A stretch of 54,613 bases of DNA, filler included, from Jimgerdemannia flammicorona (GCA_003990765.1; 2 parts of 2 records of this genome joined end to end with filler, not necessarily neighbours in it); one strand, 5' to 3'; counted from the first letter of the whole stretch, positions 1 to 54,613 are shown. Notes: generated by a model from the sequence alone, not told the origin. A program made the numbers and translations.

Positions 1-3000
1 GTAGTTAGAAGGAGAGTGGCTGGGGGTTGGGGGGGGGGGAAGGAAGCTCGGGTATCAAAAATAGTTAAAAGCTACGAGAAGTGTTGTGTATATATGTGTG
101 GTATTACAAGTGTTTGTCAACGGAAGTTGAAAGTGCGGTGTGTGGACACGGTTCAGGTGTGAGCTGTCATCTGCAACGGCGAAGTGATTCTCTCCTCGGG
201 GGGGAGAGGAAGAGGGGGTGTTGTTTGTTGGTGGTACAGTGTCAAAGTGCGCGAGGGGTGGAGGGGTGGGCAAGGCGTGGCGCCAATAAAGAGGGATAAA
301 AAAATATATTGAGCGGTCGTTTAGGATGAAAGGGCACTAGCAGCAGACACTCTTGTATTGTTATTGTTGAAAATCGTCGGCAGGGTCAGTTGCGTGGAAA
401 GGATAATCGCCGTGCGTGCGCAGGACAATAAAAAGGTGGTCACATACAATAATTTGGGTCAAGTATCTTCGTATTCTCAGCCCACCCACCCACACACAAT
501 ACCCACCACCACCCCCCAAAAGAATATAATGAAAACCGATGAGCAAAAAATCAAGGTTCAGCGAGCCATAATCAACAAACAGCTTTCAGCAGAAACGAAT
601 CTTTTTTGCGGCTCACCATTGGCCATCCCTGACACAGAAGTCTCTCGGTCCAGCAAAAAACCCAACCTGTCATCCAATCATCCACAAGCGTCATGCCTTC
701 CGCTTTTAAAATATCTATGCTACTGAGTCGGTCATGTGTAACACATGTGCGAACGCAACACCTAGCTTTGTGAAATTGGCCGCTCCGTGCAATCAAAAAA
801 CCCCTCACCCTACCCGACATGCAATCCTCCCCCGTCAACAAACTGTTGTGCCAACCTCACATGAAACAAAATAAGCATGTCAATCCGGACAAAGTGAGAC
901 AAAGGAAATCTTGCCTCGAACTGCTCGGTTCTTTGCAATTTAAAGATCATCCTTCGTCATGTGCCCGTCTCCGAAATTTTTAATGCTCCTGTGATCGCTA
1001 TGTACGTCGATGCTTTCGTCCAGCAAGTCTAACACTGACCGATAAGAAGGTACACCGACTTGACATCATCACAGGGAAAAAAAAAAAAAAAAAAAGTTCG
1101 CAAATAAATGCGCCCGTGGAAACAACGAAAGAGAAATCGCATGCTTGCCTGAGGCAGGGCGAACTTACACAATACCGCCCATGCTTAGAAGCAAGGGCAC
1201 GTTAGCAATTCTGCACGAATTTTCCACAGCCGCGGCTCAGCTACACCAGAATCCTTTTTTTATTAATCTATACGGCATCAATACGAGCCGTCATTGGCAG
1301 GGTTCCCAGAAAGGTAGGGCTTCCCAGCCGCAAGGTAATCGTTCCAAGCGTTCGGAGATTGACATCATCAAATCGCGCTATTCCTACCAAGTAAAACTTT
1401 GGTCGCAATCACGGCACACAAAATGTCATCCATTGTGGTGTCGCCCGTGTGACGGCAGATGAAACAATGAAACAAGGAAACCCCGCATTAGGCTGTTCCG
1501 TTTGCATTGTTTGGGCCGCGAACCGGCTATTGATGTATTTGTGGCAGGCCAGATATTCGTACCTGCTTGACGTGAGGCAAGGAATGCATCGTGGCAGCCC
1601 GCCGATTGCGTGCACCCCTCTCGACATGGCAAACCGATGATCGCGTCGTGACTCGAGATGATGCATGAGTGGCTTGTCCGATCCAATGAGCTGGGATGCC
1701 AAACTCCGCTCCGCTAGCTTGCTTTCGGCCATGACTTACGTCGACCTCCAGTAAACCGGCCGGTGGGGGTCAGCAACGATAATTTGACATCTCAGCGTCT
1801 CCATAAATGAACGGCGTCGACTTGCACGAGAAATCTGCGCGATTGCTTCTCCGCATTATGCGATTAGAAACCGTGTTGCTCCGCAATGTCTTACAATCTC
1901 ACTCCGAAAAAAAAAAAAAATCCTGTCGCAAATCCATCCAGCGTCTTGCACAATCATCGCACATACGACCAGAACCAGAAATAATACCCCAACCATCTCG
2001 CGTCATCTCTCTTCCAAACCAGTCTAGCTGACCTTGGGAGCTCGAATTTCCGACCGGATCCTTCCGCGAACTACGTCACACCCACCCTGCCATAACCCCT
2101 TTTCTCCCCGCGACCTATTGGTAAGAAGGTTAGAGCTCTTCGCGACAATTTTCGCCGCCGCCTCCAAAACAGGTCCGTTTGGTTAGGGCTGTCGCAAAAT
2201 GTTGGCACGGACCTGATTATTGGGATCGGCACGAACGACGCGGAGCGCCACGTCTCGCCACCACGACGATCGGTCAAGATGATTTGTCATGTCAGAAACG
2301 GACATAGAGGGGATTGTGTAAGCAAGGGGAGTTCCAGGACGCTGTGGCGCGAGGGACAACGTCCCTCCCTCGCGCACAGAGAGCGGCCGGGGGGGGGGGT
2401 CACAAGTCAGGGCTATTGGGAATCTCCGTGCTCAAATAGGGGGTGTTACCGGCACGGACGTGTTCCGACAACTCAAAAAGTGAGAAATGCCATCGTGGCG
2501 TTGAGATCGGTGTCAACAATGATGCGGACTTTGTGCTGCTCCCGATTCATCATGTCGCTGACAGCTTGCTGTCAAAGAACAATAATTTTGTTTCAACTAC
2601 ATAGGTGGAATTCTTACGAGATCTACGAATACACTCCATATTATACGGTTTTGATGACTCGTTGCTTTTGGTAATTGGCATGTGCGCGCACCAAGATTGA
2701 CTTGACACAATGAAGTCATTTTGACTCTTGCTTTCCTACCCTTGTTGTACATGTATCGGTGATTTTTGAACCTTTTGTTTTTTTTCCGGCGTTATCGCCA
2801 AAGTTGACCAGTAAGTATATATCTTTTGCGATAATTATTCCAATGGATAAGTGTTTTTCGATCGAATTGGAAAAAAGGCTTGGGTACAAATCGGTTTTAG
2901 ATTATGTTGCATTGCATGATATAGTTTGACATAACATTATTTTTAATTCGTTTTCGGGAGTCTGGGCTTTTTTTTTTTTTTTTATGGTTTTGTTTGTTTT

Positions 3001-4080
3001 TTTTTCTTCCTCTTTTTTTTTTTTTTTTTTTTTCTTTGGTCGTATACACATGACTATCTCGTGTAGTGCAGAGAAACGCATAAAATTTCAAAAATTTCAA
3101 AGACAGCGCTCTACATCTGACGAAAGGCTCATCCAAGAGAAAATAACGCTCCTAATGTCTGGCCTTTTTTTGTCTTCATTTTATTCGTCCAACCAAACAC
3201 TCCTTGATAATGTCAGCTCGAAAAGATGGCAACTGATCGTTCGGTTATGATGAAGTTAGTTTGACGCAGAAATGCGTTTTGCTCATAACGGTATCCCCAA
3301 CCGAACCAGATGCTAAGATCACAAACGTTTCTTTGAACCATGCGGTTGGTCCCAAATTTTTTCCCCCCTCTCTGTCAGACGCCTTCTACTGCGGTTGCTG
3401 TTTGATTGGGTTGAATGGCTGTGGATCACAAGATTCCTTGGCATTGAACGATACTTTCGCGATGCCCAGGCTCAGGGATGCCAAGCTAAAAAAAGGCATT
3501 ACGTCACAAGTATTGTTGGTGACATCGCCCTTCAAGCCTATCGATGACGATGACGCTAATCTGTAGCTAACTCTATAACTCTAAGACTGTAGTTAAGCTG
3601 TTTGACAAAGCTAAAAAAAAGGCCACCCCATCAAGTAAAGTCTGGGGGTTTGGAGGAATATCCTCCGAGTGCATTGTTTATCATCAGGTTGTAAGGTTGT
3701 TAAGAGCCCTTTCTTGAGACGATGGTTCGATGTAGACCCAATTTATAAGAGAACCATGAATGTAATTAATTAGTAGGTAGAGCAGCAAGTATTTTTTAGT
3801 TCCTACTGCAGGATTATGGTTTTAAACAAGGCATTAGAAAATGAGAACAAAGTACAATTATTTTCCTTGTCGTCGCTACTCGTAAGACCCATCCATGACA
3901 AAGCTTTTTGCTCAGTTGCCCGTCGCTCCAGAACTGCGATCAGGCTACCAGGTTCAGGGGGCTTGCGTGGCTCGAACATAAATCTTGATGACGTCATTAT
4001 TATTTACATGCAAAGTCACGTCGTCACTACCACTTCGCCTCCACGAACGGGATCGCCTTATTTCGACCCCAACAACCACA

Positions 4081-5313
4081 ATGGCTGACGGCCCTCACAC
4101 TCCTGACGAGCTCGATCATGACCCAATCAACAAGACCCTGAACTCCCTCACTGAGGTCGAGGACCAAATGGACGCTGACCAGCTGGATCAGAGCCACAGC
4201 CACCGCAGGCGCGAAGAAGGTCCCGACGACGACGATCGCCGCTACTCAGAGGACGACCACGACAGGGCAAGGGATTTAAGCAGGGGCAGCGGCGGCGGCG
4301 ACACCAAGTACTACAGGGATGTCTCAATGGAGAGAGATCGGAGCCAGGAACGTCGACCCCGCAGCCACTCACCCCACACTCCTCCTCTGCCCGGCTCGAC
4401 CCTCTCCAACGATCCCTCTGCCGCCTACGACCGCCGCGATTCAGTCACAGGCCGCGGTCGCTCGCGCTCCCCCGTTGAGCGGCGCGACCGCGACCGTTCC
4501 CGGTCTAGGTCGCCGCGTCCGAGGGATCGCGATCGCGACCGGGAGAGGGATAAGGAGGGTGACCGCGAACGCCGTTCGTCTAGATCTCGTTCTAGACCGC
4601 GTATCTTTGTGCCGCGTTACGTGCCGGGAGTGAGTGCCGGGGCCCCCCCGGGAGCAGGGAGATCGTCGCCTAGAGATTGCAGGGTTTATGTCGGCAATCT
4701 GCCCTACGAGGTCAGGTGGCATCAACTGAAGGATTTCATGAGGGAAGGTCTGTATCTGCCGTATTGAGGAGCACATAGGTTTTACAGGGCAGCCAGCGTG
4801 GCTTATCAGGGGGTCATGCTAGACTTTTAACTGCTTTGATGTCGTTCTAATACTCTCATAAAAGCTGGCGACGTGGTTTTCGCTGATATCTTGGTTCAAC
4901 AAAATGGCATGTCGAAGGGATGTGGGTGAGTAACAGTAAATCCTCTACATTCTGTGGGGTTTCTATGTATTTCTTGTTGAGTTCCTCTCTGATTTTTCAT
5001 TTATTCAACACCAGCGTTGTGGAATATCGTACTCCGGAAGACGCCCAACGCGCCATTCGCAAGCTCAACGACACCACCTTCATGGGCAGACCAGTCTTCA
5101 TTCGGGAGGTGTGGGAAAATAATCGGACATCAACATGGCCAGCCTACAAATGTTGAGTTTTGCCTATTGTAGTAATGTTATGCTTATTCTCGGCTATTCT
5201 CATTTTGGAAATATTTTCAAAGGATCGCGAACCCGAGGCTAAATTTGGCGGTGTCGCGGCGGCAGCCCGCCCTACGGCCGGCCGTCAGGTCTACGTCGGA
5301 AATGTAAAATGAT

Positions 5314-5346
<33 letters not shown>

Positions 5347-7415
5347 CCTTTTTCCTTTTCCCTTGCGAATGGTTTGTCCTCTTATTTTTTGTATCCTGAC
5401 GTCTACACTGGCCTTTTCTGCATGGAAAAGTTGCCATACGCTGTCGGTTGGCAAGAGCTAAAAGACATGTTCAGGAGTGCAGGTGCGTTGCATTTTACCT
5501 TGCCCTCTAATCTACTAGCCGGTAATTAACAACCTTGCTTCATCGTGATTTAGCTCATTCCCACATTTCCACCGTCATCTCTCCACCCAGGCTCGGTCGT
5601 CAGGGCGGATGTTCTTCTAGACTACACCCGTCGCTCGAAGGGATCAGGGACCGTGCTGTTCGAAACTTCGCAGGAGGCTATGAACGCGATCTGTACGTAA
5701 TATGGTTGCGAGTGAGGATGATGATGATGAGTTGTGGCCGGGATAGGTTTGCTCGGCTGGGGTTGTTGGTTGGTTGGTTGGTTGGTATGTTGTGGCTGGT
5801 TGTGGGCAATTGGTACACGACATCGAGCGGGAGAGGTGGGGCATTGACGGTCACGCTGGAGGCGATGGTCGTTGGTGTTGTTGATAGGTGTATGCTTGCT
5901 AAAATGTCGGCCTCTACCTTTGGACGGTTCCCCCCTCCCTTCCTGTTGCTTTCCTCTGCAGCGATGTACGACGGGTATGAGTGGAATGGTCGCAGGATCG
6001 AAGTTCGTGAGGTGGGGTAACACAGCAGCGCTCTGTGACGTTTGCTTGGATTTGCTATTGGTGGGATCGGTTTTTGCAAGTCTTTCTCTGTACCTATCCG
6101 CTCATAGCCAGATGTAGATAGTTGTGGATGGTGGTGTGCGTCCGAGCCGTGTCGGTAATAGGCGGATACGCTCGGGAGCCAGCATGCCGAACTGAGTTGG
6201 CCGTCGGGTTGTGGGGATGTCATTGGAGGAATCCGCGACGTTGTCTGTGGGCCATGATTCAAACCCGCTTTACCCCTCCCCATCAACATACAACATAACC
6301 TCTCATGCAGGATCGGTTTGCAGGCACGGCGGGTGGTCCATCGGGGCCGCCCCGGCACTCCTTCGGTGGTGGTCGTGGAGGATGGTCGTCGGGTCGCGGC
6401 GGAGGTCCAGGACCGGGAGGATTTGGCGGTCACTCTTCGTTTGGTGGGCCGGCTCATGGCGGCGCCGGGCAGTTTGGCGGATCAGGATCGGGTGCGTCGG
6501 GTGGCTATTATCGTCATGGTGGTGGTGGTGGTCGTGTTGGTGGGGTGGGTGGTGGAGGCTACGGCGGGGCTGGGATCGGTGGTGCTGGAGGGGCGGGCGC
6601 GCCGTTTGGCTATGGTTCTGTGGGCAGGCTGGGTGGTGAGGTTGCGGGTCGCGCAGTAGATGTGGATGAGGATGTGGGCGTCGATCCTGACTCTTATAAT
6701 CACGACGGGGGTGACGCATTGTATGGCGGTGTAGGACGTTCTGGCATGATGGATTACAGCGGCGGCGCTGCCGGTGGTTACAATACTGGCGGGTACGGGT
6801 CTGGCCAGTATGGACAGCAGGTGGCCGGTTATGACGCGACGCCCACGGCGTCGGGATACGGATATAGCGGTCCCATGGTTCAGGCTGGCGGCGCTAGTGG
6901 GGAGGTGGCCGGATCGCAGATATTTGTTAACAATGTAAGATTCGATTCGTGTCATGGTTTTGTCCTGGGGTTACAAACTTTCATTACTGACGGTATCAAT
7001 TGCCTCATCAGCTACCCTTCACGACCACCTGGCAAGACTTGATCGACTTGTTCCGCAGCTGTGGTATGTGTTTCAGCCACGTTTGCTTCGATTGTTTCTT
7101 TGCACATTTGTACGAAAACTTGATTTTCATCTTGATACACATGTGGTAGGCAATATCATTCGAGCCGAAATCTTGGAACAGAATGGCCGCCCAAAAGGAT
7201 CCGGAGTGGTGCGGTTCGACACGTTCGACGGTGCGGAGCGTGCAGTGAGTGAGTATCGGACCGGGTTGGCTGTAGGTGGCGTTGTTTATTCTGTTCGGCT
7301 TTTGGTAGAGCTATTTAATTTATTTTTATTTTATTTTATTTTTATAGCGAAATTCAATGGGTATCTTTATGGTGGGCGTAACCTTGATGTGCACTTTGAT
7401 CGTTATGCGACGTAA
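4081..7415 (+). CDS. Gbp2/Hrb1-like SR-type mRNA-binding protein (RS region, three RRMs, Gly/Tyr-rich linker); multi-exon
   Basis: RS/RD dipeptides, then RRM1 (RVYVGNLPYEVRWHQLKDFMR..SKGCGVVEY), RRM2 (QVYVGN-LPYAVGWQELKDMFR..SKGSGTVLF) and RRM3 (QIFVNN-LPFTTTWQDLIDLFR..PKGSGVVRF). These join through GT-AG introns (e.g. 4748-4864, 4926-5014, 5304-5430). Stop TAA at 7413-7415. Confidence 0.88.
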
Positions 7416-7675
7416 AAGGGCGTGAGTTAAGAGTGCACACGGTAGACAGAATGGAAACGGCCATTGAACGGTCCAGTATTGATACAGTCCCGCAAATAGT
7501 GTGTTTTTTTTTTTTTTTCTTTTTTTTTTTCTCTTTTTTCTTTTAAAAAGTACATAGTGGGCTTGTATAGGTCAAAAAGAATAAAAAAGTGGAAATTGAT
7601 CAGATAACCACATAAAACAGCCTACTGTTGTCCTCTTCTCCTTTGATCCCTCTCAGCACAGACAAAACAAATATA

Positions 7676-9187
7676 ATGCCGCAACCTCCTCCTATGAAAT
7701 TCCTCGACTCCATGGTTCGGCCCAACGGCCTCAGAGTTCGACCGACCTTCACAACCGCCTCCCCTCCTCCCGCATCGGCACAACTGAACAATTCCGCGTC
7801 CGACCGTAGCATGGACGCCACCAATGACGACACCGCGTGCAGCGCTCCGACCACCAGGAAATCCCTGCGTCTCAACAAAAAGCGCCAGCGCGGCGGTGGC
7901 CAGTACGATCCCGAAGATGCGGATAAACGCTCCTCTGACGGTGACGCCAACCGTACCAAGCGCAACTATAACCGCGACTCGGAGGGTGGCGACGCGACCG
8001 CGCCCTTCGCCCAGTACGCGTACAAGGACCCCACGTCGTGCTCGCCGGGATCCGGATTCGAAATGGACGACAGGTCGCAGACAGAAACGGCGGGTGGAGT
8101 GACCGAAGAGCTGTATAGCCTTGGGAGCGACGAGACACAGTCGGAGGGACCGGAGGTAGGGGGGCCGGAGGTCAAGAAGGGAGGGACGGTTGGTGGGTTA
8201 ATGAACGAGGATGAGAACATGTATGGACAGGGCCGCGGGGAGGAGGGGTCGGAGGCGGGCGGGTTGGATGAGGTGATCTCCGAAGTCGCTAGCTTGGTGG
8301 AGGAGTATCATGTCAGTAAGGGACGACGAGATTTTGCTGGCGGTATGTTCGTGACGAACGGACAAACATACTTGGTAGGCGTAATGCTCACCAATTATTC
8401 ACTCGTCGACAGGGTGAATACAGAAGTGCCCGTTTCGAATTGGCCGATGACGCCATGAGCGACGACAGCACCATCCACTCCCTCGACATCGACAAGCAGA
8501 TAACCCTGTTCCAGGACGCATACCAGACCTCGACCACGGCGCACCAGAATTCGTCGCAGGACCGGCACAAGCAGCACCCTTACGAGCAGTGCCCTCCGCC
8601 TCAACAGACGCACCTCGATGGGTATTGCCAGCAGCACGAGTACGACGCTCAGGGACATCGATGCGAGGGGGAGGGGGAGGAGGAGGAGGAGGGCGAGAAG
8701 AAGCCGGCGAGGGAGCGGTTGGATGCAAAGAAGGTTGAAGCTCGGCTGAAAGGTTTGTTGGTGAGGGATGGATGCTTAAATATGCAAGGTCGGTGTAGTT
8801 GTTTTCTCATATGAGATCGTTATTTGGCTTTAGAATTGCAAGATAATCTGTTGAATGGGATCCAAGACATGGTCAAGATGTTTCGGTATAATTTCTTTGC
8901 TCACGTTCACAACATCAATGCGATCGTATGTTTTCTCGGAACGAATTCCGAGTGTAAAAATGAATTACATGAACTCTTTTTTTCCTGTTTCTTTTTCGCC
9001 TATCAATCTTTCGCATACAACCCGCAACCGAAGATCCACTGAGGTCGTCCACACCGAAATGCTCTTAACCTTCACCTCCCACAGAGCTCAGCTGGAGGAG
9101 CGCGACAGGGTGCTGAAGGACAGGTGGATCGGGTTGCGCGGCGCGGCAGCCGAGCTGACACAAAAGACGATGACAGATTTGATGTGA
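7676..9187 (+). CDS. Hypothetical protein: low-complexity acidic N-terminus, predicted helical/coiled-coil C-terminus; about 4 exons
   Basis: Long GC-rich open frames 7676-~8310 and ~8413-8750, joined by plausible GT-AG introns to exons ELQDNLLNGIQDMVKMFR and AQLEERDRVLKDRW...DLM*. Confidence 0.6.
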
Positions 9188-9503
9188 TGGCGCGGATGCA
9201 GCTTGTGGCGGGTGCTGGTAGCGTGGTTTGGATGGGTAGATGGGCGTCTGATATGTGATATTGGGAAGGTCGGTTGGATTGCGATATTTTCTTACATTTT
9301 CCCTCTCGCATGATATTTGCGGCATTCTTGCACAATGATTTTGCATAGCATACACAATCATTATATATTTGTATACGAACATACGCAGAAACTTGTCGTT
9401 CAATTAACTGGAGGCCTAAAGGCTCTGGCGTTGTTTGGAATCGCTGGGCAAAAGATGGTTTGGATGAAGTCAAGCAGACGTGCAGAAGGGTTTTGAGGCA
9501 AGA

Positions 9504-9535
<32 letters not shown>

Positions 9536-10036
9536 CTTCGTTGTCGCCATGACAGGAAGACAGTGTGAAAGGCCCTGTAGAAGGAGAAACATCCATGGCT
9601 ACGGCAGGGGCGAGCAACCTGCTTTACGGTCACTTCATTGAGGAGTACATACTCACACAACTACGGCAGGGACGATCAAATGATCCCGTCGTATTTCTTG
9701 TAGCATTGTATCAGGGGTACAAAAAGAGATATAAGGATGTCAATGTCCTGGCACCAAATTGAATAGGAGACGGGCTTCCGACTGTGTCTTTAATACATAC
9801 AGATGACAGCACTTGCAGGTTCATACAGAAAGCGGATACAGTAATTGTCAATGTCTGATAAAATTATAAAATTGAGCAAGACAAAGAAAATTTGTTTGTT
9901 GCTGACGTCATGTTTTTATTGCAAGCATGCGTCAGGTGTGTGACTGGGCATGACGGCTCCACGTGCACACAATACGACACAGTTCTATTTCTTTCAGCTG
10001 TCCTTTTCCCTTAACATTCGTCAACAAAAACACACA

Positions 10037-12722
10037 ATGGAGGAAACACCTGTTAATGCCGTACGTTCCCAATGAGGATCCTCTATTGTGGCGAACTGGT
10101 CTCCTCTTTATACTAACACATCTACCCATTCACTCGCCCGCCACAGGCACATCACTTCGCCAACATTGCAGAGGAGGCCAAAGAGAATGAGCAATGGGTA
10201 AAGGCCATGGAGTCTCATTTTCGTGCTGCAGGTAAGCGATTGAGAGTTTCTAGAGAGTGGCCAAGGAAATTGAATTGGCCGCGATCCCCGTGCTGGTTTT
10301 GCGCAAACGATGAAGGAGAGTCGGCTGCGACTTTTCGTAGCGGCGGGATCTACAGCCACAGCTTTGGTGTAACGCACACTCGGTTTTGTTGGTTGCCCCA
10401 GAACAATTTTTACTTGCTATGGACTATACATCGGATCCAGAGGTGAGGTATCCCGATTTTTCATCATGTTTGGCGATTATTTTTTCTAAAAGCGCCTCAC
10501 TATCTCCCGTCTCCACAGGCAATCCGAACCCTTAAGCTCCTCCGCTCAAATCACACCCGCCAAGGCAAGGACATCCAACGCCGTCTCGCCAATCAGTCGC
10601 AACAAGCTCGGGCCAACCCTGCCGCGGAACCCACGCGCTCCCAATCCAACCCCTCACCCGCCTCTTCCCCAACATCGCAGCAGACGAACAATCTCTACGA
10701 CCTCGCTAAGTCCGCGGCGGATGACGGCGCCGACGGTATGCAGGGAACGAGAAGGAGGCATTCCGTTGCGGCGTCGTCGAGGTTGCATACGGAGAATTCG
10801 GACGAGTCGACGAGCACGTCGAGGTCATCGAAGATTGATGAGTCGTATATGGTATTGAAGGGGAATTCTAATGACGTGAGTGTGGTGGCGCTTATTTTGC
10901 ACTTTTTATACAGTGGATCTCACGGCATAAGGAGAAGATGGGAATACGAGGCAATCGTACTGCATCGGGGAGAGTGAGATGCAATGCCTCATCCAAAATT
11001 TACTCATCGCCCGCCCTATTTAATATTGCACATACGCCAACTTAGGACGATTCAGACCCGTTCAACAAATTCTGGAATGTGGTCGAAAATCTTGTCCAAA
11101 AACTCTCCAACCCGGCCGTCGCATTCACGACCGTTCCCCTCAATGTTAACGACCCCGCGGCACTATTCGACCCTAGTAATCTCTATGGCCTCGCCAATCC
11201 CATGGCTCCGGCGGCGGCCGTTCCGCAGATTGCGGGGAAACCTGCGGTCCCCGGAAAGGGTGTAATTGGTGGCGGTGACGAGGCTGTAGCACAATCTGAT
11301 GTGGCTGGTATGTTTGGATTTTTTTTATCGGTCGGAGAGATGTGTACTTATACGCCTTCGGCGTCCTGAGTCCCCAAGTCTATTCTCAATGTAGAAAAGG
11401 TCACTGCCGCCATGATGGAATCTTACTATCTCGTGGACGACTATCAGCGAAACTTGGCCGGCAAGAGCGGACTGAAGGCTCCATCGACGGTAACGCAGGC
11501 GAATATATCGGGCTCAAAACGGTCGGGATTGGTGGATACGACTTCGGTGGCAATGTGAGTAGTGTTGTTGTTGTTGTTCTGTCACGACGATGGATGGGAG
11601 TAACTCGTATCGCCATGCTATATAGAATCCCCAATAAGACACTCGAAGAGTACGCAGTAGAAAATCAGCAACTCAAAATGATGGTTGACCAATTGTCGAG
11701 GCGGGTTATGACGCATGAGAAGGTTCCACGTAGCTTTCCTCTTTCGCTTCCTTGTGGATTATGGCATTGATGAAGTATCCATAATCTGATTGGCATTCCT
11801 ATGGTGTCGCTTATAAAACAGTCAGCAGAGGAGGCAAACATTCTTAAGAGCAGTATCATCCAGTTCCGCCATGACGTGCTGCGGATAAAGCAGAGTCAAG
11901 ATCTAATGCGATCGTCCGTCGCCATGGGCCCGAGACATCCAACCACACAGTTTGGGCCGTCGCAGCATCTTGATAGTTCGATCGGTAGGTTGCGCAAGTT
12001 TTTTTTTTTTTTATGGAGAAGGTCGTATACGTATAGGAATGTCAAGGACCTTTATTCCGAGCCCACTATTTATGGTATGTTTTCGTTTCGTAGCTCCAGG
12101 CACGAACCCATTACAGAGAAGGATCAAAGACCTGGAAGACGAAGTGCGGATACTCAGGATGGAGAACGGGAAGCAGCGGGATCTAATGGCCAAGTACAAG
12201 GAGCGGTGGGAGAAGCTCAAAGAGTCTGCCAAGAAACGACGGAGCGAGAAACAGGCTGCGGCTAACGGCGAGGCGGACCCGACATCCACGAAATTACCGG
12301 CGGCAGTGGCAGCGGCAGCGAAACCACCTTTACCTTTACTCCGGTCGGCGACTAGATCCTCTCCGCCAATTCCACCGCCAAAACCCTCCACACGCCCCAT
12401 CTCTTTATCGACCGGTACCGTGCGAACATACTCACCTCCTCCCCTCCCCTACACGCCAGCGACCGCCGACGTCGACGTCGACGTAGACGCGCACGCTATG
12501 TTACCCCCGTTTGCCGCACAGCCAATGGCCACGTCGATGCCCGCACCACCGACGTCGACGTCCCCACCAACGTCCACTAAGATCAGGCTGAAGGATCTAC
12601 AGCACCATGTGGCGACGGAGGATGAGATGTCCAAGGCGTATTCGGCGGGGGTCGTGGTGGTGAGGGGGATGAAGGGTGCAGAGGGGGGGGTGGATGAGGA
12701 AAGGGTGAACGAGGATAAGTAG
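10037..12722 (+). CDS. NRBF2/Atg38-like autophagy PI3K complex I subunit (N-terminal MIT domain, C-terminal coiled coil); multi-exon
   Basis: Spliced N-terminus MEETPVNA-AHHFANIAEEAKENEQWVKAMESHFRAA-EQFLLAMDYTSDPE-AIRTLKLLRSNH resembles the NRBF2 MIT helices (PLNLAH..AA..A..SLELQRDSH). Also DPFNKFW..VENLVQKLSNP.AF and coiled coils KTLEEYAVENQQLK and LEDEVRILRMENGKQ..YKERWEKLKESAKKRR. Confidence 0.72.
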
Positions 12723-13150
12723 ATATGCAGGATGAACGGGACGGACTTTCGGGAATGGATGGGGCCGAGTGTCGGTGTGTTTGTTAATGAGAGCGGGGGA
12801 GAGCATTGGGTGGGGATGATGGGGTAATAATGGAGACAGACCGGGGAGAGACTCGTGGTTTGGGTTATTTTTTTTCCATGGGTGGGTCATGTCTAATCAA
12901 CCGCCGGAAGGTTCCACCAATGTTTTAGCATGCTATATTGACTATAATGGCTGTAGATGATTTCACTATATAAACCTTCTCTCTCTCTACATGTGTTCTT
13001 TTCATTTTTCTCTACTTTTTACAAAATGAAATATTGGGTTTATTATTTTTTTATTAGTACTGTTGTTATTTATCAGATATAAAGTATAATAAATAAATAA
13101 ATAAAATAAGTAAAAAATTAATTTATTTACAAATGATAGATAGGTTATAT

Positions 13151-13184
13151 GGGGCGTGCTGTAACAAAACCAGACAAAGTGAAC
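13151..13184 (+). repeat. Left terminal inverted repeat
   Basis: Reverse complement of 22371-22404 with one C/T difference at a CpG. Confidence 0.9.
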
Positions 13185-13321
13185 GTGTGACGTAATCAAT
13201 TTTTTTGTAATGTTTAACACGTATTCGACGCGCGCCTTGTAGATCATTGCCACCGACCATTCCTCCAATTTCCGCTTGAATCGCATTTCTCTGCCTGTGT
13301 TTTCCTGTTCTCGTGGCTAGG

Positions 13322-16300
13322 ATGCTGTCCAACGACATTATTGATCGTCTTGATTACCCTGGTCAATATCCATTCCACTACTTTGCATCTTCACATACTT
13401 TTTTAATGAACTAAATTTCCATTCTCTTCCTCTCACCAGTGTACTGGAGCAGGCCTCATACCGAATGGGGTTCGATTGTCGATTGGGACATGTTTTATAT
13501 TGATCAAATGCCAGGCAGTACACTGCGTGATTCCCATCAAGCACTGGCAAGGGATCTGAATACGCTTATCGACAACCTCCTTACTAAAAGCCGTGAATGT
13601 CAGAAAGCTAAATCTCTCCAGGCCCTTTTGAATGTCAGTGCATCTTTTTTTTTTTTTTTTTTCTTCTCCAGTCACAAGTATAGTGCAGCTCTGCTTAACC
13701 ACACCCTGCGACTGCGGTCGAGCGACTTTGTCGTGTAAGGCACCCTGCGGCGTGCCTGAAGTGGGAAGTGTGTTACGGTCTAGACTTTTAGTCACATCGT
13801 ATCATGCGCGGTTGAGCCAAGTTAGAAGCGTGCATGTTCTTGTCCGGAGTGCTTAACCACACCCTGCGACTGCGGTCGAGCGACTTTGTCGTGTAAGGCA
13901 CCCTGCGGCGTGCCTGAAGTGGGAAGTGTGTTACGGTCTAGACTTTTAGTCACATCGTATCATGCGCGGTTAAGAAATCGTTCTCTTGACTTTATACACA
14001 TTGTAATGATAAACATATTACTAAAGCATTTTTTATTCTGCCGCTTTTTCAGAAAAAGCCTTCAAGTGGTATATGGCATCATTCGCATGAGCTTGAAAAA
14101 TTATCCGTGCGTGAAAGGCTAGAAAAGGTGAGTGAAACTTTTAATAGTTTTTTATTCAGATCTCGATGTGAATTTTCATACTTTCTTATACGTACATAGC
14201 GGAAAGCTGAAAGTCAAGCTATAGCATATGCTACAGAAAACGCCTCTAAGAAGCTTAGGACACATGCACAAGTGCAGGGGCAAAAGGTTCGTAAAATTGT
14301 AGTTGTATTGTAATCCTTCTGGTAAATGAGAAATTGATTAACATTATTTACAAAGGTGGCCGAGCGCGGCAACGTTGCTCTCTCGTCTGTTGAAGTTGAA
14401 GAGCAAAAGGTAAGTTTATTGCTCTGATCTGGCCAAAATGTTTAAAGTGCGATCATTGTTACATATTTATCCGGTCTTTTGCCGGCGTCGAGAATGAACT
14501 TGTTGATGCTGTCCTGAAATCAAAGCGGAAGCATTCGGTTGATAACTTCTAATAACATCTTTATTCGATCTAATCATACAGGATATTGCAGATGACCACG
14601 AGCAGGAAGAGAACACCGAGGAATCTGTATCAGAACCAAACATCAAAGATCAAGACGAGGTAAAGCTTTAATTCTTAATTTTATTCGGGATCGTTGATGA
14701 TGGACAATTATGTTTTACACAGTTTTTTCGAAACCTCAAATTAAATTATTCTCTTTTATATTATAGGATCTTCAAAAAGCTTGGGAATTTGAACGGTCAA
14801 TTCCTGGCTGGCTTGGATGTATCCACCAACATCGCAAAAAGGTTACCACTGCAAGTGATTCCACCTTGCAAAGCCAAACAGCATCCAAGTGAGTTCAAAT
14901 GGATATGGTGTTTATGGTTTTTCCATGAGCCGAATATCTTATTCCAAAATTTCCTTGTGGTAGTGTCATTTCATGGCATATTATAGACGCGTGTGATTTG
15001 AAATTAACCGATATCATCACGCAGCAAGAGTTCTTGGAACTACAAAACGACATAACTTCTTATCTGCCATCGGGATGGATGGTGTTGGAGCCCCCAGCTG
15101 AAAGATGCCTTTATTCCATTTCAATGGTTGGTAATTATGTCAAATATGTATTGCCCGTTGTTCTCTTCAATTCATTAACTCGACTTTAACTTCCAGCTGA
15201 ACAAGAAAGAACTAAAGAAAGTGGCCAAGACTGTGTTATATGATGGCATTCGCGGGGCCATAAAGGAGATTCGAAAGATTCCGGCTATTCGAAGCAAAGA
15301 CAAGAACGAAAACGAAAACCCCTTCCTTGACTCCCAATTTATCAATGATACAACTTCCGATGATAAAATTATCCAAGAAGACGATTATAACCACCCAGAT
15401 GTCTGTTACATCCTCGAACTCCTTCGCTATACGTGAGTATGGGAATCTGATATATGGCCGGTTCCTTGAAATAACTATAATTTACTTATATGGACACATT
15501 TCTCAACTAGGTACAAGATGATCAGCAAGAAGATACCGCAGCGGACAAATTCTGAGCGGGATATTGACATATTTTTTAAATCTCATATGTTTTCCTGCTT
15601 CGATGACATCTTGGATACGCATTTGTATGTTCAATTTGTTGATTTTCGTGTGCTGTACATGGCTGATGCTCATGAATCCTTTATTACCATTCACATCAGC
15701 GGAGAGGTTGTGTCTAGGGCCTCACGGAATCGTCGTATGCAAGCAATCGATGCATCTGCTGACGCGGAAGGCTATCATTTGGACTGGATTTTTACGGTAT
15801 ATATCTGCTACTTTCTGCTTCTTGTCCTGGATCGTTGCAATGGTTATTGACATTCCTGCACACAGAAACACGACCTTGCGAAGAACCTTACCTGGGGACA
15901 AGAGTTTTCTCTCTGCGAGCGGGCAGGGTCTAAAATTGAAAACGGCAGAAAGATCCTTGATAACACGCTCAAGGTGCAAAAAACACTTCGGGACATGCAC
16001 CGAACGTTACTAGATACCTTGTCTGAAGCCGGTGGTGGAGTTCTCCCCGCAAAAATTATTCAAGCTTTCGGGAAATTGCTTCTGCCTGGATTTGTTTCAT
16101 CCGGGTTCTTCGTTCGGGTTTTGTTGAATGTGTACCTCGGTGGTGGGTACTACGGGTCCACAAAGCTGGCAGAATTTGATATTCCCACCCTGTCGGAGGA
16201 GTTGGGTCGGGTTGTAACGATGGCACGGACAATGTTGAATGTTAAGGTAAACGGAAAGTAAATTCTTTTTTTTTTTTTTTTTTATTTTTGTTGATTTTTT

Positions 16301-16490
16301 TTTTTTTTTTTTTTACTTTTGCTGACGTGCTTTGTTTGTTTCAATGTAGAATATCCTCAGACAAACTATAAAAACTTTCGCATTGATGAAGGAAGCCGCC
16401 GGGAAGCGACGTCATTCTATGGACGACGTGTTGGTGCCGCCAAGAGTCAAGGAACAGGTGACCCCTAAAAAATTACGGTCAAAAAAGTAG
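13322..16490 (+). CDS. Intact multi-exon protein with C-terminal restriction-endonuclease-like PD-(D/E)xK fold (Crinkler-associated REase-like); transposon cargo
   Basis: About 14 exons splice in frame: MLSNDIIDRLDYP-VYWSRPHTEWGSIVDWD...SERDIDIFFKSHMF...F-GEVVSRASRNRR...GYHLDWIF-...QEFSLCERAG...TLKVQKTLRDM...VTPKKLRSKK*. The GE..S.AS..RR / G..D / E....E.G pattern resembles REase-fold proteins expanded in early-diverging fungi. Confidence 0.7.
13692..13971. repeat. Two identical 122-nt self-complementary repeats (13692-13813, 13850-13971) separated by a 36-nt unique spacer, intronic
   Basis: Direct comparison shows the two copies are identical. The spacer 13814-13849 is GAGCCAAGTTAGAAGCGTGCATGTTCTTGTCCGGAG. 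Each unit has several hairpins. Confidence 0.93.
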
Positions 16491-18024
16491 GATAGTAGCT
16501 AGTTGGCGGTAAGGGAAGTGAAAGACAGCATGAAGCTTTTCACGGTTCGGCAAGAAGTCAAATGAATACGATTATGGTTTTTCATGTATTTCGGGGCAAG
16601 TAGGACAACTATAATGGGCTGTCTTGTATTATTGTGAGCAGAGTGCGTGTATTAAAACGTGTTGATATCATTTGTGAGAGTTTATGCAAAAGACAGGGCT
16701 TGTGAAAAAGTTGTCGTTTATCCAAGTCATCAAAGATATATAATGAAAATGATATAGGACTATATATAAAAATAAGTATGAAACTAATTTACATAAAGTC
16801 CACTATAGAACTGAAAAACTATAGTATCATTAGGAGCATTTTGAAACAAGAGCAAGGTGAGAAACTTGCTCTGTATGTTTTCAAAGTGTCTGATATTAAA
16901 ACCATTCAAGAATATTTTGATAAAGAGAGGATTACTTATGAAATTTATCAACAATTACATGACTATTTCAATAAAAGCATAAATCTCCCTCATCAAAAAG
17001 ATACATATTTCTGAATTAAATATTAAGAAGCAAGAATTAACAGAAATATTCCAAGAATTAAGAAAGAAAGGAAAAATATCAGAAGAGTAAAAAATTGCAT
17101 AAGCATATATATAAGAGTATTCCTATATATTCTTTAATCTACTATGTAGTGAAAATTTAACAAAATCAGACAAACTGTATATAAAATATAAATATATGGT
17201 AAACAATACAATTTTGAATAAATATGAGAAAGCTTTGCAATTTTTAGAAGTAGGCTATGGCTGTGGTTACTTGACTAAGATACTCAAAGAAGAATTTGCT
17301 AAATTGTATAAAGCTTTTTAAGCTCTTAGTAAGCCTGAACAAGATATTTTCTTAATGGCCTAACTCAGATCTATAGATAGGAGAGTGATCAATACTAATC
17401 AATATCTCAAGAACAAGACTTACATCAATAAGAGAACTATTTACTACTAGAATCATAATACCCCTATTTACCAAAAAAAAACTTACCTCAATATGCTTAA
17501 CATTGGCTATAATTATTTTGAAAATATCTGAAATCACTTGCTCAAAAATAGTCTTCTATTGTGAGTTTACAGTAATATAAAGAGAATGTCACAGTGAAAA
17601 CCCAAGATAGTTATTAATAAAGATGTGGCTACTGTAGTGAAAAATTTTCTCTTAAATTATACCAAAGTCTATAGTTTATTTAGTCCAGTCAGAAATATTA
17701 ATTGAGTTATCTAATTAATTATCTTTTTACTAGCAGAAATGAGCTATAAGTCCATTTACTGTGATTTTTTAGCTGGCCTAGAAGAGGATAATACTCTGTA
17801 TATACTCAAATATGATGTTTTTTGCAAACTATAGTATCAGTTAACTCTGTATATCCAAATTATAAGCCCCTAAATAGATTTATGTGATACTTGTCAATAC
17901 TTATAGAATAACTTATAATTCAAAGCTCATAAAGAAGAAGAGGCTCAGGATTTATTAAAGAGATATAAAGAGCATCTCATCAAAGCTAAGTTAGAATGAA
18001 ACTATTATAACAAAAATATAAAGT

Positions 18025-19537
18025 CAATCGCACATCTCTCTCTGGTACAATTTGCGTTATACAAACTTCAAGCAATGGTTTTATATACAACTCGGAGAAA
18101 CAAACATGGGCAATATGGGCAACACAGACAACACGGGCAAGACAGACAAGACAGGTAAGATGGCAAGACGGGCGACATGGGCAAGATGGGCAAGATGGGC
18201 AAGATGGGCAAGACAGGCAAGACGGGCAAGATGGGCAAGACGGCAAGACGGCAAGACGGGTGACATGGGCAAGACAGGCAAGACAGGCGAGACAGGCAAG
18301 ATGGGCAAGATGGCAAGACGGTAAGACGGGCGATATGGGCAAGATGGGCAGATGGCAAGACAGGCGATATGGGCAAAATGGGCAACATGGGCAACATGGG
18401 CAACATGGGTAACACGGGCAACACGGGCAACACGGGCAACATGGGTGGGCAAGATGGGCAAGATGGGCAAGATGGGCAAGATGGCAAGATGACAAGATGG
18501 GCAATATGGACAAGATGGGCAAGATGGGCAAGATGGGTAAGATGGGCAAGACGGGCAAGACAGGCAAGATGGCAAGATGGGCAATATAGGCAAGATGAGC
18601 AGATGGTAAGACAGGAGATATGGGCAAGATGGACAAAATGGGCAAAATGGGCAAAACAGGCAATATGGGCAACACTAGCAACACAGGCGGGTAACATGAG
18701 CAATACGGGTGGGCAATATGGGCAACATAGGCAGATAACATGGACAACATGGGCAACATGGGCAACACGGGCAACACGGGCAACACGGGCAATACGGGTA
18801 ACACAGGCAGGCAATACGGGCAACACGGGCAATATGGGCGGGTAACATGGGCAACACAGGCAACATGGGCAATACGGGCAACACAGGCGGGCAAGATGGG
18901 CAAGAAGGGCAAGACAGCAAGATGGGCGACATGGGCAAGATGGGCAGACAGCAAGACAGGTGATATGGGCAAGATGGGCAAAACAGGCAAAACAGGCAAA
19001 ACGGGCAACACGGGCAACATGGGCAACACGGGCAACACGGGCAACATGGGCAACATGGGTAGGCAAGACGGGCAAGATGGGCAACACAGGCAACATGGGT
19101 AATACGGGCAAGATGGGCAAGATGGGTAAGATGGGCAAGATGGGCAATATGGGCAGGCAACACAGGCAATACAGGCAACATGGGCGGGCAAGATAGGCAA
19201 GATGGGCAAGACGATAAGATGGCAATACGGGCAACATGGGCGGGCAAGATGGGCTAGATGGGCAAGACAGGAGGCACTAATAGGGGTAGGTCAGGTGCAC
19301 TAGATGCCAAGTACTTGAGGTGGTTGGGGCTCACAACCCATACCCACTGAGTAGGGTAGGCCAGGTAGGAGGATCTAGTTACTTGAGCAGTGAGGTCGCA
19401 ACTCACACCCTAAAGGTGCAAGACTAGGAGTGGGTTGAGATTGGGGTAGAATGGGACTACTGATGTTGTATGAGGATATGTGGCATGTTATAGATAGTTA
19501 ATAAATGAGTAATGAGAGAAAAAAAAAAAAAAAAAAA
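18025..19537 (+). mobile_element. Poly(A)-tailed retro-insertion (non-LTR-mediated) consisting mostly of a minisatellite
   Basis: TSD AAAAATATAAAGT at 18012-18024 and 19538-19550. AATAAA at 19500, with poly(A) from 19519. The transposase frame resumes across the insertion (NYYNKNIK|LAEEQE). Confidence 0.8.
18100..19270. repeat. 9-bp-unit minisatellite (GGCAAGATG / GGCAACATG / GGCAACACG variants)
   Basis: More than 100 degenerate tandem units. They account for the many overlapping repetitive ORFs here. Confidence 0.95.
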
Positions 19538-20300
19538 AAAAATATAAAGTTGGCAGAAGAACAAGAAAACTCATCAATCAATATTCACTGATAAATATTA
19601 GGTTTTAATATTACAGTATTGATACTATAGCTCATTATAGTTATAACTGAGCCCAAAATGTCTACATCTCTCATTCTGATCAACAAATTGATAAAGTGTA
19701 TTATCTTAGTGCTTATAAAGTGCACTTGTTTAGTATCAGAATAAAGCAGTAAGAGAATAAATTAACTATATACTAGATGAGAATGAATAGCTTGAAAAAG
19801 ATCTCAATAGTACATTTAGCCTAGTCTTTGATAGAATCAAGCAATTGAATAAAGGTAAAAAGTACTTAAAAATTACTTATGATAATATATATAGATAAAA
19901 CAAAAATAATATTACTCTTTGATTTTACCTGTATCTGATAATTACTGATTATTATAAAATTATTAAATTAAACTTTATGATTCTAAGCTATACTAAATTC
20001 AAATATAATAGTAGCTTTAGACTGATCAAAAGACTTTATCACAAGACTATAGTAAACTGTGTAGATTATATTATAGATGTAATAAAAAGGTCCAGTATTG
20101 CTGGACTAAATAAAGCTCAACATTATAATAGTAATGAAGGTTTTTATTATTATATATGATATTATAAATAGTCTAAAAACTTATTTTAAAAAATTATCTG
20201 GCCTACAAAAGTTTCAATATTTTCTTTTTACCAATACTAATTCCAGAGTAATCAAAGCCCAAGAAGTCACAAATAGACCTTTTCAAGAATTCAAGCTATT

Positions 20301-20329
20301 GATCCATTAAAAAAAAAAAAAAAAAAAAA
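20301..20329 (+). mobile_element. Minimal 5'-truncated retro-insertion (8 nt plus poly(A))
   Basis: AATTCAAGCTATT is duplicated at 20288-20300 and 20330-20342 around GATCCATT(A)n. Confidence 0.7.
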
Positions 20330-22370
20330 AATTCAAGCTATTAAAGACTAGTAAATTTGAAGCTTCTAAGTCTATAGAAAAAATCAAAGCTTTGTTATTT
20401 TCAGTACTTAAGCCTCTTTCTATAGAATTGAAATATCAGAAGTACCTTTATCATAATATTTATCTCTTTATCTGAGATGAATTTAAAGATATTACTTATC
20501 TCAAGTCAGTATAAAAAGTAATTAGATAATAATTAACTTTTATTTCTCTTTTTTATTTTCTCAATAACTAGTAAATAAGTAGTTAATGAAATAATAATTA
20601 TAAAAACTACTCCTAATCTAATTCAAGGAGTTTAATTGGTATTTGGCTCCTCTATTTTATTAGTTTCCAATCCAGTTAATTTTTCTCTTTTGGTTTATAG
20701 TTCTTGTTTTTATTCTGAAGTTTGATTAATAATCTTTTCTAACTCTTTAATTCTCAGTCATACTTCAGTAATTTTCTCTCTTTTTTCCTTTGCTTTCTCT
20801 GAAATAAGTAAATGGATATATATATCTTTTTTTTTGTATTTTAGATAATCTTTATTATCTTTTTATTTAGTATAGTAAGTTTTGGGATCTCTTATTTTTT
20901 TTAGCAATTCTTTTATCTTCCATTATGTCTTAAAATTGACTATTTTTTGTAGATCTATATTGTCTTTATTATTTTTGCAATTTGAATCTAGGAAATAAAA
21001 ATTATTAGATTTTATATTCTAGATATTTCTCTTTATAACTTGCAGGGATTTCTACTTCTTTTCTTCATAGTTTTGCAGTCTTTTCTTTAAGTTCACATCT
21101 AATTACTAAATCAGTGATAAATGATCTAATTTCCATTTTTTGGATGAGTTTCTGACAGACTTCTCCAATTTGGTCTCAAGTTTTTTGATCAACTACATTG
21201 ATATTATTAGATAAGTGATTTTTGGTAAAGATAGTTATATTTCCTAATTTGCAGTATAATTTGGTAACAATTTTGCTTCTTTCTACAATAATAGTATTAT
21301 TTTCTATTATATTGAATTTTTTTTTTACTTGCTCAGTTCCTTCTAGGGAGAAAGCTTTTTATGATATTCTTTTAATTTCTAAACTTTTATAATTCTTCTT
21401 ATATATATTTGGGAACTATTTATATATAAAAATAAGGTGGATTTTGGATAGCAAGTTTTTCTATTAATATACTTACTTTATAATCTGCTGGATTATATAC
21501 TGGATTAATCTTTTTAATAATATCTTTAAGTATAGATAAAATATCTACTCATTCTTGCCTAGCTACTTCCCTAAGGTTTTCAGTATAATGTTTGGTATAC
21601 AATACTATATGAGCTTTGGAGTTTTGTTTTAAAACCACACCAGTGCTTACAGTTCTCTTTAAATTAGAGACCAGAGATTTAAGTATTTCTTTTTTTGCTA
21701 ATTTTATTTTATCACATATATATATGATAAACTATTTTACTTCTTTTAGCACTTTTGAGACAAATATAACTCAGAGTGTTATTTGGTTTTTAGGTAAAAT
21801 GTTGAACTATTTTGCCCCATTTGATTTGTTTGTGGTAATTCTGATATTATAAATATTTATACCTACAACTATCTTCATAAGCAGTAATATCTCAATTTAA
21901 TATAATTTTGCATTAAGGACAAAATATAGTTATTCTATCTCATCTGCCACTTCCTTTAGTTCTAAGCAATCTTATCCAAAAAGGTCAATTAAAATTTTCT
22001 TTTTTCTTACATTTTTCTAAGGCCTTGTGAAAGAACTTTATTTTATTTTTCTCTCAATCTTTATTAGTATTTTTATCTAACTCTTTTTGTAAGAGAGTTT
22101 TGGTACATTCTTAGTAACAAAACTCAATTTTTTCTTATTCTTCTTTATCTTATCAATTGATAGTTAATCTCTCTTTAATATTATTATAATTAAAACATTC
22201 TTTTTTTATGATAATTTTTTTTACTAAAAAAAAAAAAAAAATACAGAGAGATAATAATAAAGAAACATCAAAGCAAAGAATTGTGGATTATATTTTAACT
22301 TGCTTATTATAATTATCATGTATAATGATATTGAATGATTGATTAAAAGACTACCTAAATGATATCAAAT

Positions 22371-22404
22371 GTTCACTTTGTCTGGTTTTGTTACAGCACA
22401 CCCC
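22371..22404 (-). repeat. Right terminal inverted repeat
   Basis: GTTCACTTTGTCTGGTTTTGTTACAGCACACCCC followed by ATAT. Confidence 0.9.
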
Positions 22405-22861
22405 ATATCATATTTATTTATAAATATAATCAATAATCTTAATAATAAAGTTTATAAATAATTAAAACTATTTTTAAAGCTAATATTTGTTGTTTTAACT
22501 TACATCCTGAAATTATTTTAAAACTTATATTTTTTATATAAAATGTACTACCATATTTATAACCTTATAATTTATCTGACTATTTGATATCTAACTTCAA
22601 TAAAGTAAGATAAAGATATTAATAATAAATAACACAAGATAATATGATTTAAAGAGAGATATTTTTCGAAATAAAAAAGATAAAGTAGACAAATATATTG
22701 TCAGAGATGTACAGAAGCAAGATATACCATTGGCTAATACTGTATCTGAGTCCAACTCAAAGTCTCTTGCAAACTTTTGAAGAGGCTTGTGCCTGTTTTA
22801 TGGCGAAGTGGTAAATTTTCAACAACCATAGAGCCGAGGCCACCTCTGTCCGTCACACGAC

Positions 22862-22921
<60 letters not shown>

Positions 22922-23640
22922 CCCTTTCTATGCTTTTGTTCATAAGTAACATCGCCGGGTCGCTACTCGAGGTTTGAGTAATCCCAAAGTACAAACCCAT
23001 CAACGTCTCCCGGGCGTGACGGACCGCTGGCGACAACCCTCCGAGCGCACAAACGTATCGTCGTTCAGATGGCGGTTCGAGGCGGCGGGAGGTATTCGTC
23101 CCGTCTGGGACGACAATGCTCTCCTGAGCAGAAGCGGAAAATTCTGTTCCGGTAGGTCTGTTTTCCGGAGAGATGGACATCCCCTAAGTCGGTGTGGTGG
23201 AATGGGAACAGCTACCGTTTGCCAAAAAAAAAAAAATGGTTACGTCATTAAGTGGGCCAATGCAACCTCGAGTACCACATGCCATTCGAGAGGTGTATAT
23301 AACACGAGGAATGTGTTTAAAGAGTGGACAGGTGAGGGATATATCATCGGGGGTTTCTTTCCAATCAACCATGTCACACCAAAACCAACTAGCGTCAGGC
23401 GCATTTTATTGGAGCTGGCAAGTTTGATGATGGAAGCAGATCGCAAACGGTGTACAATCATGGATAGAAAATAGCGTCGATAGCAATGTGCATGGATGGA
23501 GGTCGAATTAATTGTGGATGTGCTGTGTGGATGATCAACCCGACCTTACTAAAGTCGTATATTTTCTATCGCTCACAAAACGACGAACCGTTCCAACCTT
23601 CTTACCCTTCCAACAAATCCATGGACTATTGTCTCTTTGG

Positions 23641-24126
23641 CTATTCTAACCCTTCGATCCTTCTCTCCTCCTTCTCTTTTTGGGTTTTCCGGTACGTATC
23701 GAGTTTTTTCTTTTCTTCTGGTTCCGGCCGCCTCCTCCACCCCTTCAACTTCCTCTTAACCGTCTGCTCGTAGAGTTTCGATTTTTCGGTCTCCCATTCT
23801 TCTTTGAACTCAGGCTTATCGACGTCAGGCTTGGTAGGCCAAGTAAAATCGTCGTCTAAAGTGACGATGGCCTTCTTGTAGGCACCCTCCCGTCGGATCT
23901 CCTTGCCCCCGCGGCGAGTGATTTGCGTGGCATAGTTCATGGTGCGGATGTCGAGGATCTTGACGCCGTAGATGTTGGTCAGGTAGGAGAAGATGTCGAA
24001 TTTATTACACCGGGGCGGCACCCGAAAGACCACCTGGTTAGCCGGGAGTGTCGGGCTGCGCACCATCCTAAAGATGAGGTTGGGGAACCAGACTTCCCTT
24101 AAGCCTTGGCCGAAGCTCCTGCTCAT
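23641..24126 (-). CDS. MRP20: Mitochondrial ribosomal protein uL23m (Mrp20)
   Basis: VWFPNLIFRMVR...VVFRVPPRCNKFDIFSYLTNIYGVKILDIRTMNY...YKKAIVTLDDDFTWP matches the L23 family pattern. Single exon. Confidence 0.9.
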   Translation of the reverse strand: MSRSFGQGLREVWFPNLIFRMVRSPTLPANQVVFRVPPRCNKFDIFSYLTNIYGVKILDIRTMNYATQITRRGGKEIRREGAYKKAIVTLDDDFTWPTKPDVDKPEFKEEWETEKSKLYEQTVKRKLKGWRRRPEPEEKKKLDTYRKTQKEKEERRIEGLE

Positions 24127-24271
24127 GTTTGCAATTCGAGGTGCGGAGGGACGCGTACAGTTTCCAAGACAACACAGGTAGTTTGTGACGTCTCATCGGA
24201 TTTGATTTTTCTTTTTTTGAACGATCGGGTGGCTTGAACTCATTGCCAATACCTTCTGTACCTTCTTCGCC
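24127..24271. promoter_or_regulatory. Short bidirectional promoter shared by MRP20 and UTP15
   Basis: 145 bp between head-to-head ATGs. Contains TGACGTC and the PAC-like CTCATC around 24186-24197. Confidence 0.55.
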
Positions 24272-26381
24272 ATGTCGACAGAGTACAAGAAGCTCACCCT
24301 GAAGAAGTATCCGCGCTTGCCGGGCCGCAAGACCCCCGAGGCGAGGTACTGGAGGAAGTTCAAGGTCAGTAGCTATCGACACTTCACCTGATGCACCTTG
24401 GAAGTACTCTGACCGTCCCACTTTACCTACCTACCTGTAGTCTCCCATCCTCATCAAAGAATACGCCTCCGTCACCGCCGTCCACTTCTCTCAAGCTGCC
24501 CCCTACGACTTTGCAGTCACCTCTTCTACGCGTGTTCAGATCTACTCGTCAAAGACGCACAGCGTGAAAAAGACAATCTCCCGTTTTAAGGATGTCGCCA
24601 GCAGCGGTTCCATCAGGGCTGACGGCAAACTCGTCGTGGCAGGCGACGCGACCGGATTGGTGCAGCTGTTTGATATTAACTCACGCGCGATTTTGAGAAC
24701 GATGAGAGGCCACACACAGTATGTTAATGCGCCAATTCTTCCTTCGAACCTGATGTTGAACCATTGAAGGATGGAACGCGTAGACTGACATTGCTCTATT
24801 ATCCATTCCGATAGCCCTGTGCACACAACCAAATTCTCGCCCAACAACACACACATACTCTCGACGTCTGACGACAAGACCGTACGGATATGGGACATCC
24901 CAACCGAGACTGCCGTTTCCGTATTTGCCAATCACGAAGTTCGTCCCTCTTTCTATTCGATCAAACACACCAACACCGTAAACACTCCCACCATTCAAGC
25001 TCAAATCCTCACCATGTATCCTCTCCCATTCTTTCACACAGGATTATGTACGCGCCGGCCTTGTCAGCACCGACAACCCGCACCTCGTCCTCTCCGGCTC
25101 CTACGACCAAACCGTCAAGCTCTGGGACCTCCGCTCCAACACCTGCGCCATGAACATGAACCACGGCGCGCCCATCGAGGACGTCTCCATGTTCCCCGGC
25201 GGCGGTGTTGTCGTCTCCGCCGGCGGGCCCACACTCAAGATCTGGGACCTCCTGAGCGGTGGAAGGCTCATGAACTCCCTATCCAACCACCAGAAGACCA
25301 TCACTAGCCTGTGTTTCGACGGGAGCTATTCGAGGCTGTTGACCGGGTCGTTGGATCAGCATGTCAAGGTTTATAACGTGCAGGATTATAAGGTTGTTCA
25401 TAGTGTGAAATATCCAGCACCTGTGCTCAGCGTCGCGTTGTCGGTGAGTGGTTGGAATCTCTTATGATTTTGCTCACCCCCCAACTCGGAGCCCGAAGTA
25501 GTGTGATCTGACTAGATCCATAACGTTTATATTTTACAGCCCGATGATACACATCTCGTGGCAGGTATGACGGGTGGGTTGCTGTCGATCCGGCAACGGC
25601 AAGTCCGCGCGACCGAGATTGCAACGCGGCAGGTGGAGGAGGATTACATTCAGGGCGGGACTTACAAATATTTCGTGCGAGGTCAAAATAACGTTGGGGC
25701 ACAGGTACGTTGCTGACTCTACTGCATTTGATGACAACACCCATATTACCCACCAACCTTCTTCTGTCTCTTCACAGGACGACTTCAAAGTCGAGTCGAA
25801 GCGCAAGAAGCGCTTGCAGAACTACGACCGTTTTCTCAGGGGTTTTCAATACGGCAACGCCCTTGATGTCGTCCTTCGCACCAACCAACCCGCCATCATC
25901 ACGGTCTCGCTCTTTCAGGAGTTGATTCATCGCGACGGCCTTCGCCAGGCGTTGTCGGGCCGCGACGATATCTCGTTGGAACCTATCGTTCAGTTCTTAG
26001 TCACGCATGTGAATAACCCTAAATATACCAATCTGTTGATCGATGTGGCAAACGTGGTGATTGGTATGTGTTATTTGATGTCTCGGTCTTCGTGCTGTTT
26101 TTTCGAAGATATTAACACTACCCTAATTACAACGTCATGCAGATATGTACTCCCCTGTACTTGGCCAATCCCAGTTCATCGATGAGCTCTTCCACCGGCT
26201 CTGCGACAAGGTGAAGCAGGAGATCAATTTCCAAAAGGAATTGGTGAAAGTCGTAGGCGCGCTGGAGATGGTGTTCGCCAAGTCAGGGGGTGGGGGCAGC
26301 GCCGCAGCAGCGGCGGCGGCGGTTGGGGGAAGCGTAATTGGGAGCCCGAATGTTGGAGTGGGACAGGCCGAGATAAGGTAA
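24272..26381 (+). CDS. UTP15: U3 snoRNA-associated protein 15 (WD40 repeats plus UTP15 C-terminal domain); multi-exon
   Basis: TPEARYWRKFK-SPILIKE...PYDFAVTSSTRVQIYS...ISRFKDVA.S..IRADGKLVVAGD, WD repeats (SGSYDQTVKLWD, NHQKTITSL) and C-terminal ELIHRDGLRQALSGRDD. Confidence 0.93.
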
Positions 26382-26790
26382 GGTGAGGAGAGGTTGGGAC
26401 ACCTGTGTTTGTAATATATTCACAAAATTGGGCGTGGGATATGTGAGTGGATGGGCTTGAGTCGGACATCGATAGACAGTATTGGACATTACTAGCCACT
26501 GCAAAGCCCGAGGATCTTTTGAGCGCATGTATTGAGTTTTTCACAACTCAATCTTTTTGAAGGGGCTGGTCCCTGAGTATTTCTTAGTGCTTGGTTTTTG
26601 CTGAAGAGTTGACTAAAATTTATTATACATTATCTAATAGAATGTTATATGAAGTAACAAATAAAACGTAAATAAAGGAGTAAAGAAATGGGAAATCGGA
26701 TGTGTCAGGTGACTCGACGAATTGTCAAAATTCCTAACGCGCTGCTTTCAACTCTCTCACGACCTTATTTGACATACCGTCTTCCGAAAC

Positions 26791-27209
26791 ATGCCTGGTC
26801 GTCTGGAAGGAAAGGTCGCCATTATCACCGGTGCCGGCAGGTTCGTTCACCAATCCCAAAACACCATTACTAGCGTCACATGTGTCAAGGACGCCTGAAT
26901 GGCCCACCACATTGGACTCTCTCTGCATTCCACTCGTGCTCACGCGTTCAAACTTTTTTCTCCCATGCTGCAACCTCCCGCCCTCCAGCGGCATAGGCTT
27001 TGAGTCCTCGGTATTATTTGCTAAGGAGGGCGCTCACATTATTGCCGCAGACATAAACGTCGACGCCGCCCAGGCCACCGTCGACAAGATCGCCACCCTG
27101 TTCGGCGCCGCGCACGACGACGGGAAACAGAGGGCCGTCGCGGTCAAGGCTGACGTGTCGAACGAGGAGCAGGTGAGGCAGTTGGTCGATCAGGCGGTGG
27201 AGAAATTTG
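26791..27209 (+). CDS. Short-chain dehydrogenase/reductase, 5' part only (truncated by assembly gap)
   Basis: MPGRLEGKVAIITGAG-SGIGFESSVLFAKEGA...KADVS contains the TGxxxGIG motif. Intron at 26841-26988. Confidence 0.88.
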
Positions 27210-27268
27210 GTAGGAGCTCTGTTGTGGCATGGGTGAACGGAGCGAAGCGGGCGATTTTTTTTTTTTTT

Positions 27269-27368
27269 NNNNNNNNNNNNNNNNNNNNNNNNNNNNNNNN
27301 NNNNNNNNNNNNTTAATTAATTAANNNNNNNNNNNNNNNNNNNNNNNNNNNNNNNNNNNNNNNNNNNN
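27269..27368. other. Assembly gap with artificial six-frame stop linker
   Basis: 100-nt N run containing TTAATTAATTAA at 27313-27324. Confidence 0.95.
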
Positions 27369-27379
27369 TTTTTTTGCCA

Positions 27380-28530
27380 ATAAGAAACAAAGTATGTACT
27401 TCATAAAACTCTACTAAACCTAGTGAACAGAGCTAATTAAATATGCCTCTCTATTCTCCCAATATTCTATAGAAATTCAAATACTGTTGCCAAACAAGGC
27501 ATGCCATCTCATCTCTAGACAATGGCTCCAGAATAATGCTTATAGAATTCTCTAATCATTATAAGCAACTGACATATAAGATCCTGAGACCTCTGCAAGT
27601 TTATTCCCTTTTAAGAAAAGTAGTCAAATACAAGTTTCTACTACTAAGAGCCTTATAGACAAAATAGATGAACTACTCAAGATTACTACTGTGAATCTTC
27701 AGAAAGCTCAATAGTATTAAGCTAAGTATGCTGATAAGAAATACTGTGATATCACTTACACTATTGAAGATCAAGTCCTATTGTCTACCAAGAACTTCAA
27801 AATACAATCTCAAGTCAACTGCCCTTTGAATAAGTTCCAACCCAAGTATATTAGACCTTTTGAGATTACCAAACAAGTCTCTATATCCTCCTACTGTCTC
27901 AAAATATCTGAAACCATGAGAGTATACCCAGTCTTTCATATGTCATACTTCAAGACCTGGAATTAGTCACTGCTCTACTCTGGTCAAATTTCTAAGCTAT
28001 CTGCTTCTGTAATTATTAAAGACTATATTAAGTATGAAGCTGAGAAAATTCTTAACAAATGAATTCATTATCACCTTTCTGAATATTTAGTCAAGTAGAT
28101 GAGCTACTCTGAATATGATGCTATCTGGGAACTACTGGTCAATCTCAAGAACTCTTAAGACCTAGTCTAAGACTTTAAGGTAAAATATATTGTCCAATCT
28201 CTATAGTGACTTTCTTGGATTATTGATGATATACAGTAATGATCAATGTCTTATATATTGGAAGTTTACTTTGGGACCCCAGAACTAGCAAAATATTTAA
28301 TGAATAAGAAGTCTATTGAAATAAAGCTACTAGCTGGGTTTGAACCCCTCCCAGTTGATTAGTCTGGTAATAGGCCCTCTGCCCTATATAATAATGGCCA
28401 ATTTCTACTAATATACTAATACAAGTTTGAGAAATTTTGATTAAGTATACATATCTAGTCTTGTGTTATCTAAGAACTTAATAAGGATATTAGTTCTTAA
28501 GAAAGAAGAGATGTAATAATTTCACAGTCA
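27380..28530 (+). mobile_element. Decayed chromoviral Ty3/gypsy 3' end (integrase C-terminus plus chromodomain)
   Basis: KFQPKYIRPFEI...YCLKI..TMRVYPVFHMSYFK (GPF/Y module), then YEAEKIL...EYLVK..Y..YDAIWE (chromodomain). A purine tract followed by TGTAAT lies near 28500-28517. Confidence 0.75.
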
Positions 28531-28537
28531 TATCTAG

Positions 28538-29903
28538 TATGATAAACCAAAATGTACCACCCAAATTATATCTTAACCAGATGATGCGAACAATTAGGCA
28601 AGATGACATAAACATACAGCATAGTAACCAGTAACCATTGCTGTAGAAAACTGTATAAATAGCCAGACATACCAGAAAGGGTCTGTTTACCTATACAGAC
28701 TCTGTATACCTGTTATAAGTAGCAGATCTATAGTTAGCCACATAGTAATCAGATATCAACCAACTTGTATAAATTACCCCAGAGACAAGAGTGAATAAAC
28801 CTCAGTCTGAAATACAAACACCAAAGAAGCCTCTACAGATTGAGCATTGATCCCCTTTCCACTCCAGTCTACTTTCTAATACAAAGAATGAGTTTGTTTT
28901 TAGTTTGCTTGCCAGATAAGCCTGAAGATTTGCCACCTAAGTTTAAGGAGAACTTTGCTGCCTTTTGAGTAACCTGCCACTTAAGGAATAAGCCGCCATT
29001 TCCAAGTAATCCTCCACCTTCTTAAGAAAGCTGCCTTGCTCAAGCCAGTTTCAGATGCAACTTTGCAGTGGAGCCAGTCTACAATATAACCCCATGCAAA
29101 CAAAGCCAGTCTTTGATATAACTTTGCCAAGAGACCCTTTCCCAAAGAATGCTACCAGTTGTTCATATTCCCAAAAGAGCCCAATCTGGAAGAACTCATG
29201 CCATCCAAGTTATTCCTAGTTGAAGCTGCCTTTTTCAAGAAGTCTGCTGATTCAGGAGAATCCACGTCTTCTGCCATTTTCAAGTTATCTGCCATATCCC
29301 TAGTTGAAGTCACCATTTTCAGGTTATCTGCATTCCCAGAAGAACCTGATCCATGCCATCTGAGTTATTATTCCCAGAAGCCTGCCAATTCAGGAAGAAT
29401 CTGCAATCTCCAAATTATTCATTGTTCCCAGTAAGCCTGAGTTATCAAGTTCTCCACTGCTAGTACAATTCCTAGTAAACCTGCACCCAAATTGAGTTAT
29501 CTACCATCACCCAGAAATTGCATACTTTTGAGATCACCACTGCCAAAGAAGGAAATCCTTAAATTGCCAGACCATTATATATAAGGAGATCATTGCACTG
29601 CACAAGAGATCGTCATGCCAGAAATCATATACTTTTGGAGATTGCATCACTATACAAAATTCTACCATTCCCAGTTGATCCAAGAAGGAAACCTATTCAT
29701 ACAAATCACTGCTACACCCAGAGAACAATCCCAATAAGGAAATCACTTGCAGATATCCAGTTTTGACTATTATAATGCTAAACACCAAGGACCTTAGGAA
29801 TCTTAGAACATTTTGTTGCTTTTTGACAAGTAACTGGGGGCTCAAGCCAAACTACATCAACCCCCAACCTTGTAATTTGCCTCCATTGAGCCGGCATATT
29901 ACA
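28538..29903 (+). repeat. 5' LTR
   Basis: Aligns with 37457-38866. Begins TATGATAAACC (a mutated TGTGACAAACC) and ends ATTACA. Confidence 0.9.
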
Positions 29904-29905
29904 TT

Positions 29906-29922
29906 TGTGGGCTCAACTGGGA
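29906..29922 (+). promoter_or_regulatory. Primer-binding site, tRNA-Pro-like
   Basis: TGTGGGCTCAACTGGGA here, and TGGGGGCTCAACTGGGA in the second copy (51743-51759, minus). Both resemble the tRNA-Pro PBS TGGGGGCTCG..CGGGA. Confidence 0.7.
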
Positions 29923-29938
29923 AGATTTCAAAATCGAC

Positions 29939-32350
29939 ATGACTTTTTAGCTCACAAGGACCTACAGTCAAACTAGATACATTTGATACAACACCAACCT
30001 CTGCCACTATAGGAGAACTAGTCATCACTAGCATTTGGATAGGAAGAGAAGTAATCACTTCAAGAATTGCCAACTATCCAGCATCAGAAGGATCTCAACC
30101 AGAAGTAGGAGACAGCACAGCCCGAAATCCCCAACCGGACCAACCAGACCAACAAGATCAACCAGATCAACTAGACAATACAGGCAGCCCAGCTAGAGAT
30201 TTTGAAGAACTCGTACAAGAACTAGAAGACCTTATCACATGGACCCAATACTTTACAGCCAGACACCCCACACCAGTCCCACCAATCTCACCAATAGAAC
30301 CCCTACCACAACCCCTTGCAGAACCAGAAGTAGCTCCTACAAGAATACCTAGACCTATTCCACCCCACTCAAGGACCAGAACCAGAACACCATCTTCAAG
30401 ATACCCAAGCACTGCTGTCTCTAGTGACAGTTCAGAAAGTGAATCAGAATCAGAATCTGAACTTAAACCAGAATCAGAAGAAAGTGATAATGAAATGGCC
30501 ACCTCATTGCCAACCTTTGCAGAATACTCAGAGTAAGATCCCAGAGAATTCCTTGATAGAATTGAAGGAATTGCAGCCTTGAGAAATCTCTCAGATGAAA
30601 GAAAAATCACCATCTATAAAGCTCAGCTCAGAGAACCAGCCAGAGGAATTTTCTATCAAACAGCAAATAACTGAGATTCAGAACTAGCAAGACAGATACA
30701 AGCAGCAATGTCTGATGAGCTAGAATATGAAGCCATGATCCACCAGCTCATTGAAAAATATGCAGGAAACAAAACCTGCTATAAGGCTCAGGAATCCATC
30801 ATAGGAATGAAGATGAATCTAGGAGAATCACCCAGAGCCTTCTTTACCAGAATCCAGAAGAGAATGCATTCTGCTGGGTTCAATGCCACCAACCAAGACA
30901 TCATAGGTCTAATGACTTTTATGAATGGAATTCCCCCAAATATTGCCCAGTATGTCCGCACCCTAGGCATCAGAAGGTCTGAAGAGCAAGTAGATGTGGC
31001 CCAAGGATTCTTTGATGTCAGGCAAGGAACTACCTAGAGTGATCATGATAAGAAGGAAGATAAAGAAGATATTCCGGTCAAAGCCCTGCAAGGACTCCTT
31101 CAAGGACAAGAAAGATCTGAAGAAAGAAGGCCAGCCAAGGAAGGAAAGAAGGATAGAAGCGAAATTCAAGACCTCAGCTCCAAGTTAGACTGATTGGTTG
31201 GACAAATTGAAAAACTCACCATATGTGAAAATCAGGACTATCAAAACAACAGAGGGTACCCACCACAGAGGAGCCAAGGTTATCCACCAAGAGATAACAG
31301 GAATTACCAGCAAAAAGAAAGAAGGTACCCTGTCTGAGACAGAGTCCAAGTCCAATGCTTCCACTGTGGACAATTCAGACACTATGCCACTGAATGTGAT
31401 AACAAAAGAAGTGACTGAAGGGACCCAGAACCAGCAAACCGAAGGAATGACACTCAGTACAAAAAGACTGAAGCCCATCCTATTGAAGATTTCGAGAAAG
31501 CAAGCAACAGTGAAGACTACAGTGATCTAGACTTATACCCTATCAAGATTACTACCTGAAAGACAGTCTACCCAGCAGAAAAGAGAAAGAGACCTGTAGG
31601 AAGGCCATCTAGGAATATCAGCAGAAGAATCATCCAAGAAGAAGATGAAGAACATGAGGAGGAACAAGTAGAAACACCTCCCCAAATCTCCTCACCTTTT
31701 GTTCCCAAGACAAATGAGTTGCTACCAGAGGATGAAGAAATGGAACAAGAAGAATGGAAATCTGTCACCCCAAAGCCCAAGAAGAAGTACACCCCAAAAA
31801 CCATGCCTAGAGACATCTACAATGAAGTCTGGCAGAAGATCCAAGAGGCCAAGATAGAAGTCCCTCTCCTGCAGTTCTTGCAACTGACACCAGCTGGGGT
31901 TCAAAACAAATTGCTGAGAACCACCAGGTCTAGCACTGGCTGAGTTCCAATCCCACAGCAAGAACCAGCCTCCATCCCTGTCCAAGCAGCTGAAAGACAT
32001 GTCAGCACCTACTTACATAGAGACATTGGAGGACAAAAACAAAAATCCTCATAGATACCAGAGCAGCTATCTGTGTTATTGCCAAATGATTCTTGGACAC
32101 CCTCCAATGGCCCATTGATGGACCATCCAACCTCAGCATCATAGTAGCAGATGGAGCCCAAACTCAACCCCTTGGAGAAGTATGAAATATCACCATCTCT
32201 CTTGGATACATTCAGTTCTCCATCTCTAAAGCTGTTGTCACTGAAGCTGTCACCTATGATATGATTCTTGGCACCAACTGGATGAAGGAAATGAATGCAG
32301 TTGTTGATATCGGCCAACAAGTACTCAAGTTTGATTACTGAGGCAAGAAG
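29939..32350 (+). pseudogene. gag (with CCHC knuckle) and aspartic protease of the gypsy element, disrupted
   Basis: QCFHCGQF..YATEC near 31350-31400. The protease motif reads LIDTGAAVCII in the second copy. Several in-frame stops. Confidence 0.8.
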
Positions 32351-33609
32351 TATAGAGTTAAGGTGACCAGCTATGAGCAATCAAAGAAGAAAAAGAAGGT
32401 CACTATTTAAGAAGAATATGCCAGCAGTGAGGAGTCTACAACAGAAGAGGAAGAAGAATCCGAAGATGGAAATGATCCCAGACTCAATCCCCGAATTAAC
32501 CTGGTGGATGACAGACTGAAAGACATTGTGTGGGCTAAGAACACCATCTCTATCACTATTGGGGCCATTGCAGGAGAAGCCAAAGGATGCCCTATCTGCC
32601 TCAAGAGACACAAGTGTTCTGAGCACTCCTCTAAGATCATGGAAACAAGGAAATTGCCTGGCACAGCCTGCCCAGAGTGCAAGCAATTTGGGGTCAAGAA
32701 TCATCTGAGGAAGAAAAAACATCAACCAAGAAGTTCCTGAACAAGAAGCACCTGATGAAGAAGAGATCCCTGAACTCATTCCCTGGGATGACCCTCACTG
32801 GACACCACCTGAAGACAATGACCCTTGGAATACAGAAGAAGGATCTAGTACAATCACCATTACCCCCAAGAAAGAAACCCACTAAGAGAAAGCCTTCCGG
32901 CTAGGAAGATGTCTACACCAAATGGTCTTCCACTCTCCCTGAGACTACTGCTATTAGTGTCATCTGTTGGACCAACAAGAAAGACAGAGACCTCAGAGAC
33001 CAGAACCCCCAACTACTCTTGCACAGTCTATCACCTTTCAAGAAGTTACCACAAAGTTACAAAGTCGATTTAGAGGACAAGGCCTCTTCACCCAAATGGA
33101 AATATACCCTTTGTCTACCCTTCCCCCAACCTATGACCAAGATGGGTACTGATTCCCAAGACAACAAGAGATAAATAGCTGGGAACATCATTTTGGACAA
33201 TGGGATATTGCAACCATGGGAGACATCCTGACTGCCAAGACTGCAGACACCAGAAGATTCACCTCAGTTATGATGTTACAGTACAAACTTTGAAGAAAGA
33301 AGATAACTGAAGCCAGATCTGAAAAAGCCAGATTTGAAAAAGCCAGACCAAGAAGCCTAGAAAAAGAATCCTCAAGATCTACGATTTGGGAGAAGACATC
33401 CTAGCCCTCATCAGACATGCAACCTACCAAGGATGAGCAGAAGATGCCACCAACTTCATAGAAGCGCTTGACCCTACAGGAAGGAGGGGAATCAACTACC
33501 TCCAAGACTCCTCTACTGGAGCCAGATGGCCACACCTCAACCTTAGAGCTTGGAGGCTTTCTGCTAGTGGAGCTTCAGCCTTAGAAAAGCCTGAACTTAG
33601 CAAGGATAT

Positions 33610-34020
33610 TGCCCAGCATGCCCTGCTGCACCCCAAGGCCAAACCCCCAATGAAAGCCCACCCCAAGGATGTAGGATATGATCTTCACAGCCTGGAGGTT
33701 GAATCTATTAAGCCTGGAAAAACCTTCATGGTCAGAACCAGACTAGCCATGCAGCCACCCCAAGGAGCTTATATCCAACTGACCTCAAGGTCTGGACTTG
33801 CCAGACAAGGAATGATAGTGGAAGGAGGAACCATTGACCCAGGATATACAGGCGAAATCAAGGTTATCTTACACAACAGCAGTGCAGAATGGTACCAAAT
33901 CATTAGAGGACAGAAGATTGCCCAAGCAGTCTTCATGAAGGTCAAGACTCCACAGTTACAGGACGTCTCTGAACTAACTGAAGGAACAAGACAAGCCAAG
34001 GGATTTGGAAGTTCAGACAG
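33610..34020 (+). CDS. dUTPase domain of pol
   Basis: Motifs DVGYDL, SRSGLA, GGTIDPGYTGEIKVILHN, GQKIAQAV and RQAKGFGSS. Confidence 0.93.
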
Positions 34021-34410
34021 GAAGGAGGTACATCTCCTTCAAGTCAACCACCTCAAGAAGAATATTCCCCAGCAAGTATACTGGCAACCAGTCAGACTGT
34101 ATAAGAATCTCATCCTGGAACCTGGAGAACAAACTACCTTCGAAATCTTTGCACCACCTGACCCCAGAAACCTTTTCTTTGAACCTAAGGAAGATATCTC
34201 ACACCTGGATATAGAGGGATACACATTCCCTGACAAGATGAACCCAGTACACTCCTGAGCAACCAACCAAAGTTGGGAGACCATCATCTTGCCAAAAGGA
34301 ATCATTATAGAATATCTGGTGCCTTTTCTCAACTGAACTTATAGGGAAGTTTATGAACTAAACCTATCAGGAAACAGCAAAAGGTTCCAGAAGAAAGGAA
34401 AGGCCCCTCT

Positions 34411-35841
34411 GTGACCCAGGAGACAGTGAAGCCTTCCACCAACATTGGAGAAGAATTGACACTTCAACAACAGCAACAACTAGTAGAACTTCTCAACAAA
34501 TATCAAGATATCTTCACTACTGAATATGGCAACCTGCCATACAACCCATCATATCACCACAGCATAAATACAGGAAGTACAACACCCATCTGGCAAAAAC
34601 CATATAGAATACCCCATCACTTGAAAATATTCAAAAAAGAGCACATTCAAGAACTCCTAGACAATGGAGTCATCCGACCCTCTACTAGCCCCTGGGCCAG
34701 CCCTATACTTATTGTACCAAAGAAAGGAGGATGGAGACTTTGTGTGAATTACAGGAAACTCAATTCAGTCACGGAGAAGGATGCTTATCCTTTGCCCAGA
34801 ATTGATGATCTTTTGGATCAATTACAGGATGCCAGATACTTCAGCAGTATGGACCTCTTTGCAGGATTCCATGAGATCCCCATGGACCCCAAGGACATTC
34901 AAAAGACAGTCTTCCTTGCTCTAGGAAAACTGTTTGAATACCTCCAAATGCCCTTTGGACTTTGCAATACACCCCCCACCTTCCAGAGGATGACGAATTC
35001 AGTTTATGCTCCTCTGATCCACCACTATCTGATTGTATATATGAATGATTCCAACATCTATTCAGCAAATTTCGAAGAACACCTGCACCATCTAGAGGAA
35101 TTCTTCAAGCTCACCTGTAAGAATTACTTGAGATTGAATAGAAAAAAATGCTATTTTGGGAAACAGAAACTTAAATTCCTGAGATTTATAGTTTCAAAAG
35201 AAGGAACCCATGCAGACCCAAAGAAAACCAAGAAGATCAACAATTGGCCAGTAACCAAAACCCCAAAGAAGATACTATCATTCCTGATGCTAGTATCCTA
35301 CTACAGAAGGTTTATCAAAGACTTTGCTCAAATCACCGCCCCAATCCAGATCCTTCTCAAGAAAGGAGTGCCATTCAAATGGACAGAATCACAAGAAAAA
35401 GCCTTCAAAGAACTCAAAAACTGCATGACTAGAGTACCAATCCTTATGCACCCCAATCTACAGAAGTCATTCATCTTATATATAGATGCTTCCAAAGATG
35501 GCCTAGGAGCAGTTCTAGCCCAAGAAGGACCTGACCAACAGCACTATGTGATAGCTTATGCAAGCAGAGCTACCAATCAGCAGCAAATGAACTATGGTAG
35601 CACCAAACTGGAATATCTTGCAGTCATATGGGTGGTCACTCTGTTCAAGCATTATCTCATTGGAAAAAAGTTCACTCTGATCACAGACCATGCAGCCCTC
35701 AAATGGCTATTCAATTACAAGGAACCCACTGGAATCCAAGCATGCTGGATCCTTATCCTTCAGGATTACAAAATCACTATCATCCACAAAGCAGGGAAAG
35801 CTCACAACAATGTTGATGTACTTTCCTGCCAGCCCCAATGA
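34411..35841 (+). pseudogene. Reverse transcriptase and RNase H (Ty3/gypsy); catalytic residues mutated
   Basis: SPWASPILIVPKK..WRLCVNYRKLN, YPLPRIDDLLD, MPFGLCN and YMND (from YxDD). RNase H motifs IDAS and LITDH. Confidence 0.93.
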
Positions 35842-35899
35842 ACCAGAAGAAGAGTGCCCCAAGGAACTACACTCTAAAGGAAGCTCCTGAGACAATCAA

Positions 35900-36905
35900 G
35901 GAACAAGAAGACCTCATCTGGCAAGAACATCAGAAAGCCCACCAAGGACAGATAAGCATAGAAGACAAGATTTGAAAACAATATCAACATTGGCCCCACC
36001 TCAGAACTCAAGTCCAGGACATCATTTGGAAATGTGACATCTGCCAGAAGTATCAAGGAAAGAAGAACTATCAAGCCCCTCTGTAACTGATTCCCCCACC
36101 CACTCACATCTTTCAAAGATGGGGAGTAGATGTAATTGAACCCCTACCAGTTACACCAAGAAGAAACAAATACATCTTTGTATTTGTGGAACATCTGACC
36201 AAGTGGCCTGAGGCTTTTCCAATGGAAATCACAGATGCCTTAACCATTGTAGGCCTCCTCTATAGACTCACACTCAGATATGGACCTTCAGAAGAACTCA
36301 TCTCTGACCGAGGCATGGAATTCATCAACAATATAATCACAAGTTATACCCGAATTCACAAGATCCACCTCAAAAGAACCACATCATATCACCCTCAGAC
36401 CAATAGCATGACAGAGAGAATGAACCAGACCATCAAGAAAGGACTTGCCTGAGTCAATCCTACTAATTGGGACCTCTGCTTACCTGAGATCCAATGGGAA
36501 ATTTGGAACACCCCTGCTGCATCCACCAAACAAAAGCCATTTGAAATGATGTTTGCTAAGAGAACCAGAACTGCTGACCATGAGAATCTCGGAGACCTCC
36601 TCAAGAAGACAGAACAGTTATATAATCAAGCCCAAGGACAGATTATCAAAGCCCAGAAAAGACAAAAGAAGTACTATAACCAAAAACAGAATAATCAGGA
36701 GATCAAGATTGGAGATCAAGTCCTAGTTTGGAGAAGCATGATTGAGACAAACTTTGCTGCCAAACTATAACTGAAATGGGAAGGACCTTATCTTGTACAC
36801 AACATCAGAGGAACCAGTATCTATTTAAGAAGCATGGATGGATGAATCCTGAGAACACCAGTATACATCAATCACCTCAAACTATATTTCCCCTCTATAC
36901 CATGA
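35900..36905 (+). pseudogene. Integrase (Ty3/gypsy), disrupted
   Basis: Zn-finger remnant CDICQ, WGVDV, LTKWPEA, LISDRG.EF, TSYHPQTN..TERMNQT and WEGPY. Ends TGA at 36903-36905. Confidence 0.88.
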
Positions 36906-37417
36906 GCCAAAGGATTGATCAGCATCTCCAGACATTGGTCCTCAGCTCCTTCCAAGCCCTACCAGTCCCTCTATCCCAATTCGGCCAAGCCAATGGAAGC
37001 CCCCTTCAAAGGATCCAAGCTCATCAAGAAAATCTCACCTTGGCCAGATGCCTACTACAAGTCCACCAACTGCAGGCCTATTATGCAATCAGTGAGCAAT
37101 TGCAGAACCTCTCAGCCCCAGAACAGACCTACATTAGGAACACCACAGGTCTGACCAGAAGAGACACTACTGCTGCAGACAGACTATACACCATTTACAA
37201 ACGAAATGTCACAGCCCTGATACAGGCACAATTCTCCCTGAATGATATTCAAGGAATGAATCCTGTTACCTATTTGAGCATCATCAACTCTGTCAAAATC
37301 CTATTCCCTGAAGAAGAAGAAGAGCCCATAGAATGGAGTGATCCCAATATAGATAATGAAGATGATGGAACAGGTATAGATGCAGAAGCAGCCTATGCTT
37401 ATTGGGATGATAACTGA
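36902..37417 (+). CDS. Extra ORF (171 aa) between integrase and 3' LTR; function unknown
   Basis: Open frame MSQRIDQHLQ...AYAYWDDN. Its ATG overlaps the pol stop (ATGA). Acidic C-terminal tail. Confidence 0.65.
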   Translation: MSQRIDQHLQTLVLSSFQALPVPLSQFGQANGSPLQRIQAHQENLTLARCLLQVHQLQAYYAISEQLQNLSAPEQTYIRNTTGLTRRDTTAADRLYTIYKRNVTALIQAQFSLNDIQGMNPVTYLSIINSVKILFPEEEEEPIEWSDPNIDNEDDGTGIDAEAAYAYWDDN

Positions 37418-37456
37418 AGAATAGCCTGGGACAGACTACCCTTCAGTCGGGGCTGA

Positions 37457-38866
37457 TGTGACAAACCAAAACATATCACCCAAATTATATCTTAACCAGA
37501 TGACACGAATAATTAGGCAAGATGACATGAATACACAGTATAGTAACCAGCAACCATTGCTGCAGAAAACTGTATAAATAGCCAGATATACCAGAAAGGC
37601 TCTGTTTACCTGTACAGACTCTGTACACCATACAGACTCTGTATACTGTACAGGTCCTGTACACCATACAGACTCTGTATATCTGCCATAAGTAGCAGAT
37701 CTATAGTTAGCCACATAGTAACCAGATAGCAACCAACTTGTATAAATTACCCCAGAGACAAGAGTGAATAAACCTCAGTCTGAAATACAAACACCAAAGA
37801 AGCCTCTAAAAATTGAGCTTTGGTCCCCTTTCTACTCCAGTCTACTTTCTGATATAAAGAATAAGTTTATTTTTGGTTCGCTTGCCAGATAAGCCTGAAG
37901 ATTTGCCACCTAAGTTCAAGGAGAACTTCACTGCCTTTTGAGTAATCCACTGCTTAAGGAATAAGCTGCCATTTCCAAGTAATCCTCTGCCTTCCCAAGA
38001 AAGCTGCCTTGCTCAAGCCAGTTTCTAATGCAACTTCGCAGTAGAGCCAGTCTACAATGTAACTCCATGTAAATGAAGTCAGTCTTTGACAAAACATTCC
38101 CAAGAGACCCTTTTCTAAAGAATGCTGCCAGTTGTTCATATTCCCAGAAGAGCCTAATCCAGAAGAACTCACACCATCCAAGTTATTCCCAGTTGAAGCT
38201 GCCTTTTTCAAGAAGTCTACCAATTCAGGAGAATCTGCGTTATCCGCCATTTTCAAGTTATCTGCCATATCCCCAGTTGAAGCTGCAGTTTTCAGGTTAT
38301 CCGCATTCCCAGAAGAACCTGATCCATGCTGTCTGAGTTATTATTCCCAGAAGCCTGCCAATTCAGAAAGAATCTGCAACCTCCAAATTATTCATTGTTC
38401 CCAGTAAGCCCAAGTTATCAAGTTCTCCAATTCCTAGTAAACCCGCACCCAAATCAAGTTATCTGCAGTCATCCAGAAATCACATACTTTTGAGATCACC
38501 ACCACCAAAGAAGGAAACCGTTAAATTGCCAGACCATTATATATAAGGAGATCATTGCGCTGCACAAGAGATCATCACACCAGAAATCATATACTTTTGG
38601 AGATTGCATCACTATACAAAATTCTACCATTCCCAGTTGACCCAAGAAGGAAACCTGTTTATACAAATCGCTGCTACACCCAGAGAACAGTCCCAATAAG
38701 GAAATCGCTTGCAGATATCCAGTTTTGACTATTATACTACTAAACACCAAGGACCTCAGGAATCTTAGAACATTTTGTTGCTTTTTGACAAAGTAACTGG
38801 GGGCTCAAGCCAAACTACATCAATCTCCAACCATGTAATTTGCCTTCATTGAGCTGGCATGTTATA
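37457..38866 (+). repeat. 3' LTR
   Basis: Starts TGTGACAAACC and aligns with the 5' LTR. Carries extra CAGACTCTGTA-type internal repeats. Confidence 0.9.
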
Positions 38867-38870
38867 CTAG

Positions 38871-39900
38871 TCTTAGTATATTTTTACATCTTTTTGTTAG
38901 TTTTTTCTTATTATTTCTTAAATATTCTACTATGTTCTTCTACCTTCTACTTGCTTAGAAACCTTTTCTTGGTATCCAGACACTACTAGAATACTCTTAT
39001 CTTTTCTTGGTACCAAGTATCTTATCTTAGCTAGTTATAGAACCTTTTGGAATATTGTAGAACCATATTAGTCATCCTTGCTGAGAACCTATTTCTTGGT
39101 ATTTCTCTTTCTTTCCAAGATCCTTCCAGATCTTTCTTTCAGATCCTATACAAATATCCTTATTCTCTGCCTAAATAAAGCTCAGAATATTTTCTCCAAG
39201 AAATCCTTCAAGAATACTTAAACCTTTAAGTATCTCTTTGAGCTACTTTAGGCCAACTAGAACTTCCAGATTTAGCCACTTTCTCTTAAAGAAACTAGAA
39301 CTATTACAATTCTAGTATATATAACTGATAGTTTTTCTTTCTTTAGTATTTCTTTATTAGTTTTAAATTGGGTTCAACTTCTGTTAATAATTATTTGTAT
39401 TTATTCTTCTAATATTAAGACATATTTTACTATCTCAAATAGATAATAATTCTGTAGTAGAGTTTCTTATTCATTTTGGTTTTACTAGTTATGAGTTCTT
39501 CAGATATCTGTAAGAGTATATTTATATTGATATTACTTCTTCTAAGTAGTGAATAATAGTGATATTATAGGCTTATAGTTTTATAATCTATCTGGTAAAT
39601 ATTCCTTTGAGTTGACTTATAATTAACAATTAGATAAAAGCTGAATAATTGGTTAGAATTATGAAGTATCTTTCTATAAAATAGTAGTAGAACTTTTCTA
39701 TAGTCCAAATAACTAAAAGATACTCCAGCTGACAGAATTCATATTCTTTTTCTTCTTTATAGATTTCTTAGCTAAGATATATAATTATATATTCAACTTT
39801 ATTCTTTTTTTATATAAAGATAGCTCTAGTCTAATTGAGCTTGCATCTATCTGTAAAATGAACTTTTGAGACCAGTTAGGTCTTCTTAAGATAACTAATG
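38871..39900 (-). mobile_element. Highly decayed gypsy RNase H region remnant
   Basis: The minus strand reads RRPNWSQKFILQIDASS at ~39840-39890. Very AT-rich with many stops. Confidence 0.55.
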
Positions 39901-40005
39901 AGTCAGAACACAGTCATATAATCCTATCAAATTTAAATTTACTAATGACTTCTATGCTATTTATAGATTTACATACTGTCTGAATAAAGATTAATGAGAT
40001 CACTA

Positions 40006-43000
40006 TTTTTTTTTTTTTTTATAGTCTCTTGGACTCTTCCTTTATTACACCCATCTATCCCATATAAGTACAGTGAACCCACTCCCTATCCAATCCCCCT
40101 AGGGGGGCCCCTCCCCCCTACCTCTTCTCGATGAAAAACCACTCTATTGAATACAATTCCCACTCTCCCACCACTCTGTTTGTATATTCTTGTCACCAAA
40201 TCTCGCCATCACCCCCCTAAAGGACCCCAACCTATCCACCATCCAGTCATCAGATCTCCCAACAGCTTCTCCCACCTTAAAACCTTCTCTTGCAGTATCA
40301 CCTGCCACCCCTCCTCAAATACAAATAGCCAATATCCTGCCAATCCCACTCAAACTACTAACCCCCACCCAATAGTGAGCCAACTATCACCCACCCCCCC
40401 CCCACTAGCCAAGATCTCAAGTTCTCCCAGTGATCCCCCTCACCTGCCAGCCTGTACTTTATACCCAGTCTATTCTCTATTTCAATCCAAAAGTCCCCCA
40501 AAACCTCACACTCTCCCAGCCAATGTTCCAGTGTCTACACCAAACCCCCAGCTTGCCCTATATTGTAATACTCCTCACAATCAAAACAGCCACCATCCAC
40601 CAGATGTCTGGTGTAGAAATTCAGCATGACATTCCTCTGCAGTATTTACCACCACACCACCCAGAACTTGGGGGGAAGCCACCACCGTACCTCAGCACTC
40701 CAAGACCAGATACCTGCCCAGTCCCACTCCTTGCCGATCCTGACTGCCTGCCAACCACTTGGCCAAAAATCCTGGCCAAGACCCTGCTGATACTCCACTC
40801 TATCCCCAATATCAAAAGTAGCAAGTGGAGTGCCCCCCAGTAGCAGTCTATCCTATTACCACATACTAGGTCCCCACAATACCTCCCCCTCATTGCCTTG
40901 CTAGCACAGACCAATTCTGTGTACTCCATTGACCACTCCCTACCAAAAGCCCTTAAACCGCAGCCTCCGAATTCCATTGAGTCCTACCAAAGAGAGTAGA
41001 TCTCCTGAGGACCCTTGGGGGGAGGTTCTCATCTCCCACACCTTCTGCAGCAGAGGTACCCAACCTCCTCCTTATAGTTCAGCTGCTCTCTTCAACCACT
41101 AGGCTCGCAAGCAGTGTAACTTCTTAGGGAAATCCACAAGACCAAGACCTCCCTGGACCACCAGTGTTGCAAGAGTATCCCAACTGATCTGGGATCTCCT
41201 CCCTGCCCAAATCCAATCCCTAGCCACCTTTGTCAGCCTCTTCACCACCCAAGCTGGGAAGTCCAGGTGGTAGGCTACATACCACAGCTTGGGAAACCAG
41301 TATATATTCAGAATTGATACCCGCCCTGCTAGAGAGATATGGCAGCCTCCCCAACATCGAAGGGCCTCCCCCCAAACAGCCACCCTGCTCTCCCACCACA
41401 CTTGTGACAAGACAGAGCCATACACAGAGAGAAAGATACCCAGATATCATACCACCTCACCAGTAGGGATAATTGTTCCAATGATGTCCCCACTCACTAG
41501 CTCATTCTCTAGCACTATAGTCTCACACTTATGTCAGTTGAGCTTTGCCCCAGAGTGATCCTCATACCATTCCACCATCTCCTTAAGTGCCTCGACATCT
41601 GCCACAGACCTAAGGCCAACCACTATATCATCTGCAAAGGCTCCCACCTTCCACACTATGCCATAGATAGAGAGCCCTACCACCTTCTGGTGAATCCTAT
41701 CCATCAATGGTTCCAATAAGAGGGCATAAAGAATAGGGGACAGGGGGTCCCCTTGAGGAACCCCTCTTCTCAAGGTAAACACCAGATCATAGTGACCATT
41801 ACACATCAGCACTGCCTGACTGCCCTCTAGCAGACTCAACATAGAAGCCCAAAATCCAGGAGAAACACCAATATGATCCAACACCTTGCCCAGCCAGACC
41901 CACCAGACCCAGTCATAGGCCTTTTCCTGGTCTAAGAAGACCAACCTTCCATTCAGGCCACAAGCCTGGGCCCCTTCAATGATACCATACATCCATGCAG
42001 TCCCATCTCTTATAAGTCTGTCTCCAATAAAGCCCCACTGCTCCTCCCCCAGCACCTGTTGGGCAACCTTCTGCAGCCTTATAACAACCACCTTAGTCAC
42101 CATCTTCCTGTCTATGTCCAAAAGCATGATCAGTTGCCAGTTCTTCCAGTCTTCTCTCCTCTCCTTGTCTTTATACAATAAAGTCACCAGCCCAAGGTCC
42201 TGCTCTCCAACCTACTCACCACTCTGAAGAACATGATCACAGAGAGCAGTCATCTCACCCAAAATGCTGGGGATCTTAACCATCTTCTTCCAAAAGTCCC
42301 ATGGTAGTCCATCCTTCCCTGGTGCTGTTCCAGTTTTAGTTACTGCAAGGACACTCTGGACCTCCTCACCTTGCACTGGCAAGGCCAAGTCATCTAGTCT
42401 AGCCACTTGCGGTGGCCTCCATTCCCCTAATGTATCTTATAGCTACCTCATCAGCACCCCCTTCTTCCTCACTCTACAAACCCTGCCATCTCTCTTTCAA
42501 AATCCCTAAGATTTATTGCATGCCATGTACTATGTCCCCATCAGCATCTAGGACTCCATCCCACCAATGTCTCATCCTCCTAGCTTTGAGCAGATGAGAT
42601 AAATATCTAGTAGGCTACTCACCCTCCTCAAGTCCCTGCCACCTTAGCCTAGCAGCCATACCTCACATATATACCTCCTCCTCTTCTCTCAACACCTGTT
42701 GCAGTTCCATTATCTCCAATTTAATCTGTACTAACCTCCAATCCTCCACCCCATCAGAAGTAAGCAAACCTGCCCAATCCATTTGCAATCTCCTCAGCCT
42801 GTTGGAAGCACACCTCGTGTACTTCCTCCTCTGTCTCCCAGCTTCTCTCCCAGCCCCTCTCCAATAGACCCTCACAGCCTCTTTCAATCTCATCCAATGG
42901 ACACCCACTGACAAACCCTCACACCTCCAGCAAGAAACTTTTGCCTGAATGTCCTCTACCCATGAATCCCACAACCCCTTCTCCACCAGCAGGGAGGAGT

Positions 43001-45885
43001 TAAGGTGCCAATATCTGGGTCCATCTCCACTCCCCCCAAACTGCCCCTGTCCCAATAGTTCCCAGTGATCAGACCATGGGCACCATTCCACCTCCAATAC
43101 CTTCCAGACACCAGACCCCCAGCATTCTGCCATCAGAATCCAGTCAATCCTTGTACCTAAGCCATTCACCTAATATGTATATGTAGACCCTGGAGTTGCC
43201 CTATCATGTTCTGCCCATATCTCCTAAGGAGCTCAGCTACTCCACCTCCTCCCATGCATCCAGGCCTCCACTTCTCCCTCCTGAACTCCTCCCACCATTA
43301 GTTCAGTCCAGATGCTAATCCCAAACCATATTAAAGTCCCCCCCAAGCACATCAACCCCTTCTGCCAAGAGAATACCCTCCTCCAGCAACTTCTTAATCC
43401 ATGCAATCCTCTCACCCCTAACCACAGGGCAGTAGCAAGAGCCAACCCTCACTGTCTCCCACCCTGGCTGATGCCAATCTCCCCAGACCAAGCAATCACC
43501 CCAGCTCCCAATACCCCTCAAGTCTCCTCTACCCTTCCTCATCAGAATCACCACTTTTCCAAACCAAGCAGTAGCCCCACTCCATTCTCTAGTCCACTCA
43601 ACCCAATTATCCTCATCCTTACACTGAACATTCTGCAGTAAAAAGAGATCGGTCTCCAATCCCTTGAGCCAATTAAAAATGTTCTTATGCCACCCAGATC
43701 CCCTTAGCCTATTCACATTCAAAGAGAAAATGTTGGTTGTACTGTTCATAAGAGAAAAAAGTTGTATCGTGAACCCACCCTCTATAATTCCATATCCTGC
43801 TCCTCCTGTAACAAATCCAAGTCATGATCAGCAGCTAGTTCCCTTTCACCAGCTTTCTGTGCCTCCAACCCTCCCAGAAGTTCTACCATTGCTCCATCTT
43901 CCTGCTCCTCAAAGTCCTCATGATATTCCAGACAGGTCTTCTACCAGAACCACAAACCATGCTGCTCCACCCAACAGTATGCCACCTGCTCACCAGTGAC
44001 CACCACCAGCTCGGCCCTCCTCACCTCATCAATCTCATATTCCTCCTCCTCCAGAAAAATTGAAAGAATCTCCCCCTTCAGTGCCTCCACCACTCTCTTG
44101 CCATGCAAAATCTGTGCCCAATGCTCCTCAGGCATTACCCACAGATCCACTTCTCCCAAAGTCTCAGCCACAAGGTTATCCATCACCTTGCTCATCTACA
44201 GCAAGTTCCCCACCTCTTTCCCTTCTGGAGTTCCCAGCCATCCTATATCCAATATCATGGTGTCAGCCCCTATACTGGCAGCCTCATCCCACTCTTCCTC
44301 AGGGACATCTACCAGCTCATCCTCACCAACTACTACCACCTGACTCCCTTTTTCCACCTCAGGGACCCCAAAGTGTACTCACTGGGCCCCCTTCATTGGT
44401 ACATCCTCTGTTGTCCATCTCTTTCCAGCTGGACCCCTCCTGATAAGAGGGGGGGAGGTTGTATCCAGCTCCTGCTCCCAGACCTCGAAAGTGCCATCAG
44501 TATAGGGGTCCTTACTCAGTATCTTTTCAGCCTCTTCCTTGCCTGCCTCCATCTCCCCCACCCCTTTGCTCACCCAAATACTGGCTTCAACACCCCCAGA
44601 CTCTTCAGCTTCCACTGCCTTCTACTTTGCCCCTACTTTCATACTTGCAAGTAGCTCTCTCTGTCTCCTGTGCCCCTATGCCTGCTCCTACTGCTTCCTG
44701 TCAGTGCAGATGCATTTCCCATCTACAATCTCCAGATACATCAACTCCTCATATATCTTTCAGGCTCTTGCCCTCCTCTCTACAGCTCCACTCATCTCCT
44801 CTAGCACCTCCAACAAGTCCTCCTCCTCCTCCTCACTCCCCTTCACCCTTGATACCTTACAGATGAATGCCCTCTACATCAGCACAGAAGGTCAGTCACT
44901 TACCTTCTCCGTGGCCTCCTTGCCTACCAGCTGAATCCTGTTATCAATGTTGCCTGTCCTGATCATCATCCCCTCCTATACCTGAAAACTGATGTCCACC
45001 ACATCACCATACTCAATCATCACCTCCTCCACCCTCTTCTTAGTCTCCTCCTTAGTCACCATGGGCACCCCCTTCACCAGAAGCTGCACCACCCTGGGGT
45101 CCCACCATAAGCACCACACCATGGGGACCACCATCTCCCCAACCATGACTTTAGTCTTCAGTGTCTCATCCAGTAGGCCTGCCTCCTCAAAGCCCACCTC
45201 GACTCCCTCCAGATCCTTTAAGAACTTCACCAAGGCCACTCCAGCCACCTGCTTCGAAACAAGCCCCAGAACCATCCTCATCGTCACTGTCAAGCCCCAG
45301 AAGCACAAGGTCACCACAAACTCTGAGATCAACTTCTTGAGCAATGGGGTCACTGCCAGCCCTGTTACACCATCTGCCAGGTCCCCCTTCCACATTGAGA
45401 ACCCCTGCCCCACCTGGTCATCAGCTGTCACATCTCCTTTTTTTTTCTGATTCTCCATCACACTCCCATCAACAGTCACACCCCCAGCCACAGCACCTCC
45501 AGCCCCTATGCCTGCACTCCCAGCCAGAGCACCACCCCCCCTCCCAAGGCTCACCTTGCCCTTCCCCTCAGCAGCACCAGCCCTAGTACTAGCTGGCCAC
45601 CCACTCTCCTTAACCTTGTCTGTGAAGCTCAGGAGACCAGATCTTCCCCCATTGCCACCAGACACCAGTCTCTCTCCAGAGCCTTCTCCACTCTTTGGCC
45701 CTCCAAAGGCCCCCATCTCCAGATCATAACCCCTCCCCACCTGCTGCCAGTCAAAGGCCCTAGGTCCACCTGACCTAGTACATACACCTGTATGTTCATT
45801 GCTTTCCATGTTGCTAGTTGCCTTTCACCAAAAACATTATCAAAAGTATTACCTGAGTCTTGTGTCATCTGAATATTACTGGTGA
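40006..45885 (-). mobile_element. L1/Tx1-like non-LTR retrotransposon (ORF1 plus APE-RT ORF2), disrupted
   Basis: Poly(A) tail appears as a T run at 40006-40020. ORF2 starts at 43749 with SLNVN.L, GGDFN, TRIDW and SDH (APE), then APGKDGLP, LDQEKAYD, GVPQGDPLSP and FADD (RT). ORF1 starts at 45809. Confidence 0.92.
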
Positions 45886-48800
45886 AAGGTGTTCTCAGAG
45901 TTTGTCCATCTATGCTTCTTAAATAGATGCTAGTTTCTCTGATATTGTGTACAAGATAAGGTCCTTCCCATTTGGGTTCCAGTTTGGCAGCAAAGTTTGT
46001 TTCTATCATACTTCTCCAAACCAGGACTTAATCACCAATCTTAATCTTCTAATCCTTCTATTTCTGGTCATAATACTTCTTTTGTCTTTCCTGGACCTTG
46101 ATAATCTGGATTCGGGCTTCATTTTGCAGCTGATCTCCCTTTTCAAGAAGCTTTCTGAGGTTCTCATGGTCAGTAGTTCTGGTTTTCTTAATAAATATCA
46201 TTTTGAAGGGCTTTTGTTTGGTTGATGCAGCAGGGGTATTTCAGATTTCCCATAGGATCTCAGGTAAGCAGAGGTCCCAATTGGTTGGATTGACTCAGGT
46301 AAGTTCTTTCTTAATGGTCTGGTTTATTCTTTCTGTCATACCATTGGTCTGAGGGTAGTATGATATGGTCCTTTTGAGGTGGATCTTGTGAATTTAGACA
46401 TAACTCGTGATTATGTTGTTGATGAATTCTGTGCCTCAGTCAGAGATAAGTTCTTCTGGGGCTCTATATCTGAGTGTGAGTCCATGGAGGAGGCCTACAA
46501 TAGTTAAGACATCTACAATTTCTATTGAGAAAGTCTTGGACCACTTAGTCAGAATGTATTTGTTTCTTCTTGGTGTAACTGGTAGGGGTCCAATTACATC
46601 TACTCCCCATCTTTGAAAGATGTGAGTGGGTGGGGGAATCAGTTGCAGAGGGGCTTGATAGTTCTTCTTTCCTTAGTACTTCTGGCAGGTGTCATATTTC
46701 TGAATGATGTCTCAGACTTGGGTTCTGAGGTGAGGCCAATGTTGATATTGTTTTCAAATCTTGTCTTCTATACTTATCTGTCCTTGGTGGGCTTTCTGAT
46801 GTTCTTGTTGGATGAGATCTTCTTATTCCTTAATAGTCTGAGGAGCCTCCTTCGGGGTGTAGTTCCTTGGGACACCCTTCTTCTGATTCATTGGGGCTGG
46901 TAGGAAAGTATATCAACATTGTTGTGAGCTTTCTCTGCTTTGTAGATGATGGTGATTTTGTAACCCTGAAGGATAAGGATCCAATGAGCTAGGATTCCAG
47001 TTAGTTCCTTGTGGTTAAATAACTATTTGAGGGCTGTATGGTCTGTGATCAGGGTGAATCTTTTTCCAATAAGGTAATGCTTGAATAGGGTGACTGCCCA
47101 TATGACTGCAAGGCATTCCAGTTTGGTGCTACCATAGTTCATCTGCTGCTGATTGGTAGCTCTACTTGCATAAGCTATTACATGGTGCTATTGTTGAGGT
47201 ATCAATTCTTCTCCAATATTGGTGGAAGGCTTCACTGTCTCCTGGGTTGCAGAGGGGCCTTTCCTTTCTTCTGGGACCTTTTGCCATTTCCCAATAGGTT
47301 TAGTTCATAAACTTCCCTATGAGTTTGGTTGAGAAAAGGCACCAGATGTCCTATGATGGTTCCTTTCAGCAAGATGATGGTCTCCCAACTTTGGTTGGTT
47401 GCTCAGGAGTGTACTGAGTTTATCTTGTCAGGGAATGTGTGTCTCTCTATGTCCAGGTATGAGATATCTTCCTTGGGTTCAAAGAAAAGATTTCTGGGGT
47501 CAGGTGGTGTAAAGATTTCGAAGGTAGTTTGTTCTCCAGGCTCCAGGATGAGATTCTTGTGCAGTCTGACTGGTTGCCAGTACACTTGCTGGGGAATATT
47601 CCTCTTGAGGTAGTTGACTTGAAGGAGATGTACCTCCTTCCTGTCTGAACTTCCAAATCTCTTGGCTTGTCTTATTCCTTCAGTTAGTTCAGAGACTTTC
47701 TGTAACTGTGGGGTCTTGACCTTCATGACGACTGCTTGGGCAATCTTCTGTCCTCTAATGATTTGGTGCCATTCTGCACTACTGTTGTATAGGATAACCT
47801 TGATTTTGCCTATATATCCAGGGTCAATGGTTCCTCCTTCTACAGTTATCCCTTGTCTGGCAAGTCTGGACCTTGAGGTCAGTTGAATATAAGCTCCTTG
47901 GGGTGGCTATATGGCTAATCTGATTCTGACTATGAAGGTTTTTCCAGGCTTGATAGATTCATCCTCCAGGCTGTGAAGATCATATCCTACATCCTCTGGG
48001 TGGGCTTTGGTCAGAGGTTTAGCCTTGGGGTATAGCAGGGCATACTGGGCAATGTCCTCACTGAGTTCAGACTTTTCTAAGGCTGAAGCTCCACTAGCGG
48101 AAAGCCTCCAAGCTTTAAGGTTGAGGTGGGGCCATCTGGCTCCAGTAGAGGGGTCTCAGAGGTAATTGATTCCCCTCCTTCCTGTAGGGTCAAGGGCTTC
48201 CATGAAGTTGGTAGCATCTTCTGCCCATCCTTGGTGAGTTGCATGTCTGATGAGAGCTAGGATATCTTCTCCCAGATCATAGATCTTGAGGATTCTTTTT
48301 CTGGACTTCTTGGTCTGGCTTTTTCGAATCTGGCTTTTTCAGATCTGGCTTCGATTATCTTCTTTCTTCAAAGTGTGCACTGCAACATCATGACTGAGGT
48401 GAATTTTCTGATGTCTGCAGTCTCGGCAGTCAGGGTGTCTCTCATGGTTGCAATATCCTATTGCCCAAAAATGATGTTCCCAGCTATTTATCTCTTGTTG
48501 TCTTGGGAATCAGTACCCATCTTGATCATAGGTTGGGGGAAGGGTAGACAAGGGGTATATTTCTGTTTGGGTGAAGAAGCCTTGTCCCCTAAATCGACTT
48601 TGTAACCTTGTGGTGACTTCTTGAAAGATGGTGGACTGTGCAAGGGTAGTTGGGGGTTCTGGTCTCTGGGGTTTCTATCTTTCTTGTTAGTCCAACAGGT
48701 GACACTGATAGCAGTAGTCTTGGGGAGAGTGGAAGATCATTTGATGTGGACATCTTCCTAGTCAAAAAGCTTTCTCTTGGTGGGTTTCTTTCTTGGTGAT

Positions 48801-51800
48801 AATGGTAATTATACTGGGTCCTTCTTCTGTATTCCAAGGGTCATTGTCTTCAGGTGGTGTCCAGCAAGGGTCATCTCAGGGAATGAGTTCAGGGACCTCT
48901 TCTTTATCAGGTGCTTCTTGTTCAGGAACTTCTTGGTTAGAAGTTTCTTATTCCTCAGATGATTCTTGACCCCAAATTGCTTGTACTTCTGCAGCTTCAG
49001 TTGCAGGTATTTCTGGAACATGTCTGCATTTCTTCTTCTTTCTTCTGCATTCCAGGTAGGCTGTGCCAGGCGATTTCCTTGTTCCCATGATCTTGGAGGA
49101 GTGCTCAGAACACTTGTGTCTCTTGAGACATGTAGGGTATCCTTTAATTTCTCCTACAATAGCTCCAATGGTAATAGGGATAGTGTTCTTGGCCCACACA
49201 TTATCTTCTGGTTGGTCATCCACTAGATTGATTCAGGGATTGAGTCTGGGATCATTTCCATCTTCAGATTCTTCCTCTTCTTCTGTGGTGGATTCTTCAC
49301 TACTAGCATACTCTTCCTGAATAGTGACCTTCTTCTTCTTCTTTGATTGCTCATAGCTAGTCACCTTAACTCTGTACTTCTTGCCTTAGTAGTCAAACTT
49401 GAGTACTTGTTGGCCAATATCAACAACTGCATTCATTTCCTTCATCTAGTTGGTACCAAGAATTATGTCATACATGACAGCTTCAGTGACAACAGCTTTA
49501 GGGATAGAGAACTGAATATGTCCAAGAGAGATGGTGATATTTTATACTTCTTCAAGGGATTGAGTTCAGGCTCCATCTGCTACTATGATGCTGAGGTTGG
49601 ATGGTCCATCAATGGACCATTGGAGGGTGTCCAGAAATTGTTTGGCAATGATACAGACAGCTGCTCCTGTGTCTATGAGGATCTTTACTTTTTGTCCTCC
49701 AATATCTTCATATAAATAGGTGCTGATATGTCTTTTGGCTACTTGGATAGGGATGGAAGCTAGTTCTTGCTGTGGGATTGGAACTTGGCCAGTGCTAGAC
49801 CTGGTGGTTCTCAGCAATTTGTTTTGGACTCCAGCTGGTGTCAGTTGCAAGAACTGCAGGAGAGGGACTTCCATCTTGACTTCTTGAATCTTCTGCCAGG
49901 CTTTATTGTAAATGTCTCTAGGTATGGTCTTCAGAGTGTACTTCTCCTTAGGCTTTAGAGCAGCAGGTTCCCATTCTTCTTGTTCCATTTCTTCATCTTC
50001 TAGTGGCAACTCATTTGTCTCAGGGACAAAAGATAAGGGGGTTCAGAGAGGTGTTTCTACTTGTTCCTCCTCATGTTCTTCATCCTCTTCTTGGATAATT
50101 CTTCTGCTGATGTTCCTGGATGGTCTTCCTATGGGTCTCTTTCTTTTCTCTGCTGGATAGACTATTTTCCAGGTTGTAACCCTAGTGGGGTATAAGTCTA
50201 GATCACTGTAGTCTTTACTATTACTTGCTTCTTTGAAATCTTCAACAGGATGGGCTTCAGTCTTCTTGTACTGAGTGTCATTCCTTTGGTTTAGTGGTTC
50301 TGAGTCCCTTTGGTCACTTTTTTTGTTGTCACATTCAGTGGCATAGTATCTGAATTGTCCACAGTAGAAGCATTGGACTTGGGCTCTGTCTTGGACAGGG
50401 TACCTTCTTTCTTCTTGCTGGTAATTTCTGTTATCTCTTGGTGGATAACCTTGGCTCCTCTGTGGTGGGTACCCTCTGTTGTTTTGGTAGTCTCGATTTT
50501 CACATGTAGTGAGTTTTTCAATCTGTCCAATCAATCGGTCTAACTTGGAGCTGAGGTCTTAGATTTCACTTCTGTTTTTCTTTCCTTTCTTAGCTGGCCT
50601 TCTTTTCTTGGATCTTTCTTGTCCTTGAAGGAGTCCTTGCAGGGCTTTGACCAGAATATCTTCTTTATCTTCCTTCTTATCATGATCACTCCAGATAGTT
50701 CTTTACCTAACATTGAAGAATCCTTGGGCTGTATCTACTTGTTCTTCAGACCTTCTGATGCCTAGGGTACAGACATGCTAGGCAATATTCAGGGGAATTC
50801 CATTCATGAAGGTCATTGGTCCTATGATGTCTTGATTAGTGGCATTAAACCTGGCAGAATGCATTCTCTTCTAGATTCTTGTGAAGAAGGCTCTGGGTGA
50901 TTCTCCAAGATTTATCTTCATTTCCATGATAGATTTCTGAGCCTTGTAGCAGGTTTTGTTTCCTGCATATTTTTCAATAAGCCAGTAAACCATGGCTTCA
51001 TATTCTAGCTTATCAGACATTGCTGCTTATATCTGTCTTACTAGTTCTGAATCTTGGTTGTTTGCTATTTGATGGAAAATTCCTCTAGCTGGTTCTCTGA
51101 GCTGAGCTTTGTAGATGGCGATTTTTCTTTCATCTGAGAGATTTCTCAAGGCTGTAATTCCTTCAATTCCATCAAGGAATTCTCTGGAGTCTTCCTCCAG
51201 GTATCCTGCAAAAGTTGGCAATGAGGTGGCCATTTCATTGTTACTTTCTTCTGATTCACTTTCTGAACTGTCACCAGAGATGGGAGTGCTTGGGTATCTC
51301 AAAGATGGTATTCTGGTCTTTGACCGGAGTGGAATAGGCCTAGGTATTCTTGTAGGAACTACTTCTGGTTCTGTAAGGGGTTGTGGTAAAGATTCTATTG
51401 GTGAGATTGGTGGGACTGGTGTGGAGTGTCTGGCTGTAAAGTATTGGATTCATGTGATAAAATCCTCTAGTTCTTGTGCAAGTTCTCCAAAATCTCTAGC
51501 AGGGCTGTCTGTATTGTCTGGTTGATCTGATTGGGAATTTCAGGCTATACTGCCTTCTGGTTCTGGTTGGGATCCTTCTGATACTGGGTAATTGGCAAGT
51601 CTTGAAGTGATTACTTCTCTTCCTGTCCAGATGCTGGTGATAACTGGTTCTCCTGTAGTAGCAGAGGTTGGTGTTGTATCAAATGTATCCAGTTTGACTG
51701 TGGGTTCTTGTGAGCTGAAAAGTCATGTTGATTTTAAAATCTTCCCAGTTGAGCCCCCAAATGTAATATGCCGGCTCAATGGAGACAAATTACAAGGTTG

Positions 51801-53219
51801 GGGATTAATGTAGCTTGGCTTGAGCCCTCAGTTATTTTGTCAAAAAGCAACAAAATGTTCTAAGATTCCTGAGGTCCTTAGTATTTAGTGGTATAATAGT
51901 CAAGAGCTGGATATCTGCGAGCAATTCTGGTGATTTTCTTATTGAGATGGTTCTCTGGGTGTAGCGGTGGTTTGTGTGAATGGGTTTCCTTCTTGGGTCA
52001 ACTGGAAATGGCAGAATTTGTATATAGCATGATGATCTTCAAAAGTGTGCAATTTCTGGGTAACAATCTTGTATAGCATGATGGTCTAGTAATTTAGTAG
52101 TTCTCCTTCTTAAGTGGTGGGCAATCTTCATGTAGTACAGCAGATTCCTTATATAGGATGTTCTGATAATTTGGCAGATAACTTGATTTGGCTCACTGGA
52201 AATTGTACAGCATGGGTTCTTATTACTGGAAATAGTGCTAGCAGTAGATTATCTGTATCGGGCTCACTGGGAACTATGAATAATTTGGAGGTCGCAGATT
52301 CTTCCTGAATTGGTAGGCTTCTGGGAATAATAACTCAGATGGCATGAATTCTTCCTGAATCAGCAGCTTCTGGGAATAATAACTTGGATGGCACAGATTC
52401 TTCCTGAATCAGTAGCTTCAACTGGGAATGTGGATAACTTGAGAATGGCAGCTTCAACTGGGAATTAACTTGGATTATGTAAGTTCTTCTAGATCGGGCT
52501 CTTCTGGGAATATAAACAACTGGTGGTATTCTTTGGAAAAGGGTCTCTTGGTAAAGTTATGTCAAAGACTGGCTTCATTTGTATGGGGTTATGTCATAGA
52601 CTGGCTCCACTGTGAAGTTGTATCAGAAACTGGCTTGAGCAAGGCAGCTTTCTTGGGAAGGTGGAGAATAACTTAGAAATGGTGGCTTATTCCTTAAGCA
52701 GTGGACTACTCAAATGGCAGCAAAGTTCTTCCTTGAACTTGGGTGGCAGACTCAGATTCTTCAGGTTCAATTCAGACTCATTCTTTGTATTAGAAAGTGG
52801 ACTGGAGTGGGGAAATAAGCTCACAATCTCCTAGTAGTGGCTGTAGAGTTCCTCTCGAAGTATGGTAGACAGACTTGTCTTTTGCTTCAATTTCAGACTA
52901 AGGTTTATTCACTCTTGTCTCTGGGGTAATTTATACATTATGGTTGCTATCTGGTTACTATGTGGCTAACTATAGATCTACTACTTATAGTAGGTATACA
53001 GAGTCTGTACAGTGTACAGGACCTGTACAGTGTATAGAGTCTGTATAGTGTACAGAGTCTGTACAGGTAAACAGACCCTTTCTGATATGTCTGGCTATTT
53101 ATATAGTTTTCCACAGCAATAGTTGCTGATTACTATACTGTGTGTTCATGTTATCTTGCCTAATTGTCTATGTCATCTGGTTAAGATATAATTTGGGTGA
53201 TACGTTTTGGTTTGTCACA
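45886..53219 (-). mobile_element. Second, inverted copy of the dUTPase gypsy family; RT deleted, 3' end missing
   Basis: Colinear reverse complement of 28538-36860. The LTR spans 51762-53219. A junction near 47200 removes RT and part of RNase H. Confidence 0.92.
51762..53219 (-). repeat. 5' LTR of second gypsy copy
   Basis: The minus strand begins TGTGACAAACC (53219) and ends ATTACA (51762), followed by the PBS. Confidence 0.9.
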
Positions 53220-54613
53220 ATAGTATAGTATAGATATGGTTTTTTTAGTAGTATGAGTGGGCAGAGAGAGTCTAGTAGAAGTTGACTACCAGATATGAGA
53301 GATGGAGAGTAGAGACCAATAAGCTTTTCTAATGAGATAAAAGTGAGGAGTTGGTCTGGAAGTACTTAGAATATTAAGTCTAAAGAGAAAGAGAAAGTAA
53401 ATACTGGAAGAGCTAATGGATTGATACTGGTCAGAGCTAGTATAGAGGCTAGTAGGACTATTGCTAAGAGTAGTATAATGAGAGATTTGAAAAAAAATTC
53501 CAGATATAACTGCTGATAGTAGGACTGAGCAAGTGGGGTATAAAGAGAAAGAAGATTTAGTAGATAGTATAATGAGCCTAGTAGTAGCTCTGTTACTCAA
53601 AAAGTTGATTTTCAAATTTGCTATCACTTTGTACTTCTGAGAACTAGTAGTGATAGCTAAGATAGTCTTGGGTCTGATTGTGAACCAGATGGCTAAAGTA
53701 GTCTCAGTGAAGTTCCTATAGAGGTTAGAGAATATTGAGGTAGATTTTGAGGAGATAGAGCTATTAGAGGAGATCTTGAGAACTGGATTGATAGTTGGAG
53801 AAGTAATAATACTAATAGCTTGGTATCAGAGATGAGATCTGAGAGAAGTTTAGCTTTTGGTAAAAGAGATATTTTTAATGATGGCTGTTGAGATGAAGAG
53901 GAGAGTAGAGAAGATTATAAAAGAGTATAATAATATAGTGAATATCAGATTTCAGATCTAGGAGGAGACTTTGTTCAGAACTAGGAATATAGATATTCAG
54001 CTCTAGCTTGCTGAGAGAGAGGCTATCAGAAAGACTCAGAACTGGCCTTTGATACTAATGTAAAGTATATTTATTTATAAGATAACAAGGATGAAAGAGA
54101 ATGAGAAAGAGAAGAAAAAATTGCTAGAGATACTAGAGGATCTAAGTAGAATAGTAGGATATCAGACAGTAGTATAGAAGGTCTATATAGTATTGATGTA
54201 CTTAGAGATAGTAAATGGTATATAGATAATGAGTAGCTTACTATTGAGTAGATATTAGTAGTATAAGTGAGGTTGGCTGAATACTGGCTATATATGTTTA
54301 AGAATAAGAGATAAATGTCTTTAGAGAAAAAGATAATAAAATGAGAGAGGATATTTTATCTGGCTGATGGAGGAAGTGGGGCCCTCAGAGAGATTATCAT
54401 CAGTATCTAGTAAAAAGGATATGAGAAGAGTAGTAGATAGGTTGTAGTAATTAATAATATAGTTATTTTTGAGAAGGTAGAGATAAGAGAGAAGAGTATA
54501 TTAAAGTAAGATAAGGTGAGGTAGATTGGATTGAGACTACTGGTATAGTATAAAAACTATATATTTATTATAGATTAGTTAATAAAGAAGTCTAGTATTT
54601 ATGGAAAAAAAAA
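53220..54613. other. Decayed repeat-derived sequence, unclassified
   Basis: AT-rich, nearly CpG-free and strand-skewed like the other old TE remnants. No motif could be read with confidence. Confidence 0.35.

Follow-up and report, generated by a model that had tools for sequence, protein, structure and literature searches.

A probable immobilised Sola-like transposon copy with a transposase relic and a transcribed passenger gene in Jimgerdemannia flammicorona

The window, a stretch of 54,613 bases from Jimgerdemannia flammicorona that was searched as a whole, probably holds an immobilised copy of a Sola-like TIR transposon, from a multi-copy family in an Endogonales genome; the copy combines a dead transposase with a transcribed passenger gene. 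The family would be of the cut-and-paste kind, with a DUF7869-type three-Asp transposase and insertion at ATAT, and would best be filed as Sola-like. The copy itself appears to be a mosaic, in which the left third (13151 to about 16715) holds the passenger gene and the right two thirds the element's own transposase. A RIP-like wave of C-to-T change likely ruined the transposase before a poly(A) retroposed insertion interrupted it. Because the introns were kept, the passenger module may have been acquired at the DNA level, and at the time when mutation struck the repeated transposase module it was presumably the only one of its kind in the genome. To move now, the copy would need transposase supplied in trans by an intact family member.

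Table 1 Features of the candidate transposon, in coordinates of the window
Feature	Position	Strand	Remarks
Transposon	13151-22404		9.25 kb; 34-nt TIR core at each end, ATAT outside both
ATAT	13147-13150	.	Outside left end; putative target-site duplication or fixed target
Left TIR	13151-13190	+	5'-GGGGCG...; 34-nt core and weaker inner part
Passenger gene	13322-16490	+	13 exons, 12 introns, 593-aa frame; from homologues P0001/P0002, RNA contigs and a frame check
Intron in assembled transcripts	14889-15024	+	136 nt; one contig each in runs X1 and X2
Start of hypermutated domain and N-terminal relic half	16716-18023	+	CpG-free, AT-rich; relic part 17193-18023
Retroposed insertion with poly(A) tail	18024-19537	+	1.5 kb; not hypermutated; splits transposase
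C-terminal relic half, DUF7869 region	19564-20496	+	Two frame changes
3' tail	20497-22364	.	AT-rich, CpG-free, without recognisable coding content; not colinear with 3' module of contig L001
Right TIR	22365-22404	-	One G>A change relative to left TIR and to L001
ATAT	22405-22408	.	Outside right end

The ends of the element were recovered by a repeat search as two 44-nt arms that include ATAT (13147-13190 and 22365-22408) and are 93% complementary. Their 34-nt core (GGGGCG...GAAC) occurs without mismatch on the left (13151-13184, + strand) and with one mismatch on the right (22371-22404, - strand). These were the only matches with up to three mismatches in the 54,613 bases, against a chance expectation of 0.00 from 100 shuffles, and they bear out the GGG-starting, ATAT-flanked TIRs of the initial annotation. 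A metagenome scan with a 20-nt TIR core returned a single locus, contig L001, in which an intact 212-aa transposase tail is followed by 2 kb of other ORFs, the TIR core (34/34 nt), ATAT and then an unrelated flank. ATAT lay directly outside all three ends examined (both window ends and one L001 end), with no shared bases further out, and may be a 4-bp duplication, a 2-bp duplication within ATAT, or a part of the element; the earlier worry that this palindrome could belong to the TIR is a fair one. Because ATAT was constant at these ends, identical flanks are no proof of a single insertion event.

The end sequence of the element is multi-copy. RNA-contig depth rose to 5868/783 at the left end and to 1578/271 at the right, compared with some 50-190 or none in the adjoining sequence, and many RNA contigs departed from the window sequence there, with loose ends at 13144-13147, 13182/13193, 22360 and 22408/22409, positions immediately beyond ATAT or immediately interior to the TIR. 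The 3' module of L001 (610-2625) shows no colinearity with 20498-22365 of the window: their transition-tolerant local alignment reached 50.5, where shuffled sequences averaged 43.9 and peaked at 52.5, and tblastn of the L001 ORFs gave nothing beyond the transposase. The proposal that the transposon spreads its cargo gene found no support: no second gene-bearing copy was seen, L001 being a 3' end only, and the mutation mosaic suggests that the gene module was unique at the time when the rest was mutated. RNA contigs gave no cover of 17013-18014 and 19518-22022, which is not evidence of silence.

When stops are read through, the + frame at about 19785-20099 matches DUF7869 in Pfam (E 4.4e-8, 33.4 bits, cut-off 26). 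Residues 3-579 of the 589-aa protein P0234 are colinear by tblastn with 17193-18023, 19564-19740, 19737-20144 and 20155-20496 (59-65% identity), and the pieces so mapped contain 20 stops in 556 codons, confirming the decayed internal transposase that had been described before. The N-terminal half corresponds to residues 3-275 at 64.6% identity, with 13 stops. The relatives of this transposase keep three Asp, in SFDxAQ, DNCxGQNKNN and GHTKFxxD blocks; the relic has R-stop-NKNN for the GQNKNN motif and Asn in place of the third conserved Asp. Judged from sequence, the conserved trio would form a DDD catalytic triad of the Sola kind. PF25273 was found in 18/18 scanned relatives, and the Pfam families of other superfamilies had no match at E <= 0.01 in any of these 18, save an AT-hook in one. 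Zator (transposase_36, 3-bp TSD) was rejected as an assignment on these matches and on the flanks, which share four bases and fit no 3-base duplication. The DUF7869-type family occurs in Glomeromycotina and Metazoa; among the matches listed (120 of 227), all named fungal members are Glomeromycotina and none is from Dictyostelia. Over 165 residues, the tail encoded on L001 shares 84% identity with an Ambispora leptoticha protein, with which it groups in a 14-row clade (SH-aLRT 97). The literature search returned no mention of DUF7869, and the motif strings gave only irrelevant matches.

Relative to L001, the relic carries 116 C/G>T/A changes against 19 in the reverse direction and 27 transversions (609 aligned bases; 655 columns, 46 gaps), a directional C:G>T:A change from an unmutated copy such as RIP-like processes leave, and GC drops from 0.39 to 0.22. 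The unmutated state in L001 agrees with the transposase family consensus. All dinucleotide contexts were affected and about half of all C/G were hit, with a mild preference (CpA 0.58, CpG 0.58, CpT 0.43, CpC 0.37). The last CpG is at 16715, and there is none in 16716-18028 or 19398-22404, while the CpG o/e of the passenger gene is 0.98; the hypermutation starts about 230 bp past the passenger stop, with a sharp boundary, and spares the gene. This restriction to the transposase module would fit, if indirectly, a dependence on sequence duplication and on a RID-type methyltransferase. Among the best 12 of 114 literature matches for RIP with Endogonales or Jimgerdemannia, the only work with both terms, a paper and its preprint, mentions RIP just in a generic sentence of its available text. 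The retroposed insert lies between copies of the 12-nt direct repeat AAAAATATAAAG (18012-18023 and 19538-19549) and contains a 9-bp minisatellite (18106-19270); it splits the relic between P0234 residues 275 and 281.

The passenger gene starts with an ATG 171 bp inside the TIR start, and its conventional introns give the 593-aa frame that ends at the stop at 16488; the transcript extends to about 16760 in RNA contigs. Four public runs (X1-X4) contributed, all as RNA contigs. A total of 10 GT..AG joints were seen in X1 and X2, namely the first intron at ~13361-13439, whose boundaries may shift by one base, together with nine further introns, and fragments of the gene were also present in X3 and X4, two root metatranscriptomes. 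The 136-nt intron takes out a conserved IWWRIID-like block and changes the reading frame, and its acceptor at 15025, used in assembled contigs of both runs, leads to a stop after 226 codons. A productive transcript would instead need an intron at 14889-14963 with acceptor 14964; neither this acceptor nor the 419-nt intron 13634-14052 is among the RNA-contig joints listed (12 more joints are unlisted). The full, intact cargo gene of the initial annotation therefore stands as to its start, frame and spliced RNA, and has to be qualified as to the truncated splice form that was assembled. Stops in 15179-16261, considered as signs of decay, fall in introns by homologue alignment and RNA contigs. 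The idea of a CACTA-type transposase was likewise rejected, as the weak Transposase_21 match at 15449-15583 (E 0.012-0.06) is a chance match in intron 15433-15510 and adjoining bases. The TIRs enclose a non-transposase gene, distinct from the DUF7869 relic, as is the case in cargo-carrying or chimeric TIR transposons.

The passenger belongs to a multi-copy family without a Pfam domain that is restricted to Glomeromycotina and Endogonales. It has at least 76 homologues in the 198-632 aa band, every named one from these two groups, and Atlas clusters of 63-139 members. The product is 92-99% identical to annotated J. flammicorona proteins and 44% identical to a Jimgerdemannia paralogue (P0015), with the remaining paralogues in other tree clades, and the proteins closest to it outside J. 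flammicorona come from Glomeromycotina (54-71% identity over aligned spans of 252-475 residues). In the tree, the window gene is sister to nine Glomeromycotina rows (SH-aLRT 99) and apart from 11 other Jimgerdemannia rows, and seven changes are needed for the Jimgerdemannia label, in conflict with species relationships. IMG/VR profile scans with the passenger and transposase proteins found no relatives.

An REase fold had been proposed for the cargo, and it found no sequence support. PD-(D/E)XK family profiles matched 0/25 members of the passenger family at E <= 0.1; among 74 members searched at E <= 10, the best match was BamHI (E 0.059, in 1/74), with Tex_YqgF in three, and a PDB sequence profile search with the family returned nothing relevant. 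A first AlphaFold model from 25 sequences (pLDDT 49.9) was set aside. The model of a family member (P0029) had a mean pLDDT of 71, with values below 50 for residues 403-434, which contain conserved blocks; it gave no Foldseek match at E <= 0.001, and the best VIA Z (8.1, to mitoribosomal proteins) lay in the range that the tool itself describes as noise. The family resembles PD-(D/E)XK nucleases in its conserved acidic and Lys-containing blocks (NSERDID, EGYHxDW and CERxGSK) and in the neighbours of an Atlas model of one member, which fall in PDDEXK_12 and HSDR_N clusters (TM 0.65-0.69 by the hit); it differs in having no Pfam or PDB sequence match and in the low pLDDT of the stretch with the conserved blocks. 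These structural leads are weak, and a nuclease-like domain in the passenger product would be a lead and not a result.

Given the many copies of its family and a tree at odds with species relationships, the passenger may be an element gene and not captured cargo. It would then be a regular second gene of the element lineage, its whole family in Glomeromycotina and Endogonales would be element-borne, and this copy would have kept it and lost its transposase. We regard this as unlikely. The numerous homologues, their host range and the tree position fit it, as does the listing of transposase matches, in which every named fungal member is also from Glomeromycotina; however, hypermutation stops sharply before the passenger, which is unexpected for part of a repeated unit, and no fused or long proteins link both families (0 among 5852 long candidates, weak evidence by the tool's own note). 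It is very improbable that the two ends come from different insertions, with a resident host gene caught between one left end and a decayed autonomous copy without its own left end. Such an arrangement would agree with the abundance of the ends in the genome's transcripts and with the sharp differences between left and right parts in composition and mutation load, and the constant ATAT means that matching flanks carry no information; yet it needs two events and the loss of two inner ends, the only two TIR matches in 54.6 kb are correctly oriented and outward-facing, and the passenger lies close to the end and in the same direction as the transposase, both on the + strand.

A TIR transposon outside Sola also seems doubtful. 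DUF7869 would in that case mark a different group of three-Asp transposases, perhaps one still without a name, and only 2 bp (AT/TA) would be duplicated within a preferred ATAT. The resemblance to Sola is judged from descriptions, the duplication length is ambiguous, and Dictyostelia, the Sola2 hosts in the published text available, are missing from the 120 listed of 227 matches; against this, the three Asp, the AT-rich 4-nt flanks and the Rhizophagus/metazoan distribution match the Sola descriptions available, and the families of other superfamilies went unmatched in the 18 relatives, the one AT-hook aside.

Going beyond the Sola-like copy itself, one might suppose that the family moved horizontally between Glomeromycotina and Endogonales, both root-symbiotic lineages, with exchangeable gene modules, one of them a lineage-restricted and possibly nuclease-like gene family, and that a RIP-like process, of a kind not known so far from Mucoromycota, silenced the repeated module in the Endogonales host; we hold this to be speculative and rather improbable. 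Two hints of horizontal transfer are that L001 joins the exact TIR core of the window to an Ambispora leptoticha-like tail and that the nearest outside relatives of the passenger are from Glomeromycotina. Contamination of single-nucleus assemblies or ancient paralogy may be the explanation instead.

If the reading as a Sola-like copy is true, Sola-type elements extend to Endogonales, a lineage beyond the sampling described in the available text of PMC5751038, and Pfam DUF7869 is placed in a concrete context, as transposase of an ATAT-flanked TIR element. The locus would be a clean natural example of a repeated module mutated to death beside a unique passenger gene that is still transcribed. 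It would bear on repeat silencing in fungi outside Dikarya and on gene-family expansion in mycorrhizal fungi.

Sola2 termini read 5'-GRG. The superfamily, Sola1-3, was reportedly defined by Bao et al. in 2009. In the available text of PMC10741241 and PMC3627910, Sola elements have a DDD transposase, TIRs of 11-1124 bp, a size of 2-9 kb and a duplication of four AT-rich bases; for Sola2, PMC3627910 gives AT-rich 4-bp TSDs of the form AWWT, including ATAT, and Dictyostelia as hosts. The corresponding text of PMC5751038 reports Sola from Rhizophagus and animals, with Sola2 nearly absent from fungi, and states that Mucoromycotina are without Sola1-3; Endogonales, which were not sampled there, are absent from the published fungal hosts. 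The part of the Majorek 2014 supplement that was available has no Sola entry and no usable Sola alignment. The element described here resembles Sola in its Asp trio, TIR length, size within 2-9 kb and AT-rich flanks, with ATAT conforming to AWWT, and in the presence of the DUF7869 family in Rhizophagus and animals; it differs in its host order, and it is set beside Sola by described features only. The Sola-type label of the initial annotation is thus plausible at the level of general features. Regarding subgroups, ATAT and 5'-GGG point to Sola2, whereas the fungal distribution points to Sola1/3.

The mutated block resembles the products of RIP in Neurospora and other Dikarya in its directional C:G to T:A change, its confinement to one block and the sparing of adjacent unique sequence, but the context preference is only mild and the host belongs to Mucoromycota. 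A parallel in overall design is with the Sola2-Fanzor chimeras of dictyostelids, which in the available text of PMC3627910 share a transposase-and-ends module, differ in the passenger-bearing module and have TSDs such as ATAT; here, in contrast, the passenger is an intron-rich fungal gene and not TnpB/Fanzor, lies 5' of the transposase and is known from one copy. The locus is not a new kind of system, as passenger-carrying Sola2 elements and RIP-like mosaics are known elsewhere; it is the host that is unusual.

New from this analysis are a RIP-like mutational mosaic in the element, a nested retroposon, a modular second copy and the tie of DUF7869 to a terminal inverted repeat (TIR) element. 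The initial annotation had described a TIR-bounded element, and this was borne out. A repeat search returned inverted arms of 44 nt at 13147-13190 and 22365-22408 (93% complementary, 9174 nt apart), and their 34-nt core had just two matches at ≤3 mismatches in the 54,613-base window, with 0.00 expected from 100 shuffles. The element is 9,254 bp long and directly bordered on the outside by ATAT at both ends.

Coordinates of the TIR cores, passenger-gene introns and transposase relic pieces
Feature	Coordinates	Strand	Basis
Left TIR core	13151-13184	+	0 mismatches
Right TIR core	22371-22404	-	1 mismatch
Passenger intron	13362-13439 (edges ±1)	+	X1/X2 contigs
Passenger intron	14128-14199	+	X1/X2 contigs
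Passenger intron	14287-14355	+	X1/X2 contigs
Passenger intron	14410-14581	+	X1/X2 contigs
Passenger intron	14660-14766	+	X1/X2 contigs
Passenger intron	14889-15024	+	X1/X2 contigs
Passenger intron	15127-15196	+	X1/X2 contigs
Passenger intron	15433-15510	+	X1/X2 contigs
Passenger intron	15625-15699	+	X1/X2 contigs
Passenger intron	15797-15865	+	X1/X2 contigs
Relic piece, P0234 (589 aa) residues 3-275	17193-18023	+	sequence mapping
Relic piece, P0234 residues 281-342	19564-19740	+	sequence mapping
Relic piece, P0234 residues 342-477	19737-20144	+	sequence mapping
Relic piece, P0234 residues 480-579	20155-20496	+	sequence mapping

Contigs from four public runs (X1 to X4) were mapped to 10500-25500. 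X1 and X2 are from the same organism and carry the run label 'RNA?'; they were taken as transcriptomes because neighbouring genes also carry GT..AG joints. RNA-contig depth reached 5868 (X1) and 783 (X2) in the left-end bin and was 1578 and 271 in the right-end bin, and many contigs diverged from the window at 13144-13147, 13182/13193, 22360 and 22408/22409. These depth peaks and departing contigs indicate that the ~45-bp ends are multi-copy, and ATAT is common to them among the loose-end rows listed. Outside ATAT, three ends (window left, window right and that of L001, a metagenome contig with a second copy) share no bases and no longer duplication fits, so far as these sequences go; ATAT would be either a fixed duplicated 4-bp target or a mask for a 2-bp duplication. 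Intergenic sequence past the right TIR is very AT-rich too (GC 0.14-0.18 at 22405-22700 and 22864-22917, including a T54 run), and the AT-rich domain therefore has no exact stop at that TIR.

The decayed transposase was recognized from a six-frame read-through translation, with a DUF7869 (PF25273) match on the + strand at ~19.8-20.1 kb (E 4.4e-8). At E ≤ 0.001, an exhaustive HMMER search with 19569-20336 returned 408 proteins, with 63% identity for the top one, and all 18 scanned relatives carried PF25273. Blocks conserved in the transposase alignments include SDLCxTC, HxSFDxAQ, DNCxGQNKNN and GHTKFxxDxxFG, the last three of which give the family three conserved Asp residues. In the relic, R-stop has taken the place of the GQ in the central motif, and Asn that of the third Asp; in an earlier four-piece mapping, the pieces hold 13, 1, 4 and 2 stops, respectively. 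A profile search gave 227 matches at E ≤ 1e-10; among the 120 listed, the named ones were from Gigaspora, Rhizophagus, Ambispora and six animals, plus two proteins labelled as from an archaeal MAG. The latter (P0266 and P0312, labelled Nitrososphaeraceae) are probably mis-binned eukaryotic contigs, as they are nested among fungal and environmental sequences.

Between residues 275 and 281 of the transposase lies a 1.5-kb insertion (18024-19537). It has a poly(A) end, is flanked on each side by a 12-nt target duplication, AAAAATATAAAG (18012-19549 overall), retains its CpGs and contains a 9-bp (ATGGGCAAG)n minisatellite of ~117 units. It is a retroposed sequence that arrived later than the hypermutation of the relic. 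RNA-contig depth over the minisatellite was very high (22873 in X1), indicating that similar repeats are transcribed elsewhere.

A metagenome scan with the 20-nt TIR core recovered the single contig L001 (2,769 bp). Its order is a transposase tail (212 uninterrupted codons, PF25273 E 4.3e-16), 2 kb with five ORFs, a 34/34-nt TIR core, ATAT and unrelated sequence. The five ORFs (642-2625, + strand; one Cys-rich, the rest coiled-coil like) form a 3' module unrelated to the 3' tail of the window element. The L001 tail shares 93% and 90% identity with two unnamed proteins, and 84% over 165 residues with a protein of Ambispora leptoticha. In a quick-method tree of 64 rows (L001, the relic, and 17 named and 45 unnamed matches with ≥150 aligned residues), the relic, L001 and the Ambispora row fell in one 14-row clade (support 97), inside a fungal clade and apart from animals.

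Positions 1-609 of L001 are 68% identical to 19843-20497, with GC of 0.39 versus 0.22 over the aligned stretch. The 162 substitutions comprise 116 from C/G in L001 to T/A in the window, 19 in reverse and 27 transversions, and the window is the derived state because the family consensus agrees with L001. The changed share of C's was 0.58 in CpA, 0.58 in CpG, 0.43 in CpT and 0.37 in CpC. The final CpG ahead of the relic lies at 16715, ~230 bp past the passenger stop and near the transcript end; beyond it, CpG is absent up to the right end outside the retroposed insert. For the passenger gene, CpG o/e is 0.98 and the GC of its coding sequence 0.45. From this mosaic we infer that a repeat-directed process may have mutated the transposase module and spared a gene module that was then unique; equally compatible with the same pattern is that the gene module joined the element after the mutation wave.

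At a larger scale, 1-27000 is CpG-normal (o/e about 1.0), whereas 28000-54613 is strongly CpG-poor (o/e 0.04-0.17, GC 0.37-0.52, TpG/CpA excess). Its base composition suggests a repeat compartment decayed via methylation, a process distinct from the C>T damage of the relic, where every context was affected. The interval 27001-41000, which takes in the start of this block, contains Ty3/Gypsy-type coding sequence (RVT_1, RT_RNaseH, rve, Tf2-1 SH3 and dUTPase), and a second RNase H fragment lies on the opposite strand within the 27-41 kb scanned.

The passenger gene is best matched by P0001 and P0002, both annotated proteins of Jimgerdemannia flammicorona, with 92-99% identity to its spliced model; the window therefore belongs to that species or to one very closely related (Endogonales, Mucoromycota). 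A six-frame view gave a broken frame at 13.2-16.4 kb, which was rejected since annotated homologues and tblastn place the 'stops' in introns; a weak Transposase_21 match was also rejected, as it sits inside a passenger-gene intron. Ten introns were found in the X1/X2 contigs, with a 16244 to 16348 jump in one contig piece and RNA cover extending to 16760. The root metatranscriptomes X3 and X4 held short spliced fragments with 1-8 differences. A frame of 593 aa opens with the ATG at 13322, 171 bp in from the outer edge of the left TIR, and closes with a stop at 16488; it requires an intron at 13634-14052 (GTCAGT...TTTCAG) and the acceptor 14964. Acceptor 15025, 61 nt downstream of this productive one, was used in assembled X1 and X2 contigs; this form loses a conserved IWWRIID-like block and meets a stop after 226 codons, beyond which a frame of 338 aa begins at the same place as P0001. 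Two public models of the gene diverge exactly at this acceptor choice. The productive form was not seen among the joints listed for the X1/X2 contigs; assembled contigs lose rare splice variants, and the form may exist. The label 'intact' initially given to the cargo gene needs qualifying, since the assembled splice form breaks the 593-aa frame. The putative 419-nt second intron holds a 125-nt direct repeat (13692-13816 and 13850-13974; 99% identical, 158-nt spacing).

The passenger family has at least 76 relatives within a 198-632 aa length band, the named ones all from Glomeromycotina, Geosiphon, Jimgerdemannia or Endogone, with conserved blocks NSERDID, EGYHxDWxFTxHDL and EFSxCERxGSK. The 'REase-fold' product of the initial annotation could not be upheld in the form given. 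The relatives have no Pfam domain, barring one kinase fusion; scans of 25 and of 74 members against Pfam produced no consistent match, nor did a PDB sequence-profile search. The first structure model was poor; that of P0029, from 74 sequences, had a mean pLDDT of 71, with the conserved blocks (residues 403-434) below 50, and Foldseek against the PDB gave no match at E ≤ 0.001. The top VIA match was to mitoribosomal proteins at Z 8.1, a level usual for models without a true match. ESM Atlas neighbours of its P0038 model included PDDEXK_12, HSDR_N and DUF7924 clusters, all below the Atlas bar, and an REase fold is a predicted lead only.

The passenger tree was built by a quick method with SH-aLRT support only, from 58 rows (the window model and 57 matches of ≥300 aa; P0001, P0050, P0051, P0062 and all shorter proteins were left out). 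The window gene and P0002 are sister to nine Glomeromycotina rows (SH-aLRT 99), the 11 other Jimgerdemannia rows are scattered elsewhere in several clades, and seven changes are needed for the Jimgerdemannia label. As reconstructed, this pattern is not what a typical single-copy host gene would show. Two family members belonging to different subphyla, P0029 (Geosiphon pyriformis) and P0069 (Endogone sp.), share 96% identity and sit on very short branches, and several AMF genera are interleaved at tiny distances; this could reflect recent transfer or assembly cross-contamination. The transposase and passenger-gene trees hint at exchange between Glomeromycotina and Endogonales, with contamination also possible. 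Spread of the cargo gene by the element was not borne out as initially stated.

Regarding classification, Zator is unlikely, given that a transposase_36 match was absent from the 18 relatives scanned and a 3-bp duplication does not fit. According to the literature, Sola elements have DDD transposases, 4-bp TSDs, TIRs of 11-1124 bp and a total length between 2 and 9 kb (PMC10741241); Sola2 has AT-rich AWWT duplications, ATAT among them, and members of a chimeric Sola2 family vary in a passenger-carrying module (PMC3627910); Sola1 and Sola3 are reported from Rhizophagus, and fungi are described as almost without Sola2 (PMC5751038). The broad reading holds for a TIR DNA transposon, putatively of Sola type, that encloses both a decayed transposase and a gene distinct from it, and its features agree with these published descriptions.
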